Part shown: positions 1 to 64,000 of the stretch, in pieces
Numbering within the stretch: the first letter of the stretch is position 1
How the letters are laid out: every line of letters begins with the position of its first letter
Sequence record: PP359570
Strand: one strand, 5' to 3'
From: Escherichia phage ALITA
DNA length: 64,000 nucleotides
The notes under the pieces: generated by a model
The model's database searches: none
Seen by the model: only the letters and a program-made list of their open reading frames with translations
Told to the model about the DNA's origin: nothing
Made by a program: the position numbers and the translations under genes

Positions 1-25
1 TAATAAATTAAATAATAAATATCTA

Positions 26-54
26 TTGACTTTAGATCTATCTGTATGTAGAGT
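26..54 (+). promoter_or_regulatory. sigma70-like promoter (-35 TTGACT 26-31, -10 TAGAGT 49-54)
   Basis: Hexamers with 17-bp spacer upstream of the prs-like gene; member of a recurring TTGACA-N17/18-TAnAnT motif family in this window. Confidence 0.5.
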
Positions 55-93
55 AGAGAACATAAAGTCCTAACTCAACTAAGGAGATAAACA

Positions 94-987
94 ATGAAAG
101 TTAGTATTCTACATGGTGTTGACTGTTATGTTACTGATGTAGACGTTAAAGTCTTTACATTCTCTGGTGGAGAACAACATGTTCAACTAGACACGAATCT
201 ATCAGGTTTCAATCATGCTACAGACAGAATCTTACTCTCTTTAGAAGTAAGATCTGCTAAAGACTTGATGACTTTGGTTATGACTAAGAATGCATTGGAC
301 AATATGCTATATCATAAACCATATTGTGTTGATTTACTCATGTTGTATGTGCCGTATGCACGACAAGACAGAGTGTGTGAGCCTGGGGAAGCATTCGGAG
401 TTAAAGCCTTTGCTTCTATAATTAATTCATTAAATTTCTCACGTGTTATCGTTGCTGATCCACATAGTGATGTTACTCCGGCAGTGTTTGACAGACTCTG
501 TGTAATACCTCAAGAAGAGATTGCTTACGAAACTTTAAAGTGGAAGTTACGTATGGAGAATTTTGCTCTTGTTAGTCCTGATGGTGGTGCTCTTAAGAAA
601 ATATTTAAATTATCTAAGAAAATGTCTTTAGATGTGTTCTGTGCAGAGAAGGTTAGAGATACTGCAACAGGTGCTATTGTTCGTACAGACATTTCTGTAC
701 AGGATTTCAATAAGCGTAACCTGATGATCGTAGATGATATCTGTGACGGCGGTAGAACTTTTATTGAATTGGCTAAAGTGCTACGTGCTCGTAACGCAGG
801 TAAGATTGAGTTATATGTTACACACGGTATCTTTTCTAAAGGTCTTAAAGAGTTAAGTGAGCACTTTGACTGCATTCATTCTCTTAATGTGTGGGAAGAT
901 AACATCCAAGAAGATTCCGGTGTTCTTGTTAAGAATCAGTCAGATTTGCAACAACAAATTGTATCTCCATACGTGTGGAATTTTTAA
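94..987 (+). CDS. ribose-phosphate pyrophosphokinase (Prs)-like phosphoribosyltransferase-fold enzyme; possible ADP-ribose pyrophosphokinase of an NAD+ reconstitution pathway
   Basis: 297-aa ORF, SD aaggag 81-86 then ATG 94; PRPP-binding loop MIVDDICDGGRTF near C-terminus and Prs-like N-terminal half; directly followed by NAMPT-like gene. Confidence 0.8.
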   Translation: MKVSILHGVDCYVTDVDVKVFTFSGGEQHVQLDTNLSGFNHATDRILLSLEVRSAKDLMTLVMTKNALDNMLYHKPYCVDLLMLYVPYARQDRVCEPGEAFGVKAFASIINSLNFSRVIVADPHSDVTPAVFDRLCVIPQEEIAYETLKWKLRMENFALVSPDGGALKKIFKLSKKMSLDVFCAEKVRDTATGAIVRTDISVQDFNKRNLMIVDDICDGGRTFIELAKVLRARNAGKIELYVTHGIFSKGLKELSEHFDCIHSLNVWEDNIQEDSGVLVKNQSDLQQQIVSPYVWNF

Positions 988-997
988 ATAATAAGTG

Positions 998-1026
998 TTG
1001 ACAATAGGGAGTATGCTTAGTAAGAT
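998..1026 (+). promoter_or_regulatory. sigma70-like promoter (-35 TTGACA 998-1003, -10 TAAGAT 1021-1026)
   Basis: Consensus -35 with 17-bp spacer upstream of NAMPT-like gene. Confidence 0.5.
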
Positions 1027-1058
1027 ACTCCCACACTAACAAACAAGGAGACATAACT

Positions 1059-2792
1059 ATGAATATTTTTGCACCTTTTGCTACTGATTGGTATAAACCT
1101 GGTCACAAGCAGATGTACAACCAAAATACAAAACTCATTTTCTCTAATTTAACTCCTCGTAATGATAAAAACTTTGCACACTATGCAGATCGTGAAGCAC
1201 GTGGTGTAATTGTTTTAGGTATTCGTCGAGCAGTTACTGATGCTCTTGTAACTATGTGGGATAGCTTCTTTAAAATGTCTCGTAGTGCAGCAGTAAATAA
1301 ATTTTATCGTATGTCTAAAAATGCATTAGGTGCTTCTGCTCCTTCTGCTGAATGTTGGGGAGAATTGCACGATTTAGGTTATCTTCCGCTGGAAGTTCGA
1401 TCTCTGCCAGAAGGTGTTTTGTGTCCTATTGGTGTTCCTGTGTTTACTGTGCATAATACTTTAGAAAAATTCTTTTGGTTAACTAACTATGTGGAAACAC
1501 TATTGTCAGATGAAACTTGGAAGACAATGACTAATGCTACAGCAGCTTTTCAGTATAAGCGTATTGCTATGGCATATGCGATGGCAACGTGTGATAATAT
1601 TGATCATGTTAACTTCCAGTGTCATGATTTTAGCCTACGTGGTTTAAGTAATATCGAAGATGGTTATAAGAGTGGTATCGCTCATTTGGCATCTTTCACA
1701 GGAACAGATAACATTCTGGCTATTGAGACTGTGCATGATTATTATGGTATTGATTATGATCAGTTTGTTGCAGGTTCTATTCCGGCAACAGAACATTCAG
1801 TAGCAACGACTAACATTGGAGCTATTGTTGAAGATCTGAAGAAACATTTCCCACATCTTAAAGATGATGTTGATGGGCTTCGTTATGTAGCAGAGAAAGA
1901 GTTTCTTCGCCGCTATATTGAAGAAATTGTTCCAGAAGGTTTTTGTTCATATGTAGCAGATTCTTATGACTACTGGGCTGTCTTGACTCGCATTCTGGTC
2001 GAGTTGAAAGATTCCATTATGTCACGAAATGGTCGTCTTGTTATTCGTCCAGATTCAGGAGATCCGGTTAAAGTTGTTGCAGGATACAATGTTGAATCTT
2101 TTGATAACTATGAAGACCTTTTAAATAATGGTATTGCTACAGCCACTGAAGTAGTTCATTTGGCTGATGTTAATAAGTATTACAATGTTCTTCAGGATTG
2201 CAGTGTTGCTGATTGTATTGATGAAACTTATGAGATTCCTTATTGTGAAGCAGTAGGTTCTATTCAAATCCTTTGGGAAGTGTTTGGTGGTACTATCAAC
2301 CGAAAAGGCTACAAGGTTCTTGATCAGCACATCGGTATGATTTATGGTGATTCTATTACTGTTGAACGAGAACACGAAATCTTACGCCGACTGAAGAAGA
2401 AAGGTTTTGCAGCTTCCAATATTGTATTTGGTGTTGGTAGTTATACTTATCAGTTCAATACACGAGATACTTTTGGTTTTGCTGTTAAAGCAACAGGTAG
2501 TATCATCGGTGAACACGAAATTTTGGTAAGTAAGGAGCCTAAAACTGATCCTGGTAAACGTTCTGCAAAAGGTTTTATTAAGGTTGTTAAGGATACAAAC
2601 GGTAAACTTTCTCTCGTGGATAATCTTTCTTTTAAAGATATTCAAGATGAAGACAATGAGTTAAAAGTTATCTTCAGGGATGGTACGGTTATTACACCAC
2701 AAGTAGAAGGACGTGATGAAACATTTACGGATATCCGCAATCGTGTTGATGTAGAGGTTCTTCGTACTATGGGAACCATCCAGGTTGACTAA
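1059..2792 (+). CDS. nicotinamide phosphoribosyltransferase (NAMPT/NadV)-like enzyme
   Basis: 577-aa ORF, SD aaggag 1045-1050; N-terminal TDWYKPGHKQMY resembles the NAMPT family N-terminus; tandem with Prs-like gene. Confidence 0.75.
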   Translation: MNIFAPFATDWYKPGHKQMYNQNTKLIFSNLTPRNDKNFAHYADREARGVIVLGIRRAVTDALVTMWDSFFKMSRSAAVNKFYRMSKNALGASAPSAECWGELHDLGYLPLEVRSLPEGVLCPIGVPVFTVHNTLEKFFWLTNYVETLLSDETWKTMTNATAAFQYKRIAMAYAMATCDNIDHVNFQCHDFSLRGLSNIEDGYKSGIAHLASFTGTDNILAIETVHDYYGIDYDQFVAGSIPATEHSVATTNIGAIVEDLKKHFPHLKDDVDGLRYVAEKEFLRRYIEEIVPEGFCSYVADSYDYWAVLTRILVELKDSIMSRNGRLVIRPDSGDPVKVVAGYNVESFDNYEDLLNNGIATATEVVHLADVNKYYNVLQDCSVADCIDETYEIPYCEAVGSIQILWEVFGGTINRKGYKVLDQHIGMIYGDSITVEREHEILRRLKKKGFAASNIVFGVGSYTYQFNTRDTFGFAVKATGSIIGEHEILVSKEPKTDPGKRSAKGFIKVVKDTNGKLSLVDNLSFKDIQDEDNELKVIFRDGTVITPQVEGRDETFTDIRNRVDVEVLRTMGTIQVD

Positions 2793-2863
2793 ATAAAAAC
2801 TTCGTGATAAGATTAAGGTAAGGAGAGCCTGCAACTGCCCTGGATGGGCTTCACGAAGGATTT

Positions 2864-3085
2864 ATGAAACAACATAATTTTTATTTTCGTTGCCGAGCCT
2901 GTAACAGACACTTGACTAATCATTCCCGTAGAGACAGGAATGGTAATATTCAAGAGTCGGATCTATGCTCGATTTGTACAAGTTTGGCATTCGACGACAG
3001 TCCCGAAAGGGTTTATCAACATCAAAGTGTAACTGATCTTCTTCTAAATTACACAGCACCAGAGGAGGAATTAGATTTCACATAA
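2864..3085 (+). CDS. hypothetical small protein with two CxxC pairs (zinc-ribbon-like)
   Basis: 73-aa ORF; CRACNRH...CSIC motif; weak SD. Confidence 0.4.
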   Translation: MKQHNFYFRCRACNRHLTNHSRRDRNGNIQESDLCSICTSLAFDDSPERVYQHQSVTDLLLNYTAPEEELDFT

Positions 3086-3098
3086 TTAAGGAAACAGT

Positions 3099-3209
3099 AT
3101 GTCTACAGAAATTATTTTTGGCTTATCTGTTTTTATTGCTATTGTATCTTTTGTATGCGGTTATACACTAGGTTACAGATCAAGAAAAAATATTGTAAAA
3201 ACTAGTTGA
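3099..3209 (+). CDS. small hydrophobic peptide (36 aa, single predicted transmembrane helix)
   Basis: ATG 3099 preceded by aagga SD; translation MSTEIIFGLSVFIAIVSFVCGYTLGYRSRKNIVKTS; below the 60-aa cutoff of the ORF track. Confidence 0.35.
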   Translation: MSTEIIFGLSVFIAIVSFVCGYTLGYRSRKNIVKTS

Positions 3210-3235
3210 CAACATAGCTAGTTATTTGCTAAGAT
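3206..3235 (+). promoter_or_regulatory. sigma70-like promoter (-35 TTGACA 3206-3211, -10 TAAGAT 3230-3235)
   Basis: Consensus -35, 18-bp spacer; upstream of ORF 3266. Confidence 0.5.
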
Positions 3236-3265
3236 AAGCACAAGTTAAACAAAAAGGAGAAAACT

Positions 3266-3532
3266 ATGACAGAAAAGACTTATGGTAAAGAATTGATTGA
3301 GAAGCACGTATTGATTGATAATAAAGGTGGAGCAATCTTTATTTTTGAACCTGAATCAGTTCTTACTGAAAACGAAAATGGTAGCGTTAGCCTTAAAACA
3401 GAAAGTTTGGTAATTGACTTCCTTGCTCTTCTGGATGAAATGGGGCTTCCTCACGAAGAAGAAGCAGCTATTGCTTTGATTGCAGTTCTTCTGGAGAAAC
3501 GCGAAGCTGGTGAAATGACCCAGTATGCTTAA
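3266..3532 (+). CDS. hypothetical protein
   Basis: 88-aa ORF with strong SD aaaaaggag before ATG 3266. Confidence 0.6.
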   Translation: MTEKTYGKELIEKHVLIDNKGGAIFIFEPESVLTENENGSVSLKTESLVIDFLALLDEMGLPHEEEAAIALIAVLLEKREAGEMTQYA

Positions 3533-3539
3533 TATTCAA

Positions 3540-3615
3540 GGTTCCATAGCTCACTGACGAGAGCGCACACCTCATAAGTGTCGAGGGCAGGGATTGTAAC
3601 CCTGGGGAACCACCA
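3540..3615 (+). tRNA. tRNA-Met/Ile2 (anticodon CAT)
   Basis: Cloverleaf: acceptor GGTTCCA/GGGAACC, D-stem GCTC/GAGC, anticodon loop CTCATAA, T-stem CAGGG/CCCTG with atypical T-loop ATTGTAA, 3' ACCA encoded. Confidence 0.75.
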
Positions 3616-3646
3616 TTTAAAAGGAGGTGCTATGCATCTCCTATAT

Positions 3647-3732
3647 GCAAGTGTGGTGGAATTGGTGATACACATTGTGCTTAAAACGCAACGCTTAAAT
3701 GCTTGAGGGTTCGAATCCCTCCACTTGCACCA
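3647..3732 (+). tRNA. tRNA-Leu (anticodon TAA), type II
   Basis: Acceptor GCAAGTG/CACTTGC, anticodon loop CTTAAAA, 13-nt variable arm, T-loop GGGTTCGAATCCC, CCA encoded. Confidence 0.8.
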
Positions 3733-3734
3733 AC

Positions 3735-3840
3735 GCCTAGTAGGGTATTTGGTAATTCCGAGGCCATCAAAGCCTGAAAAATATGTTAGACCGTTTTGTC
3801 TAACTAAATACGAAATATGGTTCGATTCCATAACTAGGCT
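3735..3840 (+). tRNA. atypical long tRNA-like gene (about 106 nt), candidate anticodon TCA (would read UGA); Sec/Ser-like architecture
   Basis: Perfect 7-bp acceptor GCCTAGT/ACTAGGC, 6-bp D-stem with 4-nt loop, anticodon arm AGGC-CATCAAA-GCCT, long variable hairpin GTTAGAC-CGTTTT-GTCTAAC, canonical T-arm TATGG-TTCGATT-CCATA; no encoded CCA. Confidence 0.4.
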
Positions 3841-3875
3841 CCCGATTTAAATAGTAATTTTTTAATAAAAATATC

Positions 3876-3904
3876 TTGACATTTACTTAGTTTTTTGTTA
3901 TAGT
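3876..3904 (+). promoter_or_regulatory. sigma70-like promoter (-35 TTGACA 3876-3881, -10 TATAGT 3899-3904)
   Basis: Consensus hexamers, 17-bp spacer, TG upstream of -10; precedes tRNA at 3916. Confidence 0.55.
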
Positions 3905-3915
3905 CATTATGAAAA

Positions 3916-3997
3916 CGGGGTGTATCTCACCTGACTTCTAATCAGGCGTTAACCGAGTAATTGGAGTATGCAGGTTCGAATCCTGTCACCCCGGCCA
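3916..3997 (+). tRNA. tRNA-Arg-like (anticodon TCT), atypical: no canonical D-arm, 23-nt extra region
   Basis: Perfect acceptor CGGGGTG/CACCCCG, anticodon arm CCTGA-CTTCTAA-TCAGG, T-arm GCAGG-TTCGAAT-CCTGT, GCCA 3' end; only 7 nt between acceptor and anticodon stem. Confidence 0.45.
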
Positions 3998-4015
3998 AAA
4001 AGTTTTAAAAACTAC

Positions 4016-4044
4016 TTGACAAGCAAGATAGTTTTATGTTAGAT
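4016..4044 (+). promoter_or_regulatory. sigma70-like promoter (-35 TTGACA 4016-4021, -10 TTAGAT 4039-4044)
   Basis: Consensus -35, 17-bp spacer; precedes tRNA-Ser. Confidence 0.5.
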
Positions 4045-4060
4045 TTAAAGTATGGTAACA

Positions 4061-4150
4061 GGAAGGTAGGGCGCAGCGGTGCGCAACCAGGTTTGAACCC
4101 TGGCCCATTGTAGCGATACGGTGATGGTTCGACTCCATTATCTTCCTCCA
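4061..4150 (+). tRNA. tRNA-Ser (anticodon TGA), type II
   Basis: Acceptor GGAAGGT/ATCTTCC, anticodon arm CCAGG-TTTGAAC-CCTGG, long variable arm, T-loop GGTTCGACTCC, CCA encoded. Confidence 0.75.
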
Positions 4151-4168
4151 AATTCGCTTAGGAGCTTT

Positions 4169-4321
4169 ATGAATTATAAAACTATTGGACAGGTTGTTAC
4201 CGGAGTTAAGATTGTAAATAATAAAGTTGTTTATGAGTATTCTAATCTTCAACAATCTGAAGATGGTAAGAATATTTGTATGGTAAAAGCAGAACAAAAA
4301 GATTCCGGTTGTTTTGAATAA
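4169..4321 (+). CDS. hypothetical small protein (50 aa)
   Basis: ATG 4169 after SD aggag 4160-4164, immediately downstream of tRNA-Ser; ORF-track ORF 4121..4321 starts inside the tRNA so the internal ATG is preferred. Confidence 0.4.
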   Translation: MNYKTIGQVVTGVKIVNNKVVYEYSNLQQSEDGKNICMVKAEQKDSGCFE

Positions 4322-4329
4322 TTAAAAAC

Positions 4330-4415
4330 GGTAGATTGGTGAAATGGTAGCCACAACAGTTTGCTAAACTGTCGTCGGAAACGGCGTGTAGGTTCAAGTC
4401 CTACATCTACCGCCA
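4330..4415 (+). tRNA. tRNA-Ser (anticodon GCT), type II
   Basis: Acceptor GGTAGAT/ATCTACC, anticodon arm ACAGT-TTGCTAA-ACTGT, variable arm, T-arm GTAGG-TTCAAGT-CCTAC, CCA encoded. Confidence 0.8.
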
Positions 4416-4541
4416 AGTTATCTTTAATGTAGCTTGTAATCTTACTTTAGCAGAGTAAATCTTCGGCAAGTGGCAGTAACCACTTTACCGATAGCCCATA
4501 GTCAAGTGCCGCAAACACTGGCTATTTTAAAGATAATTTAT

Positions 4542-4617
4542 ACATCGTTAGCTTAGTTGGTAGAGCAAGGGGCTTTTAACTCCAAGGTCGAAGGTTCGAA
4601 TCCTTCACGATGTACCA
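4542..4617 (+). tRNA. tRNA-Lys (anticodon TTT)
   Basis: Acceptor ACATCGT/ACGATGT, D-arm GCTT-AGTTGGTA-GAGC, anticodon loop CTTTTAA, T-arm GAAGG-TTCGAAT-CCTTC, CCA encoded. Confidence 0.8.
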
Positions 4618-4622
4618 AACAC

Positions 4623-4709
4623 GTAGGTATCGCATAGCGGCAATTGCTGGAGACTGTAAATCTCTTGCCCTTCGGGGCTTCGTTGGTTCGAGTCCAACTA
4701 CCTGCACCA
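4623..4709 (+). tRNA. tRNA-Tyr (anticodon GTA), type II
   Basis: Acceptor GTAGGTA/TACCTGC, anticodon arm GGAGA-CTGTAAA-TCTCT, variable arm TGCCCTTCGGGGCTTC, T-arm GTTGG-TTCGAGT-CCAAC, CCA encoded. Confidence 0.75.
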
Positions 4710-4716
4710 AATTAAA

Positions 4717-4801
4717 GATGGATTGGCCTAGTGGTTGGGCGACGGACTGTTAATCCGTGAACGAAAGTTCTAGCAAGGTTCAAATCCTTGATCCATCGCC
4801 A
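4717..4801 (+). tRNA. tRNA-Asn (anticodon GTT) with unusually long variable arm
   Basis: Acceptor GATGGAT/ATCCATC, anticodon arm ACGGA-CTGTTAA-TCCGT, variable hairpin GAAC-GAAA-GTTC, T-arm CAAGG-TTCAAAT-CCTTG, CCA encoded. Confidence 0.6.
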
Positions 4802-4805
4802 AATA

Positions 4806-4873
4806 GTGCTTGTAGAGTTAATAGAAACCTCTAGAATTTTCTAGAATTGTAGGTATCAAATCCTACCAAGCAA
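4806..4873 (+). pseudogene. tRNA-like remnant (acceptor and T-arm-like pairing, no anticodon arm, no CCA)
   Basis: GTGCTTG/CAAGCAA acceptor-like pairing and GTAGG-TATCAAAT-CCTAC hairpin; internal region contains palindrome TCTAGAATTTTCTAGA instead of an anticodon arm. Confidence 0.25.
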
Positions 4874-4880
4874 ATATTTT

Positions 4881-4955
4881 GCTCCTATCGTATAACGGCT
4901 ATTACGGTTGCCTTGTAAGCAACTTATCAGGGTTCGAGTCCTTGTGGGAGCACCA
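4881..4955 (+). tRNA. tRNA-Thr (anticodon TGT)
   Basis: Acceptor GCTCCTA/TGGGAGC, anticodon arm GTTGC-CTTGTAA-GCAAC, T-loop GGGTTCGAGTCC, CCA encoded. Confidence 0.75.
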
Positions 4956-4977
4956 ATTTAACTCTAAAGGAGTGTAT

Positions 4978-5301
4978 GTGACAGAAAAAGAGTTAGAGAA
5001 ATATTTTAATATCAATGTTTTCGATGGTTTTGATGATATTGAAGATGTTGAAAGATATTATGAAGTAGAGTTAGATAAGGATAACATTGTAATTCTTTCT
5101 GCCACTTATGATTGTGCATATTATGAAGGCGAATCTCACGTTTATTTCTATGATATGAAAACATCTTTGTTTTATGAAGTACACGCATATCATTGTTCTT
5201 GTTATGGCTTAGAAGGTCAGTGGGAACCTGAAGAAATAGGTGATTTGAGCTTTACGGTTGCATATCTAAACAGACGTGGTGCATCTACTATTTTAAAATA
5301 A
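4978..5301 (+). CDS. hypothetical protein (acidic, Cys/His-containing)
   Basis: ORF-track ORF 4879..5301 begins inside tRNA-Thr; in-frame GTG 4978 follows SD aaggag 4967-4972 and is the likely start. Confidence 0.5.
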   Translation: MTEKELEKYFNINVFDGFDDIEDVERYYEVELDKDNIVILSATYDCAYYEGESHVYFYDMKTSLFYEVHAYHCSCYGLEGQWEPEEIGDLSFTVAYLNRRGASTILK

Positions 5302-5315
5302 ATATTAAAAGCCTC

Positions 5316-5345
5316 TTGACAAAGGGGCTAATAATATGTTAGAGT
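5316..5345 (+). promoter_or_regulatory. sigma70-like promoter (-35 TTGACA 5316-5321, -10 TAGAGT 5340-5345)
   Basis: Consensus -35, 18-bp spacer; precedes tRNA-Gly. Confidence 0.5.
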
Positions 5346-5356
5346 AATATTGTTAA

Positions 5357-5431
5357 GCGGGTATAGTGTTAATGGTAGCATATGAGGTTTCCACCCTCCA
5401 GGTGCAGGTTCAAGTCCTGTTACTCGCTCCA
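5357..5431 (+). tRNA. tRNA-Gly (anticodon TCC)
   Basis: Acceptor GCGGGTA/TACTCGC, anticodon loop TTTCCAC, T-arm GCAGG-TTCAAGT-CCTGT, CCA encoded; resembles bacterial tRNA-Gly(UCC). Confidence 0.8.
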
Positions 5432-5530
5432 AGATTATTTAAATGGAATCGCTAGAGAAAATTTCTCTTTTCGCTCATGGTTTTCTCCTTCAAACTCTAG
5501 CGGTTCTTTTTAAGTGATTTTTAGTTTTAT

Positions 5531-5605
5531 TGGAGATTAGCCTAGTGGGAAGGCAACGGCCTTTGAAGTCGTGATGACTAGGTTCGATTCCTAGATCTCC
5601 AGCCA
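5531..5605 (+). tRNA. tRNA-Gln (anticodon TTG)
   Basis: 5' U1 with A72 (TGGAGAT/ATCTCCA) as in bacterial tRNA-Gln, anticodon arm ACGGC-CTTTGAA-GTCGT, T-arm CTAGG-TTCGATT-CCTAG, GCCA end. Confidence 0.8.
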
Positions 5606-5647
5606 ATTAATTGCATAGCATGAGTATTTCTCATTGGTTAAAAGGAG

Positions 5648-6013
5648 ATGCAAGTGAATTGTGAACATTGTGGTAGTGAGTTTACTTTGATAAAAGGTCA
5701 TGGTGGACAAAACAGATCATACTGTTACACTTGTATTCCAGAAGGTTTAGATAAACAAGTACGCACAAGATTACATCAAGAACTTAGAAGAGAGCGATCT
5801 CATAAGATGAAACTTGATTTAGGTTGCAAAGTGTGTGGTTATGCTAAATGTGCAGTAGCACTAGAATGGCATCACCCAGAGGACGATAAGAAACACGATC
5901 CATCTAATGCAATCAAAAGATCTTGGTCTGCTTACTTAGAAGAGACTGAAAAGTGTATCTTACTATGTGCCAATTGTCATAGAGAAGTACATGCTGGTCT
6001 TATACAGGTTTAA
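5648..6013 (+). CDS. HNH homing endonuclease (free-standing, inside tRNA array)
   Basis: 121-aa ORF; CxxC...CxxC zinc-binding pairs and HNH motif WHHPEDDKKHDP...LLCANCHREVH; alternative start GTG 5654 has better SD spacing. Confidence 0.85.
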   Translation: MQVNCEHCGSEFTLIKGHGGQNRSYCYTCIPEGLDKQVRTRLHQELRRERSHKMKLDLGCKVCGYAKCAVALEWHHPEDDKKHDPSNAIKRSWSAYLEETEKCILLCANCHREVHAGLIQV

Positions 6014-6014
6014 T

Positions 6015-6090
6015 CAGTGCGTAGCGCAGTTGGTAGCGTGGGAGCCTTGGACGCTTCAGGTCGCAGGTTCGAGTCCTGCCGCACTGACCA
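6015..6090 (+). tRNA. tRNA-Pro (anticodon TGG)
   Basis: Perfect acceptor CAGTGCG/CGCACTG, anticodon arm GGAGC-CTTGGAC-GCTTC, T-arm GCAGG-TTCGAGT-CCTGC, CCA encoded; starts 2 nt after HNH stop. Confidence 0.8.
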
Positions 6091-6095
6091 AATTT

Positions 6096-6170
6096 GCAGA
6101 GATAGCTGAGACGGATTAGTGCTACCCTGAAAAGGTAGAAAGGATGGATCGTTACCATCTCTCTGCACCA
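6096..6170 (+). tRNA. tRNA-Phe (anticodon GAA)
   Basis: Acceptor GCAGAGA/TCTCTGC, anticodon arm CTACC-CTGAAAA-GGTAG, T-arm GATGG-ATCGTTA-CCATC (non-canonical T-loop), CCA encoded. Confidence 0.7.
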
Positions 6171-6247
6171 GATAATACCATCCAAGGAGAATACTTGGTT
6201 AACTGTCAATAGCACATTGAGGCTTCTTACAGTGGTGTACTTATTAT

Positions 6248-6332
6248 GGCTAAGTGGTGGAATGGTATACACGATACGCTTAGAACGTATTGCCCCAAGG
6301 GATTGTGAGTTCGAGTCTCACCTTAGCTACCA
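6248..6332 (+). tRNA. tRNA-Leu (anticodon TAG), type II
   Basis: Acceptor GGCTAAG/CTTAGCT, anticodon arm ATACG-CTTAGAA-CGTAT, variable hairpin CCC-CAA-GGG, T-arm GTGAG-TTCGAGT-CTCAC, CCA encoded. Confidence 0.75.
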
Positions 6333-6347
6333 AATTATTACAGGTTT

Positions 6348-6426
6348 CGCGGGATAGAGGAGTCTGGTCGTCCTCGCCAGTTTCATATGCTGGAGATCGT
6401 AGGTTCAAATCCTACTCCCGTTACCA
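6348..6426 (+). tRNA. tRNA-Met/Ile2 (anticodon CAT), second copy
   Basis: Acceptor CGCGGGA/TCCCGTT (terminal mismatch), D-arm GAGG/CCTC, anticodon arm CCAGT-TTCATAT-GCTGG, T-arm GTAGG-TTCAAAT-CCTAC, CCA encoded. Confidence 0.6.
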
Positions 6427-6470
6427 ATAAATACCTCCCTTCTGGTGTAATGATTAAATTACATTGACAC

Positions 6471-24974: not shown

Positions 24975-25712
24975 ATGGATGCTTTAAATTTTGTAACAGC
25001 AATCCGTGGATTAATCAACGAGCAAGTTGCGGAAGTACATACATCTTTACCTGTAAGGGTAATTGGTGTAGATTATGGATCTAAGACAGTAACTTTAGAA
25101 TCTATTGTAAAAAACACCAGATCTACTGAAGATGAAATAGATTACCCAACATTCCACGATGTTCCTTTTATGGTAAATGGTGGTGGTACAGGTAGAATTT
25201 CATTTCCAATTAAAGCAGGAGATATTGGTGTTGTTGTCTTTTCAGAAAGAGATCCGTCGAATGCTTTCCAGACAGACGGAGATACAGCCAGCAGCGGAAC
25301 ATTAATTCAACCTTGTGGTTTGTATCCAGCCTGTTTTATTCCTAAGATAGCAACAGCTACAGATTCTTCTGAAGAAGTAGACTCTGAAAAAGTTGTTATC
25401 TCAAATAATAAGCAAACTTACGCTTCGTTTGATCCTAACGGTAATATATCTGTGTACAACACACAAGGTATGAAAATAGATATGACACCAAACAGTATCG
25501 TTCTTACTGATGCAGGAGGAGGAAAACTTACACTGCAAGGTGGGACTATGACATATAAAGGTGGTACTGTAAATTTAAACGGTTTAACAATCACACCTGA
25601 CGGTCGTATGAAAGATAGTGGTGGCATTGGTTTACACACACATACACACCCTGTACGCGGTGTTGAAACTGGTGGTAGCACTGTTACTTCCGACAAACCA
25701 AATGGAGGTTAA
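24975..25712 (+). CDS. baseplate central spike-like protein
   Basis: 245-aa ORF, Gly/Thr-rich C-terminus with HTHTHP motif; precedes gp25/W-like gene. Confidence 0.45.
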   Translation: MDALNFVTAIRGLINEQVAEVHTSLPVRVIGVDYGSKTVTLESIVKNTRSTEDEIDYPTFHDVPFMVNGGGTGRISFPIKAGDIGVVVFSERDPSNAFQTDGDTASSGTLIQPCGLYPACFIPKIATATDSSEEVDSEKVVISNNKQTYASFDPNGNISVYNTQGMKIDMTPNSIVLTDAGGGKLTLQGGTMTYKGGTVNLNGLTITPDGRMKDSGGIGLHTHTHPVRGVETGGSTVTSDKPNGG

Positions 25713-25715
25713 CAG

Positions 25716-26351
25716 ATGGGAATACCATTTGATTTAAAACTTGATGGTTCTAATGATTTAGTGATGGTGGATGGTGATTTAACACTAACCACAACTAAAA
25801 GTGAAATTGCAGCACAGACGCTTGGAATAACACTTAGAACTTTCCGTGGAGAATGGTTCCTCAATTCTAATTTTGGGGTTCCATATCTGCAAGAGATTAT
25901 TGGTGTTGCCAAGAAGAAAGAGATTGTTGATCGCATTTTCTTATCAACTATCGCAAGTAATGTTTATATAGATAATATTAATTCATACACGTCCTCTTAT
26001 GATAGAGATGATAGGTATTACTCAATGAACGTTACTGTTACAGTTGGTGAACAAGTTGTTAGTGCGCTGTTCAGTACGCAGCCGTCTGAAGAATATATCT
26101 ATCCAGAAGCTGGTGATGATAATGCAGCAATCACTTGTGAAGCATTTGAAATTGTTGAATCTGCAAATAGACTCTATCGCTTTATTAACATTGTTGGTCT
26201 TCCTAGAGATACTTATTCTACTTGGTGGAATGAATGGTCTAACGAGGCATTGATTGAAAAATACCTTGTTAACGAAGCCAATAAAGGTCTTGCAACCAAT
26301 TACAACTATGCTATAACAGCAACAATGGGAGCTACAAATAATAATGGCTGA
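25716..26351 (+). CDS. baseplate wedge protein (gp25/GPW-like)
   Basis: N-terminal MGIPFDL...DGDL...IAAQTLGITLRTFRGEWFLNSNFGVPY resembles the GPW/gp25 family signature. Confidence 0.55.
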   Translation: MGIPFDLKLDGSNDLVMVDGDLTLTTTKSEIAAQTLGITLRTFRGEWFLNSNFGVPYLQEIIGVAKKKEIVDRIFLSTIASNVYIDNINSYTSSYDRDDRYYSMNVTVTVGEQVVSALFSTQPSEEYIYPEAGDDNAAITCEAFEIVESANRLYRFINIVGLPRDTYSTWWNEWSNEALIEKYLVNEANKGLATNYNYAITATMGATNNNG

Positions 26352-26817
26352 TTTAACTACAATCAAGGTGTCTGATCTACCTGTAACAACATCTGTTTCA
26401 GACACAGATTATTTTGTAACAGATCAATCAGGCATCACTAAGAAAACATCATTACGTGTTCTTCTTGCGGGTGCTGGTGTTACACGAAATCGTCTTTCTG
26501 CAAGGGGTACTGTCACAAATACCCTAGCTTTAGATATTAGCACGGCAGAGTATTTCTCTGCCACTTTATCTAGTCCAACTTGCAGTATTTCATTTAGTAA
26601 TGTTCCAGTTACAACTAACATTGTTCAAAACTTTACTCTATCTCTACGTCAAGGTAGTGGAGCAAATAAAGTAACGTGGCCTCAATCTGTTAAATGGAGT
26701 TTTGGTCGCGCTCCTGTTTTGAGTTATAAACAGGGAGCTACAGATATTTTTGAATTTGTTAGTTATGATAATGGAGCTACCTGGATAGGTAGTTTAGTGA
26801 TGGCAGGAGTGATTTAA
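26344..26817 (+). CDS. hypothetical baseplate protein
   Basis: 157-aa ORF overlapping neighbours by a few nt. Confidence 0.4.
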   Translation: MADLTTIKVSDLPVTTSVSDTDYFVTDQSGITKKTSLRVLLAGAGVTRNRLSARGTVTNTLALDISTAEYFSATLSSPTCSISFSNVPVTTNIVQNFTLSLRQGSGANKVTWPQSVKWSFGRAPVLSYKQGATDIFEFVSYDNGATWIGSLVMAGVI

Positions 26818-29693
26818 TGTCAAGAATTAAGCACAGAATTGACAATGTTTTCCAACTGATCGATGGACATATTCAGTTCTTAGATCGTAATACAGGTTTA
26901 ACTGTAGATCCTACAGTGCAACACTATGTATTAAACCCACAAAACGTTCTAGCTAATAACAGACACTTTATAAACTGGACTGCTCAAGAAGGGCAACCAA
27001 ACGGGGATGCTACAACAGAAGGTCAATCCGTGCTTATTCTTGGTTGCGCTTATGCATACCTGGCTTCCGGCGATACAAAGTATTTAGACTCTGCTAAAAA
27101 ATATTGGCAAGCCTATATAGATTACTTCTTTGGTGGTCAGCCTATTCCAGACCCGCCAGCAAAATATCGCCCTAACTGGATTATTAACGGTAAAGAACCA
27201 CGTCTTGCGCACTATCCTCTTACAGATGATGGCTACCCTACACACGGAGGTTTTAAGGGTAGCTTAATGACGTGGACTAACGGTAGAACAGTTATTCCTC
27301 ATGGTGCTCCTCATTGGGGAGAATACCTTGACAAAGCATGGTTTGCTTTTAATGGTAATCTAGGATGGAACTCTGTAAACGCTACAGTATATGCTGTTAA
27401 TGCAGATGGTACAACAGATTGGTCTAAGAAGGGAGATCAATGGGATGTTGATTGGATCATTGATCGTCTAGGACGTAAAGTTGATTGGGATGGAAATATC
27501 TTAGAAGAAGGTTTTCCAACATCCCAATACGGAACAGTTCAACTAAAAAATACTTCTGTAAACGGTACATATAAATTTAACTACGCGACTTGTAACCCTG
27601 TTGAACACGGTGGTTATTTAATGGAGCGTAACACTATGTGGCATAACAGACCAGTTAACGTTCCGGTAGAAATGGGCTTTCAGGATAATGCGTCAGATGC
27701 CGAAACTTGGTGGTGTGATGCTAACTACCTGATGTACCAAATTACAGGGGAAAGAAAATATTGGTTATGCTGGCAGTCTTCACTGTTAGTGTGTCAAGAT
27801 TACTCAAACATTGATATGTTTGATAAATTCTTCCGTAAGTCTACATATGCAACTATTCCGTTTACAGATGGCATCTCTTACGATTATTCGTATCCATCTA
27901 CAGCAATACCTAAATATTCAAGAGATACTTTAGGCTATATTGTTATTAGACAAGATGTTGCTGCTCAAACAACATTAGAACAGCAAGCCATTTGGTTTAA
28001 AGTTGATCAGAACTCTAAGTTACGAGTCCAGTTTCAAGGTGTAGATGACGCAGGACATGGTATTCTTTTCCGTCCAGAGTTGGAATTAAGTAAGACCAAA
28101 GATGAAAATAACACAGTAATTTACCGCTGTGGCTTACCACTAGGTACAGCTAATATGACAAGCATGGATATTCCACTATCCAGCTTTATGAGAAGTACCC
28201 CTCCTAGTGGTGGAACATATATTATCGCAGATCCGCGAATTATTGTTGACTGGGGTGACAATACTGTGGTACAATATAAGTATGTAACAGGTATTGCTGG
28301 AACTAATAATGACCAGATTGTTACTGCATCAATGGATACGGATGGTGGTGTTACTGTTGGTTTTTGGTTAACTCCTACATCAAAAGCTAATGTTAAGTCT
28401 ATTACATATAGAACATATGAAGATGACTTTAACATGACTATCACGGATGCTCAAGGTTGGAGATGGTGGGCTATGCTGCCTAAAACGCAAGGGGCATGGA
28501 GTACGAAGACTTTATCAGCCTCTGCTTTTAAGTTAAGTGCTTACCAGCCTAATCATCCAGAAACAGATCCTAAACCTTCAGCAATAAATCTTACTGCTGT
28601 AGATCAGGTAAATTTAGTTCTTGATACGGCTCCTGTCAATGGTTTAACAGGAACAATAGATTTCTATTGTATTAACGATGTACCTGAAAGATATTCGTCA
28701 TCTTCTGGTGATGATTATACCATGTACTTCCGTATTACTGTACAGGCTTCAAGTCCTCATACTGCTAAGTTAGGTGATTGTACTATTATTGACTATAAGT
28801 TAAATAGTCTTAATTACACACCAGGAATAATTCCATTCTCTAATATCAGTGACCCAAACACTGCATTATACGATGGATGGCGTGGTATTCCATACCCAGG
28901 ATACCAGTATCCTTCCTTATACTGTTTCGCAGGTAGGGATATTGATTGGACACGTTTAAACAACAGTATTGATTTCTTGTATGATGCTCAAATGTGGTTT
29001 TATAACACGTTTGATCCTGTGATGCCTGGGCCTATGGCACAAGCCTATGTGTGGGATCGTTGGGATGCAAGAAAATACGGTGAACCTAATACGTTTACAA
29101 TGAAACACTGGAATGAAAAAGCGTGGGATGGTTATGAAGCTCGTGCATTCTACTGTGCTTGTCATGCTGTATACGAACTTGTACAAAGAGGAGAAACACC
29201 TCCTGAAAAACTAGTAACTGTTTGTAAAAATTGGATCAACTACCTTAAATGGTTCCAAGACAATAATGATGGAAGAACACCAACTATCTTTAATCCAGAT
29301 GGTACAGTTCTTGCACCTATAGATGACTTTACTAGTCATATGTCTGCACTGTTTATGGCGGGTTGTTCAATCATGGGCTTGGCAGGTTATGATTCACAAA
29401 TTCCAAACATTGGTATTGTAGCAGATAGATGTTTTGATCTGATTCAGCAAAACTATATTGTGCTTTCCCCTAACCATCCGATGAATGGTTCCTGGAGTGT
29501 TGCACCACGCCCAGATTCAGATAACGGAATGTTCTTTGGTTTCCATGCTGGAGAACTATTACGTGGTTTTGGTTTATATGCCTTGTATCGTAAACTAAAC
29601 CCTCAAAACGCTTTACCAATTTTGGATAATAGTAACATACCAACACTAACTGTTCTAACTATGAATGATATTAGTGTTGATGTAACCAAATAA
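26817..29693 (+). CDS. large tail-fibre/baseplate structural protein (958 aa)
   Basis: Long ORF in tail block; Trp/Tyr-rich, no clear motif. Confidence 0.5.
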   Translation: MSRIKHRIDNVFQLIDGHIQFLDRNTGLTVDPTVQHYVLNPQNVLANNRHFINWTAQEGQPNGDATTEGQSVLILGCAYAYLASGDTKYLDSAKKYWQAYIDYFFGGQPIPDPPAKYRPNWIINGKEPRLAHYPLTDDGYPTHGGFKGSLMTWTNGRTVIPHGAPHWGEYLDKAWFAFNGNLGWNSVNATVYAVNADGTTDWSKKGDQWDVDWIIDRLGRKVDWDGNILEEGFPTSQYGTVQLKNTSVNGTYKFNYATCNPVEHGGYLMERNTMWHNRPVNVPVEMGFQDNASDAETWWCDANYLMYQITGERKYWLCWQSSLLVCQDYSNIDMFDKFFRKSTYATIPFTDGISYDYSYPSTAIPKYSRDTLGYIVIRQDVAAQTTLEQQAIWFKVDQNSKLRVQFQGVDDAGHGILFRPELELSKTKDENNTVIYRCGLPLGTANMTSMDIPLSSFMRSTPPSGGTYIIADPRIIVDWGDNTVVQYKYVTGIAGTNNDQIVTASMDTDGGVTVGFWLTPTSKANVKSITYRTYEDDFNMTITDAQGWRWWAMLPKTQGAWSTKTLSASAFKLSAYQPNHPETDPKPSAINLTAVDQVNLVLDTAPVNGLTGTIDFYCINDVPERYSSSSGDDYTMYFRITVQASSPHTAKLGDCTIIDYKLNSLNYTPGIIPFSNISDPNTALYDGWRGIPYPGYQYPSLYCFAGRDIDWTRLNNSIDFLYDAQMWFYNTFDPVMPGPMAQAYVWDRWDARKYGEPNTFTMKHWNEKAWDGYEARAFYCACHAVYELVQRGETPPEKLVTVCKNWINYLKWFQDNNDGRTPTIFNPDGTVLAPIDDFTSHMSALFMAGCSIMGLAGYDSQIPNIGIVADRCFDLIQQNYIVLSPNHPMNGSWSVAPRPDSDNGMFFGFHAGELLRGFGLYALYRKLNPQNALPILDNSNIPTLTVLTMNDISVDVTK

Positions 29694-29701
29694 GGAAAAT
29701 A

Positions 29702-31861
29702 ATGAAACAGGCTATTTTTACTGTAACTCGAAATACGAGAGTAAATGCCAGTTCATTCAGCTATAAGACCGTCGATGGAACGGCGGTCGCTGGTAGAGAT
29801 TATGTAGCTAAACAGGGAACAGTAACGTTCCCTTCTGATGCAGATTCTGCTACTGTAGTGGTTGATGTATATGAACGTCCGGCAAACTCTTTAGATCTTT
29901 ATTTTACTCTTGAGATTACTAGCATAAGTCAAAATAACATGATGATCAACGAAGAAATTCGTTGTGTTATTACGACTGATCAATCGAATACAACCCCACT
30001 AACTTGGCCTGTTGTGAAGTCTAGAATGTTTGATCCTAAGTTTTGGACAATAGATTCTCAAGCAACAGAGAGTTGTTCTATTATCTCTAATGGTGATTCT
30101 TTCACAGCAAGAATGGTTAATAGGACAGTGGCTGGTCTTGCTGGGATTATTTGGTCAACTTACGATAAATATGATCACAAAGGATTAGGCTACCAAGAAC
30201 ATTCTGACTTAAGTAAAGAAAAACTTTGGTTTAAAATGGAACTTAGTCAAGGTGTTCCTGGATTAAAAGAAGAAAAATTAATACCATCCTTAACAGTGAC
30301 ACTGAAGGATGAAACAGTTCATTATGTATCTCTAAACTTTTATGCAGAAGAAGTTTCAGAAGATGGTAAGACAGCAACAATCAAACTAGATTTCTCAAAT
30401 TTAAAATCTGGGCCAGAAAATGATATTGTTGTTGACACTACACAGATAGATAATATGTTCTTCTCCTTGATCTCCACAAGGTATCAAGAAATTGAAGATA
30501 TTATTCCTGTAGACAATGTGGATCTTTCCTTTAAGTTTACCATACTAGAGCCTGATACTGGTTACAGTATGATGAATATGGGTAATTTAAATGTTCCGGC
30601 GCACACCATAAGAATGTGTACATCTTATGATGATATGTATAACCTAACCCCAGAGCGAGTTATTTCTAACACCTATAGATTAGGTTATAGAGATATGATT
30701 AACCATTATAATGGTATGTCACACTATTATCAATTCAGTTGGGATGCTGGATCTAATAAATGGGCTTTGAATAGAACAGAATATTTAAACCCAGCAACAG
30801 AAGCCTGGTTTGATAATTTCCACGCTAATGCAAAAGCTATGGGCTACACAGTAATGAACTCCTTAAGTTTTGAACTTATGAGTACAGTGTGTCCTGTAGA
30901 ATGGGTACAACATACTTGGAATGATGATCTGGCTGCTACAGGTTATGAGCCACCAAGTTATGTTTTATCTCCTTCAATTGATGAAGGGATGAATTATTTA
31001 CAAGGTGTAATAAATAAGATAGCTTCTATATCCGCTGCCAATGATCTTCCTGTTATTATTCAGGTTGGTGAACCGTGGTGGTGGTATAACACAGCTACCA
31101 ATCTCCCGTGTATTTATGATTATGCAACCAAAGTTGCATTTAATAATGAAACTGGATTATATGCACAAGATGTTGGTACAGTTAAGAATTATAAAACTGG
31201 TACACCATATGATGAATATTATGCATTCCTATCTAAAACATTAGGACTGCGTGTTGCTAAATTTGCAACAGATACTAGATTAGCATATCCTGGAGCAAAA
31301 GTTACATTGTTACCATTTGTGCCATCCATCTTAGGTAACGGTATGATGGAGTTTGTTAACTTCCCTAAAGATCATTATATCCCAGAAAACTTTGACTTTT
31401 ATTGTTCAGAATGTTATGACTGGTTGTTGGAAGGTCAGATGGAAAGATCTTTCGACGCTATCACAATACCTAATGAGCAACTAGGTTTTAGTTATGATAA
31501 GATACATTATCTTGCAGGGTTTGTTCCAGATGCAACTCTAGCACCATTATATGGCTTTGATCCTGAATCAGACTACAGAACATATTTGTGGAAAATGATT
31601 ATAGGTAATATTGTATTGAATGACCAGAAGTTTGTTGGTTTGTATCAATACATATGGGCTTATCCACAAATTATGGCAGATTCATTAACTGTTCTTAATT
31701 CAAAATCCCAAGTTTTTTATATGGGTAATGTGCCTTTGAATTGCTATTTGCAAGATATCACTCTTAAACAGGTAAATGTTGAGATTGCCACCATAGGTGG
31801 AATTACATTAGCCACTAAATCTGGAGAAGATTTAGTAACAACACAAAAATTTTATATATAG
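29702..31861 (+). CDS. large tail-fibre/baseplate structural protein (719 aa)
   Basis: Long ORF with SD. Confidence 0.5.
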   Translation: MKQAIFTVTRNTRVNASSFSYKTVDGTAVAGRDYVAKQGTVTFPSDADSATVVVDVYERPANSLDLYFTLEITSISQNNMMINEEIRCVITTDQSNTTPLTWPVVKSRMFDPKFWTIDSQATESCSIISNGDSFTARMVNRTVAGLAGIIWSTYDKYDHKGLGYQEHSDLSKEKLWFKMELSQGVPGLKEEKLIPSLTVTLKDETVHYVSLNFYAEEVSEDGKTATIKLDFSNLKSGPENDIVVDTTQIDNMFFSLISTRYQEIEDIIPVDNVDLSFKFTILEPDTGYSMMNMGNLNVPAHTIRMCTSYDDMYNLTPERVISNTYRLGYRDMINHYNGMSHYYQFSWDAGSNKWALNRTEYLNPATEAWFDNFHANAKAMGYTVMNSLSFELMSTVCPVEWVQHTWNDDLAATGYEPPSYVLSPSIDEGMNYLQGVINKIASISAANDLPVIIQVGEPWWWYNTATNLPCIYDYATKVAFNNETGLYAQDVGTVKNYKTGTPYDEYYAFLSKTLGLRVAKFATDTRLAYPGAKVTLLPFVPSILGNGMMEFVNFPKDHYIPENFDFYCSECYDWLLEGQMERSFDAITIPNEQLGFSYDKIHYLAGFVPDATLAPLYGFDPESDYRTYLWKMIIGNIVLNDQKFVGLYQYIWAYPQIMADSLTVLNSKSQVFYMGNVPLNCYLQDITLKQVNVEIATIGGITLATKSGEDLVTTQKFYI

Positions 31862-31869
31862 GAGTAAAA

Positions 31870-33726
31870 ATGTCAACTACAATTACTAATTTACCCGAAA
31901 CATCAAAAGTTAATGGTTCAGATTACCTGGTTTTAGATCAATCTGATAAAACTGTTAAAAGCACAGTTTCCAACTTTCTTACTGACACTGGGGTGGTTTT
32001 AGCCACCCAGTTGAAAGATACAGATGGAGCAGAGTTAATAGGACATAGAAACGCTACGGTTGGCACTACTCTGGATTCAATTGCAGTCCGCTCAGATCAA
32101 TTTTCTACTATTCAGGAATGGGCATCATACCCAGCAAAGCACAAAACTTTAGCAGGCGGAACATATACTCTGGACTCTACTCTCAGTGTTGAATGTGAAT
32201 CACTGACCACTGAGGGTGTAGTTACTATAAATGCTTCTGGTTCATTCATCGCTATGTATTTTGGTACAAATCAGCGAGATTTACTAACCACTCTTAGCTC
32301 TGATATTTCAAAAGGGATAACCAGTCTTACTGTCGATAATGTTCAGGAAGGAGATACTTTATGCTTTTATAATCCTTCTGATTTTTCATGGTCTGGATAC
32401 CGGAATTATTATCGTAGTGGAGAGTTTGTTAAGGTTGTTAGATATTCAAATGGGATTGCACACTTCAATGGAGGGACGAAAGCCGCATACCCATCTGGGA
32501 CTCAAGTTTACAAGCTAAAAACAAAAAAAGTTTCTGTAAGCGGGGCTTTTGTATTTAATTTTCCTTCATACGACAAAACTGCTATGGCTATGCAATTCGA
32601 GCAGATAGCTGATGGTAACTTTGACAATCTCGTTGTCACATCTCACACCGCCCCTTATGCCGTTCAGTTTAAACGTTGTTTCAATCTTACCGGTAAGGGG
32701 ATGCGTCTCACACAGGAATCTCCTTCTGTAAGTTTTGGCTTAGAATATGGTTGCTACATCTGCAATAGCCAGAATATTGATTTTGAAGGTATATTCTGTG
32801 CAGAGCGCCATGCAGTCACTGTTACAGGTAATGATGAAATCTGCGGTATTGTTAACAGATTTGTCAGTGTTAACGCCAGCGGTGGCGGTGCAATCATGAC
32901 CACAGGGCAAGGCAAGGTTGCAGCAGCAGACTGGCACGGAAACACTGAAAAGTGCAGGTATGGTGGATATATTCAAGGGCTTGCTTGTGGTGGGTCTAAA
33001 AATAGCGCACGTGGTGCTCATATCGACCACGTACCTAACACCCCGGCATGGCCTAACATACTCGCTACGGAACTTAAGTCAATTGAGTTTGATTTAAGCA
33101 ATATCCATGTTACAGGGATAGGTGATCCATCTTCAGTAAACAGAGGTTGTATTGATTTTGGAGGTAACTCCACTGCATTTGGAGCTAATACTGTAGAACC
33201 TGGCACTTTGAATCTTTCTGGGGCTGTTATTGATTCTCCCGCAAACGTGTTGATTGAGATAAGGAACAGGGGTTCATTGGCTGCTCACACCATAAATCTT
33301 AATGGAGTTACCGCTAATGCAGAGAGCGGTAAGTACACGGTCAGGATTGCGCCAATTGGAGAAGGTATTTCCCCTTCAGATGTTTACATGGCAGGATTTA
33401 AGATGCCTGACGGCAGTATCTCACAGATAAATAACCTGTCATCAGTGAACGTACACGGGGTGTCCAAAAAAGGTAGATCTTCTATAACCATACCAAGTGG
33501 GGCCAGTTCTGCGGAGTTAACCATCCCTTTCGATTCCACTGTACTTGGTGCTCCGAAATCAGTTCAGTTTAATCGGTCAGGGCTTGTTCCAGCGGCACAA
33601 GCAAGGATTGTATTCTCTGAACGAACTTCGTCACCAACAGGGTTTCGGGTTATCGCGGCAACAGCTAACGGTAATACGCTCTCAGCAGACCTTACTATAC
33701 CGTTCTCATGGCGTGCAGATTGGTAA
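31870..33726 (+). CDS. tailspike-like protein (618 aa)
   Basis: Long ORF with SD; Gly/Ser/Thr-rich beta-type composition. Confidence 0.45.
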   Translation: MSTTITNLPETSKVNGSDYLVLDQSDKTVKSTVSNFLTDTGVVLATQLKDTDGAELIGHRNATVGTTLDSIAVRSDQFSTIQEWASYPAKHKTLAGGTYTLDSTLSVECESLTTEGVVTINASGSFIAMYFGTNQRDLLTTLSSDISKGITSLTVDNVQEGDTLCFYNPSDFSWSGYRNYYRSGEFVKVVRYSNGIAHFNGGTKAAYPSGTQVYKLKTKKVSVSGAFVFNFPSYDKTAMAMQFEQIADGNFDNLVVTSHTAPYAVQFKRCFNLTGKGMRLTQESPSVSFGLEYGCYICNSQNIDFEGIFCAERHAVTVTGNDEICGIVNRFVSVNASGGGAIMTTGQGKVAAADWHGNTEKCRYGGYIQGLACGGSKNSARGAHIDHVPNTPAWPNILATELKSIEFDLSNIHVTGIGDPSSVNRGCIDFGGNSTAFGANTVEPGTLNLSGAVIDSPANVLIEIRNRGSLAAHTINLNGVTANAESGKYTVRIAPIGEGISPSDVYMAGFKMPDGSISQINNLSSVNVHGVSKKGRSSITIPSGASSAELTIPFDSTVLGAPKSVQFNRSGLVPAAQARIVFSERTSSPTGFRVIAATANGNTLSADLTIPFSWRADW

Positions 33727-33827
33727 ATATTTATACTAAAAACTAAGACCCCAAACTATGCCTTTATTTATACATATAAAGTTTATTGTTTGTACTACCC
33801 CCATAGGATAGTGGGTGTTATGTCTAG

Positions 33828-34019
33828 ATGTCTTTCAACATACTAAGTATTATCTATGATAAGGAGACGCAAAGGGCGTATTCCCTACCTGCTGATATTG
33901 CCCCAGGTATTACTGCCATTAGTCTTAGTGCTGCTGTACTTGTGCATTCAGCGGGTTCTGTAGACCTTGGGGAATTAGCTGTATATCGTGATTTAAAAAG
34001 TAATGAGAACGCACCATGA
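33828..34019 (+). CDS. hypothetical small protein
   Basis: 63-aa ORF, weak SD. Confidence 0.3.
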   Translation: MSFNILSIIYDKETQRAYSLPADIAPGITAISLSAAVLVHSAGSVDLGELAVYRDLKSNENAP

Positions 34020-34261
34020 GAAAATTTTTAATAGGTATGTTTTGTACATATCCTGATAATAAAGTCAGTTCTACTAAAGTTTGGAATGCTATTGGTATGA
34101 TTGTTATGTCCAGTATGTTTATTTATTTGGGAATTGACAAAGAAATTCCTGAATGGATGGGCTGGGCTTTTGTTTTTATGATCACACCATCCAGACTAAT
34201 GAAGAATTTAATAGATTTACGTTGGGGCAGATCACCTGCCCCTGATAAGGAGGATAACTAA
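34016..34261 (+). CDS. small membrane protein with two predicted TM helices
   Basis: 81-aa ORF; hydrophobic VWNAIGMIVMSSMFIYLGI and EWMGWAFVFMITP. Confidence 0.4.
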   Translation: MRKFLIGMFCTYPDNKVSSTKVWNAIGMIVMSSMFIYLGIDKEIPEWMGWAFVFMITPSRLMKNLIDLRWGRSPAPDKEDN

Positions 34262-35748
34262 TGGCAGATTATGGTTTAACAGATGCTGGTTTTGTCATTC
34301 CAACGTTTGATGATATTCTAAATAATTATATGACAGCATTGAAAAACACTTTCGGTGCAGATACAGCTACATCTGAAGATACAGTCTTTGGTCAACTGTT
34401 TCGTATTATTGCATATACAGATTACACCCTTTGGGAAGGTATGCAAGGTGTTTACAATACCCAAACCTTAGATGGTGCAGAAGGTATTTACCTTGATGAA
34501 ATCTTCTCTAAAAGAGGTTTTTATCGTAAAGCTGCTTCTGCTGGTAGTGGTTATGCTTATGTTAAATCTAACAATAAGGCAGCTTGGACTTATGAACTAA
34601 GCACAGATGTTTATTTTAATGCCGATAACGATTTGACATATTATGTCAGTGCACCAACAATGTTGAATGCTAAGATTGGAGCATATACCATTTCTAAAGC
34701 AAACGCAACAGCTTCTGGTGAAACTTCTATTACTTTCTACATTCAAAGTGCTATTGATGGTGGTCTTAACAGTAAAACACTAAGTCCTAGCAATACAAAC
34801 TTTATTGTAGATCTCACGAATTTCATTAAAGCTAACGTATCAACAACAGATCGTGCTTTAGTATGGAATGATGCTGGTAATGTTTATATGGGTTATAATC
34901 CAGAAGATAATGTTAACCCAATAGGTCTAGTAACACCCGTGAAATTTTATGCATCTATTGCCATTGGTACAAAATGGAGTGAAATTCCAGTTACGTGTTC
35001 AGACGTTGGTTATAATCCAGTAGGTACAGAAAGTATTACAGGTATTTCTTCAACGTTTACAGGCTTTTTAGATACAGGTAACTTCTATCCGTTCTCTCCA
35101 GGTACAGATGTTGAAACAGATGCAGAATTCCGTTCTCGTTTCAATGATAATATGGATGAAGCTAATGCTGCTACTCGTGCTGCTATTGTTAAAGCTCTAT
35201 TACTGACAGATGGTGTGACAAAGGTTAAGATTTACGATAACCCTACACTACACGATCAGGAACATGCTCCAGCTATGACATTCCAGACTATTGTGTATGG
35301 TGGTACAGCAGAAGAAGTTGCACAGGTTATTTATAATACTAAGCCTATTAACACATTAACTTATGGTACGACAGCAATTACTATCGTAACAGAAGATGGT
35401 GGTCAAGAAGTAATTCGTTTTTCTCCTGGTGATAATGCGGAATACTCACTTAAACTGGTATATCAAACTGGTAATGGTAGTGTGTTAAGTACAACAGAAA
35501 GAGAAAATATTGTTTCTGCTCTTGCAAACTTACAGGCTTATTTTGAATTAGGGTCAACAGTAACTAACGATCAGATAAAAGGTGTAATTTATTCTGCACT
35601 TGCGTTCGGACGCTTGACTTCTCTCCGTGTTTATGTTAAACTTAATACTGAGGATGACAGTAAATATAATGAGGGAGATATCACTCCAGCGTACAATGTT
35701 GTACCATCCTTTGACCTTGATAATATTTCCTACGAGTACGGAGTCTAA
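34261..35748 (+). CDS. baseplate J-like protein
   Basis: 495-aa ORF; N-terminal region resembles baseplate J family; followed by smaller baseplate protein and fibre genes. Confidence 0.55.
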   Translation: MADYGLTDAGFVIPTFDDILNNYMTALKNTFGADTATSEDTVFGQLFRIIAYTDYTLWEGMQGVYNTQTLDGAEGIYLDEIFSKRGFYRKAASAGSGYAYVKSNNKAAWTYELSTDVYFNADNDLTYYVSAPTMLNAKIGAYTISKANATASGETSITFYIQSAIDGGLNSKTLSPSNTNFIVDLTNFIKANVSTTDRALVWNDAGNVYMGYNPEDNVNPIGLVTPVKFYASIAIGTKWSEIPVTCSDVGYNPVGTESITGISSTFTGFLDTGNFYPFSPGTDVETDAEFRSRFNDNMDEANAATRAAIVKALLLTDGVTKVKIYDNPTLHDQEHAPAMTFQTIVYGGTAEEVAQVIYNTKPINTLTYGTTAITIVTEDGGQEVIRFSPGDNAEYSLKLVYQTGNGSVLSTTERENIVSALANLQAYFELGSTVTNDQIKGVIYSALAFGRLTSLRVYVKLNTEDDSKYNEGDITPAYNVVPSFDLDNISYEYGV

Positions 35749-35750
35749 AA

Positions 35751-36380
35751 ATGGCAGTGAGTGTTGACCATGTGACAACGTGGGATAGTATCAATGAAGA
35801 TGTTAAAGACCTACTGATTGAAGATTTTAAATCTTCTCCGAACATTGTCAAACTACTCTATATCATTTCTAGCGAAAAACAAAAGATAGATCAGGCAATG
35901 ATCTATCTTGCCAAACACCGCTTAATCTCTACTGCAACTGGTAAGTATTTAGATCTTATTGGTGAAGAGATGGGGATGGAAAGAAATGGTGCTACAGATG
36001 AAGAGTATCGTACAATATTAAAAATCAGGGCTTATCGTGTTGCGTCTTCTGGTACGCGAGATGATATCATTGATATGTTCGCTCGTTTTACAGGAACAGA
36101 AAAAGAAACGATTAATACATACGTTGGATTAAATAAAACATTCGACGTATTCTTTTATAATTTGTGTCTACAATCCGATCAGGCAGTAGCACAGTTACTT
36201 AACGTTTTCCCGATCCTAAGTAGTTATCGCTTAGGTGCGAAAGCGGGTGCAGCCTTTGGTTTCACTTCCTATTATGCCACAACTCCACCTCATGGTATAG
36301 GTGGTTTAGGTTCTCTTTACACAGAGGCTGAAGGAGATGATACAGGGCGAATGACTATGCTGATAGCTCAAATAGAATAA
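35751..36380 (+). CDS. baseplate protein (I-like, follows J-like gene)
   Basis: 209-aa ORF; assignment by position. Confidence 0.4.
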   Translation: MAVSVDHVTTWDSINEDVKDLLIEDFKSSPNIVKLLYIISSEKQKIDQAMIYLAKHRLISTATGKYLDLIGEEMGMERNGATDEEYRTILKIRAYRVASSGTRDDIIDMFARFTGTEKETINTYVGLNKTFDVFFYNLCLQSDQAVAQLLNVFPILSSYRLGAKAGAAFGFTSYYATTPPHGIGGLGSLYTEAEGDDTGRMTMLIAQIE

Positions 36381-36393
36381 GGAGTTACTCTTA

Positions 36394-37377
36394 ATGGCAA
36401 AGCCACAATACTACCCTGACTGGGCGACACAAACAGTAACCCTCCCAGGAACGGGAAACACAAACAAGATTAGACCAAAAGAAACCATCCGTAATGTTGG
36501 TATGGACTTTGGTCAGATTATGACTTGTGAAGAAATGAACTGGATCTTAAACAATATTGGGTCTTGGATTCGCTATATGCAAGATGAATTCTTCCCAACA
36601 TTGCCTACTACATATCTTCCTATAGTCGGTACTAAAATTACAATGGCAGGTGATGCTACAGGTGAAGTTACATGGAATGGTAATGCTGCTGTAACATTAT
36701 CTATTCAAGTCGTAGATAACAGCCATAATCACTTATCAGCTAACATTACAGACGCAACATCAAACCAAGTTGTAGGGAATGTCCTTGTTAAGCGTGATAA
36801 TGGTGGTGCTATCTATGCAGGCGATATTTATACCTGTGGTACAGGTGCTACAGATCCTGCAACATTATTTTTTAGAAACTACAACGGACAAACAGTAGGT
36901 AATATGTCCTCTGAACCAGGTGCAGGTGGTCAACTCTATATTTATAGAATGAACCCATCAACTGGAGGAACATCTTGTGCAGTCCGTTTATATGATGCAG
37001 GTTATGTTTTAATAGACAACCCTCGTTCTAATTCTGGTCAAGATACTGGTAATGGTAATGCTCTTGTAAGATTAGACTATCTTAACTCCAGACTAAACTC
37101 ATTGCAAAGCACACTGCAAAATAATATTAACAACGTTAATAGTAACTTGCAAGGCCAAATTAATAGCATTAACAATAGAGTTTCTTCTGTTGTGTCTGCT
37201 ATCCGTCTTGGAACACGTATCCAAGCTGGTGTGTCTGAGTCTCGTTTCTATGCTGGTCACGTGATCACAGGTTGGGGTTTTGGTGACAAGAAAGAACTTC
37301 GTGGTGCTTGGTATTGGTCAGCCCCGCTACAATATTATATTAATGGTAGCTGGATAACAGTAACCAACGTTTCGTAA
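36394..37377 (+). CDS. tail fibre protein
   Basis: 327-aa ORF with SD after baseplate genes; Gly/Asn-rich. Confidence 0.45.
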   Translation: MAKPQYYPDWATQTVTLPGTGNTNKIRPKETIRNVGMDFGQIMTCEEMNWILNNIGSWIRYMQDEFFPTLPTTYLPIVGTKITMAGDATGEVTWNGNAAVTLSIQVVDNSHNHLSANITDATSNQVVGNVLVKRDNGGAIYAGDIYTCGTGATDPATLFFRNYNGQTVGNMSSEPGAGGQLYIYRMNPSTGGTSCAVRLYDAGYVLIDNPRSNSGQDTGNGNALVRLDYLNSRLNSLQSTLQNNINNVNSNLQGQINSINNRVSSVVSAIRLGTRIQAGVSESRFYAGHVITGWGFGDKKELRGAWYWSAPLQYYINGSWITVTNVS

Positions 37378-37386
37378 GGAGAGTCT

Positions 37387-37938
37387 ATGAAAAAAGACAT
37401 TATTTTTACAGGTTTTGAATTGTATGAACCAGAATTAACAGAAGAAAATATTCTTTATCTTTCTGTTGGTGGTGGTTTTTTGCAAGACAAAGATGGTAAC
37501 GACTGGTATCAGCTTCAAAAAACTTTGATGGTAGAATATCCCGACGCTTATTTTATTACCTTAGATGATAATAATATTGTACGTGGTGCTACTAAAGATG
37601 TTACTACCTATTTCCCTGCCGGACAATCTATTTTAGTTACATATAATGTACCAGATAAAATAGAAGATGAAAGTAATATTGGCTCTTGGCAATATGTTGA
37701 AGGTAAGTTTGTTCCTCACAATAATCTTGCTATTGAAGATGCTACTCTTAGGTTAGAAAAGGAGCTAACTTGGGCTACGAATCAAGTATCTGCGATTCAA
37801 GATTTAGAGGAATTACAAGGTTTATCTGAAGAACAAAAAGATTGGTTAGGAAAAGTTAAACTCTATCGTGCAACATTAATTCAAATTAACGTTGAAGATG
37901 CACCTAATATAACTTGGCCTACAAGACCTAAGAAATAG
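37387..37938 (+). CDS. putative tail fibre assembly protein
   Basis: 183-aa ORF immediately after fibre gene. Confidence 0.35.
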   Translation: MKKDIIFTGFELYEPELTEENILYLSVGGGFLQDKDGNDWYQLQKTLMVEYPDAYFITLDDNNIVRGATKDVTTYFPAGQSILVTYNVPDKIEDESNIGSWQYVEGKFVPHNNLAIEDATLRLEKELTWATNQVSAIQDLEELQGLSEEQKDWLGKVKLYRATLIQINVEDAPNITWPTRPKK

Positions 37939-37947
37939 GGGCAATGT

Positions 37948-38289
37948 ATGGAGCTAACAGAAGTATGGGATATCGCTAAAGAGGCGATTATCCCTCTTAT
38001 TGGCGTAATCTGGGTGGTCTTCAAACAGAAGATAGATGATATGGCAAGTGATTTGGATAAAATGGAAGACAAATACCGCGAACTAGAAAAGAAGTTGGTG
38101 TTTGTTGAATCCACTTATGCTACCAAAGCAGAACTTGCTCAAATGCTTAACCAGATCAACTCTACATTAATGGCAAATAATACTGCCTTAGAACAGAAGA
38201 TTGAAAAAATAATGGATTTAAAAAATGCTCCTGTTCAATTAATGCTAGAGGAGATTACAAAGCGCACACAAAGTAAGGACAAAAATTAA
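37948..38289 (+). CDS. hypothetical protein (N-terminal TM helix plus coiled coil)
   Basis: 113-aa ORF. Confidence 0.35.
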   Translation: MELTEVWDIAKEAIIPLIGVIWVVFKQKIDDMASDLDKMEDKYRELEKKLVFVESTYATKAELAQMLNQINSTLMANNTALEQKIEKIMDLKNAPVQLMLEEITKRTQSKDKN

Positions 38290-40703
38290 TGGCGAATTTT
38301 CCAACATATCCTGCTACGACACTAGAACAAGGTGTTGATCTGGTTATATTCTCGTCTAACCAGATGCATGATGTTATTAATGGGGATGCTACAGCAACTG
38401 TAGAAACCGAAACAGGTTTAATACCTACACTGCGTAAAGCACTTGTTGATAACTTCTTCTTTAAGAGTCCTGTTGCTTGGTCAGCAGGATCAACTGAAAC
38501 TGTATTTAACCAGTTACGTTATTTTGAAAACGGTATCTTGAGTGGGTACTATTATGCCCCATCTGCCACTACTGCGAACCCTGTACCTATGCAGGGCACA
38601 CCTGTAGGGGACAGTAACTGGACTCTGTACGCTCTTAAAACTGAACAGTTAGCTTCAGATGTGTATCCTTGGTATTTTAAAGGTGCTACAGGATATGAAA
38701 CAGAAATCAGTCCTCCTTATATCTTTGATAATGCTATTGTCACCATTAACGGTGTAATTCAGATTCAAGGTGAAGCATTTACTATCAAAGATAGTAAAAT
38801 TATTCTGGCAGAACCATTAGGTTTAGATCCGTCTACTGGTCTACCTAACAAATTGTTTGCTTTTATTGGTAAAACAACAGCCTCTACTTCTTACGTAGAG
38901 AAAAACCTTTTGTCATCTACCACTGGTGCAGCAATGGTTGGTCTTCCATCTGGAGGCAACCTGTTACAAGCTCAATACTTTGTAACGCCTGAGCAGTTTG
39001 GTGCAATTGGTGATGGAGTTACCGATGATACTCAAGCAATTTTAAAAACTATTACTTTCGCTAACACGAATAACATTCAAGTACGTGCAGATAAGAATTA
39101 TAGATTCACAAGCTCAATTGCTATGTCTGGTATTCGTTGGTATGGTGGTACATTCACTGGTAACGGTGGAACAATGATTTCTACTGTGTCCTGTTGGATG
39201 GAAAACGTTCGCTTTGAAAAATGTTATGTTAAGATGTTAGGTGGTGATTGCCGATTCTATCGTAATATCTTCTCCAACGCAACATCTACAGCAGCATTCT
39301 TAATGCAAGCAATGACAAGTGAAGGTACGTTGGACTTCAGTTACAACGAAATGTATGGTTGTAAATATGCGATCCTGCAACAAGGTACTGGAGAAGTAAT
39401 GACCTACGGGCGTTACTCTAACAACTATATTCACGATATCAAAGGTGATGCTATTGAACTTAACGTAGTTCAAAAACACTACACTGAAGGTTTGATTATC
39501 GAGAATAACCACATTGCTAACGTAGATGCTTCTGGACAAGGTGCAAACTGGGGTATTGGTATTGGTGTAGCAGGTAGTGGCCCATATGGTGTTGATGTTC
39601 CTGATTCACAATATGTACGTAATTTCAGTATCGTTGGGAATAGGGTTTACAATTGCCGTCAATGTCTACACGTTGAAATGGGTAAAAACTTCACAATACG
39701 TGATAATGAAGTTTATCCTAACACAGCAGTTTCAACAGGTACAGGTTTAACTACTTGTGGTGTTGCATTATACGGATGCCAAGATTTTGAAGTTGATGGT
39801 TTAACTGGTTATCTGCTCAATGATCCGTCTGTTTCAACACGTATGGTCTTTATTGACTGGGGTGTTAACAGTGGAAGATATGCGGGGCCACCAATTAACT
39901 TTACAATTAAGAATTTGGATATTCCAGAATCTTCAATTGAGATTGCAACCTCTGGATCAGATGCTTGGGAAAACTCTACAATTGTTAGTAATATCAATTG
40001 TAATGTTTTTAAATGGCGTGGGCTACCATCTAGCTCTACTTTTAATAATATTCGTTGCCGTAGTATTGACTTTATTGGTCAACACGGAAGCGGAGAAGGA
40101 AGTGGTGGCGGTTTCTATACTCGCAGCCAATTCACGTATATGAAGTGGGTAGGATGTACAGCACTTAGCGGAGATGAAACAACAGTTTCTTTTGCTAAAA
40201 TCTACACTGATCGTTGCGATCAGGTTGGAAATAACTTTGGTGTTCCAACTGCTGTTGATGGTACAGGTCATCGTGGGCCAGTTTTAACTACTATTTCTGA
40301 ACAATATTTTACAGCTTATGATGAATTCCCAGGTGGGCGTGAATTCCCTACTGGAACAGTTATTCATTGTGCAAGCGGTAAAAAACATGTTGTTACAGTA
40401 GGTGGTGCTTTCTTTAGTGCCAACGAGAAAATAAAAGCAACTGTTACAGGTCAAACCTATCTACAGTCTAATGCTTTAAACTGGGCTAGTAATGGCTACG
40501 CTAAAGCAGCAGGTACTAAGATTGTTATTCCAGGTGCAGGTGCAAATGGCGGCGATCTTGTGACAACTATAGCACGTGCTACATATGTGACAAATAGTTT
40601 GTACACAATAGATATTGCAGATCCAATTGTAACACCTACAGCAGAGAATACACAAATTAAAGCTCTGAATCCTGTTACTTTTGTTACTGTCAACAATGCT
40701 TAA
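38289..40703 (+). CDS. tailspike with pectate-lyase-like right-handed beta-helix domain (putative depolymerase)
   Basis: 804-aa ORF; segment GAIGDGVTDDTQAILKTI typical of the N-terminus of pectate-lyase-superfamily beta-helix domains. Confidence 0.55.
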   Translation: MANFPTYPATTLEQGVDLVIFSSNQMHDVINGDATATVETETGLIPTLRKALVDNFFFKSPVAWSAGSTETVFNQLRYFENGILSGYYYAPSATTANPVPMQGTPVGDSNWTLYALKTEQLASDVYPWYFKGATGYETEISPPYIFDNAIVTINGVIQIQGEAFTIKDSKIILAEPLGLDPSTGLPNKLFAFIGKTTASTSYVEKNLLSSTTGAAMVGLPSGGNLLQAQYFVTPEQFGAIGDGVTDDTQAILKTITFANTNNIQVRADKNYRFTSSIAMSGIRWYGGTFTGNGGTMISTVSCWMENVRFEKCYVKMLGGDCRFYRNIFSNATSTAAFLMQAMTSEGTLDFSYNEMYGCKYAILQQGTGEVMTYGRYSNNYIHDIKGDAIELNVVQKHYTEGLIIENNHIANVDASGQGANWGIGIGVAGSGPYGVDVPDSQYVRNFSIVGNRVYNCRQCLHVEMGKNFTIRDNEVYPNTAVSTGTGLTTCGVALYGCQDFEVDGLTGYLLNDPSVSTRMVFIDWGVNSGRYAGPPINFTIKNLDIPESSIEIATSGSDAWENSTIVSNINCNVFKWRGLPSSSTFNNIRCRSIDFIGQHGSGEGSGGGFYTRSQFTYMKWVGCTALSGDETTVSFAKIYTDRCDQVGNNFGVPTAVDGTGHRGPVLTTISEQYFTAYDEFPGGREFPTGTVIHCASGKKHVVTVGGAFFSANEKIKATVTGQTYLQSNALNWASNGYAKAAGTKIVIPGAGANGGDLVTTIARATYVTNSLYTIDIADPIVTPTAENTQIKALNPVTFVTVNNA

Positions 40704-40707
40704 TTAA

Positions 40708-40730
40708 AAAGGGGCGAAAGCCCCTTTATA
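40708..40730 (+). terminator. rho-independent terminator
   Basis: GGGGC-GAAA-GCCCC followed by TTTATAAAA. Confidence 0.5.
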
Positions 40731-40744
40731 AAAGGAGTAGTAAA

Positions 40745-42706
40745 GTGATTTTAACACGTCCAAATAGTGCCATTGCAGACATGGTAGAGTCTCGCTATAG
40801 AAAGCGTAGAAGTTTTGCAAGTGGTTTTACCTTAAGAGATGCTCGTGAAGCATTGCTCTTTGAAACTGACGGTAACTACTATCAGTGGAAAGGTTCTCTA
40901 CCTAAAGTTGTACCTGCTAACTCTACTCCTACATCTACTGGAGGGATTTCAGATACAGCTTGGAAAAATGTGGGTAATGCAGATGACATTGCTCAAATAG
41001 AATCAGAATTAGATGCTATTGAAGCTGAAATTGAAGATCTTAGAGAATCCATTCCAGAGGCTGGTAAATCAGCTTACCAGATTGCCGTAGACAATGGTTT
41101 CCAAGGTACTGAGACAGAGTGGTTGGCTTCTTTAAAAGGTGATCCAGGTGCTCCATTAAAGCTGCTAGGGACGCTATCTAATACCAACCAATTACCTACA
41201 ACTGGAAACAATGCAGGAGATGCATGGATTGTAGGCGAGAATATGTATGCTTGGGATGGTACGGCTTGGAGAAAAGTAAACTCACAGGGGCCAGAAGGTA
41301 AATCCGCTTATCAAGTTTGGCTTGCAGCAGGAAACCAAGGTACAGAACTAGATTATCTTGCTTCAATTAAAGGTGATAAAGGGGAGCCTGGCCCAGAGGG
41401 GCCACAAGGTGTGCCAGGTAACAATGCTAATGGTTTTGATTACCAAGGTGCAGCTAATTCCGTTTCAGATCTTCCTTCTGCATCTCCTGGAAACACATCT
41501 CAAGCATGGAGTATTGGTACATATCTATACGTGTCAAACGGTGTAGAATGGATCAATATGGGTGCTATAGTGGGGCCAAAAGGAGATAAAGGCGACAAAG
41601 GAGATAAGGGTAACACTGGTGATTCTGCTTATCAAGTCTGGTTAAATGCTGGTAACGTTGGTACTATTGACGAATATATTGCCTCTCTGAAAGGAGAAAA
41701 AGGTGATAAGGGAGACAAGGGTGATCAAGGTGAGCAGGGTATACAAGGCTTGACGGGGCCAACTGGTGCAGGGTTGACCATTATTGATATTCTGACTGAC
41801 ACTTCTGAACTACCAGGAACTGGAGAAGATGGTGATGGTTATCTGATCAATAATGAACTTTGGGTTTGGTTGCAAGGAGCCACACAGTGGACAAATGTTG
41901 GTCGTTTAGCTGGTACTCCAATCACTGCAAAAGGACACGTTGCGTCTGCAAGTGCACTTCCTCCTACATCCAATTACGGTGATGCTTATCTGACGGAAGA
42001 TACAGGTCATCTTTACATTTACACCTATGATGAACAAACTCAAACTGCTGAATATGTAGATATGGGTAGTTTGAAAGGTGATAAGGGTGAGAAAGGTGAC
42101 GCTGGTACTAACGGTACGGATGGTGCAACTTGGATTGTTAAAACAACAGATCCAATCTCTAGTGATGGTAAACAAGGTGATTATGCCTTTAATATCTCCA
42201 CTGGCGAGGTGTTCTTAAAAACATCTGCAACTGTCTGGACTTCTCAAGGTACACTACCTAGCATCACAGATGCACCTAGTGACGGTAAGATCTATGCTCG
42301 TAAAGATGGAGCATGGGAAGAACTCACTAGTTCTGTAGATGGTCAAGATATAGTTCCAACAAAAGTAACAACTAATTTTATAGAGGTTACAGCATACACC
42401 AACAACTCTGTTACAGGGGACTGGACACCTCCAGGAACACATAACATGAATGTGTTGAATCTTACTGGTAACTCTACTATAAAAGCATGGCCTGGTGTCG
42501 AAGATAGCACAAAACCTAAACCATTCTCTGCAATAGTTTATCTTATCCAAGATGCCACTGGGGGTCATACTGTTACTTTAGATCCATCTTACAAAGTAAT
42601 TGGTTCTAGTGATATTAATACAGATCCTAACGGAGTAACAATACTACAACTAACATATTGTGGTGTTGGTGATTACGTGGATGCTATTGTTGCTAAACGC
42701 ACATAA
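40745..42706 (+). CDS. tail fibre protein with collagen-like G-X-Y repeats
   Basis: 653-aa ORF; runs such as GDKGEPGPEGPQGVPG, GPKGDKGDKGDKGNTGD, KGEKGDKGDKGDQGEQGIQGLTGPTGAG; three copies of a GKSAYQ...SLKG module. Confidence 0.65.
   Translation: MILTRPNSAIADMVESRYRKRRSFASGFTLRDAREALLFETDGNYYQWKGSLPKVVPANSTPTSTGGISDTAWKNVGNADDIAQIESELDAIEAEIEDLRESIPEAGKSAYQIAVDNGFQGTETEWLASLKGDPGAPLKLLGTLSNTNQLPTTGNNAGDAWIVGENMYAWDGTAWRKVNSQGPEGKSAYQVWLAAGNQGTELDYLASIKGDKGEPGPEGPQGVPGNNANGFDYQGAANSVSDLPSASPGNTSQAWSIGTYLYVSNGVEWINMGAIVGPKGDKGDKGDKGNTGDSAYQVWLNAGNVGTIDEYIASLKGEKGDKGDKGDQGEQGIQGLTGPTGAGLTIIDILTDTSELPGTGEDGDGYLINNELWVWLQGATQWTNVGRLAGTPITAKGHVASASALPPTSNYGDAYLTEDTGHLYIYTYDEQTQTAEYVDMGSLKGDKGEKGDAGTNGTDGATWIVKTTDPISSDGKQGDYAFNISTGEVFLKTSATVWTSQGTLPSITDAPSDGKIYARKDGAWEELTSSVDGQDIVPTKVTTNFIEVTAYTNNSVTGDWTPPGTHNMNVLNLTGNSTIKAWPGVEDSTKPKPFSAIVYLIQDATGGHTVTLDPSYKVIGSSDINTDPNGVTILQLTYCGVGDYVDAIVAKRT
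41063..42130 (+). repeat. intragenic collagen-like triplet repeats and tripled module within tail fibre gene
   Basis: Repeated ggtgataaRggNgaN DNA units and three SAYQ-module copies near 41065, 41296, 41618. Confidence 0.55.
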
Positions 42707-42707
42707 T

Positions 42708-42734
42708 CAAAGCCCCTTCGGGGGCTTATTGTTT
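42708..42734 (+). terminator. rho-independent terminator
   Basis: AGCCCC-TTCG-GGGGCT followed by TATTGTTT. Confidence 0.55.
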
Positions 42735-42745
42735 AAGGAGATTAA

Positions 42746-44905
42746 ATGTATCCTATTCCTTTATTTATGTCAACAACATCAGCTTCAGTAGTAACAGCTA
42801 CATCTATAACTACTTCCTCTATTGGTATTGCAATAGTTGGTGGTAAAAAACAACTGACATACACAGTTACACCCGAAGATGGTGCGTTATTTGATATAGC
42901 TTTTTCATCTTCAGATGATACCAAAATGGTTATAGATAATAGTGGTATGATGGAGTTTGTTGCCGAAGGTGGTTTTGATGCAATAATGACAGCTAAAAAT
43001 AATTTAGGTGCTGTCTTAACTGATCAATCTGGTGGTTATGCTTCAGAATTAAGTGTGTACACTGAAAGTCTATCGGCTATGGATGTAGGCACTACTCAAC
43101 AGTTGGTTGCTACAATCAGTCCAGAAGGTGCTAAAGACCTTCCAGATATGGTAATTACATACACCACAACAGATCCAGAAGTAGCTACTGTAAGCCCTAC
43201 AGGGTTAATAACTGCTCTTAAAGATGGCGGTTGCCGTATAGGTTGTACTGCAACGTATCAAGGAACAGTTGTGGCCTCTGATAGTTCTTATTTAGGTGTT
43301 AATGCTATTCCTGTTATTTCTAATGTAACAGCCGTGGCAAACAGCTATGGAGACGTTCGTGTTGCTTGGGATGTAGCTGATCCGCTAGACGGTGATACTT
43401 ATACTGTAGAAGTATTAGATTTAAGTAATAATAGTGTTCAGTGGACTACAACAACCACGAATACTTACGCCTACTTTGATATCTCTGACTCTATTCCTCT
43501 TTATGGGTTTGCTCCAACATACCTTAAAATTAGCGTTAAGAGCACCAAAGCAGCAGCCGTTATCTTTAATAACTCAATAGCTACAGATGATTCGTTCATT
43601 AAAGAAGTTATTGTCTTTGCTGGACAAGATAACGTAAATGCACACTTTACAGAACTATCTGGTGCAAATAAAGCAGCAATGGGTAGCACAACAGCCCGTA
43701 ATGCATATGCTACGCAACGTGGTTTAGCAAATGCTGAAGTTCTTCCGTTAAATACAGCTTCTGGATCATCAGCAGCAGATAAATATGCTGACGATAAAGC
43801 TGGAACAGGTACACCAGATAACTACTGGTATGATTTGGATAACACAGCAGATGGGCCATGCTTAACTAACTTTATCACTAAAGTCACACCTTATGCAAGT
43901 AAGGTTAAAGCAATTATTTGGGGACAAGGTGAAAATGATGCTGTATCAGCATCTTCGACTGTTGCAGGTAGGTACAGTAACACTACACGTTACCATGATG
44001 CTACGATAGCTATCTTTGATAAGATGCGTACAATAGTTCCTGCTTCTCAAGCAAAAATTGTTTGGCAGATCCTAGGACGTTCTTATTTATATGGTGTAGA
44101 AGTTAATGGTGTGGATTGGCAGAAGTACAGAAATGTACAAAGAACCATCTCTACAGCACGTGATGATGTTATCATTGGTTCTTGGGTAGATGGTGCTGAA
44201 CGTTACAGTGGTTATGTTTATGAAGAAGGTATTGATGGTCGTATCCATTATGTTTCTTCTGTATACCAAACAGCAGCTACAAAACTTGCTAAATCAGCAG
44301 CAGACGGTACAGACTTAACATCAACGTCACCTGTTTGGGTTGATATGGCTGTTCCAACTGGAGCAACAGCTACTTCCCAACCTAATCAAGATACAATTTT
44401 AGCATGGGATGCTCAAGGCTATAGTAAACACTACTTCCGTAATATTAACGTCTTAACCGCATCTGTATTAACTGAACAAACGCTTAATACGAACAGTTAT
44501 ACGTTTACCTATGCAGATCAAGTAGAACAATATGGTTTTGCAGCAGGAACTACTATATTTGATGTTGCATATTATGACGAAGCAAATGATGTGTTATCTC
44601 CTTTAGTACGTTTTAATGTTAACGTTACAGCAGGAACCGTAGAAGATAAACCTGTCGTGATGGACTATGATTTGACGCAAGAAACTCTTCCATCAGATGT
44701 TAAGGTTAATGGTGGGAACTCTTTTGCTCGTGCTTCTGGAGATATACTTGTAGCCACTAACACCTTGGTTGCTCCGTTGGAGTATGTTGGTAATACCCCT
44801 GTAGGTAGACGTGTAACAGCTAACACAGCTTCACAAATTTTTGTCAACAACGCCTTAACAAGTGCAAGCCCGTGGGTAAAGACCAACTTAACTGTTGCAG
44901 CTTAA
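42746..44905 (+). CDS. tail fibre / tailspike with SASA-type (SGNH-like) carbohydrate esterase domain
   Basis: 719-aa ORF; esterase-like motifs VIVFAGQDNVNAHF and KAIIWGQGENDA in the central region; Ig-like N-terminal region. Confidence 0.5.
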   Translation: MYPIPLFMSTTSASVVTATSITTSSIGIAIVGGKKQLTYTVTPEDGALFDIAFSSSDDTKMVIDNSGMMEFVAEGGFDAIMTAKNNLGAVLTDQSGGYASELSVYTESLSAMDVGTTQQLVATISPEGAKDLPDMVITYTTTDPEVATVSPTGLITALKDGGCRIGCTATYQGTVVASDSSYLGVNAIPVISNVTAVANSYGDVRVAWDVADPLDGDTYTVEVLDLSNNSVQWTTTTTNTYAYFDISDSIPLYGFAPTYLKISVKSTKAAAVIFNNSIATDDSFIKEVIVFAGQDNVNAHFTELSGANKAAMGSTTARNAYATQRGLANAEVLPLNTASGSSAADKYADDKAGTGTPDNYWYDLDNTADGPCLTNFITKVTPYASKVKAIIWGQGENDAVSASSTVAGRYSNTTRYHDATIAIFDKMRTIVPASQAKIVWQILGRSYLYGVEVNGVDWQKYRNVQRTISTARDDVIIGSWVDGAERYSGYVYEEGIDGRIHYVSSVYQTAATKLAKSAADGTDLTSTSPVWVDMAVPTGATATSQPNQDTILAWDAQGYSKHYFRNINVLTASVLTEQTLNTNSYTFTYADQVEQYGFAAGTTIFDVAYYDEANDVLSPLVRFNVNVTAGTVEDKPVVMDYDLTQETLPSDVKVNGGNSFARASGDILVATNTLVAPLEYVGNTPVGRRVTANTASQIFVNNALTSASPWVKTNLTVAA

Positions 44906-45046
44906 TCTGATAAATCTCCGGCTGGAACTACTGCCAATGTATTCAAATTAACTCCGACTACAACCTCTGGTAGTCATATCTTAACTGCAACATATACTAA
45001 CGCGTACAACATATCTGCCGGACGTAACTGGTCTGCCTCTGTTTTC

Positions 45047-45565
45047 TTGAAAGCGAACGGGATCACTAAGGCCAAACTAAGATTAAAAGCAGGAACTGAA
45101 GTTAATGAGGGTACTTTTGATTTAGCAGCAGGTACATTCACAGGAAGTGAAGCTAATATTATATCTATGGGCAACGGTTGGTATCGTGCTATTCTGCATA
45201 AAACAGGGATAGCCAAACAGTCCTCCATAAGTTTTGAAATAATTGCCTTGGATGCAACTGGTGCGGAGATTTTCGCTGGAGATGGTACTAGTAACCTTGC
45301 AGTTTGGTTGCCACAGCTTGAAGGTGCTTCTACAGGAGAAACATCAAAAGCTGGATCGCCTTATGTCTGCACATATCCTGGAAATTTAGGAGGAGTATCC
45401 TTCACTATACCAAGGAACGGACATACTGGTGTGGATGTTTACTATTCCAACGGAGACGTTGTTCGTGACGTATTCTCTGGTACGGCATCTACTTGGACAA
45501 TAAACTACTCCAGCTTGTACGATTGGGGATCAGTCTTTATTACAGGTTTGAAATATTACGACTAA
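45047..45565 (+). CDS. ORF in the same frame as the upstream tail fibre gene, separated only by a TAA (possible read-through extension, C-terminal domain gene or pseudogenised 3' part)
   Basis: 44906-45046 contains 47 sense codons in frame with 42746..44905; first conventional start is TTG 45047 without SD. Confidence 0.3.
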   Translation: MKANGITKAKLRLKAGTEVNEGTFDLAAGTFTGSEANIISMGNGWYRAILHKTGIAKQSSISFEIIALDATGAEIFAGDGTSNLAVWLPQLEGASTGETSKAGSPYVCTYPGNLGGVSFTIPRNGHTGVDVYYSNGDVVRDVFSGTASTWTINYSSLYDWGSVFITGLKYYD

Positions 45566-45567
45566 TA

Positions 45568-45597
45568 AAAAAGGAGCCATTAGGCTCCTTTTCTTTT
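45568..45597. terminator. bidirectional rho-independent terminator between convergent gene blocks
   Basis: AAGGAGCC-ATTA-GGCTCCTT hairpin flanked by AAAAA upstream and TTCTTTT downstream. Confidence 0.65.
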
Positions 45598-45600
45598 ATC

Positions 45601-46032
45601 TTAGTCAGTGAAAATTACGCTTACATCTTCTTTAGAAAAGAGTTTATGATCTTCACCTTTTGTCTCAAGAGTTTCATACAGATTAAGAAGTTCTGAAACA
45701 TCTTTCTCTACCAGTTTCTTCAATGTTGCAATTTTCTGTTTGCGACTCTTAATACGTTCAGCTACAACCTTACGCTGGTATCCGGCAGTACGATAACCTG
45801 AGAAAGTTACACCAGTAAGGCTTGCAGTCACAGGATCGTAGTGACGTTCAATCTGAAACTTATTAAAAGGTACAGCGTCATCACGAATAATCTTACCGCC
45901 ATTACTTACCTGACGAAGACCAGTAACTTGCTCCAGTCGTGCCATAGAAATCTTTGGAGACAGACCAGAGTCCAGGTTCATACCATTGTTAATCAGTGCT
46001 TTCAGGGTGATTTTGCTGTTCAGTGTACTCAT
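45601..46032 (-). CDS. hypothetical protein
   Basis: 143-aa ORF; 5' end overlaps methyltransferase gene 3' end by 44 nt. Confidence 0.45.
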   Translation of the reverse strand: MSTLNSKITLKALINNGMNLDSGLSPKISMARLEQVTGLRQVSNGGKIIRDDAVPFNKFQIERHYDPVTASLTGVTFSGYRTAGYQRKVVAERIKSRKQKIATLKKLVEKDVSELLNLYETLETKGEDHKLFSKEDVSVIFTD

Positions 46033-46720
46033 TTAGTCGTTCCTCCGCTTGCTTAAAAATATTTACATCGGCTTCACAGCCTAAGTATTCTCTACCTGTT
46101 AAAAGTGCCGCAACTTGTGTTGTTGCACTTCCAGAGAAGAAGTCTAAGACTACATCTCCTTCGTTGGTGTGTATATTAATAAGGTCACAAAACAAAGTCA
46201 AGTGTTTTTGTGTTGGATGAAAACGATCTGCTCCTTGATAGATAGGATACTCAAACACACCCTTATGGTAGGAAGCATTGAAGGTTGGCTTCGAACCTTT
46301 AACACAAACAATAGCCATCTCTTTAGCGTTACTAAGGTAGTTAACACCACTGTTGATGGGTACAGGGTTTGTTTTAATCCATTCGATAGTACGGAACATA
46401 CGAAAACCAAGCGGTTCAAGGATTTCACGTAGCTCCTGGATCTTCCAGATATCATACCAAACTATGCAAGTACCACCTTTTCTAAGCACCCTGTAGGCTT
46501 CTTTGAATACTTCTTTAAAGTAAGGAATATCTACAACATCCCAATCACCGAAGTTGTAAGATACACGGAATCTATCCGTATCTTTTCCAGTCGGCTCTCC
46601 AGATTGAAAATTTGTGTCACGAGAAATAGCATATGGTGGGTCAGTAAGAATCAAATCTACACTATTGCTTTCGAGGGTTTGCAGGTAGTTTAATGCGGTG
46701 TTGTTTACAAATTCGCTCAT
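45989..46720 (-). CDS. DNA methyltransferase, beta class (N6-adenine or N4-cytosine)
   Basis: 243-aa ORF; DPPY motif (LILTDPPYAI) near N-terminus and AdoMet-binding FFSGSATT near C-terminus; SD aaggag. Confidence 0.85.
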   Translation of the reverse strand: MSEFVNNTALNYLQTLESNSVDLILTDPPYAISRDTNFQSGEPTGKDTDRFRVSYNFGDWDVVDIPYFKEVFKEAYRVLRKGGTCIVWYDIWKIQELREILEPLGFRMFRTIEWIKTNPVPINSGVNYLSNAKEMAIVCVKGSKPTFNASYHKGVFEYPIYQGADRFHPTQKHLTLFCDLINIHTNEGDVVLDFFSGSATTQVAALLTGREYLGCEADVNIFKQAEERLNEYTEQQNHPESTD

Positions 46721-46736
46721 TATATCTCCTTCAAAG

Positions 46737-46758
46737 AAAAGGAGCCGTTAGGCTCCTT
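46737..46758 (-). terminator. rho-independent terminator / attenuator on minus strand
   Basis: GGAGCC-GTTA-GGCTCC hairpin, T-run on minus strand; near-duplicate of the hairpin at 45571-45590. Confidence 0.45.
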
Positions 46759-46780
46759 ATATTCACACAATATTTAACTA

Positions 46781-47728
46781 TTAGAAACAGTGCAGGAAGT
46801 TTCGACCATACTGCAAACCAATAGGAGCAAATGGGATATCATCATCGAAATCTTGAACAACAGGTTCTGGTTCTTTCGGTGCTGGCTCTTTCTTCTCTAC
46901 TTTTTTAGTTTCTTTCTTAACTTCTTGTACCGGGGTAGACATTCCACGGATAGCAGCAGCTACTTTATCAGACAAAGCAAGAACTTCACGAGCAGCTTCA
47001 ATAATCTCTTCTGCCGTTACAGTTTTACCTGTATGATCACGACAAGCGTTAAGAATTGCGTGTCCAACTGAAGCACCAAGATCATAGTCAGTTACATCAA
47101 CGCCACGATCTTTAGCAATTTCTGCTTTCAGAGTAACAGTTGCAGATTGTACCACACCAGCCAAGTCGAAAGCATCACCTTTCACACCAGCACGTAGAAG
47201 CTCCAGAGCGCCGTTTACAGCGTGTCCTGTTTCAATCCCTACGGTATCACGTTTTTTGTAGTTAGGCTTGCTACCTTCGTTATTAGATGGCTTATTTCCA
47301 CCTTTTGAAGAAGATTGTGCTTGCTGAACACCTTCTGTTGAAAGAATAGTGATTTTACCTTTAGAGGAATTGTAGTATGTTTTGCCATTCCATTCAGAAG
47401 GTTTAACATCCATAGTTAGTTCTACACCTTTTTCGATAGTAACCCACTTATCACCATCTTTAACTTGCAGGTTTTCATGTTCTGGGTGCAGTTTAACTTC
47501 ACCTAGGCTAACCCAAACACCTTTATCATCAGCACCAGCACCTTTCTCTTTAATAAGCAGGGATGCTTTGTGAGTTGATTCAATTTTCTTATCTGGCTGA
47601 CCTGCAACCTTAATATAAGAAACTTTCATTTCATCAAACTTATCTAGTTTGACATATTCAACGATACCTTCAGCCCAGAATGCTTCTTTTTTAGTACGAC
47701 GGTCGATTTCAGAATTAATTACTGGCAT
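46781..47728 (-). CDS. SSB-like protein (contains DFDDDIPF acidic tip motif followed by a 15-aa extension)
   Basis: 315-aa ORF with SD; Gly/Ser/Asn-rich linker then VQDFDDDIPF near C-terminus. Confidence 0.5.
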   Translation of the reverse strand: MPVINSEIDRRTKKEAFWAEGIVEYVKLDKFDEMKVSYIKVAGQPDKKIESTHKASLLIKEKGAGADDKGVWVSLGEVKLHPEHENLQVKDGDKWVTIEKGVELTMDVKPSEWNGKTYYNSSKGKITILSTEGVQQAQSSSKGGNKPSNNEGSKPNYKKRDTVGIETGHAVNGALELLRAGVKGDAFDLAGVVQSATVTLKAEIAKDRGVDVTDYDLGASVGHAILNACRDHTGKTVTAEEIIEAAREVLALSDKVAAAIRGMSTPVQEVKKETKKVEKKEPAPKEPEPVVQDFDDDIPFAPIGLQYGRNFLHCF

Positions 47729-47744
47729 AAATTCTCCTCTATAA

Positions 47745-48143
47745 TTACATTACTTTAACACAAAACTCTCGTAAAAGAGTAGCGTCAGTTTCTTCCAACA
47801 GGTATTTACCAAGACCAATACCAAATCCTATTTCACCACTTTCGAAATGGAGGATTTGTATCTTTTCTCCACCAAGGTTAATTACTTTTGCTTTTCCAGG
47901 ATTATCCAAAACATCTCGTATTGTATCCTGTAGTAGCATTAGTTCACGTTTTGTGATAGTGGTTTCAGATATCTCTTTGTTTTCTACTCTCACTGTTAAA
48001 CGGTTGTATCCACCAAAGAGACATAGTATTTGAATAAAAAAGGTATTATCTTGAGGTTCAACATCTTTTTTAGTTAGTTCAAGACGATTAGTTTCTCTAC
48101 TATAGAACGTCTCGACTAAGATTTTAGAACGATTATCTGTCAT
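47745..48143 (-). CDS. hypothetical protein
   Basis: 132-aa ORF with SD. Confidence 0.45.
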   Translation of the reverse strand: MTDNRSKILVETFYSRETNRLELTKKDVEPQDNTFFIQILCLFGGYNRLTVRVENKEISETTITKRELMLLQDTIRDVLDNPGKAKVINLGGEKIQILHFESGEIGFGIGLGKYLLEETDATLLREFCVKVM

Positions 48144-48186
48144 TCAAGTCCTCATAATAACACATAATTATAATGTTTGTCAACAC

Positions 48187-48780
48187 TTAAATTTTAAATT
48201 CTTCACTGTTAAATGAATCCAGTGTACGTACTTCTGGTTCTTTGGGAATGAAAACATCTTTTACAAAGCGGAACATAGGGAAACGTTCTGCCATTTTACG
48301 GACGTGTGCTTCTTTACCTGTGTATCGGTGATTAATAGTACAAATATTAGTTTTCAGTGCAAATTCAAAATCTGGATGATATACATAATTTTGACCGTCC
48401 CAGTAACACAGGCAAATAGCTACATCAAAGTTCCATACGATTTCACTGCGTACACCTTCTTCCATGATCATAAAGTTAAACTTAAGATCTTTATAGTATG
48501 CTTCAAATACCCATTTCAAATGTGGTAGTTCGGCATAAGTGTGTTCTGTTTGCTTAGTAAGTTGTTTAACATTACGTGCACCAACACCCAACATCAAAAA
48601 TTTCTCTACTAATACGAGTGTATTGTGGTTAGGCATACGCAAGTAAATGTCAATATCTTGCGCAGGTTTCTCTAATCGCCAGTCACGTACAGCGCCGCCA
48701 GCTACAATTGCAAACGGATCTACCAGTTGGCACATACGTAATACTTCTAAAGCTCGTACTTTTTGATCTTCAATATTCAT
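48187..48780 (-). CDS. minimal nucleotidyltransferase of the CCA-adding enzyme / poly(A) polymerase head-domain family
   Basis: 197-aa ORF; motif IVAGGAVRDWRLEKPAQDIDIYL matches the GGxVRD...DxD signature of class II tRNA nucleotidyltransferases. Confidence 0.55.
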   Translation of the reverse strand: MNIEDQKVRALEVLRMCQLVDPFAIVAGGAVRDWRLEKPAQDIDIYLRMPNHNTLVLVEKFLMLGVGARNVKQLTKQTEHTYAELPHLKWVFEAYYKDLKFNFMIMEEGVRSEIVWNFDVAICLCYWDGQNYVYHPDFEFALKTNICTINHRYTGKEAHVRKMAERFPMFRFVKDVFIPKEPEVRTLDSFNSEEFKI

Positions 48781-48919
48781 ATTTTCTCCTATCTCTTATG
48801 GTCTTTGCGTTATTCTAGATGTTCAAACATCTAATTATGAAATAGTTTAAAAGTGCGGAACAACCTTGGCAATCACAGATTGTTCCACATAAAAACTCCT
48901 TATAAAACAATATGTTAGA

Positions 48920-51499
48920 CTAATGACAAGACGCCCATGAGTTACCAACATCGTAACCAGCAGTGAGAGGTACATTAAGATTGTAATACTCACCAGCTTT
49001 ATTAACAGCGATAGATGCTAATTCTCCAGCACGACTGTAGGCTGTAAACCAACCACCTTTCGGAGATTCATGTACGTTAGCCCAAATCTTGCCAGTACGT
49101 TTCTCTTCCTCTTCTTTCCAGGCATTAACCTTATCCAAACATTCTTTATCAATTTTCTTTTGTTCTTCTGGATCATCAACTTGAGTCCAACCTAAAGATT
49201 CTTTAGAGAACCATTTAAAATGCACCAGATCACGAGTTACTTCAAGCTGTGCTTCATCGTGATATGCAATCATTTGTTGAACGAATGACTTATTTTTCCA
49301 GTCATCAACAAAAAAGTCAACAGCTAATCCTTCTTCTTCGATAAGATCGTCGTAGATAACCATTGCTCTTTTTGCACAAATAACACCACCACTCTGGAAC
49401 AGAGAGTTAAGTATTGCGTGTGCAGATCGTGTAGGTACTTTCCTACCATCAATACCAAGAATGTATTTCTTACCTGTTTTAACCCAAAAATCATGCAGAC
49501 GTTCTTTAAGAAGCGCAAGAGGTTTTGCAGCTTCCCAGAAAGCATCGTATACAAGCTGTCCTGTATACATATCACTACCTATAGTTTTTGCTACTTTTGC
49601 AGCTTGAGCACCATAAGTAATACCATACTTAACAGATTTAGCAGGGCTTCGTTCAAACTTACGACCAATAGTGTCAGAAATACGTCGAGCCATCATTGTA
49701 TGAACATCATTAGGTTTTTCCAATAATAGAGCATTACAATATTCGTGTGGTTCCTGCTCGTACCGCCAACAGTAGTGTGATTCTATTTTTGCCTCAAGAG
49801 AATCAAAGTCATAACCAATTTGGAAGTATTTTGGAACTTCTACACCAAATAAGTTACGCATTTCATATCCGTACAGAGATGTTACACGTGGGATATTTGC
49901 TACTAACCTATGTTTCATACGAGACGTAGCTGCATCACACGTTGCAGCAGGAGTTGGTATACGACCATCAGCCCTTACTGCTGCCAGATAACCTTTATCG
50001 TAATCCTCTTCATCTTCTTCCCAATCAGCACCACCCCCTAGAATAGAGTTCCTACGGTGTTTATACGTAAGATACTGCACAATCTGCGTAGCATAAGGAA
50101 ACTTTTCACCTAGTGCTTCCAAGTTAGGACAAATATCTTTCTCTTGCCCTTTTGTAAAGGAAGGGTTAGTAAGCACTTTAACACCACGACCTTTAGCTTT
50201 AGCAATACGATCTCTTAGTTTCCATTCCAAAGTTTCTGGTGTGCACTCCAGATGATCACATCTGTCCTGGCAGAAGTTAGATGCTAACGTTTGATCAACA
50301 TAGTCACGAATAGCTTTCTCCATCTGTGCTTCATCTTTCTTAATCTTAGTGCCAGATTTAAGAGTGATATCTTTATCTTTATATTCAGATGGACTCCAAC
50401 CTAAACCAACTAACCAATTTTTAATATGTGTAGTGTCGTCTAAAGTAGCAGGTACTGTAGGATCACAAATAGGTTCTTCTGCTGGAATAGGCAGTTTAAA
50501 CTCTTTACCTAATGCAAATAACCACCAACCATCTTCTTTTTGTACAAGTTCACCAGAATGTTTCTCTGCAAACTTTATCATGTTACTTGAAGGTTCACCA
50601 TTCTTTTTAAACTGTAGTTTAGGTGGAATGAATGATTTCAAATAACCTTTAGTAGCAGGTTTAGGAGGTAGCACAGGTTCTGCCTCTAAACGACATGCTT
50701 CCATTCGAGCATCCAGATCACGAATATTATCTTCTGCTTGCTTCATATTGAAAGCAAAGCCACGGTGCTCTTGACGTGTAATAATATCAGCTACACGTTG
50801 TTCTAAGTTAAATGGTTCAGACCACTTATTATAATCACCCCACTCTTCCATCAAATAACGGAACACTGCGGTGTTAGCTTTGTTATCGTAAATACAGTAA
50901 TACAGCATATCTGCTGCAAATGTTTTAAATCTTTCAGTTTCAGGGATGTTTTTTCTAAAATCAATTTTAACATCCCCTCCAGCTTTCTTAGATAACTCTG
51001 CCAGACTATGACCACCGAAGCGATCAGGGTTTAGTGTCTTACTTAAGATCATAGTATCACAAATTTCAATGTTACTATTACCCCAAGTATTGTACTTAAT
51101 ACTGTAGTTGAGTTTAAAAAATAATTTAATTGCCAGTAAGTCAAAGTTAATGATGTTATGTCCAACTACTTTGGTAATTTTATAGTTTGAATTACCTTTA
51201 AATTTACCTGTTCCATTTACAAAATCAGGAAAATCTTTAAGAGGGAAATGGGTATATTCTAAATGCTCATATTCCTCCAGTCGGTATTCATACTTTCCGT
51301 CAGTCTCAATATACGGACGACCATCGAAAAGATATTTATCACCATCATGGAAAGCAATAATCTCTCCAGTATCATGACTTTCGCACACAATACAGTGCAT
51401 TGCAAAACTATCTTTTAAACGATATGGACTTGCCAAGTAATCTACACTTTCGTCATTAAGCAAGTTGTTACTTTCAATGTCGAAAGTAAAAGCTCCCAT
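48920..51499 (-). CDS. DNA polymerase, family A, with 3'-5' exonuclease domain
   Basis: 859-aa ORF; N-terminal exo motif FTFDIES, motif B-like KSVKYGITYGAQAAK, motif C MIAYHDEAQLEV; strong SD. Confidence 0.9.
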   Translation of the reverse strand: MGAFTFDIESNNLLNDESVDYLASPYRLKDSFAMHCIVCESHDTGEIIAFHDGDKYLFDGRPYIETDGKYEYRLEEYEHLEYTHFPLKDFPDFVNGTGKFKGNSNYKITKVVGHNIINFDLLAIKLFFKLNYSIKYNTWGNSNIEICDTMILSKTLNPDRFGGHSLAELSKKAGGDVKIDFRKNIPETERFKTFAADMLYYCIYDNKANTAVFRYLMEEWGDYNKWSEPFNLEQRVADIITRQEHRGFAFNMKQAEDNIRDLDARMEACRLEAEPVLPPKPATKGYLKSFIPPKLQFKKNGEPSSNMIKFAEKHSGELVQKEDGWWLFALGKEFKLPIPAEEPICDPTVPATLDDTTHIKNWLVGLGWSPSEYKDKDITLKSGTKIKKDEAQMEKAIRDYVDQTLASNFCQDRCDHLECTPETLEWKLRDRIAKAKGRGVKVLTNPSFTKGQEKDICPNLEALGEKFPYATQIVQYLTYKHRRNSILGGGADWEEDEEDYDKGYLAAVRADGRIPTPAATCDAATSRMKHRLVANIPRVTSLYGYEMRNLFGVEVPKYFQIGYDFDSLEAKIESHYCWRYEQEPHEYCNALLLEKPNDVHTMMARRISDTIGRKFERSPAKSVKYGITYGAQAAKVAKTIGSDMYTGQLVYDAFWEAAKPLALLKERLHDFWVKTGKKYILGIDGRKVPTRSAHAILNSLFQSGGVICAKRAMVIYDDLIEEEGLAVDFFVDDWKNKSFVQQMIAYHDEAQLEVTRDLVHFKWFSKESLGWTQVDDPEEQKKIDKECLDKVNAWKEEEEKRTGKIWANVHESPKGGWFTAYSRAGELASIAVNKAGEYYNLNVPLTAGYDVGNSWASCH

Positions 51500-51540
51500 T
51501 CTCCCTCCTTAAAATATTTCTAAAGTCTTAATTTGTTAAT

Positions 51541-51569
51541 ACTGTACCACAAATTAATTGTTTTGTAAA
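51541..51569 (-). promoter_or_regulatory. candidate sigma70-like promoter for DNA polymerase gene (minus strand: -35 TTTACA, -10 TACAGT)
   Basis: Reverse complement reads TTTACA-N17-TACAGT about 45 nt upstream of pol start. Confidence 0.35.
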
Positions 51570-51584
51570 GGGGCTTTCGCCCCT
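51568..51584 (-). terminator. hairpin / terminator upstream of polymerase gene
   Basis: AAGGGGC-TTTC-GCCCCTT stem-loop between genes. Confidence 0.4.
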
Positions 51585-51589
51585 TCTTG

Positions 51590-51985
51590 TTATTTATTGT
51601 CAGCACTTAGTTGTACTTTAATAAGGCAATTAGGGACACCATTGGTATTTCTCAAGCCTACACGTTCAATTTTAACAGTGCCTGTCAAACCATTAAAAGT
51701 GGAAACAATGTTATTAATGTTTTCATCCTTACTAGTGATATCAAGAATAACTTTATCACTGACATTTTTCAACATACGATCTACAAGCTCTCCCACAAAA
51801 CCACTGGTAGTTTGAATGAGAAGGTATAGACAACCATCCTCAAACCACAAATGTTCACCATAAGCATAACCGTATGGTTCTAATTCTGATCCGTCTTGAA
51901 ATTTAAACTTAGCAATAGTTTTCGTATAATCATACGCTAAAGCAGAAGGGCATACCCCATAGAGGATGTTTTCGTTGTCTTTCAT
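51590..51985 (-). CDS. hypothetical protein
   Basis: ATG at 51985 with SD aaggag; ORF-track start 52114 lies inside the primase-helicase gene. Confidence 0.5.
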   Translation of the reverse strand: MKDNENILYGVCPSALAYDYTKTIAKFKFQDGSELEPYGYAYGEHLWFEDGCLYLLIQTTSGFVGELVDRMLKNVSDKVILDITSKDENINNIVSTFNGLTGTVKIERVGLRNTNGVPNCLIKVQLSADNK

Positions 51986-51995
51986 ATTTTTCTCC

Positions 51996-53768
51996 TTAAT
52001 AAGAACCAGCAGAAATATTTTCTGGGTTACTTGTGTATTGATCGTAATCGTGAAGTGTAGCTGTTTTAATCTCATAGAAGAAACTACCTGCTGCACCAGT
52101 CTCTGAGAACTCACGGTTCTTTAGAATGTAGCAATATGTGCGGTTACGTTCCATAGGATCTTCAGCTTGTTTATCACGCTCCAGCGCAATTGTGATACCA
52201 GCACCTTTAGCAAGGAAGCTACTACCCATTGCATCATCTTCTACAATATGTTCATTACTATTGTTAGAAGACTTTTTAACGTGTGAAATTACAACAATGG
52301 TTATTGCATACTCTTTCATAATGCGTTTCAGCCACGTCGCAAGTTCCTCTTGTTGTGACACGTCCATACCAGAAAGCAAATCAGAATAAGGGTCGATAAC
52401 AAGAATGGTTACTCCGAAATAAATAATCATTTCCAGAACCTTCTCTTTAATCACATCTACGTTAGCTCCACGATCATCACAAACATAGAAACGTGGTGTT
52501 CCATCTTCTCGTTCGTAAAAATCACGAATCTTTTCTTCATTATCTTTTAAAATCTTTTCCTTCTCTTCTTTCGTTTTACGGTGAAGAGGGATATGCAAGA
52601 ATGAAGACAGTAAGTTACGAGAATACTTCTTATACGTTGCCTCCAAAGATAAAATACCAAGAGTATGTTCTGGGTGTGCAAGAATAATGTGTTTCGTAAT
52701 CTCGTTAACCAACAGTGTCTTACCGATACTTGTTTTTGCAAGTATAACAGTAATTTCTTCTTCTACCAAGCCTCCACCTAACATATTCGAAGCAACACGC
52801 ATGAATGGAGGAAGGGTGATCATTTTAGCTTCCAGGCATTCCAAGGCTGCTTCATATAGTACGTTAGAAGCGTAAACACCAGCAGGTGTGTACAGTTTAG
52901 CTTTGAAAAAGCGATCAATAAAATGATCAATTTTTCCTTCTACTAGTGCCTGGTTAGGATCTTTAACATCCGTTAGTTCCATCACGTAAACTTTATTACG
53001 TGGTAAGATTTTAACACATTTCTCAACTGCTGCACGTCCAGCTTCATCATTATCCATACATAGAACAATCTTTTTAAATTGATCTAAGAATTTATAACGA
53101 TGTTGAAGCTGCTTATGCAGAGATGTTTCGCCACAAGTACCAGATACTACAGCAGGAACAGGATATTTACCACCCTTGTTATAATCTTTTAGCATCTGTG
53201 TTGCAGCCAGCATATCGTGTTCACCACCAACGATTAGAATAGTACCGCTGTGGTTACGATATTTAAACTCCCCAAAAAGATCACAATCCTTTCCTGTTTC
53301 ACCGATAGGATGTGAGAAATCTTTTGGATCGATACGTTGTTTATACCCAGCAATATTGTAATCTTTAGTTGTAGGGTATAGTGTTGAAATTACTTCGCCA
53401 GTAGCTTCATCGTACATATAACGTACACCGAAAGGCTTAGAGATATCTTCACGAATACCGCGATAACCTTTTGGATTAGTTCCAGTGCTGGCTTTTAGTT
53501 TATCATGTACTTCTGGATTAAACTCACTACCCAAGATATCCTCCTCTTCAATTTCTTCGCCGTGTGCATTTAACCATTTTTGATCAGGGATAGTAAAGCC
53601 ACAAGAAAAACAATGTGCGCCTCGATGGTCTTCATCGGCATCTAAGCCATATACCATCAAATTGTTTTGTGATCGATCACGCCCTCCTTTCATACAACGA
53701 GGACACCCAGTATGTCCTTCTTGACTTAGATCAATGTTATACCCATATTTATTTACAACATAAGACAC
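51996..53768 (-). CDS. DNA primase-helicase (zinc-binding N-terminus, TOPRIM primase, SF4 helicase)
   Basis: 590-aa ORF; CPRC...CFSC zinc finger, TOPRIM-like ILIVGGEHD...CMDNDEAG, Walker A AKTSIGKT. Confidence 0.85.
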   Translation of the reverse strand: MSYVVNKYGYNIDLSQEGHTGCPRCMKGGRDRSQNNLMVYGLDADEDHRGAHCFSCGFTIPDQKWLNAHGEEIEEEDILGSEFNPEVHDKLKASTGTNPKGYRGIREDISKPFGVRYMYDEATGEVISTLYPTTKDYNIAGYKQRIDPKDFSHPIGETGKDCDLFGEFKYRNHSGTILIVGGEHDMLAATQMLKDYNKGGKYPVPAVVSGTCGETSLHKQLQHRYKFLDQFKKIVLCMDNDEAGRAAVEKCVKILPRNKVYVMELTDVKDPNQALVEGKIDHFIDRFFKAKLYTPAGVYASNVLYEAALECLEAKMITLPPFMRVASNMLGGGLVEEEITVILAKTSIGKTLLVNEITKHIILAHPEHTLGILSLEATYKKYSRNLLSSFLHIPLHRKTKEEKEKILKDNEEKIRDFYEREDGTPRFYVCDDRGANVDVIKEKVLEMIIYFGVTILVIDPYSDLLSGMDVSQQEELATWLKRIMKEYAITIVVISHVKKSSNNSNEHIVEDDAMGSSFLAKGAGITIALERDKQAEDPMERNRTYCYILKNREFSETGAAGSFFYEIKTATLHDYDQYTSNPENISAGSY

Positions 53769-53780
53769 AGGATTCTCCTA

Positions 53781-54050
53781 CTAAAATGATTCGTTTGTCT
53801 CCATAATATATTGCATTTCCAAATCTTCCATATGTTTCTTAAATTGGTAAACAATTTCCGATGGGGAAATATCTATATCAAAAAGTTCTTTTGTACCAGA
53901 ATAAAACCTAATACCATCAACAATAAGACCACCATAATAATCCCAATCACTTTCTCGTGAGAAAGGGTTAGGTTCTTCATAATAGTAATCTACTTCAACA
54001 ATAATAGGTTCTTTATTATCTTGTTTATACTCAAAATCAAAAGTGTGCAT
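53781..54050 (-). CDS. hypothetical protein
   Basis: 89-aa ORF with SD, start overlaps stop of upstream gene. Confidence 0.45.
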   Translation of the reverse strand: MHTFDFEYKQDNKEPIIVEVDYYYEEPNPFSRESDWDYYGGLIVDGIRFYSGTKELFDIDISPSEIVYQFKKHMEDLEMQYIMETNESF

Positions 54051-54985
54051 TATAAATCCTCGATAAGCAGTCTGCGGGTTTCATTTAAATTGTAGTTATC
54101 TCTTACATACTTAGCAAGAGCCAATCCTTTCTCAATACAAACATCAGGGGATTCGATTAAGTATTCTACAATATCTTTCCACTCTTTAACTGAATCAGCA
54201 AAGAAGATTAGATCTTTAAATTCTTCAGTATAATAGTTCTCTCGTGGCGAACAAACGAGTGGCAAACCTTTAGCACCAGCTTCAAGAATTTTTAAATTAC
54301 TTTTGGCATTATTAAAATGATTATTTACTAATGGAGCTATGGAGATTTGATGACCATCGTATGCTTCCATATAACACTCATAAGGACGAATACCTTCATA
54401 AACACAATCTGGTTGAATATTTTCTTTAATTTGCAACCATTGAGCACTACTTAACTCTTCGTGATCTCTACGAAATCCACATAAAGTTAAATCTTTACCA
54501 AAATCAGGAAGAATTGCTAAATCATGTTTATGTGTTTCACTTCCCGCCCAAACCAGTGGACTTTTAGAATAACGATCTTTAGTAAGAACAAACTGTCCTT
54601 CATCAAAAGGTAGTCCGTTAGGCACAATATGTACATTATCATTGTATTGGCTTAATTCAACCTTTAATGCCGGAGTTGTTGTAGTTACAAGATCACTTCT
54701 TTCAAGGAACCATTTTAGGTCATCTCGGATTTGATTTTCAAATAATCCTTCAAGCATATGCCCTTCAGGAATAATTAAAGAATCATCCAGATCCATTACC
54801 AATTTAAACCCAAGTTGTTTAAGAGCCAGGAAACCTGGCTTTCCACGTGTTGGTACTCCATTGAACACAAAAATATTATGCTTAGGATTAATTGTCAGTT
54901 TGCGTTTATATGGCAAAATGATTCTATGAAAATCACATACACTATACTTTTCATTTCCGCGTGTGTCAAGAATAATATTAGGCAT
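54050..54985 (-). CDS. putative GT-B-fold glycosyltransferase (paralogue A)
   Basis: 311-aa ORF; C-terminal KSNLKILEAGAKGLPLVCSP resembles GT-B nucleotide-sugar-binding motif; clear paralogue of the next gene. Confidence 0.5.
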   Translation of the reverse strand: MPNIILDTRGNEKYSVCDFHRIILPYKRKLTINPKHNIFVFNGVPTRGKPGFLALKQLGFKLVMDLDDSLIIPEGHMLEGLFENQIRDDLKWFLERSDLVTTTTPALKVELSQYNDNVHIVPNGLPFDEGQFVLTKDRYSKSPLVWAGSETHKHDLAILPDFGKDLTLCGFRRDHEELSSAQWLQIKENIQPDCVYEGIRPYECYMEAYDGHQISIAPLVNNHFNNAKSNLKILEAGAKGLPLVCSPRENYYTEEFKDLIFFADSVKEWKDIVEYLIESPDVCIEKGLALAKYVRDNYNLNETRRLLIEDL

Positions 54986-54996
54986 ATATCTCCTTG

Positions 54997-55971
54997 TTAA
55001 AGACTTTCAATAACTTGACGACGCAGTTCATTGGCATCTGCAAGATTATAATTAAGACGAACGTGTTCTGCAAGCATCATACCACGATCTTCTGTGTATC
55101 TAGGGTTCCTCATTAGCTTGACAACTTCATAATGCCAAGATGCTTTAGAGTCTGCATAGATAACAGCCTTTGCATCTACCGGATTGAAGTACGGCAGCAC
55201 AGGAGAACAGATAATAGGAAGACCCTTTGCACCTGCTTCCAAAATCTTCAAATTGCTTTTACAGTTGTTGAAGTCATTATCTACCAGGGGAGCAATTGCA
55301 ATACTGTGACCGTCATACACAGACATATACTCACCTAAATTTTTAATAGCTGGTTTATACTGTGCATTTGGAATCTTACGTTTTATTTTAACCCACTCCG
55401 CAGTAGTTAGATACTGACTATTATTTCCAACAGGTGCAGAAGGATACACTTCATACCCTGCAATTGTCAATAGTGTATCATCAAATGTATTAGCTACAAG
55501 AGATAAATCAGGTTCGTGGCTTGCTCCTCCAGCCCAGATAATAGGCGTGTCAGAATTACGGTCTTTTGTCAAAGTAAATTGACCTTCGTCGTAAGGTAGT
55601 GCGTTTCTAATAACGACAACATTACGATTTAAATGACGAATTTTGTAAGCTAGGTATTCTGTTGTTACAGTAACAACATCTGCTAACTTGACCATCTCTA
55701 CAATAGTCTTTGAGTGATTAGTAAATACGCCAGCCATATAATGTTCAGGATTAAGTGAATAAAAATCATCTAAATCAACAATAATCTTAACACCTTGTGC
55801 CTTCAGGCGTTTAACCTCGTCTGCTCCACGAGAATACACTCTATTAAAAACTAAAACGTCTTTCTTAGGTTTAAACGTATTTCCAGCAAATGGCATTACA
55901 ATACGATGGTAATCACAACCACTGCCTAACTTATTATCACACTTAAGTACAGGAGTATTAGGATTTACCAT
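54997..55971 (-). CDS. putative GT-B-fold glycosyltransferase (paralogue B)
   Basis: ATG 55971 after SD gaggagg; shares CD(F/Y)HRI, LP(F/Y)DEGQF.LTKDR, YDGH.I.IAPLV, KSNLKILEAGAKGLP blocks with paralogue A. Confidence 0.5.
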   Translation of the reverse strand: MVNPNTPVLKCDNKLGSGCDYHRIVMPFAGNTFKPKKDVLVFNRVYSRGADEVKRLKAQGVKIIVDLDDFYSLNPEHYMAGVFTNHSKTIVEMVKLADVVTVTTEYLAYKIRHLNRNVVVIRNALPYDEGQFTLTKDRNSDTPIIWAGGASHEPDLSLVANTFDDTLLTIAGYEVYPSAPVGNNSQYLTTAEWVKIKRKIPNAQYKPAIKNLGEYMSVYDGHSIAIAPLVDNDFNNCKSNLKILEAGAKGLPIICSPVLPYFNPVDAKAVIYADSKASWHYEVVKLMRNPRYTEDRGMMLAEHVRLNYNLADANELRRQVIESL

Positions 55972-56644
55972 ATTTTTGAGCCTCCTCATAAGAGATAAAA
56001 GTTTTACCATTGCGAAGATCCTCCAGTGATTGTTTATATTGTTCCCAGTTTACACCAATCCCCTGTTCTTTCTCTTCTTTTGACAGATTCGCAAAAGGTA
56101 AAGGATTATCTCCAAATACATCATCAGGATGGATAAACGCCATAATTCGAATAGGACATGGCACGCCTTGAATACCTCGGTTCAAACCTGCCAGTGGAAC
56201 GCGATGAATCCACTCTGCATCTTCATATCCATAACCGTGGGTGTATGAGCGGAAATAGCCAGCTTTCTCAATAACTGCACGGGAATACATACCAAACTGG
56301 CACATACCTAGTTCCCAAATAACCACTTCCCCTTCAATACCTTTTACTTTATCTTTAAAGTATTCAGGCATACCAAAGAAATCCCAACCATTTTCCTTCG
56401 CCTGTTTTACAAAATATGTTTCCCAACCTTGAACAACAGGATAGCAATCATCATCAAAAATAAACCAGTAATCATACCCTTCATCATAAAACTTTTTCAT
56501 CAGTTCATTACGAGCATATGCAACACCTTTTCGTTCCCGATCATACTGTACAACAAAAGTAGCATTAGGATCAGTCACAAGATAATCTTTAAGAGGACGC
56601 TTACCTACAGTAATAACACCAACACCAATTTTTGTATTTTCCAA
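55958..56644 (-). CDS. putative GT-A-fold glycosyltransferase
   Basis: 228-aa ORF; DxD-type motif FIFDDDCYP and downstream GYGYEDAEW resembling GT-A acceptor-side motifs. Confidence 0.5.
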   Translation of the reverse strand: MENTKIGVGVITVGKRPLKDYLVTDPNATFVVQYDRERKGVAYARNELMKKFYDEGYDYWFIFDDDCYPVVQGWETYFVKQAKENGWDFFGMPEYFKDKVKGIEGEVVIWELGMCQFGMYSRAVIEKAGYFRSYTHGYGYEDAEWIHRVPLAGLNRGIQGVPCPIRIMAFIHPDDVFGDNPLPFANLSKEEKEQGIGVNWEQYKQSLEDLRNGKTFISYEEAQKYGKS

Positions 56645-56653
56645 AATAACTCC

Positions 56654-57217
56654 TTAAATAATTTTATTCATGTCTTGACAATGTAAAAGGTGTGAAATAG
56701 CTTTTCTAGGATCATCATTACCTAAACGGTATGTGTGAAATAAATATAACCCACGTAGTAAACCTAGCCTTTTATTGTTAGCGTGCAATGCTTTAGAGAA
56801 AATTATATCAAACTGTATTGATCTTTCCTCAAAAGGGATTTCATTCCACAGACTCTTACGAAAGAGAAGAAAGAATCCTGCTAAGATAGCATCTGTAGGT
56901 ACTTCCTCTATTGAGTTTCCCCATTCTAGATGTGCTCTTTTTGCAATCTCAATGTGGTGTAATATATTCGGATCTTCACTTCTTTCATTATTAAATAATT
57001 GATATGTTGATCCCAATCTATTACAAGATGCACCAAGAACATCAAAATCAGGATTTGAACGGACTATTGATTCCAGCCAAGCAGGTTGTTCTGGAAGAAG
57101 AAACATTGTATCAATGTCTCTTAGGCAAATCCAACTATCTTCTGGTAAGACACTTATTGTGTCATTGATACCTTTTCCAATATCTCCAGAAAGATAGGGA
57201 GTTATGTGAAATATCAT
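56654..57217 (-). CDS. possible glycosyltransferase-like protein (DxD motif)
   Basis: 187-aa ORF; ICLRDIDTMF; assignment weak. Confidence 0.3.
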   Translation of the reverse strand: MIFHITPYLSGDIGKGINDTISVLPEDSWICLRDIDTMFLLPEQPAWLESIVRSNPDFDVLGASCNRLGSTYQLFNNERSEDPNILHHIEIAKRAHLEWGNSIEEVPTDAILAGFFLLFRKSLWNEIPFEERSIQFDIIFSKALHANNKRLGLLRGLYLFHTYRLGNDDPRKAISHLLHCQDMNKII

Positions 57218-57274
57218 ACTCCCTCCGTATTATTACTTTAGCATTTTTAGACTAAAAAGTCCAAATGGTTTTAC

Positions 57275-57469
57275 CTATTGATTACGTTTTGCGAGTTCCA
57301 TTTGGATAGCTAAACTGTGATCTCGTGCTTCCATATACTCTTTATATGTTTCATTAAGATGATCACGACAAACATCACGCAGTTTAATCAGTTTATCTGT
57401 AGGGATACCACTAAGATCATCCCAAGATTTTACAACTTCACCAGTATCATTGATCCCAATGGTTTTCAT
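57275..57469 (-). CDS. hypothetical small protein
   Basis: 64-aa ORF with strong SD aaggagg. Confidence 0.45.
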   Translation of the reverse strand: MKTIGINDTGEVVKSWDDLSGIPTDKLIKLRDVCRDHLNETYKEYMEARDHSLAIQMELAKRNQ

Positions 57470-57677
57470 CTACAACCTCCTTAATTGCTACAGCACAGTT
57501 TTTGCAGATACACTGCCCTTTACCTTTAGAAATCTGGATGTAAGGTTCATTTTCATTTTCGCCCTTACGTGAGTCATATATTACAGTATTGAAGCACACA
57601 ACGCAAATATTTTTTAAGATTGTATACTTATCAACTTTCTTTTTTGTTTTAAAGTTAACTTCAATAACATCAGCCAT
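57447..57677 (-). CDS. hypothetical zinc-ribbon protein
   Basis: ATG 57677 (overlapping upstream stop, SD gggag); CVVC...CICKNC cysteine pairs. Confidence 0.4.
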   Translation of the reverse strand: MADVIEVNFKTKKKVDKYTILKNICVVCFNTVIYDSRKGENENEPYIQISKGKGQCICKNCAVAIKEVVDENHWDQ

Positions 57678-57955
57678 CAGTGTAACACTCCCAGTATGTT
57701 GCTTTGTGACATAACCATAGAACATTCAACATTATCGTGACTACGTGAAAAACGTTCCCAAACATCTTCATCGACTCGTAAAGCTATACAAGGATAGACG
57801 TTATCATTGATCATTTCAATTGAATAAACATCCATATTGTCTTCGTCTTCGATGAACATCATTGCAAACTGTTCTAAATGTTTCCTAATGTAATGTACAT
57901 CCTCTTCTGTAAGACCAATAACAAGATAACTTGCAACGATAACGCCATCTTTCAT
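57677..57955 (-). CDS. hypothetical protein
   Basis: 92-aa acidic ORF. Confidence 0.4.
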   Translation of the reverse strand: MKDGVIVASYLVIGLTEEDVHYIRKHLEQFAMMFIEDEDNMDVYSIEMINDNVYPCIALRVDEDVWERFSRSHDNVECSMVMSQSNILGVLH

Positions 57956-57965
57956 CTATATCTCC

Positions 57966-58475
57966 TTAGCGATAAAATTGATGTTCTTTGTAGCGGTACA
58001 CTAGAACCATATCTTTTTCCCAGTGTGCTCTTATTGTAGATTTTTTAAAGTATAATGCTCCTTTTGTAATATCTAATGCAATTCGTAATTCTGGAAAATG
58101 CGTATCGAGATAAAGTAGACGTTCTGCTATAGCCTTAGCTTCCTTCCACTTATCACGTTCCATAACGTTGAATGTCTTTGTGTAAGAGAATTGTCCTTTT
58201 TGAAACAAAACTTCTTTTATAGTATCAGGGAAATATGAATCTCTAGCCCTATTCAATACTACATTACCAACAGCAGACATACCGCGCTTTCCTTGATTAC
58301 GACTTTCTGCATAGATTGCACAAGCTAATAGATTTTCTTTACTATCACGCTTTGTACACTTGTGAACTACTTTAGCAGTTTTTACGTTTGCAGCTTCGGC
58401 TTGCGCCACAACAGGTGTAAATGTAAAAGCAGTTAAGGATAGTAACGCAATTGCGACAAAGGTTTTTATTGACAA
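57966..58475 (-). CDS. secreted cell-wall hydrolase (SleB/CwlJ-type Hydrolase_2 family), candidate endolysin
   Basis: 169-aa ORF; N-terminal signal peptide ending AQAEA; motif CAIYAESRNQGKRGMSAVGNVVLNRA...FPDT...FQKGQFS. Confidence 0.6.
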   Translation of the reverse strand: MSIKTFVAIALLSLTAFTFTPVVAQAEAANVKTAKVVHKCTKRDSKENLLACAIYAESRNQGKRGMSAVGNVVLNRARDSYFPDTIKEVLFQKGQFSYTKTFNVMERDKWKEAKAIAERLLYLDTHFPELRIALDITKGALYFKKSTIRAHWEKDMVLVYRYKEHQFYR

Positions 58476-58567
58476 ACTTGCCTCCTATTTTGTTAAACGA
58501 ACTTTTATTGTAACACAGAAGAGGCTGTTTTGCAAGTGGAGGGGGATAATCCCCCTCTTACATTCTG

Positions 58568-59170
58568 TTAGATGTTGTAAACCTTTGTATGAGTTACTAC
58601 ACCATCTTCTACAAAATCAATACGTTCTTGATCCGTAACTAGTGCAGACAATACTTTAAATTTAATTGTTACACGTTCAAAAGCTGGTTGACCATCTTTA
58701 AGATAATTATGTTCGGTTGTCACTGTCTTGTTTACAAAATCAACTTTCGCTTTACCGTTTTCGCGCAAGTGGAATGTTTTTCCTGCTTTATACACAATTT
58801 CAACATTACCTTCGAGAGTAATTCCTTCAAAAAGTTCACCCTCTTCTTCATTTTCTTCGCTTTTGAACAGACGACGAAACTCTTCCATATCAAGATAAAC
58901 AACATCTTCAGAATAACTATCAGTAAGGTATGTCTTACCATCCATTAACCCGAAATATTGCCAGATCGCAGAATAAACATCACTAGTTGATCCAAGGGTT
59001 TCTCTGAGTTTAGTTCCACGGATTACTTCATAAACTTCAAAATTGAAACCAGACTGCAAAGCATTAAACAGTACATCACTAACTTCTAAAGCATAATCTT
59101 CATTGTTGTCAATATCCACAAGAAAATTACCGCTGCGAATAAGTTTTTGACCTTCTAAAGTAATACCCAT
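58568..59170 (-). CDS. hypothetical protein
   Basis: 200-aa acidic ORF between hydrolase and TerD-like genes. Confidence 0.45.
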   Translation of the reverse strand: MGITLEGQKLIRSGNFLVDIDNNEDYALEVSDVLFNALQSGFNFEVYEVIRGTKLRETLGSTSDVYSAIWQYFGLMDGKTYLTDSYSEDVVYLDMEEFRRLFKSEENEEEGELFEGITLEGNVEIVYKAGKTFHLRENGKAKVDFVNKTVTTEHNYLKDGQPAFERVTIKFKVLSALVTDQERIDFVEDGVVTHTKVYNI

Positions 59171-59197
59171 TGTTTTCTCCTCTTCTATTTAAAATAT

Positions 59198-59213
59198 GCG
59201 CCCCGAAGGGCGC
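59198..59213 (-). terminator. hairpin / terminator after TerD-like gene
   Basis: GCGCCC-CGAA-GGGCGC with A/T-rich flanks. Confidence 0.45.
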
Positions 59214-59222
59214 TATGATTTA

Positions 59223-59819
59223 TTACTCGAACCAATCGTCGCCAGCGCCAAACGCTTTAACTACATCATAAATGTCAAGTCCAGCTTTACCTACACCATA
59301 TGCTTTCAGTTTCCATTCGCTATCTTCCCGCACCAGGGAGGCAACGTGGCAAATGGTATTACCTGCAAGTTCTGGAGCCAAGAAGTCAAAATCCAGCAGT
59401 TCAACGTTACGTTCATCATCGAAGATTTTAAGGAAACCTTCGGTAGCGTGACCAAGGCGTTTCTTACCCGTTTCGTCATCAATAGTGATTACGAATGCAA
59501 TTTCCTGTGCTTCAGCAGAGATATTATCCAGTGTAACATCAATCTGCTCCATTTGTCCTACACCGTCACGAACATCTTCACCTGCAAAAGTAGAACGTTC
59601 AGGATCAAATTTCTGTGCGTAGCATACCAGGTGGCGAGGAGACAACAGTTCCGGCAGACCAGATGCATTGTGTCGGCAAATCAGAGCACTAACATCCAGA
59701 TCCAGTTTTTCGTTAGATTTCCAAGAGAATTCCAGACGAATGCGTTTCAGTGCTGGTGCAATCTTTTTCAGAGAAACTTTTTCGCTAGAACCTTTTTTCA
59801 GGGAAATTTTCTGAGTCAT
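59223..59819 (-). CDS. TerD-domain protein
   Basis: 198-aa ORF with SD; ISLKKGSSEKVSLKK, LDLDVSALICR, GEDVRDGVGQMEQIDVTL, IAFVITIDD, EWKLKAYGVGKAG match TerD-family architecture. Confidence 0.75.
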   Translation of the reverse strand: MTQKISLKKGSSEKVSLKKIAPALKRIRLEFSWKSNEKLDLDVSALICRHNASGLPELLSPRHLVCYAQKFDPERSTFAGEDVRDGVGQMEQIDVTLDNISAEAQEIAFVITIDDETGKKRLGHATEGFLKIFDDERNVELLDFDFLAPELAGNTICHVASLVREDSEWKLKAYGVGKAGLDIYDVVKAFGAGDDWFE

Positions 59820-59891
59820 AATTTATTATCTCCTTTGTTGTTAATTTACGTTGTCTATTTTACTAATCTTTTCTACAAAGTCAAGCGTTTT

Positions 59892-60686
59892 TTACGCTTT
59901 TGCTCCAAATTTTTTAACCCACTCGCCAAACTCTTCGGATAGCAGTTTATCGTAAAGTTCTTCGTCAGACAAGGACAAATCTGCAATACCGATAAAATCA
60001 ACGTTATCGTATTCTTTTGCCAAGTCTTTCAGGAATTTAAAGTTTGCATTACCTACACCAACCATAAACCAGTAAACAGGAGTGTTGCGGTGTTTGTTCA
60101 GCAAACTACGTACTGCTGAAGTATCCATGTTCTCCCCGTCAGTTTGGAAGAAAATCATTGCAGGAGTACGATCAACTTGTGCATCAGTATCTACAACCTG
60201 TTCTACAACAGTACGTGTAACTTCTACACGTTCTTTTTTACCAGTTAGTTTAGCAAGGAAACCCTTAGCCGGAACTTCTTCATACTCAACGACTTCGCGT
60301 GTAATATTTTTCATAGGTACACTACCGAAGTATGTATCATAGATCTCTTGCATTACTGGAGCATAAGCTGTACCACCATTGATGCAAACATTAGACATAC
60401 AAGAGCCGACATAATCATCATATACATCAGCCGTTGCAGGAGGCAGTTCAAAAGAAGAACTATTGAAAGCCCACATGTCAATCTGTGCATTATCATCAAA
60501 CTTCATACCAAACGGCAGCAGCTTACCTACAAAATCACTAACAGTGCCATCACGATACAGCTCACACATACTACCCGAAATATCTAAGGCGCTACCGACA
60601 CGAAGAACAACATCGTTAATCTTTTTCTTACGCAGAGATACGGTAAGAGTTTCTTGACGTTTTTTAAGACTGATTTTATTGGACAT
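59892..60686 (-). CDS. von Willebrand factor A (vWA) domain protein, TerY-like
   Basis: 264-aa ORF with SD; MIDAS motif DISGS plus downstream Thr and Asp (GGTAY, QTDGE). Confidence 0.65.
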   Translation of the reverse strand: MSNKISLKKRQETLTVSLRKKKINDVVLRVGSALDISGSMCELYRDGTVSDFVGKLLPFGMKFDDNAQIDMWAFNSSSFELPPATADVYDDYVGSCMSNVCINGGTAYAPVMQEIYDTYFGSVPMKNITREVVEYEEVPAKGFLAKLTGKKERVEVTRTVVEQVVDTDAQVDRTPAMIFFQTDGENMDTSAVRSLLNKHRNTPVYWFMVGVGNANFKFLKDLAKEYDNVDFIGIADLSLSDEELYDKLLSEEFGEWVKKFGAKA

Positions 60687-60687
60687 A

Positions 60688-60957
60688 TTATTTCTCCTTT
60701 CTGAGTGTAATGTTAGTAACTTCTAAATCCACTTCTACCACTTCTGTATCATATAAAATACAGTTAAGTTGACCTCTTTGTGAACCGTTCAGACACATTG
60801 CTTGGTTTGTATTAACCTTAATAAACACTAAGTTTCTGAACGTATCTAAACCAGCATCTTGATAGGCAACATAATATACGAATGTATCACCTGTGTCAAG
60901 TTCTCCAAAACATTTAGGTTCATCTGATTTGTCGTCTTTGATATTAAATTTAAGCAC
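60688..60957 (-). CDS. hypothetical protein
   Basis: 89-aa ORF. Confidence 0.4.
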   Translation of the reverse strand: MLKFNIKDDKSDEPKCFGELDTGDTFVYYVAYQDAGLDTFRNLVFIKVNTNQAMCLNGSQRGQLNCILYDTEVVEVDLEVTNITLRKEK

Positions 60958-61513
60958 TGTCTTCTCCTTTACCTGCTCTCAAGCCTAAATAGAAAGCCTC
61001 TCTGGTGATCTTTTGCAACTCGTTTAAAGAGATAGTTACAACTAAATCATCTTCAATTTCTAGCTTTGAGTCTTCTTCTGTCTCAATGCAAGTATTATGC
61101 ACTTTGTGGTAAGGATTGTCAACACGTTTAAATTTATTATTTTCAGTGCTGAAGAAGCAATCTGGATCTTCTTCCCCATCACCCCAACCCTGGTTAGGAT
61201 CTTCTTCAGATCTTTCTGTTGGGATCTCGCCTGTAAAGTGCTCTTCTAATACCAGAGCAATCCCATCTCCAAGATCGGAAGAGAACATCAAATTACAAAC
61301 TTCTTCCCAAGGCATAGACCACTTAAATCTTTTACGATTGCCATGTTTATCTTCTTCGTTAGAGAAAACACTACCATAGCTATCATAATTCCCATACATC
61401 TCTTCGACAACCTTACCACCTTTCAAAAGAAATAGGTAGCAAGGAGAGCCATCGAAAGAGGTAGAAAGAGCAGCATTACCAGACTCTTTGCACAAGAAAC
61501 TAAAACACCCCAT
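60950..61513 (-). CDS. hypothetical protein (acidic)
   Basis: 187-aa ORF. Confidence 0.4.
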   Translation of the reverse strand: MGCFSFLCKESGNAALSTSFDGSPCYLFLLKGGKVVEEMYGNYDSYGSVFSNEEDKHGNRKRFKWSMPWEEVCNLMFSSDLGDGIALVLEEHFTGEIPTERSEEDPNQGWGDGEEDPDCFFSTENNKFKRVDNPYHKVHNTCIETEEDSKLEIEDDLVVTISLNELQKITREAFYLGLRAGKGEDSA

Positions 61514-61713
61514 TATACACCAGCCTTAAGATCAATTAAAGCCAAAGTTGTTTCAGAGTGTGTTTGCTCGTCTACAGGTGCAGTCATATGATAATACAAA
61601 AAATCTTCGGCATCATACCAATCTGATTCTTGACCTTGTTTCCAACCATCAATGAAAGCATCTTCCATAATGGTTTGCAATTCTTCACGAGTTAAGTGAA
61701 TATCTTTACTCAT
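61513..61713 (-). CDS. hypothetical small protein
   Basis: 66-aa ORF. Confidence 0.35.
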   Translation of the reverse strand: MSKDIHLTREELQTIMEDAFIDGWKQGQESDWYDAEDFLYYHMTAPVDEQTHSETTLALIDLKAGV

Positions 61714-61946
61714 TACACATTCTCCTCTTTTACCAATTCCATTGTTGAATTGTCAAAACCATCTTTAGAAGAATAGGTATAGACAGCACGTAGTTCTCGC
61801 AGGACAGTGAATACATTAGGATCATCTAACCAAGCATCCTGGAGGAGAACATAACGATCTTCATTGTCATACTGGACAGCAATCATAGAGCCAGACAGTT
61901 TGTAAATTTTAATATTCATAATATATTTCTCCTTAAAGTAGACCAC
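61713..61946 (-). CDS. hypothetical small protein
   Basis: 77-aa ORF. Confidence 0.35.
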   Translation of the reverse strand: MVYFKEKYIMNIKIYKLSGSMIAVQYDNEDRYVLLQDAWLDDPNVFTVLRELRAVYTYSSKDGFDNSTMELVKEENV

Positions 61947-63036
61947 GTTTAACAGTTTGAATCATACCATCTTCAAGAGATTGCACTTCTTGAATGTAAT
62001 CAATACGAGCAGCACGGGCTTCAGTGTTGATTCGGTTAGTTTCTTCCAACATTTTAACTAAGTTTTCTTGATCACGACGCAATGTTTCAATATCCAATAC
62101 TTGACGATTAGCAAGTTGTGTAGCTTCAATCTGGTTTTGTGCAGCCAGATCACTACCCATTGCAATAGCAGCATTAAATTCATTCAGTACGTTGTTCTGT
62201 GTATCGGCTGCTTTCTTCTGGCGCAGACTTTCAATATACATAGAAAAGTTTGCAGAGTAAGCAGGAATAACATTGTTCACAATATTACGGGCTGATCGCA
62301 TCAAACTTGCAGATACTTTCTGCATACTTTGTACACGTGGCCCCATCTGAACGCACAGTAAGCGTAAGGCTTTCAGGTCTGCAATACGAATTTCAAGCAG
62401 ATCCATAGTGTCACGAGTACGTTGACGCTCTTCTACTTCATTTTCAGGTAGTGTATTAAGGCGAACTTCTTCTTTTTCATAAGTAGCTGTTAGAAGCTCT
62501 ATATCCCTGTTTAAGCTAAGAGCATATTTTGCAATAGCCTCCTCTAAACGTTGCAGATATCGTAAAGAATCTTCTTCTTTTTTCAAGTCTGTTTGGAGTG
62601 TCTTTACCAAACCCTCAATACGATTATTGATGGTGTCAAATTCTCCAAACAAATCTTCTTTCATACCTAATACTTTCTTAACTAACTTACCTAAACCTTT
62701 AGATTGTTTAATAGAATTAGGATCAAGTTGCTTTGCTTGCTTAATAAGTGCAGTTAAACGTTCACTCATTTCATCTCCCTGAGATGAACGCTGGTGTTTA
62801 AGCACTTCAGCATTAAGGTTACGAAGAGTAAGTCCTGCATCAGCACCAACTTGTTCAATCTCTTCACGAGACATTGGAGGCAGCATTTGTACAGGTCGTG
62901 CAACAGCAGGGGCATATACAGGACTTGCATCCATAGCACTTGGAGCAAACAAAGACTTACTTTTTTCTGTTGTTGCCGTGAATACACTCATTTCAGACGG
63001 TTTGCTTTTTACGGCACTGATAAAAGGACTGGACAT
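61933..63036 (-). CDS. helical coiled-coil protein, possible TelA/KlaA-like (toxic anion resistance family)
   Basis: 367-aa ORF with SD ggagg; long predicted helices; family assignment based on size, composition and co-location with TerD and vWA genes. Confidence 0.3.
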   Translation of the reverse strand: MSSPFISAVKSKPSEMSVFTATTEKSKSLFAPSAMDASPVYAPAVARPVQMLPPMSREEIEQVGADAGLTLRNLNAEVLKHQRSSQGDEMSERLTALIKQAKQLDPNSIKQSKGLGKLVKKVLGMKEDLFGEFDTINNRIEGLVKTLQTDLKKEEDSLRYLQRLEEAIAKYALSLNRDIELLTATYEKEEVRLNTLPENEVEERQRTRDTMDLLEIRIADLKALRLLCVQMGPRVQSMQKVSASLMRSARNIVNNVIPAYSANFSMYIESLRQKKAADTQNNVLNEFNAAIAMGSDLAAQNQIEATQLANRQVLDIETLRRDQENLVKMLEETNRINTEARAARIDYIQEVQSLEDGMIQTVKRGLL

Positions 63037-63104
63037 TCAATTTCCTCCATATTCTTTAGTAGATGGTGATACCTCTGTACCACCATCATAACACAAATTA
63101 AGTA

Positions 63105-63956
63105 TTAAACAAACATATCTAAATAATTTGTAGTAATAAATGCTCCATCTGCTTCCAGATTAACATAACCAGTAGCATTAGTGGTTAAGAAATCCAGATC
63201 GAAGGACTCTTTAACACCCCGTACCTCAACACGAGAGATATCGAATACAGGTAGTGTAACAGCCTCTTCGTGCAATACCGTACCTTTGTAGGTTGCCTTA
63301 ATGATAAACTTGATATTACCCGTTCCAGCATCATACAAAACACTTTCAAACCCTTTGAGAGTATATTTATCACCAGAAGTGAAGTGCAAAGTTGCTTTGT
63401 TTACAGTACGTTTTTTACGAGGAGTTCCTTTCACACGTTTATGATCACTACGTTTTTTGTATTTAGGAATGAATACAAACGATACACTCTCAAGAAAGGT
63501 ATCAACATCAAGGATTTTAATATCCTCTGTTGCAGCAAATTTTGAAGTCGTTGCATCAAAATGCTTTTCCCTGCGATCATACATAAAGATATCAAACCGA
63601 TCTTCTAAATCAAACAAATTATGTATTTTAATTTCAGAATGCTTGCGCATTGCAGCAACCTTGAACTCTTCAAAACGTGGGTGTTCTACAAGTTCTTCAA
63701 GTTTTACACCAAAGACAGTATATTGCTTCGAAGTCTTTTCTGGTGTTGGCATTACAGAAGCATAATCACCGATTGCGCTCTTAAAGCAAAATTGTTCTTG
63801 ACCTGTATTTTTACCAACGAATTTACAGTATTCGTCATTGTGCATACTTTCCTTAGTAGTACCAACAAACTCAAAACCATCTTTATTCTTCTCAAGGATT
63901 TCTTGATTAAAGATCCAACCTTCCAGGCGATATACTTTACCAACTTCTAGTTTCAT
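63105..63956 (-). CDS. hypothetical protein
   Basis: 283-aa ORF with SD aaggag. Confidence 0.45.
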   Translation of the reverse strand: MKLEVGKVYRLEGWIFNQEILEKNKDGFEFVGTTKESMHNDEYCKFVGKNTGQEQFCFKSAIGDYASVMPTPEKTSKQYTVFGVKLEELVEHPRFEEFKVAAMRKHSEIKIHNLFDLEDRFDIFMYDRREKHFDATTSKFAATEDIKILDVDTFLESVSFVFIPKYKKRSDHKRVKGTPRKKRTVNKATLHFTSGDKYTLKGFESVLYDAGTGNIKFIIKATYKGTVLHEEAVTLPVFDISRVEVRGVKESFDLDFLTTNATGYVNLEADGAFITTNYLDMFV

Positions 63957-64000
63957 CTGTTTCTCCTTCTTATTTAATCTGTATTAAATTATTAACGACG

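Follow-up and report, generated by a model that had tools for sequence, protein, structure and literature searches.

A DNA methyltransferase coupled to a nuclease-free relative of IceA/NlaIII endonucleases in a phi92-like phage: a candidate exapted CATG restriction-modification module

Where a phage methyltransferase gene has no endonuclease gene beside it, the enzyme is routinely classed as an orphan that protects the genome from host restriction. The window analyzed here, a stretch of 64,000 nucleotides of Escherichia phage ALITA, harbors such a gene. Its ORF is intact, and the phage is a phi92-like phage (Justusliebigvirus). In an initial annotation the gene product was considered an orphan enzyme of the beta class, probably self-protective or regulatory, and the small ORF that overlaps it downstream was thought to be possibly linked in function. 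This raises the question of what such a methyltransferase does for the phage and what its small partner, gp154, contributes. In the explanation that we regard as on balance the probable one, both genes form an exapted CATG restriction-modification module, composed of an intact methyltransferase and a nuclease-free, CATG-binding gp154. Literature searches revealed no earlier account of gp154, of phi92-like phages methylating CATG or of the CATG depletion described below.

The methyltransferase gene and its cassette

The methyltransferase gene is located at 45989..46720 on the minus strand, starts with ATG and encodes 243 amino acids. It is the orthologue of Phi92_gp155, and many Justusliebigvirus genomes carry a 100% identical copy. 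The protein matches the Pfam profile PF01555 (N6_N4_Mtase) over its entire length (1-221/221) with an E-value of 1.9e-30 and 106.9 bits, the curated cutoff being 26.7, and belongs to PHROG 67 "DNA methyltransferase" (E 2.5e-56). Direct reading of the sequence located motif IV, the DPPY catalytic motif typical of N6-adenine enzymes, at residues 27-30 (46631..46642, minus strand), and motif I, the FxGxG-type AdoMet site FSGSA, at residues 195-199 (46124..46138, minus strand). Asp27, Pro28 and Pro29 are invariant among 27 relatives and Tyr30 is nearly so; within motif I, Phe195 and Gly197 are invariant and Ser198 is nearly invariant among relatives. Because motif IV precedes motif I, which corresponds to a circular permutation, the enzyme belongs to the beta class, as initially annotated. 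The presence of DPPY rather than SPPY, together with the nearest relatives, points to adenine N6 as the position of modification. The most conserved block between the motifs, TNPVP...HPTQK (residues 117-172; 46205..46372, minus strand), presumably represents the target-recognition region and is also present in methyltransferases adjoining ICEA endonucleases (PF05315). Across gp154-linked and ICEA-linked relatives the invariant columns are E113, W114, K116-P121, N123, Y128, L129, N131, E134, R166, H168 and T170-K172.

GenBank already labels the gene a putative DNA methyltransferase, and it is designated Dam-like in some records and a type III methylation subunit in others. The Dam-like (alpha-class) label was rejected due to the reversed motif order and the lack of a match to Pfam D12 (MethyltransfD12). 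The type III Mod label was also rejected, as the PADLOC type III match was partial and reached 1.8e-12 vs 1.5e-46 for the type II MTase model, the best PADLOC model for this protein, and no Res gene is located nearby. The best solved relative in a PDB search was M1.HpyAVI (5hek; E 1.1e-28, residues 19-238).

The gp154 orthologue (143 amino acids) is encoded at 45601..46032 on the minus strand. The overlap between both coding sequences, previously given as 44 nt, comprises exactly this number of nucleotides (45989-46032), and the Shine-Dalgarno sequence of gp154, GGAGGA at 46041-46046, is positioned inside the methyltransferase gene, the overlap and ribosome-binding site together occupying 45989..46046 on the minus strand. 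Judged from this arrangement, the two genes are likely to be translationally coupled. The cassette lies between the replication and tail-fibre modules and is delimited by hairpins. The upstream boundary is formed by the terminator-like hairpin AAGGAGCC-GTTA-GGCTCCTT (46739..46758) and the downstream boundary by AAGGAGCC-ATTA-GGCTCCTT (45571..45590), which acts as a terminator in both directions and also serves the convergent tail-fibre gene. The window contains two copies of this hairpin, both flanking the cassette, where none is expected. The related phage ESCO5 harbors a single hairpin and no cassette, and thus represents an empty site. In agreement with the initial annotation, neither the annotation records nor our searches revealed an intact restriction endonuclease near the methyltransferase in the window or in phage Paula (99.4% identical).

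Relationship of gp154 to IceA/NlaIII endonucleases

gp154 matches PHROG 20244, a family of unknown function, at 3.9e-83, and profile scans against Pfam, NCBIfam and PADLOC yielded no match, including none to Pfam ICEA. The family is small, with 32 clusters among 1.84 billion proteins and three loci in an IMG/VR scan seeded with alignment A1. Residues 20-86 (45775..45975, minus strand) are homologous to the N-terminal region of the IceA/NlaIII endonucleases (PF05315) and are modelled as a winged-helix-like fold. An hhalign comparison with this ICEA region gave 96.7% probability and an E-value of 3.8e-10 over 66 columns, at approximately 18% identity over the aligned region; the residues in common are G23, S25, E34, N44, G45, R50, D52, F77 and G79. 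The gp154 and ICEA families also matched each other reciprocally in hmmsearch, and they are bridged by a protein (P0151) with a library-wide gp154 profile match of E 1.3e-5 that is a Pfam ICEA member at 1.6e-16. Since only the N-terminal region aligns and Pfam's own model misses the protein, gp154 is a domain-level relative of ICEA and not a member of the family. The AF2 model of gp154 has a pLDDT of 90.4 when based on an alignment of 19 sequences and of 58.6 with 5 sequences. Foldseek searches with this model retrieved winged-helix proteins as weak matches (E of at least 0.05, TM about 0.3), and the model of a viral "ICEA1" protein was likewise among the weak matches.

The ICEA His-Me/zinc nuclease domain is replaced in gp154 by a single long helix at residues 83-125 (45658..45786, minus strand; AF2 secondary structure), which is presumed to drive oligomerisation. 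The protein contains zero cysteines and no conserved histidine, and the ICEA consensus DHKDG...N...HCxxC...CxGC was not found in it. A separate ICEA-type HNH ORF, the other part of a "split" endonuclease, was found neither in the whole window nor in Paula nor in the whole genome of Pseudoalteromonas phage J2-1; an HNH gene near the gp154 homologue of J2-1 was rejected as a split nuclease half because it is not ICEA-like. The locus is not a complete IceA/NlaIII-type restriction-modification system, as it harbors no PF05315 neighbour and neither a His-Me motif nor zinc cysteines. Due to the replacement of the His-Me (HNH)/zinc half by the long helix, gp154 should bind DNA, but not cut it. A role as a controller (C) protein, typically a small XRE-type helix-turn-helix protein encoded upstream of the endonuclease gene, was rejected, as no HTH family is matched, the gene sits downstream of the methyltransferase, in the position of the endonuclease, and its product shows homology to the endonuclease.

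Relatives of the methyltransferase with 45-57% identity directly adjoin a PF05315 ICEA endonuclease. Such a neighbour occurs at 33 of 69 cellular and 15 of 60 viral loci of methyltransferase relatives (48/129 in total). ICEA-linked members are widespread in the methyltransferase tree and the gp154-linked members form one clade. In several phage contexts a gp154 homologue follows and overlaps a beta-class methyltransferase gene, and overlaps of 29-41 nt are kept in three contexts besides the present one. In other phages the homologue follows and overlaps an unrelated methyltransferase of the phrog_799 type. Only two independent lineages, J2-1 and L015/L190/L191/L193, carry a gp154-family gene without an adjacent methyltransferase. 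Within the explanation favored here, the cassette is best read as a descendant of an IceA/NlaIII-type type II restriction-modification system.

gp154 is under purifying selection, with a dN/dS of about 0.14, and length and architecture of the family are kept down to about 25% identity. These data bear on a plain-orphan account of the locus, in which gp155 protects or regulates alone, with gp154 as either a remnant in decay or a small gene of unrelated origin. This account agrees with the database labels (methyltransferase for gp155, hypothetical for gp154) and with the 38 of 60 viral loci at which methyltransferase relatives have no partner at all. However, a pN of 0.24 vs a pS of 0.71 between diverged gp154 copies, the constant length combined with a new C-terminal helix, the overlap and gene order kept across different genomes and the linkage to a second methyltransferase family all argue against it, and we consider it highly improbable. 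The functional link of the downstream ORF, proposed initially, is supported by the conserved cassette and by purifying selection. The term orphan remains appropriate as far as a functional endonuclease is lacking, but it disregards that gp154 derives from the cognate IceA/NlaIII family and has lost the nuclease half.

CATG in gp154-carrying genomes and the role of the cassette

In the window (1..64000), no other of the 16 palindromic tetramers is as strongly depleted as CATG, which ranks first with 77 observed vs 211.6 expected sites (O/E 0.36). The depletion extends across all 4-kb bins, and zero CATG sites are located inside the cassette. The other gp154 phages show a pooled O/E of 0.38, compared to 0.75 in E. 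coli and to 0.85 and 0.86 in rV5 and phAPEC8, which are related phages without the cassette and not depleted in CATG. J2-1, which has no adjacent methyltransferase, contains no CATG in 142,204 bp vs 348 expected, and the L015/L190/L191/L193 lineage contains none vs 17-38 expected per locus (12.4 kb sampled). Carriers of gp154 either possess an adjacent methyltransferase or are CATG-free in the sequence available. In two methyltransferase-carrying relatives (L007 and L019) little CATG depletion was observed. A purely self-protective role of the methyltransferase against host restriction is conceivable, but does not explain the retention of gp154 or the CATG-free carriers that lack the methyltransferase.

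We infer the specificity of the methyltransferase for CATG indirectly, and specificity can vary within an endonuclease family. A target other than CATG, for instance GAGG-like as in M1.HpyAVI or GATC as implied by "Dam-like", with CATG depletion caused otherwise, would be in line with the best PDB relative (M1.HpyAVI/DpnA-like, 1e-28), with the Dam-like label in some records and with the classical CATG methyltransferases being alpha-class. However, the PDB relative is low in identity and informative for the fold only, and the enzyme lies outside the Dam (D12) class. The closer relatives (45-57%) pair with ICEA endonucleases and possess the same conserved central block, and CATG is the sole palindrome that tracks the cassette. 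A different target is thus distinctly unlikely in our assessment.

CATG avoidance is a classical signature of restriction pressure, and the entire absence of CCGG from the J2-1 genome as well indicates that host-driven site avoidance operates in this phage. Both observations, as well as the origin of gp154 from the IceA/NlaIII endonuclease family, would fit with a cassette serving counter-defence only, in which CATG avoidance and self-methylation are directed against CATG-cutting hosts and gp154 acts as an anti-restriction decoy or as a dominant-negative poison of IceA/NlaIII. This is contradicted by rV5 and phAPEC8, which also infect E. coli and show no CATG depletion. In addition, approximately 18% identity to ICEA is poor for poisoning by heterodimer formation, and an inhibitor would be useless to the CATG-free phages, which still keep gp154. 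A one-query tblastn search with ICEA gave 0 matches in 50,697 GenBank phage records and a single match in 72,556 plasmids, located on a Priestia megaplasmid and not enterobacterial. The near-absence of ICEA enzymes from the phage records and plasmids searched weakens the anti-restriction reading further, and we judge it to be quite improbable. In the BASEL data, phi92-like phages showed high sensitivity to the panel of restriction systems used. None of these systems is known to target CATG, and the sensitivity therefore argues neither for nor against protection by the methyltransferase.

gp154 might also be an accessory or regulatory protein of the methyltransferase that loads the enzyme on CATG, reads hemi- or fully methylated C(m6A)TG, or acts in timing like C-proteins. 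SeqA and GcrA read hemimethylated or fully methylated forms of their own sites. The overlap of the genes with its probable translational coupling and the consistent pairing of gp154 with methyltransferase genes are compatible with such a role, as is the modelled combination of a winged helix and a long helix, which would be typical of dimeric regulators. However, two lineages keep gp154 without an adjacent methyltransferase or any CATG in the available sequence, so there would be nothing for gp154 to load or to read. The ICEA-linked homologues of the methyltransferase function without such a partner, and the pairing of gp154 with two unrelated methyltransferase families argues against a specific protein partnership. 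We therefore regard this role as unlikely.

In the exapted module favored here, the methyltransferase would convert CATG to C(m6A)TG as the phage DNA replicates, whereas gp154 would bind unmethylated CATG as a dimer via its winged-helix-like domain, without cleavage. Methylation of CATG would keep the phage genome beyond the reach of gp154, and in relatives without the methyltransferase the total loss of CATG would serve the same purpose. gp154 itself would act on host or competing DNA, and the logic would be that of restriction-modification minus cleavage. Either methylation or the loss of CATG probably protects the phage DNA against a protein that binds CATG but has no nuclease domain. As a more tentative generalization, which may well not hold, the gp154 family could represent a nuclease-free "restriction-like" module of lytic phages that binds unmethylated CATG of host or rival DNA to block or mark it or to recruit other factors. 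Immunity would then be provided by either of two unrelated methyltransferase families or by removal of CATG, and the methyltransferase would primarily serve as an antidote to a DNA-binding weapon of the phage itself rather than as protection from host enzymes.

The supposed orphan retains a conserved, selected, presumably non-cutting endonuclease fragment that tracks with presumed CATG methylation or complete CATG loss. If the proposed explanation is true, restriction-modification modules can be converted into cleavage-free devices for recognition of self and non-self DNA, viruses possess a new means of distinguishing their own genome from that of the host, and a CATG recognition domain becomes open to study apart from its nuclease. 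A cautious reading still provides a concrete prediction of a methylated motif for widely used E. coli phages (phi92, BASEL Bas60-62), a first assignment for the hypothetical gp154 protein family and a candidate explanation for the unusual CATG depletion, all of which are testable by routine experiments.

Comparison with known systems

NlaIII and IceA1 belong to the PF05315 family and are His-Me finger enzymes that cut CATG; cleavage by NlaIII is blocked by m6A in CATG. The cassette shares with these systems the order of methyltransferase and endonuclease-type gene with an overlap, the occurrence of methyltransferase relatives beside PF05315 genes, the similarity of gp154 to the endonuclease N-terminal region, and CATG as the sequence that stands out in the genomes of gp154 carriers. 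It differs in the loss of the whole His-Me/zinc catalytic half of the endonuclease in favor of a long helix, in its beta-class methyltransferase and in being carried by a lytic phage. M.HpyAI, the classical CATG methyltransferase beside iceA, is alpha-class, which indicates that the present enzyme represents a different family paired with ICEA-type enzymes. No solved ICEA structure turned up when the PDB was searched by sequence with a member of this family. M1.HpyAVI of Helicobacter pylori (PDB 5hek/5hfj) resembles the phage methyltransferase in size, motif order and the DPPY and FxGxG motifs, but similarity is limited, and its specificity, which we take to be the reported GAGG, need not carry over.

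Solitary phage DNA methyltransferases, such as T4 Dam, are covered in a review by Murphy et al. 2013 (cited in PMC12210895). The present enzyme resembles them as a phage adenine methyltransferase that lacks a functional endonuclease gene and presumably modifies the replicating phage genome. In contrast to these, its coupled partner is a conserved, selected endonuclease derivative, and the presumed target is depleted, which would not be needed by a fully self-protecting orphan. Recognition domains of restriction enzymes also occur as pure DNA binders. The winged-helix domain of DpnI reads methylated GATC, and plant B3 domains are related to the EcoRII N-domain. No sequence relationship of gp154 to the DpnI winged-helix or B3/EcoRII N-domain examples was found, and these domains do not occur as separate proteins in genetic linkage with a phage methyltransferase. 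They share with the role proposed for gp154 the use of a restriction-enzyme recognition domain for DNA binding alone.

The methylase gene and its insertion in the replication operon

The sequenced phage is a phi92-like E. coli myovirus of the genus Justusliebigvirus; the region 45400-47000 shares 99.4% identity with phage Paula and 98-99% with phi92, alia, PaulScherrer and many others. The methylase ORF (45989-46720, minus strand, 243 aa) is orthologous to Phi92_gp155, and the ORF downstream of it (45601-46032, minus strand, 143 aa; hereafter gp154) to Phi92_gp154. The 44-nt overlap between them reported initially is exact in the sequence, and the GGAGGA ribosome-binding site of gp154 sits within the methylase gene. 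The methylase covers the full Pfam profile N6_N4_Mtase (E 1.9e-30, 106.9 bits, cutoff 26.7) and also matches PHROG 67. Its nearest solved relative is M1.HpyAVI, a small beta-class adenine methylase (E 1.1e-28). A DPPY motif at residues 27-30 precedes FSGSA at residues 195-199; this order, together with the Pfam match, confirms the proposed beta-class amino-methyltransferase. The label 'Dam-like' was not upheld in view of the same two features, nor was 'type III Mod', as the protein matches the PADLOC type II methylase model (1.5e-46). The methylase family is known and the gene carries an annotation already; taken alone, the starting observation is ordinary.

Both genes form the end of a leftward replication operon (DNA polymerase, nucleotidyltransferase, gp157 and SSB-like gp156) and are convergent with the tail-fibre genes. 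They are flanked by near-identical copies of a hairpin, AAGGAGCC-NNNN-GGCTCCTT, at 46739-46758 and 45571-45590, the only two in 64 kb, where none is expected by chance. ESCO5 (Phapecoctavirus, same subfamily) has 56 nt between the SSB-like and tail genes, with one hairpin copy and no cassette. Of 50,697 phage records in GenBank, 55 of Justusliebigvirus type have the methylase at 99% identity or more, after which the next match falls to 47%; gp154 was found in those records and otherwise in Pseudoalteromonas phage J2-1 alone, as a distant homologue. The paired hairpins, the empty site in ESCO5 and this narrow distribution thus identify the cassette as a discrete insertion in the Justusliebigvirus-type lineage.

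Several further features were recorded. The gp156 orthologue (46781-47728, minus strand, 315 aa) has no Pfam match, is annotated as either SSB or hypothetical depending on the related phage, and keeps 57-61% identity in Phapecoctavirus-type phages. Between it and the polymerase lies the gp158 orthologue (48187-48780, minus strand), a small nucleotidyltransferase (PHROG 1614, 2.6e-34) with a weak Pfam PolyA_pol head, whose homologue in the related locus L005 weakly matches Gad2. The DNA polymerase gene (48920-51499, minus strand, 859 codons) is intein-free; its PaulScherrer orthologue (L001 16007-19321) is annotated with a 245-aa intein. On the plus strand, the 939-codon lateral tail-fibre gene (42746-45565, PAULA_0165 orthologue) has an in-frame stop at 44903-44905, where codon 720 is TAA in place of the TCA of Paula and PaulScherrer; the gene is thereby split into ORFs of 719 and 172 aa. 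The change may be a sequencing error, or a true mutation that bears on host range or arose in the laboratory. Fifteen clustered tRNA genes at 3540-6648 (plus strand), including two tRNA-Met and one tRNA-Ile, match the annotated block of Paula. Four records bear the name 'Campylobacter phage' (A150, A145, C3 and A110a; MG065639, MG065645, MG065656 and MG065689; host C. jejuni); across the cassette region they match phi92-like E. coli phages at about 98.5% identity, and they seem likely to be mislabelled or contaminated.

Relationship of gp154 to ICEA endonucleases

The methylase family is large (5126 proteins at E <= 1e-10), and relatives at 45-57% identity directly adjoin a gene matching Pfam PF05315 (ICEA). 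NlaIII and IceA1, type II endonucleases of the His-Me finger kind, belong to this family; IceA1 is an NlaIII isoschizomer and recognises CATG. Across the 129 non-redundant loci surveyed, ICEA genes adjacent on the same strand were counted at 33 of 69 cellular and 15 of 60 viral loci, and a gp154 homologue took their place at seven of the 60 viral loci. As M.HpyAI, the classical methylase next to iceA in H. pylori, is alpha-class, ICEA-type enzymes have a second family of methylase partners in the beta-class one described here. By neighbour joining, the methylases linked to gp154 group as a single clade, and ICEA-linked members are widespread in the surrounding family; an alignment of both kinds is most strongly conserved in the block TNPVP...HPTQK, which lies between the catalytic motifs. 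Complete pairs of ICEA endonuclease and beta-methylase also occur on phage-like contigs from IMG/VR and Logan (L008, L009, L021-L023, L025, L027, L032, L035 and L036), with the endonuclease upstream; these contigs carry T4-type RNA ligase and HNH genes. Such pairs would be phage-borne restriction-modification systems.

No match to gp154 was found in Pfam, NCBIfam or PADLOC. A profile of its close relatives retrieved 32 clusters in all, mostly of 100-143 aa, from 1.84 billion proteins. One match, P0151 (206 aa), was retrieved library-wide at E 1.3e-5; its first 110 residues align with gp154, a Cys/His-rich C-terminus follows, and the protein is a Pfam ICEA member (1.6e-16). An ICEA profile built from 55 ORFs adjoining methylase homologues, with the gp154 family excluded, finds gp154 with an E-value near 1e-5; conversely, 15 ICEA proteins are matched by the profile of gp154. 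By hhalign the two alignments match across gp154 residues 20-86 with a probability of 96.7% (E 3.8e-10). The best-conserved residues of gp154 (G23, S25, E34, N44, G45, R50, D52, F77 and G79) are conserved ICEA positions, around which the ICEA consensus reads GFS...EL...NGxQWARSD...LDG. The catalytic and zinc half of ICEA (C...IExDHKDGRYD...DFQPLSKAANDAKRxHCKxC...CxGCYWYDP) has no counterpart in gp154, which contains no cysteine and no conserved histidine. It is thus very probable that gp154 is homologous to ICEA and has lost the nuclease domain; it is a domain-level relative of PF05315, outside the family proper.

A confident AlphaFold model of gp154 (pLDDT 90.4, 19-sequence alignment) comprises helices 3-15 and 30-37, a beta-hairpin 59-80 and a single long helix 83-125. 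Foldseek searches returned mainly winged-helix DNA-binding proteins (MarR-type HpaR on DNA, TFE-alpha, PadR, RTP), weakly (E >= 0.05); in the viral library the J2-1 homologue matched at 2.4e-10, and a giant-virus protein named ICEA1 ranked fifth (probability 0.85). Relative to the L005 copy, gp154 has a pN of 0.24, a pS of 0.71 and a dN/dS of about 0.14. The ratio points to purifying selection, and gp154 is not a gene in decay.

The suggestion that the downstream ORF might be linked to the methylase is borne out by other genomic contexts. A gp154 homologue follows and overlaps a beta-class methylase gene in the phi92-type context (between SSB-like and tail genes), and the pair recurs after PhoH and before ClpP (L006), between DHFR and ribonucleotide reductase (L007), after an HTH protein (L018 and L019), and in identical arrangement in 16 of 22 further metagenome loci. 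In a divergent gp154 branch (L184-L187) the overlapping upstream gene encodes a different small methylase of 178-190 aa with an SNPPF motif (L184:3472-4008, L185:1-183, L186:783-1355, L187:3-521), which matches PHROG 799 'DNA methyltransferase' (1e-28 to 1e-32) and does not resemble the beta family. Exchange of the methylase for an unrelated one with retention of the partner is known from restriction-modification modules, and this parallel suggests that a gp154-type partner needs a cognate methylase. The contigs with these putative PHROG 799-type methylases are low-GC metagenome sequences (0.30-0.36); the proteins match Pfam methylase families weakly and have no solved relative.

In line with the initial statement that none is adjacent, no restriction endonuclease is annotated or detectable near the cassette, and in this respect the description as an orphan methylase holds. 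However, its neighbour is ICEA-derived. A plain orphan with a dead neighbour is contradicted by the selection on gp154 and the repeated linkage.

CATG depletion in gp154 carriers

CATG occurs 77 times in the window versus 211.6 expected under a second-order model (O/E 0.36), the lowest of the 16 palindromic tetramers; it also ranks lowest in the other gp154-bearing phages, pooled (0.38). The ratio is 0.85 in rV5 and 0.86 in phAPEC8 (same subfamily), both without the cassette, and 0.75 in 50 kb of E. coli K-12; GATC in the window stands at 0.93. The depletion runs the length of the window, being least marked in the variable tail-fibre genes, and the cassette itself contains no CATG. Among methylase-bearing carriers the ratio ranges from 0 to about 0.86. 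Two independent lineages have gp154 without an adjacent methylase, and CATG was seen in neither. The complete 142,204-bp genome of J2-1 (MF988720.1) has no CATG versus 348 expected and encodes nothing from the beta methylase family. The other lineage is roughly 147-kb and phi92-like, with the synteny gp158-gp157-gp156-gp154; its four loci (L015, L190, L191 and L193) each have no CATG versus 17-38 expected, in about 12 kb of contigs read, so that a methylase elsewhere is possible. CATG is thus the sequence that tracks the module, and carriers of gp154 fall into two groups, with a methylase adjoining gp154 or CATG-free in the available sequence. J2-1 also lacks CCGG (0 versus 95 expected); to avoid two tetramers altogether is unusual. 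Since CCGG is equally completely absent, host-driven site avoidance also operates in J2-1.

Carriers that have neither CATG in the sequence seen nor an adjacent methylase fit poorly with gp154 serving the methylase as its loader, reader or regulator. A rival explanation is that gp154 serves against restriction, as a decoy or poison subunit. However, CATG avoidance is not seen in rV5 and phAPEC8, phages that likewise infect E. coli, and ICEA enzymes were absent from GenBank phage records (tblastn, one ICEA query) and barely present in the plasmid records searched.

Proposed function and comparison with restriction-modification systems

The analysis establishes an intact beta-class adenine methylase whose nuclease-free partner descends from the recognition portion of an IceA/NlaIII-type endonuclease. 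It further establishes that the two genes are coupled tightly and in repeated instances, that both are under selection and that there is an association with CATG. CATG is probably the target. From family knowledge, the methylase would make C(m6A)TG, which is resistant to NlaIII, and gp154 would bind CATG as a dimer via its winged-helix-like domain and long helix. The dichotomy of methylase or no CATG suggests that gp154 acts on unmethylated sites, the phage genome being kept beyond its reach through methylation or site loss; given the host-driven avoidance in J2-1, this reasoning is not airtight. In that case gp154 would find its useful targets in host or competing DNA. The corresponding 'antidote' logic, in which the methylase shields the phage genome from the phage's own gp154, is a tentative proposal that we consider somewhat less probable than its opposite.

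The methylase was already known; for the gp154 family, its link to ICEA and the CATG depletion, no prior account was found in the literature. Although the cassette lacks a nuclease, the defining feature of a restriction-modification system, it resembles such a system in its gene order, its coupling and the swapping of its methylase.

What the first reader, a model, noticed from the sequence alone, without database searches (positions are those of the whole stretch)
46781..47728. SSB-like protein whose DDDIPF tip is internal, followed by a 15-aa extension
The C-terminal region reads ...VQDFDDDIPFAPIGLQYGRNFLHCF. In bacterial SSB the DDDIPF motif is the extreme C-terminus and is the partner-protein docking site. 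An extension would be expected to alter or mask that interaction, or indicates a mutated stop or a different protein class that mimics the SSB tail.
Basis: partly seen in the sequence, partly recalled or inferred. Interest (0 to 1): 0.45.

Follow-up and report, generated by a model that had tools for sequence, protein, structure and literature searches.

The report
Conserved mobile cap on phage SSB tails
The 15 extra residues after the DDDIPF tip are not a broken stop codon but one copy of a conserved, repeatedly gained and lost peptide that many phages of gamma-proteobacteria add to their DNA-binding proteins, hiding the end that normally docks host repair and replication enzymes.

Summary
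ORF 46781..47728 (-) encodes 315 aa ending ...DFDDDIPF-APIGLQYGRNFLHCF. The window is a phi92-like coliphage, and the protein is phi92 gp156 (PHROG 4477).

The predicted structure has an OB-like barrel, a four-helix domain and a disordered tail, so "SSB-like" is reasonable.

The extension is not private to this gene and is not a mutated stop:
- Among 98 relatives, about 80% end exactly at IPF and about 20% carry a 14-17 aa extension (A-P-I/V-G-L-Q-Y ... hydrophobic end). At least 15 state changes are needed on a tree.
- The same module follows a D-D-x-I/T-P-F tip on canonical OB SSBs, at least four other SSB scaffolds and a primase-helicase.
- It was found only in phages and prophages of gamma-proteobacteria, including about 7.5% of complete E. 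coli genomes.
- Synonymous sites are saturated while the peptide, its frame and its length are kept, so selection acts on the peptide.
- HNH homing endonucleases sit at both of its edges and probably move it. The window keeps the extension but no endonuclease.

The function is inferred, not shown: a cap that removes the free Phe carboxylate and so changes which partners dock. The partner is unknown. I found no paper or solved structure containing it.

The parts
46781..47728 (-). Whole ORF, 315 aa. It is a phi92 gp156 / rV5 ORF214-type SSB-like protein (PHROG 4477).
47734..47739 (-). Shine-Dalgarno GAGGAG, 5 nt before the ATG.
   Evidence: sequence; phi92 annotation of the equivalent site
47339..47728 (-). 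Residues 1-130: predicted beta-barrel, OB-like, pLDDT about 90.
47249..47338 (-). Residues 131-160: disordered linker between the domains, pLDDT 45-68.
46949..47242 (-). Residues 163-260: four-helix domain, pLDDT above 90. It holds the most conserved family residues (ETGHAVNGA..., DYDLGASVGHA.LNACR). It has no specific structural match.
46853..46948 (-). Residues 261-292: disordered K/E/P-rich linker.
46829..46852 (-). Residues 293-300, DFDDDIPF: a copy of the host SSB C-terminal tip, internal here.
46784..46828 (-). Residues 301-315, APIGLQYGRNFLHCF: the conserved extension ('cap') module, 15-aa type.
46778..46783 (-). Tandem stops, TAA then TAG.
46774..46809 (-). Short ORF in another frame (ATG GTC GAA ACT TCC TGC ..., MVETSCTVSNS*). 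Its ATG is the tATGg of the Q-Y-G codons. It corresponds to the start of the HNH endonuclease gene of phage nieznany (MVETSCIASKVCFKCG...) and is truncated here, so it is a relic.
46729..46758 (-). Terminator-like hairpin AAGGAGCC-TAAC-GGCTCCTT followed by a T-run. The same hairpin follows the gene in ukendt, ECO340P2 and PVP-SE1.
45989..46720 (-). Downstream N6/N4 DNA methyltransferase. It occupies the place where relatives have the endonuclease or nothing, and is context only.

Best explanation
Shown: the gene encodes the phi92/rV5-type phage SSB-like protein. It has an OB-like barrel, a helical domain, a disordered linker and a tip identical to the host SSB tip. The 15 residues after IPF are one copy of a portable 14-17 aa module with consensus A-P-[IV]-G-L-Q-Y-x(2-3)-hydrophobic-hydrophobic-[H/Y/N]-[C/A/V]-hydrophobic-COOH. 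This module occurs only directly after a D-D-x-[I/V/T]-P-F tip, at the very C-terminus of phage and prophage replication or recombination proteins of gamma-proteobacteria. It is kept by purifying selection on the peptide. It is switched on and off often between close relatives. It is flanked, at either edge, by one family of HNH homing endonucleases that very probably spread it and delete it. The window carries the extension-positive, endonuclease-negative state with a relic of the endonuclease start. Inferred: all structurally studied partners of E. coli SSB hold the last Phe side chain and its free alpha-carboxylate, so the module acts as a cap. It turns the terminal docking tip into an internal one and offers a new hydrophobic C-terminus. 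This weakens or re-directs docking of host SSB partners to phage-coated ssDNA, or recruits a different and still unknown partner. The cap is dispensable, because capped and uncapped alleles coexist. The confidence given is for the whole statement including the inferred cap mechanism; the descriptive part alone I would put at about 0.85.
For: Identity and fold. Only the tip resembles solved SSBs, and no PDB chain extends past the F. Polymorphism: 78 of 100 cluster representatives end at IPF and about 21 are extended. At least 15 state changes are needed on a tree, and identical extensions sit on distant bodies. ukendt, nieznany, ECO340P2 and nepoznato show all four combinations of extension and endonuclease. 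Portability: the module sits on canonical PF00436 SSBs, a K433-type SSB (PHROG 44), other scaffolds and a DnaB-like primase-helicase. Obligate context: all 46 hits of a tail profile among 1.84 billion representatives lie at a C-terminus, 45 of them after ..IPF-like tips. Selection: pS is 0.79-0.86 against pN 0.02-0.10 for codons 1-7 and 0.35-0.44 for codons 8 to the end. Codon tables show free third positions. Window and nieznany differ at 6 of 45 nt, all synonymous in the SSB frame. No partial extensions were seen apart from a single extra residue in one protein. Phage or prophage setting only. Endonuclease link.
Against: No partner was identified and no binding was tested. The AlphaFold model leaves the extension disordered (pLDDT about 51), which is uninformative. 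If the cap only blocked the tip, losing DDDIPF would be simpler, yet the tip stays perfectly conserved in capped alleles. Frequent loss shows the fitness effect is small or conditional. In phage KpS8 the SSB-like protein is uncapped while the primase-helicase is capped, so there is no coordinated use. Conservation of codons 1-7 in the IMG/VR set is partly imposed by the search pattern. The unbiased evidence is the body-homology set. No conserved neighbouring gene co-occurs with the module.
Confidence: 0.45

Rival explanations
1. Selfish passenger. The extension is only the 5' (or 3') flank of a mobile HNH endonuclease cassette that homes to the DNA encoding the SSB tip. It has no function in the SSB and persists as a scar after the endonuclease is deleted.
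For: Endonucleases of one family start inside the extension in nieznany, rV5, L048, phiEB49, L049 and the GAP31 primase-helicase. ECO340P2 keeps the extension plus 5' and 3' stubs of the endonuclease. In an E. coli prophage the endonuclease sits exactly between IPF and the extension. The window retains the endonuclease start codon region. Extension sequences do not follow the body phylogeny.
Against: The 14-aa type in Vibrio and marine phages never has the endonuclease among the 37 distinct tail DNA sequences examined, yet it keeps sequence, frame and length with saturated synonymous sites. The start codon used by the endonuclease is not conserved there (TAC CCA). Window and nieznany differences are synonymous in the SSB frame but change the endonuclease frame. 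A neutral scar should show random truncations, and none was seen.
Confidence: 0.2
2. Added docking motif for one defined replisome factor, for example the host beta sliding clamp or the phage DNA polymerase. This would be analogous to the T7 gp2.5 and gp4 tails that both bind T7 polymerase.
For: The module is on both SSBs and a primase-helicase. It is C-terminal and hydrophobic, like many clamp-binding motifs. Q followed by hydrophobic residues is loosely reminiscent of QL[SD]LF (recalled knowledge).
Against: The spacing after Q varies (QYPALL, QYGRNFL, QYAKHAI) and does not fit QL[SD]LF or QLxLxL. Lambdoid prophages with the module have no polymerase of their own. No co-occurring phage gene was found.
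Confidence: 0.12
3. Degradation tag. The nonpolar C-terminus (..HAI, ..YAL, ..YALYA, ..NCM) is an ssrA-like or MuA-like degron that times SSB turnover through ClpXP, ClpAP or Lon.
For: Endings such as YALYA, HAIHAI and YAL resemble the YALAA end of the tmRNA tag (the resemblance is from memory).
Against: The best conserved part is APIGLQY, not the last three residues. Many endings (HCF, NCM, LCC) do not resemble known ClpX motifs. There is no test.
Confidence: 0.08
4. Private accident: a mutated stop codon or an annotation or sequencing artefact in this phage.
For: ukendt-type relatives stop right after IPF, and their 3' flank is weakly similar to the extension DNA with a 1-nt offset.
Against: The identical extension is present in at least 50 independent phage genomes. 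Conserved homologues are found across families. Purifying selection is evident.
Confidence: 0.01
5. The protein is not an SSB at all. It would be another replication or recombination factor that merely carries an SSB-like tail, so the tail and cap would recruit it to SSB partners rather than coat ssDNA.
Against: The best barrel matches are consistently ssDNA-binding OB proteins (SsbB, RPA32, STN1, Rim1, E. coli SSB, phage p2 SSB). The gene lies in the replication module. Some depositors annotate it as SSB.
Confidence: 0.1

Closest known systems
C-terminal tip of E. coli SSB (SSB-Ct, ..PPMDFDDDIPF-COOH), the docking hub for ExoI, RecQ, PriA, chi, DnaG and others
   Same: The DFDDDIPF sequence is identical, and in many relatives PPMDFDDDIPF is too. 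It is preceded by a disordered linker.
   Different: Here the tip is internal and followed by 15 conserved residues, so the Phe alpha-carboxylate is not free. The body is not PF00436.
Acidic C-terminal tails of T7 gp2.5 (SSB) and T7 gp4 (primase-helicase), both ending in Phe and both binding T7 DNA polymerase (established knowledge)
   Same: In rV5-like phages both the SSB-like protein and the primase-helicase end in an SSB-like ..DD(D/E)(I/T)PF tail, and either can carry the cap.
   Different: The T7 tails end at the Phe. No cap is known there, and the partner here is unknown.
Phage HK620 SSB, whose last six residues NDYPPF are needed to recruit its cognate annealase Sak4 (PMC5928155)
   Same: It is a phage SSB whose tail tunes the choice of partner in a recombination module. 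Several capped SSBs sit next to Rad52-like, RecT or exonuclease genes.
   Different: The HK620 tail is a variant tip at the true C-terminus, not a tip plus extension.
Free-standing HNH / endonuclease VII-like homing endonucleases of large lytic phages (PHROG 2340 and 1035)
   Same: Presence or absence varies between near-identical genomes. Insertion is at a conserved coding sequence, with co-inheritance of flanking sequence.
   Different: The target here is the 3' end of SSB-type genes, and insertion can add or remove a peptide from the host protein. The window itself has no endonuclease gene.
SSBs of mobile elements whose C-terminal extensions are predicted to dock on a partner PolA-like protein (bioRxiv 10.1101/2022.12.02.518924)
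   Same: The idea is the same: SSBs of mobile elements carry bespoke C-terminal extensions for partner binding.
   Different: The sequences and hosts (Firmicutes) are unrelated, and those extensions do not follow a DDDIPF tip.

Membership tests
Canonical bacterial/phage SSB (Pfam PF00436) | Sequence match to the SSB OB-domain profile | tested here: not met
   Pfam scan gave 0 families at E<=1. A family profile against PDB matches only the last ~25 residues of E. coli SSB.
Canonical bacterial/phage SSB (Pfam PF00436) | OB-fold beta-barrel | tested here: met
Canonical bacterial/phage SSB (Pfam PF00436) | Disordered linker ending in the acidic tip D-D-D-I-P-F | tested here: met
   Residues 261-300 are disordered. 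DFDDDIPF is present.
Canonical bacterial/phage SSB (Pfam PF00436) | Tip is the extreme C-terminus (free Phe carboxylate) | tested here: not met
   15 residues follow the Phe.
Canonical bacterial/phage SSB (Pfam PF00436) | Binds ssDNA | not testable with these tools
   This needs EMSA or fluorescence titration with purified protein.
phi92 gp156 / rV5 ORF214 family (PHROG 4477) | Full-length profile match and synteny in the replication module | tested here: met
   PHROG 4477 matches at E=2e-101. The protein is 97% identical to phi92 gp156 and has the same neighbours: DNA polymerase, nucleotidyltransferase and gp157.
Extension ('cap') module defined here | A-P-[IV]-G-L-Q-Y core directly after ..IPF, 14-17 aa in total, with a hydrophobic last residue, at the protein C-terminus | tested here: met
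   APIGLQYGRNFLHCF fits. It aligns with 16 others with G, L and Y invariant and with 46 database representatives.
Homing endonuclease cassette (PHROG 2340/1035 HNH) | Intact endonuclease ORF next to the extension | tested here: not met
   tblastn with four endonucleases finds nothing in the window. Only an 11-codon relic of the start remains.
Beta-clamp-binding motif (QL[SD]LF / QLxLxL) | Q followed by hydrophobic residues at fixed spacing | tested here: not met
   By inspection the spacing varies and position 4 is R, A, K or S. The motif definition is recalled from the literature.
ssrA-like / ClpX C-terminal degron | C-terminal LAA-like or RRKKAI-like ending | tested here: inconclusive
   Some endings (YALYA, HAI, YAL) resemble it, while others (HCF, NCM, LCC) do not. 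There is no functional test.

The most novel reading that the evidence does not exclude
Phages of gamma-proteobacteria possess a natural, switchable cap for the SSB docking hub. The cap is a 14-17 aa peptide that is added to or removed from the DDDIPF tip of their SSBs and helicases, partly by homing endonucleases. It would uncouple phage-coated ssDNA from the host SSB interactome (nucleases, helicases, restart proteins), from a defence that senses SSB tips, or hand the ssDNA to a dedicated partner. This would be an undescribed layer of control of one of the best-studied bacterial protein-interaction hubs, present in about 1 in 13 E. coli genomes through prophages.
Probability: 0.3. Interest if true: 0.8.

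Novelty: new variant of a known kind. Interest (0 to 1): 0.6.

Why it matters
The SSB C-terminal tip is a central hub of bacterial genome maintenance and an antibiotic target. Its free terminal Phe is regarded as essential for docking. A conserved natural peptide that buries this end would give a ready-made probe of which interactions need the free end. It is widespread in phages and in prophage ssb genes of E. coli and marine bacteria, and it is under selection. It also hints that phages tune how their ssDNA intermediates are seen by host nucleases, helicases and perhaps defences. The locus also offers a compact case of homing endonucleases that edit the C-terminus of a host protein. Insertion at one edge keeps the cap, and insertion at the other edge restores the canonical tip. 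For annotation, these genes are mostly labelled 'hypothetical protein', and at least one endonuclease is unannotated.

Tried and rejected
1. My first hypothesis was that the extension is merely a scar or flank of the endonuclease seen in nieznany and rV5. I downgraded it after finding the module without any endonuclease on many other genes, with saturated synonymous sites.

2. I considered that the ukendt 3' flank is a decayed extension created by a 1-nt insertion. The similarity is weak, and that flank resembles the 5' end of the nepoznato endonuclease equally well. This is left open.

3. I searched for a conserved neighbouring gene as a candidate partner by clustering 1018 ORFs around 59 loci. 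The commonest family is in only 17 loci, and there is no universal neighbour.

4. I checked for coordinated capping of the SSB-like protein and the primase-helicase within one genome. It is not seen in KpS8.

5. Sequence search of PDB with the tail profile for any solved chain containing the extension found none. All matches stop at the Phe.

6. Literature string searches for DDIPFAP, APIGLQY, IPFAPI, IPFAPV, APVGLQY and PIGLQY found nothing relevant. Keyword searches found only work on canonical tips.

7. Pfam on the endonucleases and on several SSB scaffolds gave no hits at E<=0.01. PHROGs did classify the endonucleases.

8. Clamp-motif and degron readings were examined by inspection only and are not convincing.

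Full report
**Observation**

The ORF at 46781..47728 on the minus strand is real. It is 315 aa, starts at an ATG with GAGGAG 5 nt upstream, and ends ...VVQDFDDDIPFAPIGLQYGRNFLHCF followed by TAA TAG. DDDIPF is residues 295-300 and 15 residues follow it. No other ORF of the window has such a motif.

The window is a phi92-like coliphage of the genus Justusliebigvirus. The protein is 100% identical to a 'hypothetical protein' of phage Antha and 97% identical to phi92 gp156. At least 50 phage records carry it at >=99% identity over its full length, extension included.

**What the protein is**

Pfam finds nothing. PHROGs places it in family 4477, of unknown function, at E=2e-101. A profile of 44 relatives matches solved structures only through the last ~25 residues of E. 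coli SSB.

An AlphaFold2 model has mean pLDDT 84 and shows four parts:
- a beta-barrel (residues 1-130);
- a disordered linker;
- a four-helix domain (residues 163-260);
- a disordered tail (residues 261-315).

The gene lies between a DNA polymerase with a nucleotidyltransferase and a DNA methyltransferase. 'SSB-like' is therefore reasonable but rests on a predicted fold with modest scores. ssDNA binding is untested.

**The extension within this family**

Of 100 cluster representatives found by whole-protein homology, 78 end exactly at ..IPF and one has a single extra residue. About 21 carry an extension of 14-17 aa. Examples are APIGLQYGRNFLHCF, APVGLQYARHAIYAV, APIGLQYGMNLLHAMP and SPLGLQYPNHSMYALYA. 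In an alignment of 17 of these tails G, L and Y are invariant and A is nearly so.

On a neighbour-joining tree of the bodies the extension state needs at least 15 changes. Identical extensions also sit on distant bodies.

Within the single genus Phapecoctavirus, near-identical genes are found in all four states:

| Phage | Extension | Endonuclease gene |
|---|---|---|
| ukendt | no | no |
| nepoznato | no | yes |
| nieznany | yes | yes |
| ECO340P2 | yes | no |

So the stop is indeed after IPF in most orthologues, and the extension is a discrete on/off character.

**The extension outside this family**

The same module follows a D-D-x-[I/V/T]-P-F tip on several unrelated proteins:
- canonical OB-fold SSBs, such as lambdoid phage mEp235 (APVTLPFPRHAIHAI), Vibrio phage K251 g2 (APIGLQYPAIVHCM) and Cronobacter phage JK004;
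- a different SSB type (Vibrio K433 and phiEB49, PHROG 44);
- further scaffolds without Pfam matches;
- the C-terminus of the DnaB-like primase-helicase of Mydovirus and Seunavirus phages (..GPDDDTPFAPIGLQYAKHAIYVI).

The rV5 primase-helicase, and a body-identical Mydovirus relative, end at ..TPF.

A back-translated DNA pattern for F-APIGLQY found 44 loci in IMG/VR. Forty-three of them carry the motif directly after an ..IPF-like tip within 7-9 residues of a stop codon.

The same pattern in 185,579 bacterial species genomes gave 8 such cases, 7 of them gamma-proteobacteria. Those examined have integrase, RecT, exonuclease VIII or RdgC-like neighbours. It also gave 24 chance hits with neither the tip nor a terminal position.

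A profile of the tail searched against 1.84 billion representative proteins gave 46 hits at E<=1e-3. Every one lies at the protein's C-terminus, and all but one (which reads DDDIAF) are preceded by ..IPF-like tips.

About 410 of 5,426 complete E. coli genomes carry a prophage ssb with the mEp235-type tail. The housekeeping E. coli SSB ends at IPF.

**Selection**

Across 50 distinct tail DNA sequences the third codon positions vary freely. Pairwise synonymous differences are saturated, with pS 0.79-0.86. Non-synonymous differences are 0.02-0.10 for codons 1-7 and 0.35-0.44 for codons 8 to the end. Codons 1-7 were partly fixed by the search pattern. Codons 8 to the end were not constrained by it.

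The frame, the length (14-17 aa) and a hydrophobic last residue are always kept, and no truncated intermediates were seen.

Window and nieznany differ at 6 of 45 extension nucleotides. All six are synonymous in the SSB frame, and two of them change the overlapping endonuclease frame.

This points to long-term selection on the peptide, not on a DNA or RNA element.

**Homing endonucleases**

One family of endonucleases (PHROG 2340 and 1035) has a zinc-finger N-terminus, C-x2-C-G-x2-K-x-L-x-E-F-Y-K-H, and in PHROG 2340 members an HNH C-terminus. Its genes start inside or right after the extension in nieznany, rV5, an rV5-like contig, phiEB49, contig L049, a partial contig (L016) and behind the GAP31 primase-helicase.

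ECO340P2 keeps the extension together with 5' and 3' stubs of that gene.

In an E. coli prophage an unannotated member of the family sits exactly between IPF and the extension. It supplies a stop after IPF, and the extension is left fused in frame to the endonuclease's own end. The extension and flanking sequence match mEp235 at 100% DNA identity over 51 nt.

These enzymes therefore target this junction. They can carry the cap along or cut it off, which explains much of the patchy distribution.

The 14-aa type of Vibrio and marine phages was never found with the endonuclease. The module is therefore not simply part of the endonuclease element.

In the window the extension is followed by the relic MVETSCTVSNS* of the endonuclease start, a shared terminator hairpin, and then a methyltransferase gene.

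**Mechanism**

Shown:
- the module is a conserved C-terminal peptide;
- it is strictly coupled to the SSB tip;
- it is portable between scaffolds and dispensable;
- it is under purifying selection and associated with homing endonucleases.

Inferred from established knowledge of SSB-partner complexes, in which the terminal Phe side chain and its carboxylate are bound: the module caps the tip and changes partner docking. It either blocks host partners or creates a site for another one.

I found no partner. There is no conserved neighbouring gene. There is no coordinated capping of SSB and helicase in KpS8. No solved structure extends beyond the Phe. The model leaves the extension disordered. Clamp-binding and degron readings were considered by inspection and fit poorly or only partly.

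**Comparison and novelty**

The tip is the known SSB-Ct. The closest functional analogies are the T7 gp2.5 and gp4 tails and the HK620 SSB tail that recruits Sak4 (PMC5928155).

None of the 8 million papers searched contains the strings DDIPFAP, APIGLQY, APVGLQY, PIGLQY or IPFAPV, and the one IPFAPI match was unrelated. Keyword searches returned only work on canonical tips.

I rate the extension a new variant of a known kind, that is, a capped SSB tip. The protein itself is a member of a known but uncharacterised phage family.

**Verdict**

- The 'mutated stop' reading is rejected.
- The 'alters or masks the docking site' reading is plausible but untested.
- Interest is 0.6, because the phenomenon is general, touches a heavily studied hub and is directly testable with peptides and simple phage genetics.

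Noticed in passing
L092 about 1066-1545 (E. coli WP7-S17-ESBL-01, NZ_AP022173.1 near 1.5898 Mb): An unannotated HNH endonuclease ORF is inserted exactly between the IPF codon of a prophage ssb and the mEp235-type extension. The extension now forms the last 14 aa of the endonuclease ORF, and the ssb regains a canonical IPF stop.
   Followed up: partly
L093 7375-9438 and 23407-24579 (Klebsiella phage KpS8); L091 (rV5); L089 (GAP31): rV5-like phages put an SSB-like ..DD(D/E)(I/T)PF tail on their primase-helicase as well as on the SSB-like protein. In KpS8 the helicase is capped and the SSB-like protein is not. rV5 is the reverse. In GAP31 the capped helicase gene is followed by the same endonuclease family.
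   Followed up: partly
L044 2012-3934 (IMG/VR contig of 4037 nt): A 640-aa portal-like ORF ends with a Q-rich SSB linker, the tip and the extension, almost identical to the tail of the SSB in L009. It may be an assembly chimera or a real fusion.
   Followed up: no
window 46739-46758 (-) and equivalent sites in L003, L085, L086: A terminator-like hairpin has a stem containing AGGAG (AAGGAGCC..GGCTCCTT). It is conserved behind this gene in phi92-like, Phapecoctavirus and PVP-SE1 phages, whatever lies between it and the stop codon.
   Followed up: partly
window 45989-46720 (-) and 45601-46032 (-): An N6/N4 DNA methyltransferase and a small ORF (phi92 gp155 and gp154) occupy the slot that is empty or holds an endonuclease in Phapecoctavirus. 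The slot between this gene and the tail genes is therefore variable.
   Followed up: no
phage database hits (for example MG065662 'Campylobacter phage A142', MG065690, MG065658): About 20 GenBank records named Campylobacter phage have rV5-type coliphage genes, with the same identity values as Escherichia Vequintavirus records. This suggests mislabelled hosts or contamination.
   Followed up: no
L006 2572-2661 (Vibrio phage K251 g2): A 29-aa hydrophobic ORF overlaps the end of the capped ssb, with a TAATG stop/start overlap, in the 14-aa extension type. Its function is unknown.
   Followed up: no
window 48187-48780 (-): The neighbouring gene is a nucleotidyltransferase / poly(A) polymerase-head-like protein (weak Pfam PF01743 match). 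It is conserved next to this gene in phi92-like and Phapecoctavirus phages.
   Followed up: no

Follow-up and report, generated by a model that had tools for sequence, protein, structure and literature searches.

Giant viruses attach sugars, in part rhamnose, to structural proteins of their own, as exemplified by A064R of PBCV-1. Among phages, Freeman et al. reportedly found in 2023 that Ser/Thr-rich terminal extensions of the capsid and tube proteins of mycobacteriophage Che8 are glycosylated. The mycobacteriophage loci (Che8 gp108–110 and Boomer gp102–105) comprise several soluble glycosyltransferases clustered outside the structural operon, with GT-A enzymes of GT2, GT7C and GT25 type; Che8 gp110 is described as essential for capsid glycosylation (PMC12363180, citing Freeman et al. 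2023, which PMC11256854 also cites). Phage DNA glycosyltransferases, including the TAGT family (PF20691, with the T6 beta-glucosyl-HMC alpha-glucosyltransferase and TET-associated enzymes) and the T4 alpha- and beta-glucosyltransferases, are soluble GT-A or GT-B enzymes too, sometimes encoded in multi-enzyme clusters and sometimes near replication genes. Clusters that make di- and trisaccharides on 5hmC are known (Pyle et al., bioRxiv 10.1101/2023.12.21.572611), and DNA rhamnosylation through a "dTDP glycosylation machinery" is a published speculation (PMC7552041, PMC10844046).

The locus compared here with these systems lies in a 64,000-nucleotide stretch of Escherichia phage ALITA (PP359570), hereafter the window. 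ALITA is a virulent phi92-like myovirus, and the four glycosyltransferase genes may be its module for glycosylation in the cytoplasm. The genes are ordinary in kind. As to the acceptor, the sequence-only reading was right to leave the choice open among DNA, a host molecule and virion proteins. Distant homology and gene context point to one or more phage virion proteins decorated with an oligosaccharide, a reading to which we assign a probability of about 0.4; set against phage DNA, phage-particle proteins are the better supported acceptor, probably carrying rhamnose made by the phage.

Genomic setting and gene organisation

The window belongs to Justusliebigvirus; phages inny and alia share ~99% identity with it. 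In phi92, the counterparts of the four genes are gp163–166, and glycosyltransferase labels on genes of this type are already in databases. ORF1 (54050–54985, 311 aa), ORF2 (54997–55971, 324 aa), ORF3 (55958–56644, 228 aa, TTG start) and ORF4 (56654–57217, 187 aa) correspond to gp163, gp164, gp165 and gp166, respectively, with boundaries as first called from the letters. All lie on the minus strand, tightly packed and co-directional between 54050 and 57217, with gaps of 9–12 nt or overlaps between them, and ORF4 comes first in transcription. Between Justusliebigvirus and Phapecoctavirus, the encoded proteins share 70–80% amino-acid identity.

In the direction of transcription, the glycosyltransferase genes are followed by a conserved 89-aa ORF (53781–54050, minus strand; phrog_4240, function unassigned), the primase-helicase gene (51996–53768, minus strand; annotated in relatives) and then the DNA polymerase gene (48920–51499). 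The 89-aa ORF bridges the two groups: its ATG shares 1 nt with the ORF1 stop codon, and the primase-helicase gene lies 12 nt 3' of it. The order GT-B gene, small ORF, Toprim/DnaB_C gene is repeated in homologous loci L009 and L010, where the equivalent ORF encodes 83 aa, and the Klebsiella relative KP2025 has an equivalent small ORF as well. The glycosyltransferase genes would be co-transcribed and apparently translationally coupled with replication genes. The primase-helicase provides transcriptional context only and has no role in the glycosylation chemistry.

A candidate sigma-70-like promoter at 58507–58535 (minus strand; TTGCAA, 17 nt, TACAAT, with an upstream TG), recognised by consensus match only, could drive a SleB-like hydrolase gene, three small ORFs, the four glycosyltransferase genes and the primase-helicase gene. 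Upstream of it is a terminator-like hairpin (59198–59213), and just upstream of the operon lies a module of TerD, vWA, TelA, TerC, phosphoribosyltransferase and HAD genes. This neighbourhood bears on the idea that the acceptor is a free glycoside or metabolite tied to the Ter-like module or, more broadly, RNA or tRNA, or a non-structural host or phage protein, as when EarP rhamnosylates EF-P. The many tRNA and tRNA-repair genes of the phage would suit such acceptors, as would the BASEL annotation "disaccharide synthase", which probably reflects trehalose- and sucrose-phosphate synthase matches also obtained here. The hairpin and promoter-like site nevertheless separate the Ter module from the operon, the glycosyltransferase pair occurs without Ter genes in other phages, and none of the four proteins showed homology specific to EarP, to queuosine glycosyltransferases or to GT1 enzymes acting on small molecules. 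Acceptors of these kinds are distinctly improbable.

The GT-B pair

HMM and structural comparison, the check proposed in the sequence-only reading, confirmed its division of the four proteins: all are nucleotide-sugar transferases, two with the GT-A fold and two with the GT-B fold. ORF1 and ORF2, taken there for paralogues, are 41% identical over 324 columns (E 1e-79). Both match phrog_7162, labelled glycosyltransferase (ORF1 at 1e-141, ORF2 at 7e-149), and ORF1 reaches 27.0 bits against Pfam Glyco_trans_1_2, above the cut-off of 25. Each outgroup homologue is closer to ORF2 than to ORF1, and ORF2 is the better conserved paralogue, with identities of 52%, 46%, 44% and 37% to the single-copy homologues of L010, L015, L007 (Burkholderia) and L018; ORF1 is its diverged duplicate.

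The two proteins share the motif KSNLKILEAGAKGLP(L/I)(V/I)CSP, which had been called typical of GT-B nucleotide-sugar-binding sites. The family profile matches the GT4 enzymes MshA (1.9e-5), TreT and PglA through exactly this C-terminal motif. Like retaining GT4 enzymes of the GT-B fold (MshA, PglA, TreT, sucrose-phosphate synthase), ORF1 and ORF2 align over the nucleotide-sugar-binding helix motif K..K..EA.A.G.P and fall in the Pfam Glyco_trans_1 clan. They differ from them in match E-values of merely 1e-3 to 1e-5, in lacking the first Glu of the EX7E motif and in having invariant N-domain residues of their own (R21, D67-D68, D98, N123, H152 and D155 in ORF1 numbering).

The start of ORF2 overlaps the ORF3 stop by 14 nt. 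Mechanical ORF calling and GenBank records place it at ATG 56010, whereas the ATG at 55971, given in the sequence-only reading, follows a GAGGAGG Shine-Dalgarno sequence 9 nt 5' and is the preferable start.

The GT-A pair

ORF3 and ORF4 are GT-A enzymes unrelated to one another. Their matches in the PDB are GT-A enzymes without exception, and both models are confident (pLDDT 90 for ORF3 and 92.5 for ORF4 in AlphaFold). The motifs FIFDDDCYP and GYGYEDAEW noted in ORF3 proved to be conserved, with D64-D66 and G139/E141/D142 (the DDD and YG.ED elements) unchanged in 17 of 17 homologues. ORF3 matches phrog_2456, labelled glycosyltransferase, at 2e-79. Its PDB matches include STIV A197, WrtF, TarP and COLGALT1, and viral structures reach a TM of 0.71 (E 7e-12). 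Among its structural matches are GT2/GT25 proteins of Megavirus, Tupanvirus and Pithovirus; the likeness to giant-virus capsid and fibril glycosylation extends to the combination of virus-encoded GT-A enzymes with sugar-nucleotide pathways, but it is at fold level only and concerns another host and another class of virus.

ORF4 is a small soluble protein that matches phrog_14179, likewise labelled glycosyltransferase, at 5e-113 and has no Pfam match. The weaker DID motif previously seen in it is part of RDIDT, in which D34 and D36 form the DxD motif; these residues, together with N66, R67, H161 and H176, do not vary among 25 homologues. In the PDB, the protein is closest to RmlT, the rhamnosyltransferase of Listeria that uses dTDP-rhamnose (E 1.7e-4), and then to LARGE1, LH3 and TarS. 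With RmlT-type cell-wall rhamnosyltransferases (GT2), ORF4 has in common a GT-A fold with DxD and a dedicated rml pathway in the same genome. It is nevertheless only 187 aa long, without the C-terminal domains of RmlT, and the likeness is at fold level only (16% identity); the structural match itself is marginal (TM 0.47), other GT-A enzymes scoring similarly.

The dTDP-L-rhamnose pathway

Phage EmilieFrey, 98.5% identical at the glycosyltransferase locus, has RmlA, B, C and D genes. Searches of 50,697 phage records gave 54 RmlA matches at >=95% and 73 at 60–80% identity, and 55 and 71, respectively, for ORF3, the two proteins falling into the same two identity groups. The module and a phage dTDP-L-rhamnose pathway are found together in three lineages; within one subfamily, this co-occurrence largely reflects shared descent and comes to about three semi-independent lineages. 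KP2025 has kept RmlC and RmlD and lost RmlA and RmlB. Its primase locus holds an ORF4-like gene and one GT-B gene, and its ORF3-like gene is located elsewhere, away from that locus. At least one of the four enzymes would use phage-made dTDP-L-rhamnose, and the remaining donor sugars would come from the host nucleotide-sugar pool.

Such donors would also serve remodelling of the host envelope. Here the soluble enzymes would work from the cytoplasmic side of the inner membrane on host glycans that are linked to lipid, either lipid A-core or Und-PP-linked ECA/O-antigen intermediates, and rhamnose-containing branches would hide the glycans that serve this phage group as receptors, blocking superinfection or sparing progeny from loss on cell debris. 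The host ECA precursor pool contains dTDP-4-keto-6-deoxyglucose, on which phage RmlC and RmlD would draw, and these are just the two enzymes that KP2025 retains. The closest solved relatives of the GT4-like GT-B family (MshA, PglA, WbnH and TreT) use small molecules or lipid-linked sugars, and among the GT-A matches are TarP, TarS, RmlT, WrtF and K4CP, enzymes of teichoic acids and polysaccharides. Expression with early or middle genes fits as well, as does the reported recognition of surface glycans and LPS core by phi92-like phages (PMC8594841). However, the phage lacks genes for a flippase, a ligase or a membrane protein that could serve such a route, envelope remodelling is typical of temperate rather than virulent phages, and remodelling of the outer membrane is slow for one lytic cycle. 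The location of small-phage homologues inside a head-morphogenesis operon is also hard to fit with modification of the host surface. An envelope target is unlikely, but it ranks next after virion proteins. The Gtr-type version, O-antigen conversion, had already been considered unlikely because membrane proteins are absent, and this assessment stands: none of the four proteins has a membrane-spanning segment (Kyte-Doolittle 19-residue window maximum <=1.2).

Phage DNA as acceptor

Glycosylation of phage DNA bases, by rhamnosylation of hydroxymethylated nucleotides and possibly at only some sites, would agree with the adjacency of the primase-helicase and polymerase genes and with the position of rmlABCD, ~70 kb from the glycosyltransferase genes and beside nucleotide-metabolism genes. 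A Dcm-like C5 methyltransferase is encoded in the genome, and clusters building longer glycans on 5hmC, cited above, offer a precedent. ORF3 itself carries the R, DDD and ED elements of the R...DDD...EDY/F motif, has as a structural neighbour TarP, the reported best PDB match of phage DNA GT-A enzymes, and gives sub-threshold matches to Pfam TAGT (3.9e-5) and to the PHROG of T6-type beta-glucosyl-HMC alpha-glucosyltransferase (4e-5). The TAGT match, however, stays below the family threshold (24.1 against 27.5 bits) and covers just the generic nucleotide-binding N-terminal half; of the 17 family members, 11 match TAGT weakly, five Glycos_transf_2 and four Glyco_transf_7C. ORF1–4 give no matches to the T4 alpha- and beta-glucosyltransferase families, and three of the four proteins are acidic (pI 5.2–5.6).

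We found no means by which DNA would gain a hydroxyl acceptor. The search for hypermodification genes beyond the window, suggested in the sequence-only reading, covered a complete genome that is near-identical; it returned a complete dTDP-rhamnose pathway but no hydroxymethylase, and TET/JBP or other 2OG oxygenases were absent from 20 of its larger unannotated proteins and from its curated annotation. The initial lean towards DNA, drawn from the proximity of replication genes, is weakened by this result. The thymidylate synthase is of the ThyX type, not the ThyA/hydroxymethylase type, and a 36-kb phage with the GT-A and GT-B pair likewise shows no hydroxymethylase or TET in its visible 21 kb. 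Furthermore, phi92-like phages are reported to be exceptionally susceptible to restriction-modification systems (PMC8594841), in contrast to glycosylated T-even phages. Bulk DNA glycosylation is therefore unlikely, and DNA as the acceptor in any form is rather improbable.

Homologous loci and virion proteins

Under the favoured reading, proteins of the capsid, tail or fibres would receive their sugars in the cytoplasm, either ahead of virion assembly or while it proceeds, as in Che8, and the glycan would coat or shield the particle. The enzymes would act in turn on a macromolecular acceptor and build there a short oligosaccharide, about four residues long at most; the adjacent ORF3-type GT-A and ORF2-type GT-B enzymes would form the core of the pathway, and ORF1 and ORF4 would add further steps.

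The adjacent GT-A and GT-B genes recur together in L010, L015 and L018, forming a two-gene unit that is conserved. Homologues directly adjoin terminase, portal and capsid genes in four phage lineages unrelated to one another. The pair in L018 opens an operon that runs on to small terminase, large terminase, portal, protease and capsid; in L020, a GT-B gene, an acetyltransferase gene and a GT2 gene stand immediately 5' of the terminase genes; and in Streptomyces phage Zuko, genes for an epimerase and a homologue of the GT-B enzymes immediately precede terminase, portal and capsid. An ORF4 homologue in L008 sits between terminase and portal/capsid, accompanied by a GT2, a deacetylase, two Methyltransf_24 proteins and a UDP-galactopyranose mutase. 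Proximity to head genes does not discriminate between the acceptors, because glycosyltransferases that modify DNA also occur close to genes for terminase and structural proteins (Pyle et al., bioRxiv 10.1101/2023.12.21.572611). In ALITA, as a point against virion proteins, the glycosyltransferase genes sit with replication genes and not with head genes.

The mycobacteriophage loci provide a further connection. The N-terminal domain of Boomer gp102 resembles ORF3 (27% identity, E 6e-13), and gp105 of the same locus is 82% identical to Che8 gp110. Che8 gp108 is a GT2 and Methyltransf_24 fusion resembling the partners in L008 and L012, while blastp of ORF1–4 against Che8 gp108–110 themselves gave no significant similarity. 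Unlike these loci, ALITA has two GT-B enzymes and no methyltransferase domain in its glycosyltransferases, its host is Gram-negative, and its virion glycans are putative. The phage capsid and tube proteins showed no Ser/Thr-rich terminal extensions of the kind reportedly glycosylated in Che8; Ser-rich termini are confined to the N-terminus of one tail fibre and the C-terminus of the sheath. Elsewhere among the homologues, an intimin/invasin-type adhesin adjoins the gene of a Burkholderia homologue, and distant relatives of the GT-B enzymes carry TPR repeats, a protein-interaction module, as a fusion.

Gene organization and current annotation

The glycosyltransferase (GT) cluster of Escherichia phage ALITA consists of four minus-strand genes, ORF1 (54050-54985), ORF2 (54997-55971), ORF3 (55958-56644) and ORF4 (56654-57217), all of which are present where the sequence-only reading had placed them. 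ORF1 and ORF2, proposed there as GT-B paralogues, are 41% identical (E 1e-79) and both carry the C-terminal motif on which that proposal relied. The motifs picked out as GT-A-like in ORF3 and ORF4 were likewise found, with acidic residues that do not vary among homologues. The GT genes are separated by gaps of 9-12 nt or overlap; ORF3 and ORF2 share 14 nt, and a single nucleotide is common to the ORF1 stop codon and the ATG that follows, which opens an ORF of 89 aa. The primase-helicase gene comes next in the unbroken row, in agreement with the suggested position beside the replication module. For ORF2, the start at 55971, preceded by GAGGAGG at 9-nt spacing, is favoured over the GenBank ATG at 56010. 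In relatives, the GenBank/RefSeq start equivalent to 56010 produces a 53-nt overlap with ORF3. Given the strong ribosome-binding site before the ATG at 55971, the public annotation of ORF2 is probably 13 codons too long.

More than 50 sequenced Justusliebigvirus coliphages (Stephanstirmvirinae), including inny, alia, VEcB, EmilieFrey and phi92, are 98-99% identical over the 3.8 kb around the GT genes. Four or five records labelled as Campylobacter phages (host Campylobacter jejuni) are also about 98% identical over the GT and rhamnose (rml) genes; these unannotated entries, such as MG065639 (phage A150) and MG065689 (A110a), probably represent coliphage genomes that were mislabelled or arose by contamination.

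The equivalents of ORF1-4 in phi92 are gp163-166, each of the four labelled "glycosyltransferase" in RefSeq, and the BASEL annotation of EmilieFrey (bas61) names two "putative disaccharide synthase" and two "putative glycosyltransferase". The identities of ORF1-4 are thus already in public annotation. The "disaccharide synthase" label is probably explained by matches of the GT-B profile to disaccharide-forming enzymes. Published comment exists as well. Olsen et al. noted the rhamnose pathway and suggested, as speculation, that hydroxymethylated nucleotides are rhamnosylated (PMC7552041). Maffei et al. described a "putative dTDP glycosylation machinery" and reported exceptional susceptibility of these phages to restriction-modification systems (PMC8594841); both points were restated by Vitt et al. 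(PMC10844046). Literature searches found no experiments on the GT genes. The cluster is real and was correctly read from sequence, but it is an annotated, already discussed and uncharacterised set of ordinary enzyme types, best filed as an uncharacterised case of the known phage-encoded glycosylation module.

Family assignment and fold

Profile searches placed all four proteins in glycosyltransferase-named PHROG families (1e-79 to 1e-149), which upholds the initial assignment; no NCBIfam model matched any of them. Among the curated models, ORF1 barely exceeds the cut-off of PF13524 (Glyco_trans_1_2; 27.0 bits against 25), and ORF2, 41% identical to it, falls below that threshold on its own. 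Most members of the GT-B family match the Glyco_trans_1 clan: of 41 compared with Pfam, 25 matched PF13692, 13 PF13524 and 9 PF00534. A family profile searched against 1.84 billion representative proteins retrieved 3,805 clusters at an E-value of 1e-30 or better, most of which may be bacterial. The same profile reaches solved GT4 enzymes (MshA, 1.9e-5; TreT, 1.5e-3), its C-terminal motif KSNLKILEAGAKGLP..S aligning with the matching helix of MshA, TreT and PglA; sucrose-phosphate synthase is also matched through its C-terminal nucleotide-sugar-binding helix. The EX7E motif of GT4 enzymes is incomplete in the ORF1/ORF2 family, in which the second Glu (E235 of ORF1) is invariant and the residue eight positions upstream is Ala or Asn instead of Glu. 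Because the first Glu is missing, ORF1 and ORF2 are regarded as relatives of GT4 and not as typical members.

For the GT-A pair, structure prediction was needed, since sequence searches of the PDB were uninformative: single-sequence searches with ORF1, ORF3 and ORF4 gave nothing meaningful, the ORF3 family profile found no glycosyltransferase among PDB sequences, and ORF4 had no Pfam match. The AlphaFold models (pLDDT 90.2 for ORF3 and 92.5 for ORF4) support a single Rossmann-like GT-A fold, and every significant PDB match is a GT-A glycosyltransferase, namely STIV A197, WrtF, TarP and COLGALT1 for ORF3, and RmlT, LARGE1, LH3 and TarS for ORF4. At TM-scores of about 0.45-0.55, no characterised enzyme is a close match to either protein. 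Among predicted viral structures, ORF3 resembles unnamed phage proteins (TM 0.71) and giant-virus GT2/GT25 enzymes. The DxD motif is conserved in both families, with D64-D65-D66 invariant in 17 ORF3 sequences and D34 and D36 invariant in 25 ORF4 sequences.

Sugar donor

The dTDP-L-rhamnose pathway is complete (RmlB, A, C and D) in EmilieFrey, which is 98.5% identical at the GT locus and whose whole annotation was examined. The rml genes of EmilieFrey lie about 70 kb from the GT cluster, among genes for glutaredoxin, ribonucleotide reductase, thymidylate synthase and thymidine kinase. A dTDP-L-rhamnose-dependent enzyme should be inherited together with this pathway, and the rml genes are indeed present and track the GT set. 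Among 50,697 phage records, RmlA occurs in 54 at 95% identity or above and in 73 at 60-80%, compared with 55 and 71 for ORF3. These two bands are Justusliebigvirus and Phapecoctavirus, and much of the agreement between the distributions is shared descent.

More informative than this co-distribution is Klebsiella phage KP2025, a third and more distant lineage, in which RmlC and RmlD are kept at the syntenic site (112836-114244) and RmlA and RmlB have been lost. Its primase locus carries an ORF4-like gene and a single GT-B gene, with an ORF3-like gene elsewhere. Enterobacterial hosts make dTDP-4-keto-6-deoxyglucose for ECA synthesis, so that RmlC and RmlD would be the minimal addition giving dTDP-L-rhamnose. 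The losses in KP2025 imply reliance on this host pool and point to rhamnose as the key product. Together with the best fold match of ORF4, which is the dTDP-rhamnose transferase RmlT, though marginally, this retention pattern makes dTDP-L-rhamnose a likely donor for at least one of the enzymes.

Genomic contexts of the homologues

An adjacent pair of an ORF3-type GT-A and an ORF2-type GT-B gene recurs in three further phage lineages, with identities to the window genes (GT-A and GT-B, respectively) of 47% and 52% (L010), 35% and 46% (L015), and 26% and 37% (L018). Outgroups are always closer to ORF2 than to ORF1, which identifies ORF1 as the derived duplicate. The conserved pair may serve as a useful marker.

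In the most divergent of these lineages, a phage of about 36 kb, the pair heads an operon whose later genes encode small terminase, large terminase, portal, protease and capsid. The pair is transcribed divergently from the replication genes, and the visible 21 kb contains neither a hydroxymethylase nor a TET gene. Comparable arrangements occur elsewhere. A GT-B gene, an acetyltransferase gene and a GT2 gene lie directly ahead of the terminase genes in one phage locus (L020), and Streptomyces phage Zuko has an epimerase and a GT-B homologue followed by terminase, portal and capsid. In another locus (L008), terminase on one side and portal/capsid genes on the other enclose an ORF4 homologue, whose neighbours encode a GT2, a polysaccharide deacetylase, a UDP-galactopyranose mutase and two Methyltransf_24 proteins. 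Another ORF4 homologue (L012) is the first gene of a 10-kb glycan cluster encoding GT-D, TOD1/MUCI70, DegT, epimerase, Methyltransf_24 and Stealth proteins. Near replication genes, a further locus (L011) combines two GT-B genes and a GT2 gene with genes for amino-deoxy-sugar synthesis, and among distant GT-B relatives fusions to TPR repeats and methyltransferases are found. Outside phages, a Burkholderia dolosa contig (JAIMDN010000082, 3025-8440) encodes a GT-B homologue that is 44% identical to ORF2 and has an N-terminal extension of about 100 aa; it is directly preceded by an 853-aa inverse autotransporter of the intimin/invasin type and an overlapping unknown protein of 571 aa, and this may be an adhesin-glycosylation locus.

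Candidate acceptors

Virion proteins rank first as the acceptor of ORF1-4, with a probability of roughly 0.4. This ranking relies on the recurrent head-module context, on a link to mycobacteriophages and on the lack of a DNA-hydroxylating enzyme. The link runs through mycobacteriophage Boomer, in which the N-terminal domain of gp102 is distantly matched by ORF3 (E 6e-13) and gp105 is 82% identical to Che8 gp110, a protein cited as essential for capsid glycosylation (PMC12363180). Che8 gp108 is a fusion of GT2 and Methyltransf_24, and the large phage clusters with O-methyltransferases resemble virion-protein glycosylation loci such as that of Che8. Searches by blastp of Che8 gp108, gp109 and gp110 against ORF1-4 returned no significant match. 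It is important to note that the homologue contexts are not proof, as DNA-modifying glycosyltransferases also occur near structural genes (Pyle et al., bioRxiv 10.1101/2023.12.21.572611).

Among the structural proteins searched, no obvious Ser/Thr-rich acceptor tails were found on capsid or tube proteins; this result and the negative comparison with Che8 gp108-110 are weak points of the virion-protein reading. The N-terminus of one fibre (42746-44905) and the C-terminus of the sheath are Ser-rich and unconvincing as acceptors. The lateral tail fibre encoded at 40745-42706 (plus strand) has several short collagen-like stretches, for example KGDKGDKGDKG and KGEKGDKGDKGDQGEQGIQGLTGPTGAG. Since the human collagen glycosyltransferases LH3 and COLGALT1 are among the fold matches of the ORF4 and ORF3 models, collagen-type glycosylation of this fibre is a weak lead suggested by modelling; the stretches are rich in G-D-K/G-E-K triplets and not in G-x-T, and a lysyl hydroxylase was not found.

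Remodelling of a host envelope glycan ranks second and is considered unlikely. The receptors of this phage are glycans, and lipid-linked or polymeric sugars are the substrates of enzymes with related folds. However, genes for membrane machinery are missing from the phage, and the location of homologues in head operons does not suit such a role. Conversion of the O-antigen, which the sequence-only reading had already discounted for want of Gtr-type partners, finds no support here either: neither the nearby genes nor the rest of the annotated genome include a flippase or serotype transferase, and ORF1-4, three of which are acidic, have no hydrophobic or membrane segment of the kind expected for GtrA/GtrB/GtrC-type systems.

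Glycosylation of the phage DNA is judged improbable, more so than envelope remodelling. It would suit the adjacency of the GT genes to replication genes, and multi-enzyme DNA-glycan clusters exist elsewhere. Furthermore, ORF3 matches the Pfam TAGT family and a T6-type PHROG family at about 4e-5, and its Arg, DDD and ED elements, together with the TarP match, are features reported for phage DNA GT-A enzymes. The TAGT match (PF20691) is nevertheless sub-threshold, at 24.1 bits against a cut-off of 27.5, and restricted to the generic nucleotide-binding half, aligning residues 16-79 to model positions 37-100 of 205; the best E-value among 17 members of the ORF3 family is 3.9e-5. The active-site motif of the phage DNA enzymes is R...DDD...EDY/F (Pyle et al., bioRxiv 10.1101/2023.12.21.572611), whereas the ORF3 family conserves R45, D64-66 and E141-D142 and has A, S, T, I, V or G after ED. 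Motifs like that of ORF3 also occur in GT2 and GT7 enzymes. No similarity to T4 glucosyltransferases was detected, either with the Pfam families of the alpha and beta enzymes (ORF1-4, E up to 1) or in PDB sequence searches.

The genes required for hypermodification argue in the same direction. The sequence-only reading had seen no hydroxymethylase or other base-modification enzyme in the window. The EmilieFrey genome encodes a Dcm-like methyltransferase, which counts in favour of DNA as acceptor. No hydroxymethylase was found in EmilieFrey, nor any TET/JBP or 2OG oxygenase in its curated annotation or among 20 of its larger unannotated proteins, and the only thymidylate synthase is of the ThyX type, by a weak match. 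Taken with the reported restriction sensitivity of phi92-like phages (PMC8594841), the sub-threshold TAGT match, the ThyX-type synthase, the missing oxygenase and the lack of T4 likeness make bulk DNA glycosylation unlikely; sparse, site-specific modification is possible. The synthase itself, bas61_0225 (9840-10811 of the EmilieFrey locus), is a 323-aa protein whose sole match is to FAD-dependent ThyX (35.5 bits against a cut-off of 87.9, residues 22-175); it is predicted to be a divergent ThyX-like protein with its C-terminal half outside the match. Other acceptors, ranked below virion, envelope and DNA, take what probability remains.

Implications of the proposed virion glycosylation

A fuller form of the virion-protein reading is put forward as a tentative and, as a whole, rather doubtful proposal. 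A virulent coliphage would make its own dTDP-L-rhamnose, a four-enzyme module would use it to lay an oligosaccharide coat containing rhamnose over capsid, tail or fibres, and the GT-A and GT-B pair would be the signature of a virion-glycosylation system that is widespread among phages of Gram-negative and Gram-positive hosts but has gone unrecognised. If virion glycosylation is correct, enterobacterial phages would gain their first example of such a system, with consequences for antibody recognition, stability and pharmacokinetics like those argued for mycobacteriophages. Phi92-like and phAPEC8-like phages, which feature in therapeutic and biocontrol cocktails, have host ranges among the broadest of coliphages, and a rhamnose coat could alter immune recognition of a group already in therapy. 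If DNA were modified instead, the chemistry would do without a known hydroxymethylating enzyme; if host glycans were modified, a virulent phage would have a receptor-masking strategy.

Neighbouring genes

The first gene of the apparent GT operon (57966-58475, minus strand) encodes a 169-aa protein with a clear N-terminal signal peptide, MSIKTFVAIALLSLTAFTFTPVVAQAEA, and a Hydrolase_2 domain (SleB-type cell-wall hydrolase, 6.5e-20). It is distinct from the endolysin annotated elsewhere in the genome and may act as a secreted peptidoglycan hydrolase, made alongside the products of early or middle genes. At about 45000-46000, where the plus-strand structural genes (1 to about 45000) meet the minus-strand replication module, the GC skew changes sign, and a Dam-like methyltransferase gene (45989-46720) lies right at this junction.

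Upstream of the cluster, this virulent phage carries a Ter-like stress module (59223-63036) that extends past the end of the window. It comprises minus-strand genes for TerD (59223-59819; Pfam 5e-28), a vWA-TerF-like protein (59892-60686; 7e-39) and TelA (61933-63036; 5e-34). A functional link between the GT and Ter genes was rejected, as the two are separated by a terminator-like hairpin and a promoter-like site, and other phages have the GT pair but no Ter genes. For such phages, 'alx-like ter cluster genes' are mentioned in one paper. In EmilieFrey, the module continues with genes for TerC (1e-38), a macrodomain protein, a phosphoribosyltransferase and a HAD phosphatase.

Follow-up and report, generated by a model that had tools for sequence, protein, structure and literature searches.

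SleB of Bacillus is a spore-cortex lytic transglycosylase, and genes for proteins of its family (Hydrolase_2, PF07486) recur in several families of large coliphages. In the phi92-like relatives of the phage considered here, a PF07486 protein has already been stated to be one of two lytic proteins, the other belonging to PF00959 (PMC12210895), and the same two families are given as the two lytic proteins of Phapecoctavirus iGC_PHA_EC001 (PMC10793346). For rV5, the authors called the PF00959 protein gp89 "an obvious lysin" and described gp2 only as a "cell wall hydrolase"; gp146 is the characterised endolysin of PVP-SE1 (PMC3352856). For the Certrevirus homologue CB7_83, a signal peptide is predicted and expression in E. 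coli proved toxic (PMC7344957). T5-like phages combine an M15C peptidase gene beside a holin gene with a distant SleB-domain gene (PMC11180984, PMC3326045), and the authors leave to be determined which endolysin is primarily used (PMC11180984). An in-silico study of related phages detected no signal peptides (PMC10698182).

The gene analyzed here lies within a window of 64 kb (the whole stretch of DNA under study), a piece of a Justusliebigvirus genome, that is, of a phi92-like E. coli myovirus of the Stephanstirmvirinae with a genome of ~147 kb. Over its first 20 kb the window shows 99% identity to VEcB, phi92 and others. It runs parallel to VEcB (NC_052663.1), in collinear order, from about position 47,455 on, and the 4-kb neighbourhood of the hydrolase gene is 98.6–99.5% identical to more than 20 deposited genomes. 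The same gene is found in other Justusliebigvirus and Phapecoctavirus genomes (VEcB JR328_gp190, alia JR320_gp051, phAPEC8 "cell wall hydrolase SleB"), with protein identities of 97–100% in Justusliebigvirus and ~75% in Phapecoctavirus and with position, neighbours, promoter, and TTG start shared. Gene, domain, and "endolysin" label already appear in more than 50 near-identical GenBank records, and several genome papers note two lytic proteins. RefSeq names the gene "endolysin", and GenBank records name it "putative cell wall hydrolase (SleB)" or "hypothetical protein"; the varied annotations of the orthologues ("endolysin", "cell wall hydrolase", "hypothetical") are putative. Features of the locus, together with the spanin genes of the window, are listed in Table 1.

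Table 1. Coordinates of the hydrolase gene, its signals, and the spanin genes within the window.
Feature	Position	Strand	Basis
CDS, SleB/CwlJ-family (Hydrolase_2) cell-wall hydrolase precursor, 169 aa, TTG start	57966..58475	minus	ORF list; Pfam; 100% identity to the VEcB SleB-like protein
Hydrolase_2 catalytic domain, residues 61–168 by Pfam	57972..58295	minus	Pfam; PDB sequence search; AlphaFold/Foldseek
GAA codon for Glu57, predicted catalytic glutamate in YAESRNQ	58305..58307	minus	Alignment with SleB 4F55/4FET
Predicted Sec signal peptide, codons 1–26, MSIKTFVAIALLSLTAFTFTPVVAQA; possible cleavage after A24, A26, or A28	58398..58475	minus	Sequence; conservation
AGGAGG ribosome-binding site, separated by 5 nt from the TTG start	58481..58486	minus	Read from sequence
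Sigma-70-type promoter, TTGCAA-N17-TACAAT, TGn extended -10	58507..58535	minus	Promoter scan
G+C-rich stem-loop abutting the -35 element	58539..58559	not assigned	Sequence scan
i-spanin, N-terminal transmembrane domain (TMD)	7775..8206	plus	Sequence; VEcB annotation "Rz-like spanin"
o-spanin, lipobox LMMTGC, gene overlapping the i-spanin gene and directly before terminase	8112..8441	plus	Sequence

The hydrolase gene lies outside any lysis cassette, in the replication/host-takeover arm of the genome. Upstream of it on the minus strand are genes for a 200-aa protein of no known function, a TerD protein, and a vWA-TerF-like protein; downstream are three small soluble proteins of no known function, followed by four glycosyltransferases, a helicase/primase, and a DNA polymerase. 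The spanin pair comprises the only recognisable lysis genes in the window. A preliminary description of this DNA had placed the hydrolase gene on the opposite strand about 50 kb from the spanins, which is borne out by a distance of ~49.5 kb with the spanins on the plus strand. It had also seen no obvious pinholin in the window; no gene for a TMD protein flanks the hydrolase gene, and no pinholin candidate adjoins it. Nor does a holin gene lie beside the hydrolase gene or beside the spanins in the window.

The reading frame had been reported with a Hydrolase_2 motif set, and its coordinates proved exact. All the motifs quoted (PVVAQAEAAN, AIYAESRNQ, GNVVLNRA, FPDT, and FQKGQFS) occur in the translation, which begins MSIKTFVAIALLSLTAFTFTPVVAQAEAANVKTAKVVHKCTKRDSKENLLACAIYAESRNQGKRGMSAVGNVVLNRARDSYFPDTIKEVLFQKGQFSY. 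Pfam assigns it to PF07486 with 72.1 bits (E = 6.5e-20, profile positions 2–100 of 100), against a curated gathering threshold of 27 bits. This is the only Pfam domain in the protein, PG_binding_1 being absent, and residues 29–45 form a short linker. The best-matching PHROG is 938, labelled "endolysin". A PDB sequence search returned only the SleB catalytic domains 4F55 and 4FET, whose YGESRGE aligns with YAESRNQ of the hydrolase and places Glu57 on the SleB catalytic glutamate. Glu57 is invariant across a 20-sequence alignment of close homologues, and the motif Y-x-E-[SA]-R-[GN] is found in 135 of the 149 best family representatives outside the immediate clade. An AlphaFold model built with 20 homologues has pLDDT values of 80–95 in the core and below 50 for residues 1–32. 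When this model was compared with the PDB, Foldseek matched 4FET_A, 4F55, and 4FET_B (E ~1e-4, probability 1.0; TM 0.68–0.71 normalised to the target) from about residue 38 onward, and gave no match below E = 1 beyond these three SleB chains. Positions 57966–58475 are a real gene, encoding a Hydrolase_2 domain with a predicted SleB-catalytic-domain fold.

The predicted fold and the catalytic glutamate motif (Y-x-E-S/A-R-G) are the same as in Bacillus SleB (4F55 from B. cereus, 4FET from B. anthracis), but identity is 23–24% and the phage protein lacks the N-terminal PG_binding_1 domain, which makes it a family member and not an orthologue. A bona fide spore cortex-lytic SleB is ruled out by the missing PG_binding_1 domain and by the host, E. 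coli. By homology to SleB, the hydrolase is predicted to be a lytic transglycosylase as well. The phage's host is not known to make a muramic-delta-lactam cortex, and the hydrolase must accordingly differ from SleB in substrate specificity. In the close-homologue alignment Cys40 and Cys52 are invariant within the clade, a pair that would fit a periplasmic disulfide and an oxidising compartment.

The N-terminus had been described as a cleavable-looking signal sequence ending in AQAEA, and its composition agrees with that prediction. The n-region (MSIK) contains a single Lys, the hydrophobic core spans ~15 residues (TFVAIALLSLTAFTF), and the helix-breaking Pro21 is followed by three overlapping small-x-small motifs, VVA, AQA, and AEA. 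The lack of Cys in the segment excludes a lipoprotein signal. Its VAQA ending is also that of the OmpA signal peptide of E. coli. A precursor cleaved after A26 would give a mature protein of 143 aa with a computed mass of 16.8 kDa and pI of 9.7. The signal-like segment is kept in 19 of 19 close homologues from the protein database (61–98% identity), as well as in the rV5-like homologue (VKIKIFAIILSALLSLPVVA, followed by APKQ), the T5-like homologue (MKAALLLVAALTFSFSSQA, followed by SHD), and the Seunavirus-like homologue. A hydrophobic 10-mer (Kyte-Doolittle value of at least 2.0) starts within the first 20 residues in 126 of the 149 best family representatives from beyond the immediate clade, and several of the remaining 23 are obvious start-site miscalls or fragments. 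Export looks like an ancestral trait of this hydrolase sub-family, and holin-independent access of the enzyme to the wall is plausible. The c-region drifts among close homologues but keeps small residues at -3/-1, while the n- and h-regions together are better conserved than the catalytic domain (mean column identity 0.89 versus 0.77–0.82). Conservation of this kind is not what one expects of a signal peptide that is discarded, and would be compatible with a membrane segment that is kept. The apparent insertion energy of the h-region (+0.9 kcal/mol for 19 residues) lies between those of the OmpA signal peptide and known SAR domains, although Hessa-scale hydrophobicity sums do not tell a signal peptide from a SAR domain.

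Relatives of the hydrolase are widespread among phages. A tblastn survey found the SleB-like protein in 1,226 phage records, and an exhaustive HMMER search of the family yielded 17,458 representative clusters at E ≤ 1e-3; a word-indexed protein search had given only the immediate clade, the wider family becoming visible with full HMMER. The Vequintavirinae homologues (rV5 gp2, Certrevirus CB7_83, and Seunavirus-like proteins) are ~35–41% identical over their full length and share the signal peptide, the two Cys, the catalytic Glu motif, and co-occurrence with a separate endolysin. Their genes lie directly upstream of rIIA/rIIB, with the stop codon of the rV5-like hydrolase gene overlapping the start of rIIA, whereas the phi92-like gene lies between the Ter module and the genes for small soluble proteins. 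In Certrevirus and Seunavirus-like phages a 57–65-aa, two-TMD, holin-like protein is encoded just downstream, unlike in this phage, where none stands beside the hydrolase gene. The T5-like (Demerecviridae) SleB-domain protein (SP01 gp090, AKFV33 ORF81) is ~35% identical over the catalytic domain and has a clear signal peptide, but it is shorter (149 aa), its Cys are placed differently, and its gene belongs to the early region of T5. Unrelated genes stand upstream of the rV5-like, T5-like, and phi92-like versions, and every neighbour falls in a PHROG of unknown function; these versions show no conserved partner gene. In at least three lineages with a canonical endolysin, then, the presumably exported Hydrolase_2 protein comes as an addition. 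Across 185,579 species genomes, a pattern-limited scan revealed no close homologue of cellular origin. It gave one 75% match, on an 18.6-kb MAG contig that is possibly phage sequence, and other matches that were 27–58% identical over their best, often partial, segments, in Clostridia and Paracoccus-type alphaproteobacteria.

The stem-loop and promoter of the hydrolase gene occupy the 92-nt spacer upstream of it. The -35 element, spacing, and -10 element are conserved in Phapecoctavirus UP17 and in two metagenomic contigs (proteins 60–64% identical). Four lineages share the GGAGGC ribosome-binding site and the TTG start and keep the stem-loop, with a differing stem sequence. With its own stem-loop, promoter, and ribosome-binding site, all of them conserved, the hydrolase gene forms an insulated, self-contained unit. 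The stem-loop probably serves to insulate or end the upstream TerD-side transcript, although the minus strand lacks a U-tract there; the conserved, weak TTG start would fit low dosage of a potentially harmful enzyme. Sigma-70-like promoters with a TGn extended -10 precede replication-side and structural genes alike; because the same promoter type stands before structural genes, the hydrolase promoter is uninformative on the stage of expression. Occurrences of the T4 late motif TATAAATA show no enrichment (8 against an expected 6.5).

The preliminary description had proposed the hydrolase as a candidate endolysin. It had named a true endolysin elsewhere in the genome as what would count against this, and such a canonical candidate is encoded by VEcB (99% nucleotide identity), outside the window. 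This second muralytic gene (VEcB gp056; 22337–22837, minus strand; 166 aa) lies ~25 kb before the window start. Its product has no hydrophobic N-terminus or signal sequence, matches Pfam Phage_lysozyme, and has 52% identity to T4 lysozyme across 161 residues, a likeness corroborated by tblastn matches of 48–51% to T4-like genes annotated "e: lysozyme murein hydrolase". In the alignment, the T4 catalytic residues Glu11, Asp20, and Thr26 correspond to Glu15, Asp24, and Thr30. RefSeq labels gp056 "baseplate hub subunit and tail lysozyme", which traces to a match with the gp5-based PHROG 430; at 166 aa the protein is an e-type soluble lysozyme, and the label is a mislabel. Like T4 e, the phi92-like e-type gene stands apart from the remaining lysis genes.

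The 64-kb window itself contains no T4 e-like lysozyme gene, and the 99%-identical collinear genomes suggest that this phage carries one in the remainder of its genome. The two genes travel together: the SleB-like protein occurs in 54 phage records at 95% identity or more and in 77 at 60–80%, the e-like lysozyme in 55 at 95% or more and in 79 at 60–90%, and virtually all Stephanstirmvirinae records with the SleB-like gene also have the e-like lysozyme (~1:1 co-occurrence). The endolysin proposal is therefore partly supported. The muralytic-type domain and the RefSeq and PHROG labels speak for it, and the T4 gpe orthologue in collinear, near-identical genomes speaks against it; its strong form, that this is the endolysin, is no longer plausible, while the weaker form, a candidate lysin that would reach the wall without a holin, stands.

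We consider it somewhat on the probable side that the hydrolase is a Sec-exported accessory muralytic enzyme that works beside a holin-dependent T4-type lysozyme and the spanins. In this scheme, the precursor would be exported to the periplasm by its classical Sec signal peptide and cut by signal peptidase I around Ala24–Ala28, giving a basic enzyme of ~16.8 kDa with Glu57 as general acid. The mature enzyme would cleave glycan strands in the periplasm in the manner of SleB, presumably with the lytic transglycosylase chemistry of its homologues, and would reach the sacculus without a holin. The other muralytic enzyme would be the cytoplasmic, holin-dependent T4 gpe-type lysozyme encoded outside the window. 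The hydrolase would then not be the phage's sole muralytic enzyme, and it is probably not the principal one; its most likely contribution is to pre-load the periplasm and to assist in breaking down or loosening the wall, at the time of lysis or earlier. The combination of stem-loop, sigma-70 promoter, strong ribosome-binding site, and weak TTG would fit low-level output of a potentially toxic periplasmic enzyme. Export, cleavage, reaction chemistry, timing of expression, and contribution to lysis are inferred here, and the literature that we searched contained no test of which enzyme lysis needs.

Several other roles were weighed against that of an accessory enzyme. Lys44 of Oenococcus phage fOg44 is a signal-peptide endolysin, and the only known endolysin, of a phage with a Gram-positive host. 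The hydrolase could by analogy be a principal endolysin that is secreted by Sec, builds up in the periplasm, and needs no canonical holin to lyse the cell. The likeness would consist in Sec export with a cleavable signal and holin-pore-independent access to the wall, both of them predicted for the phi92-like hydrolase; the catalytic domains are unrelated. The database labels, the export signal, the lack of a holin gene beside either the hydrolase gene or the spanins, and the toxicity of the CB7 homologue in E. coli (PMC7344957) agree with such a role. We nevertheless think it unlikely, given a T4 gpe orthologue with intact catalytic residues that co-occurs across the whole subfamily, a SleB-like gene that phages whose endolysin is characterised or holin-adjacent carry in addition, and a location among replication, Ter, and glycosyltransferase genes. 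Alternatively, the N-terminus might stay uncleaved as a SAR domain, tethering an inactive enzyme in the inner membrane until depolarisation, as in P1 Lyz and phage 21 R. Here the strong conservation of the h-region relative to the catalytic domain, the intermediate insertion energy, the two-TMD protein encoded immediately downstream in Seunavirus-like and Certrevirus relatives, and a third Cys inside the hydrophobic segment of some homologues all point the same way. They are outweighed by a predicted signal peptidase I site of textbook form (Pro at -6/-4 with VVA/AQA/AEA, and small -3/-1 residues kept), by a core of only ~15 residues that has F, L, I, and V but no Gly, unlike the Gly/Ala-rich segment of SAR endolysins, and by the absence in this phage of both an adjoining two-TMD gene and a Cys in the hydrolase's own N-terminal segment. 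We regard SAR tethering as quite improbable.

A role outside lysis has genomic context in its favour but is doubtful. The exported enzyme could remodel the wall, whether by loosening the sacculus for enlargement, by a wall change against superinfection, or by muropeptide processing. The gene stands in the replication/host-takeover arm beside a Ter-type stress module, the rV5-like version directly precedes rIIA/rIIB with its stop overlapping the next start, the T5-like version is in the early region, and the conserved TTG start suggests low dosage. Position is a weak clue, however, given that an arm of this kind also contains the T4 e-like gene. Moreover, no functional partner is conserved across lineages, the promoter type is not stage-specific, and the literature searched lent wall remodelling no support. 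It is scarcely credible that the hydrolase is a virion-associated lysin that pierces the wall at entry: although the tail hub, spike, and tape-measure ORFs of the window contain no lysozyme-type Pfam domain, which would leave such a post vacant, the predicted cleavable export signal leads away from the cytoplasmic site of assembly and the gene is outside the structural module.

A probable accessory role of the hydrolase raises the question of the reason for which large coliphages of several families maintain a presumably exported SleB-like enzyme in addition to a normal endolysin. Since an ordinary T4-type lysozyme is encoded in the complete genomes, an unusual route to lysis that dispenses with a holin need not be invoked, and the apparent sole lysin, or "missing endolysin", of this stretch of DNA is an artefact of the boundary of the window. 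We speculate, tentatively and as a possibility that we would not call probable, that small signal-peptide Hydrolase_2 proteins form a distinct conserved class of low-dosed periplasmic enzyme (TTG start, insulated promoter), kept beside a canonical endolysin in three mutually unrelated groups of virulent, large enterobacterial phages, the phi92/phAPEC8-like, rV5-like, and T5-like ones. Such a class could serve as a holin-independent second lysis arm or in pre-lysis wall remodelling, and its conserved N-terminus and paired Cys might regulate activity. The mature domain may also be of relevance as an enzybiotic, because it is predicted to act naturally from the periplasmic side.

Two further observations concern the 5' end of the hydrolase gene. 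A hairpin like that of the early transcripts of T4 gene e was sought there and rejected, since the fold of 58335–58500 (minus strand) was no better than that of shuffled sequences (z = 0.13). In comparison with Phapecoctavirus UP17, synonymous changes are depleted in codons 1–45 (3/36 versus 44/90, p = 1e-5), a depletion that fades with P0017 and is absent with P0018. General nucleotide constraint on the signal-peptide codons was rejected as its cause because the depletion is limited to the closest lineages; the pattern looks like mosaicism or recent shared ancestry of the 5' segment.

The overlapping i-/o-spanin pair precedes the large terminase gene, and neither a holin nor an endolysin was found among its neighbours. 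The spanin-before-terminase layout without an adjoining holin or endolysin is shared by rV5, PVP-SE1 and CB7 (CB7 paper, PMC7344957). Coordinates of this pair and of the other features discussed here are collected in the table.

Features of the ALITA window considered in this part
Feature	Position	Strand	Remarks
tRNA cluster, 15 genes	3540-6648	+	ARAGORN; includes tRNA-Met x2, tRNA-Ser x2, tRNA-Leu x2
Overlapping i-/o-spanin pair	7775-8441	+	Immediately 5' of large terminase gene (8450-10534)
81-aa membrane protein	34016-34261	+	PHROG 1322 'membrane protein'; within tail-fibre/baseplate module
113-aa protein	37948-38289	+	N-terminal TMD and coiled-coil region; labelled 'lipoprotein'
Four consecutive glycosyltransferase genes	~54050-57217	-	3' of hydrolase gene, co-directional
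G+C stem-loop	58539-58559		Directly 5' of -35 element; also at homologous positions in L007, L089 and L090 (relatives' loci)
TerD protein	59223-59819	-	Pfam E=5e-28
vWA-TerF-like protein	59892-60686	-	E=7e-39
Promoter-bearing intergenic regions (examples)	988-1058, 10535-10631, 12201-12284, 22689-22803, 48144-48186, 59820-59891

Elsewhere in the window, the 81-aa membrane protein has two hydrophobic segments, of which the first named in strength is clear and the other weaker, and a charged C-terminus. Two class II holin candidates, of 61 and 81 residues, were described in the BME3 paper; the larger equals the window protein in length. Several further small proteins with two TMDs are encoded at other sites in the collinear genome VEcB. 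The 113-aa protein, in which no lipobox cysteine was found, has a weak PHROG match to an Rz-like spanin (E=5e-4), and its gene is flanked on one side by tail-fibre assembly genes and on the other by tail genes for colanic-acid degradation. Pfam detected neither lysozyme nor transglycosylase domains in the tape-measure, hub, spike and baseplate ORFs of the window (20709-26817 and 34261-36380, plus strand), and the window shows no evident means by which the virion crosses the peptidoglycan during entry.

The intergenic regions of the window contain near-consensus sigma-70 promoters (TTGACA-N16-18-TAnAAT, frequently with TGn), which precede replication-side and structural genes alike; the same pattern was noted in rV5 by Kropinski et al. 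A distinct late-promoter motif was not found in the window. In the promoter of the hydrolase gene, an AGCC(T/C)CT box is conserved within the spacer. Pairing in the adjacent stem-loop is kept among lineages, with variation in the sequence of the stem. Because it lacks a U-tract on the coding (minus) strand, the stem-loop is not a textbook terminator.

Synonymous differences between Justusliebigvirus and Phapecoctavirus are depleted at the start of the hydrolase gene, where they affect 3 of the 36 conserved residues in codons 1-45 (58335-58475, minus strand) versus 44 of 90 in the rest (Fisher p=1e-5). The depletion is weaker or gone when more distant relatives are compared. This sequence pattern suggests that either a recombination boundary or a local constraint underlies the depletion.

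The hydrolase gene is adjoined by a Ter-type stress-response module (59223-60686, minus strand) that runs on past 61933. In relatives, further genes of this arm encode a 'tellurite resistance' protein, a TerC membrane protein and a phosphatase, and a distant metagenomic contig carries TerD, vWA and hydrolase genes in identical order. On its other side, the hydrolase gene is followed by the glycosyltransferase run; the T4 e-like lysozyme gene of VEcB is annotated next to a dTDP-rhamnose pathway.

Three 'Campylobacter phage' records (A150, B15 and C9; MG065639.1, MG065650.1 and MG065661.1), with C. jejuni as host, encode the hydrolase at 97%, 75% and 39% identity. E. coli phages of Justusliebigvirus, Phapecoctavirus and Vequintavirus show these same values, and the records agree with them in genome size as well; the C. 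jejuni host labels look doubtful. In a 142-kb Salmonella phage (locus L006; PQ002170.1, 3947-4697), the SleB-like gene was called from an upstream TTG, giving a 190-aa product. This start is probably mis-called, since the signal-peptide-like segment begins only at residue 16. The gene is followed by one for a 57-aa two-TMD protein and then by rIIA/rIIB. The taxonomy line of this record reads Demerecviridae, and its gene content looks Vequintavirinae-like.

The tRNA annotation differs, with 13 tRNAs in the VEcB RefSeq record versus the 15 genes called in the window. The gene with a GAA anticodon is tRNA-Phe according to ARAGORN; the RefSeq record names it 'tRNA-Leu' and flags it as a pseudogene.

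What the first reader, a model, noticed from the sequence alone, without database searches (positions are those of the whole stretch)
59223..63036. Phage-borne Ter-like module: TerD-domain protein, TerY-like vWA protein and a possible TelA-like protein
Three minus-strand genes within 4 kb resemble components of bacterial tellurite-resistance (ter) stress loci. The TerD-family signature at 59223..59819 is strong (N-terminal SLKKG..VSLKK, LDLD.SA, GD..G.G..E.I.V.L, acidic C-terminal W-K-hKAhG-G). The vWA protein at 59892..60686 has an intact MIDAS. The 367-aa helical protein at 61933..63036 has TelA-like size and character, but that assignment is weak. These sit in the early/middle region upstream of glycosyltransferase and replication genes, among several unassignable small ORFs. 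Ter systems are host stress and phage-defence-associated loci with poorly understood biochemistry; a virulent phage carrying its own copy suggests a takeover, signalling or counter-defence role.
Basis: partly seen in the sequence, partly recalled or inferred. Interest (0 to 1): 0.8.

Follow-up and report, generated by a model that had tools for sequence, protein, structure and literature searches.

The report
Phage-encoded Ter stress module (known)
The three genes are genuine TerD, TerF-type vWA and TelA homologues, but they are the already annotated Ter-like gene cluster of phi92-like E. coli phages, whose role during infection is still untested.

Summary
Observation confirmed. All three minus-strand ORFs match their Pfam families far above the curated cut-offs: TerD E=5e-28, vWA-TerF-like E=7e-39, TelA E=5e-34 over the full length. 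The vWA is TerF-type, not TerY-type.

The window is a Justusliebigvirus (phi92-like myophage), 99.6% identical to phage AV123. The genes are phi92 gp172, gp173 and gp178, which GenBank already annotates as stress, TerD, VWA or toxic-anion-resistance proteins. Published papers already discuss phage TerC–TerD–TerF-vWA–TelA clusters.

The finding covers only part of the module. Just past the window end, near-identical phages add a TerC/Alx membrane protein, a PRTase_3, a HAD phosphatase and a macro domain.

What I add:
- The four-family core (TelA, vWA, TerC or DUF475, TerD) recurs in the same order in unrelated Pseudomonas and Caulobacter phages.
- The genes are under purifying selection (dN/dS 0.06–0.14).
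- The MIDAS motif is invariant.
- TerD keeps Ca2+ site 1, but site 2 is degenerate in this subfamily.
- TelA to vWA is one tightly packed unit; TerD has its own promoter-like site and terminator-like hairpin.

The function is inferred, not shown. Most likely this is a membrane-associated, metal-dependent complex that conditions the infected cell's envelope, for example to exclude rival phages. Verdict: already known, modest interest.

The parts
61933..63036 (-). TelA-family protein (367 aa), equal to phi92 gp178. It is the first gene of the tightly packed TelA-to-vWA unit.
   Evidence: Pfam PF05816 E=5.1e-34 over the full length. PHROG 5890 'tellurite resistance' E=9.5e-137. No TM segment. The first ~55 residues lie outside the Pfam match and are low-confidence in the model. 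All homologues down to 39% identity look phage-derived (Stephanstirmvirinae-size contigs or named phages); bacterial TelA is only 21-27% identical.
61713..61919 (-). Small acidic ORF (68 aa, phi92 gp177-like), function unknown.
   Evidence: PHROG 26823. Annotated at this position in phages Paula and JLBYU50. Starts 13 nt after the TelA stop codon.
61513..61713 (-). Small acidic ORF (66 aa, gp176-like), function unknown. It keeps its position just downstream of TelA across the subfamily.
   Evidence: PHROG 14200. 47-50% identical copies lie between TelA and vWA in Klebsiella phage 05F01 (directly after TelA) and in Phapecoctavirus ESCO37. Its ends overlap both neighbouring genes by 1 nt.
60950..61513 (-). 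gp175-like protein (187 aa). It belongs to a widespread, strongly conserved phage family of unknown function and is co-transcribed here, but it is not Ter-specific.
60688..60957 (-). Small ORF (89 aa, gp174-like), function unknown, conserved immediately upstream of the vWA gene.
   Evidence: PHROG 11278. 65% identical in Phapecoctavirus and 43% in 05F01 at the same position. Overlaps gp175 by 8 nt and ends 1 nt before the vWA start.
59892..60686 (-). Stand-alone TerF-C-terminal-type vWA protein (264 aa), equal to phi92 gp173, with an intact MIDAS.
   Evidence: Pfam PF10138 E=7.2e-39. D35, S37, S39, T106 and D183 are invariant in five phage lineages. It carries an insertion of about 45 aa (residues ~126-172) found only in Stephanstirmvirinae. 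Its N-terminal 20 aa share 11 identities with the TerD N-terminus.
59857..59884 (-). Sigma-70-like promoter candidate (TTGACT-16-TAAAAT) in the 72-nt gap upstream of TerD.
   Evidence: Consensus scan, 10 of 12 matches. Sequence read, followed by an AAAGGAG ribosome-binding site. This is a pattern match only, not proof of function.
59223..59819 (-). TerD-domain protein (198 aa), equal to phi92 gp172.
   Evidence: Pfam PF02342 E=5.1e-28. Matches the solved TerD structures 2KXT (E=8.6e-15) and 3IBZ. 100% identical in protein sequence in many Justusliebigvirus genomes. Ca1 site 5 of 6 kept; Ca2 site degenerate.
59198..59213 (-). Terminator-like GC hairpin (GCGCCC-TTCG-GGGCGC followed by a T-rich tail), 10 nt after the TerD stop. 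It closes the unit.
   Evidence: Terminator scan and sequence read.
57966..58475 (-). Neighbour, not a Ter gene: exported SleB-like cell-wall hydrolase. It is conserved just downstream of TerD across the subfamily and has its own promoter-like site.
   Evidence: Pfam Hydrolase_2 E=6.5e-20. N-terminal hydrophobic segment, KD19 2.08. Immediately follows TerD in 05F01 and Phapecoctavirus.
58568..59170 (-). Neighbour, not part of the module: gp171-like ORFan (200 aa) inserted between TerD and the hydrolase.
   Evidence: All listed homologues (best 120 of 126) are >=94% identical, i.e. Justusliebigvirus only. No tblastn match in ESCO37 or 05F01. It lies downstream of the terminator-like hairpin.

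Best explanation
Identity (near certain, about 0.97). This is the promoter-distal part of the Ter-like gene cluster that is core to Stephanstirmvirinae phages. Within the window it reads TelA, four small ORFs, TerF-type vWA, then TerD. Just beyond the window end, near-identical phages add a TerC/Alx-type inner-membrane protein, a PRTase_3, a HAD phosphatase and a macro-domain protein.

Mechanism (inferred, about 0.4). The genes sit in the replication-side gene block and are expressed from it. TerC (or DUF475 in a divergent relative) is the only membrane-embedded part. The soluble proteins are TerD (Ca2+-binding beta-sandwich), the vWA (MIDAS metal-dependent adaptor) and TelA (long helical protein). 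They assemble under the inner membrane into a metal-dependent complex that changes ion and metal flux and the state of the envelope in the infected cell. PRTase_3 plus HAD may supply a nucleoside-like ligand.

The most likely benefit is protection of the infected cell from secondary attack, meaning superinfecting phages and pore-forming colicins. This mirrors the phage-inhibition and colicin-resistance phenotypes of plasmid ter loci. The stated confidence refers to the mechanism, not the identity.
For: Shown here:
- Family membership of all three proteins and of TerC, PRTase_3, HAD and macro in phage Paula. Phage AV123, 99.6% identical to the window, has the same layout, with a gene its record annotates as TerC about 1.9 kb past the window end.
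- The same four families occur in the same order (TelA, vWA, TerC or DUF475, TerD) in unrelated Otagovirus and Colossusvirus phages.
- In Klebsiella phage 05F01 a DUF475 protein replaces TerC/Alx at the same relative position. The membrane partner is therefore exchangeable but always present.
- Purifying selection: dN/dS is 0.125 for TerD, 0.14 for vWA, 0.084 for TelA and 0.058 for TerC. The module is present in every Justusliebigvirus and Phapecoctavirus match.
- The MIDAS motif is invariant and Ca1 is largely kept.
- None of the three in-window proteins has a TM segment.
- The genes from TelA to vWA abut or overlap.

From the literature:
- Ter loci confer phage inhibition and colicin resistance (cited in PMC8386662).
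- Aravind's group proposes that phage Ter systems act against superinfecting phages, with TelA and TerF-vWA forming sub-membrane structures (PMC7824862).
Against: No experiment exists for any phage Ter gene in the literature I could search. No PADLOC defence model matches. The TerD Ca2 site is degenerate in this subfamily, so it may not behave like KP-TerD. TerB, part of the minimal bacterial ter determinant, is absent from every ORF scanned. The host-side Ter mechanism is itself unresolved (PMC12054061 abstract). The link between PRTase_3/HAD/macro and the Ter genes rests on proximity alone, and 05F01 lacks them. The TelA model was too poor to add mechanism.
Confidence: 0.4

Rival explanations
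1. Counter-defence. The module keeps the inner membrane energised and intact against host abortive-infection effectors that depolarise or perforate the membrane, so the phage can finish its cycle.
For: Plasmid Ter loci resist pore-forming colicins (literature cited), which is a membrane-protective phenotype. The module is core to a virulent, broad-host-range subfamily. A DarG-like macro domain, a plausible anti-DarT factor, lies in the same gene block. This suggests the region collects anti-host functions.
Against: There is no direct evidence. No known anti-defence family matched. It is hard to separate from the best explanation without experiments.
Confidence: 0.2
2. Metal and ion housekeeping (an auxiliary metabolic function). 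A TerC/Alx-type exporter, with TerD, vWA and TelA as regulators, adjusts Mn2+, Ca2+ or Zn2+ in the infected cell, or metalates exported or phage enzymes.
For: The phage TerC scores above the curated cut-off of TIGR03718 'TerC/Alx family metal homeostasis membrane protein' (323 bits against 246). TerC has been linked to Mn export and Zn resistance (PMC8779313; PMC12054061). TerD binds Ca2+ and the vWA has a MIDAS. An exported cell-wall hydrolase follows TerD across the subfamily. Jug phages pair highly transcribed terD genes with a Ca2+ P-type ATPase (PMC12880540).
Against: No yybP-ykoY or other riboswitch lies near the phage terC. SleB-type hydrolases are not known to need Mn (my own knowledge). 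This reading does not explain why TelA and vWA always travel with TerD and TerC.
Confidence: 0.2
3. Lysis-timing or envelope-stability control. The complex stabilises the envelope until the programmed lysis time.
For: TerD is adjacent to an exported peptidoglycan hydrolase in all three subfamily lineages examined. TelA homologues are linked to envelope stress in Firmicutes (my own knowledge).
Against: In Otagovirus and Colossusvirus phages the quartet is not next to a lysis gene. TerD and the hydrolase appear to be separate transcription units.
Confidence: 0.1
4. Literal tellurite or xenobiotic resistance given to the host, or decaying passenger genes with no function.
For: The family names. 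PMC7824862 mentions possible xenobiotic resistance during pseudolysogeny.
Against: The phage is virulent. TerB and the TerZ, TerA and TerE paralogues are absent. PMC9796965 judges tellurium resistance unlikely for the incomplete phage set. Decay is excluded by dN/dS of 0.06-0.14 and by 100% protein identity of TerD across dozens of isolates.
Confidence: 0.05

Closest known systems
Escherichia phage phi92 gp172 / gp173 / gp178 (plus gp182 TerC, gp185-187), and the same genes in other Justusliebigvirus and Phapecoctavirus genomes
   Same: These are the same genes. The region is 97.8-99.6% identical in DNA. TerD and TelA are up to 100% identical in protein. Gene order is the same. They are already annotated as putative stress protein, TerD family protein, VWA domain-containing protein, and stress/toxic anion resistance protein.
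   Different: Nothing of substance. Many records still call them hypothetical.
Phage Ter clusters of Pseudomonas PhiPsa374-like phages (Otagovirus), Caulobacter Colossusvirus jumbo phages, Klebsiella phage phiKp34 and Acinetobacter phage ME3 (PMC9796965, PMC7824862, PMC8386662)
   Same: The same four families appear in the same order: TelA, vWA-TerF-like, TerC or DUF475, TerD. According to PMC7824862, ME3 also has PRTase and HAD genes.
   Different: Only 22-33% identical. The genes are contiguous there, with at most one small ORF between them (one 84-aa ORF in phiPsa381). Here four small ORFs separate TelA from vWA, and the membrane gene sits upstream of TelA. Their TerD keeps the canonical GDNxxG..DDE Ca2+ motif, while this subfamily's is degenerate at Ca2. 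Their vWA lacks the ~45-aa insertion.
terZABCDEF of IncHI2 plasmid R478 / E. coli O157 (tellurite resistance, phage inhibition, colicin resistance)
   Same: It shares the TerD-domain protein, the TerC membrane protein and a TerF-type vWA. The weak DNA match of the phage terC in E. coli genomes falls on ter-operon terC.
   Different: The bacterial locus has TerB and several TerD paralogues (Z, A, D, E, F). Its vWA is fused to a TerD domain in TerF, and it has no TelA (my own knowledge plus the Pfam family definition). The phage set lacks TerB, has a single TerD and a stand-alone vWA, and adds TelA. Phage terC matches host terC only at 68-70% over about 200 nt, so it is not a recent capture.
Bacillus subtilis yceCDEFGH stress operon and RK2 kilA (klaA-telA-telB)
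   Same: yce combines TerD paralogues, a TerC homologue and a TelA homologue (YceH). RK2 TelA is the founding TelA (my own knowledge; not tested here).
   Different: Neither has a vWA component. Bacterial TelA is only 21-27% identical to the phage protein.

Membership tests
TerD domain family (PF02342) | Sequence match to the family profile above the curated threshold | tested here: met
   98.2 bits against a cut-off of 25.3, E=5.1e-28, profile positions 3-178 of 187. phmmer to the solved TerD 2KXT gives E=8.6e-15.
TerD domain family (PF02342) | Ca2+ site 1 (KP-TerD residues 40, 41, 42, 78, 79, 89, as listed in PMC8779313 citing Pan et al. 2011) | tested here: met
   D40, L41, D42, D82 and E91 are conserved; only N79 becomes V83. 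Whether Ca2+ is actually bound was not tested.
TerD domain family (PF02342) | Ca2+ site 2 (KP-TerD residues 29, 82, 84, 88) and the acidic GDNxTGEGDGDDE loop | tested here: not met
   The loop is shortened (the position of G82 is deleted), D88 becomes M90, and the acidic residues D85 and D87 become V87 and Q89. The same holds in Phapecoctavirus and 05F01 (D88 becomes M or K). The PhiPsa381 and CcrPW TerD proteins keep the canonical loop. This makes it a divergent member, not a non-member.
vWA-TerF-like (PF10138) | Profile match above threshold and a complete MIDAS (DxSxS...T...D) | tested here: met
   134.5 bits against 29.4. D35, S37, S39, T106 and D183 are invariant in five phage lineages.
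TerF proper (terZABCDEF) | N-terminal TerD domain fused to the vWA domain | tested here: not met
   The protein is a stand-alone vWA. Only its first ~20 residues resemble the TerD N-terminus (11 of 20 identical). TerD is a separate gene 72 nt downstream.
   PF00092 scores 21.4 bits, below its cut-off of 23.8, and PF10138 is far stronger. No kinase or PP2C domain appears in any neighbouring ORF.
TelA / toxic anion resistance (PF05816) | Full-length profile match above threshold; an all-helical protein | tested here: met
   118.3 bits against 30, profile positions 13-330 of 332. The AF2 model is all-helical with long hairpin helices at 124-195 and 201-285, though mean pLDDT is only 58.7.
Bacterial terZABCDEF-type tellurite-resistance determinant | Presence of TerB and multiple TerD paralogues together with TerC | tested here: not met
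   No TerB hit and no second TerD hit in any ORF from the hydrolase to the NrdG-side genes. TerC is present in near-identical phages.
Recurrent phage Ter core (TelA + vWA-TerF-like + TerC-superfamily membrane protein + TerD) | All four families clustered on one strand in the order TelA, vWA, TerD | tested here: met
   Seen in the window plus AV123 and Paula, and in PhiPsa381, CcrPW, 05F01 and ESCO37. The TerC member lies outside the window, so its presence in this exact phage is inferred from 99.6% identity to AV123.
Known anti-phage defence systems (PADLOC-DB v2) | Match to any defence-system protein model | tested here: not met
   No hits for TerD, vWA, TelA, TerC, PRTase or HAD at E<=0.01.

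The most novel reading that the evidence does not exclude
The four-family phage Ter core would be a self-contained, phage-deployed envelope-guard system. In this subfamily it has a TerD reduced to one Ca2+ site, an expanded vWA, and a linked PRTase_3/HAD/macro set that might make or process a nucleoside-like signal. It would be a bacterial stress and defence module repurposed by virulent phages, either to shut out rival phages and colicins or to blunt membrane-targeting abortive infection. Because most E. coli lack ter loci (terC-like DNA was found in only 999 of 5426 complete genomes) and K-12 lacks one (my own knowledge), these phages would give a clean genetic system in which to finally define what Ter proteins do.
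Probability: 0.3. Interest if true: 0.65.

Novelty: already known. Interest (0 to 1): 0.3.

Why it matters
The biochemical function of Ter proteins has been unclear for three decades, in bacteria as well as in phages. The phi92-like phages, which include several BASEL-collection members isolated on K-12, carry a compact and strongly conserved Ter set that works in hosts lacking any ter operon. Deleting it or expressing it alone is a tractable way to test whether Ter acts on membrane integrity, metal flux or phage exclusion. As a genome-scan finding, however, it re-discovers an annotated and published feature. It does not change what specialists already expect.

Tried and rejected
2. PADLOC scan of six window proteins and four neighbouring proteins from phage Paula: only noise-level hits.
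3. NCBIfam: nothing for TerD, vWA or TelA.
4. Is gp171 (58568-59170) a second, divergent TerD, as in phiKp34? No Pfam hit. Its homologues are all >=94% identical and genus-restricted, and it has no counterpart in Phapecoctavirus or 05F01. I rejected it as a module member. No alignment depth was available for modelling.
5. Is gp175 a Ter accessory protein? Rejected: its family occurs in phage contigs without Ter genes.
6. Mn riboswitch or other RNA element near the phage terC: none at E<=1. In the window, only tRNAs reach Rfam gathering scores.
7. Recent capture of terC from E. coli: rejected, since only 68-70% identity over about 200 nt.
8. Domain fusions in long gp175-family members: none informative.
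9. Not available: the Anantharaman et al. 2012 Ter paper is not held, and the afdb50 fold library is not installed.
10. The promoter scan as a whole is not enriched over shuffles (39 found against 31.5 +/- 5.5), so individual sites are only suggestions.

Full report
**What is in the sequence.** The minus strand between 57.9 and 64 kb carries a run of closely packed ORFs. Pfam hmmscan assigns them as follows:
- 59223-59819 to TerD: PF02342, E=5.1e-28, 98 bits against a cut-off of 25.
- 59892-60686 to vWA-TerF-like: PF10138, E=7.2e-39, 134 bits against 29.
- 61933-63036 to TelA: PF05816, E=5.1e-34, 118 bits against 30, covering profile positions 13-330 of 332.

The vWA protein is of the TerF C-terminal type, not TerY-like: generic VWA PF00092 stays below its cut-off, and no kinase or PP2C gene is nearby. 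PHROGs places the three in families 5698, 5359 and 5890, and the last is labelled 'tellurite resistance'.

**Where the window comes from.** Megablast of 57900-64000 finds 126 phage records. The best are Escherichia phages AV123 and inny at 99.5-99.6%, with phi92 at 97.8%. All belong to the genus Justusliebigvirus, subfamily Stephanstirmvirinae. The three genes are phi92 gp172, gp173 and gp178. Several records already annotate them as 'putative stress protein', 'putative TerD family protein', 'VWA domain-containing protein' and 'putative stress/toxic anion resistance protein'.

Published papers cover the same ground:
- PMC4690881 lists Phi92_gp172, gp173 and gp178 as TerD or tellurite-resistance hits.
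- PMC8386662 describes a terC / terF-vWA / terD / telA cluster in Klebsiella phage phiKp34.
- PMC9796965 describes one in Pseudomonas phage PhiPsa374 and states that its function is unknown.
- PMC7824862 (Aravind group) reviews Ter systems in jumbo 'and certain other related smaller tailed phages' and proposes a role against superinfecting phages.
- PMC12880540 reports highly transcribed terD genes in gut jumbo phages.

The finding is therefore real but already known.

**The module is larger than the finding.** The window ends at 64000. In phage Paula (98.8% identical) the block continues in this order:
- two small proteins;
- a TerC protein (PF03741, E=1e-38; above the curated cut-off of TIGR03718 'TerC/Alx family metal homeostasis membrane protein', 323 bits against 246);
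- two small proteins;
- a macro-domain protein (PF01661; its best NCBIfam match is the macro domain of the DarG antitoxin, E=5.5e-13, below cut-off);
- a PRTase_3 (PF15610, E=1e-41);
- a HAD hydrolase.

AV123, 99.6% identical to the window, has the same gene layout, and its record annotates the corresponding gene as TerC. From memory, PRTase plus HAD is the 'nucleoside-like metabolite' branch that Anantharaman, Iyer and Aravind attached to Ter systems. I could not re-read that paper, but PMC7824862 restates the idea. That these genes are present in this exact phage is an inference from near-identity.

**Comparative anatomy.** Phapecoctavirus phage ESCO37 has the same order: HAD, PRTase, macro, TerC, then TelA, vWA, TerD, then a cell-wall hydrolase. 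A divergent subfamily member, Klebsiella phage 05F01, keeps TelA (40% identical), vWA (62%) and TerD (48%). It lacks the PRTase, HAD and macro genes. At the position of TerC it has a DUF475 protein, a different branch of the TerC superfamily.

I confirmed directly that two unrelated phages carry the same four families contiguously and in the same order:
- Otagovirus PhiPsa381: TelA, a small ORF, vWA-TerF-like, TerC, TerD.
- Colossusvirus CcrPW: TelA, vWA-TerF-like, DUF475, TerD.

The membrane partner can be swapped but is always there. That is the best computational argument that the four act together.

Across 50,697 phage records, tblastn finds TerD in 147, the vWA in 215 and TelA in 245. Homologues of the phage TelA down to 39% identity all look phage-derived (Stephanstirmvirinae-size contigs or named phages), and bacterial TelA is only 21-27% identical. 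The phage terC matches E. coli ter-operon terC only weakly, at 68-70% over about 200 nt. Such terC-like DNA occurs in 999 of 5426 complete E. coli genomes. The module is therefore old in this phage lineage and not a recent host capture.

**Constraint and residues.** Between the window and ESCO37, dN/dS is 0.125 for TerD, 0.14 for vWA and 0.084 for TelA. Between Paula and ESCO37, dN/dS is 0.058 for TerC (dS is near saturation, so these values are approximate). TerD is 100% identical in protein sequence across many isolates whose DNA differs by 1-2%.

The vWA MIDAS residues D35, S37, S39, T106 and D183 are invariant in five phage lineages. Stephanstirmvirinae add an insertion of about 45 residues.

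For TerD I mapped the two Ca2+ sites of Klebsiella TerD, using the residues listed in PMC8779313 citing Pan et al. 2011, onto an alignment with 2KXT and 3IBZ.
- Site 1 is kept in 5 of 6 positions: D40, L41, D42, D82 and E91, with N79 changed to V83.
- Site 2 is degenerate. The acidic loop GDNRTGEGDGDDE reads GEDVR-DGVGQME, with a deletion at the G82 position and D88 changed to M.
- The same holds in Phapecoctavirus and 05F01, but not in the PhiPsa381 or CcrPW TerD proteins.

I infer that this subfamily's TerD binds one Ca2+ rather than two. This was not measured.

None of the three proteins has a predicted TM segment, so TerC is the only membrane anchor.

**Operon structure.** From TelA to vWA the genes abut or overlap. 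The gaps and overlaps are 13 nt, 1 nt overlap, 1 nt overlap, 8 nt overlap and 1 nt, which suggests one translationally coupled unit. The 72-nt gap before TerD holds a sigma-70-like site (TTGACT-16-TAAAAT) and a good ribosome-binding site. Ten nucleotides after the TerD stop lies a GC hairpin with a T-rich tail. These are pattern matches only, and the promoter scan as a whole is not enriched over shuffles.

**The intervening ORFs.**
- gp174 and gp176 keep their positions in Phapecoctavirus and 05F01 at 43-65% identity. They may be lineage-specific accessories. gp177 has no match outside the genus.
- gp175 is not Ter-specific. It belongs to a large phage family (294 homologues; 315 clusters at 50% identity). 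The family has invariant N-terminal MGCFSF.C, GNYDSYG and DPNQGWG motifs. Members occur in phage contigs without Ter genes.
- gp171, between TerD and the hydrolase, is a genus-restricted ORFan downstream of the terminator-like hairpin.

**How it most likely works.** The following are shown here: the family identities, the conserved four-family association with an exchangeable TerC-superfamily membrane protein, purifying selection, an intact MIDAS, one preserved Ca2+ site, and soluble TerD, vWA and TelA.

The following is inferred. The soluble proteins assemble at TerC under the inner membrane into a metal-dependent complex that alters ion flux or envelope state in the infected cell. By analogy with the phage-inhibition and colicin-resistance phenotypes of plasmid ter loci, and following the proposal in PMC7824862, the benefit would be exclusion of rival phages or toxins. 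I put about 0.4 on this.

The rivals are protection against host membrane-targeting abortive infection (0.2), metal homeostasis or metalation through the Alx-like exporter (0.2), lysis-timing control (0.1), and literal tellurite resistance or decay (0.05; decay is excluded by the selection data). No tool here can separate these. The experiments that would are listed under next steps.

**Verdict.** Novelty is 'already known'. Interest is modest (0.3). The open question of what Ter proteins do is real, and these K-12-infecting phages are a good system to address it, but the finding itself would not surprise a specialist.

Noticed in passing
[not shown]
   Followed up: partly
L001 (phage Paula) 20451-22666 (-), just beyond the window end: A macro-domain protein sits next to PRTase_3 and a HAD hydrolase. 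Its best NCBIfam match is the DarG antitoxin macro domain (DNA ADP-ribosyl glycohydrolase), E=5.5e-13. It could be an anti-DarT counter-defence factor rather than part of the Ter system. A 36% identical macro protein lies near telA and a NAMPT gene in PhiPsa381.
   Followed up: partly
L001 18917-19894 against L006 4800-5774: TerC is 95% identical in protein (dS 0.52) between Justusliebigvirus and Phapecoctavirus. TerD, vWA, TelA, PRTase and HAD are 50-81% identical, with dS of 1 or more. This suggests either very strong constraint or a more recent exchange of terC between the genera.
   Followed up: partly
window 57966-58475 (-): A SleB-like cell-wall hydrolase (Hydrolase_2, E=6.5e-20) with an N-terminal signal-like hydrophobic segment and a TTG start. 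It is conserved just downstream of TerD in three subfamily lineages (directly adjacent in Phapecoctavirus and 05F01; separated by gp171 here) and has its own promoter-like site (TTGCAA-17-TACAAT with an upstream TG).
   Followed up: partly
window 60950-61513 and 61513-61713 (-): The C-terminal helix of gp175 (residues 159-185) resembles the N-terminus of the next protein, gp176 (residues 5-31): 9 of 27 identical, with an ELQxIxxxAFxxGxxxG pattern, pairwise E=0.001. It may be a small duplicated interaction motif.
   Followed up: no
window 59892-60686 and 59223-59819 (-): The first 20 residues of the vWA protein mimic the TerD N-terminus (MSNKISLKK..VSLRK against MTQKISLKK..VSLKK, 11 of 20 identical). 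L7, L18 and K20 are invariant in all five phage vWA proteins. This may be a remnant of the TerD-vWA fusion seen in TerF, or a docking strand.
   Followed up: no
window 55958-56644 (-) and 54997-56010 (-): Downstream ORFs give only sub-threshold glycosyltransferase hits: TET-associated glycosyltransferase PF20691 (E=3.9e-5, 24.1 bits against 27.5) and Glyco_trans_1_4 (E=0.004). The TAGT-like hit hints at DNA-base glycosylation rather than surface-sugar chemistry.
   Followed up: no
window 3540-6648 (+): A cluster of 15 tRNA genes found by ARAGORN. Rfam finds 14 tRNAs, including one at 3916-3994 that ARAGORN missed.
   Followed up: no
GenBank MG065639, MG065656, MG065645, MG065689: Records named 'Campylobacter phage A150/C3/A145/A110a' with host C. 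jejuni are 98% identical to this E. coli phi92-like region over the full 6.1 kb. The host label or the sample is probably wrong.
   Followed up: no
window 61094-61122 and 60871-60899 (-): Two near-perfect sigma-70-like sites (11 of 12 matches: TTGACA-17-CATAAT and TTGACA-17-TATTAT) lie inside the gp175 and gp174 coding regions upstream of the vWA gene. They may be internal promoters or chance matches.
   Followed up: no
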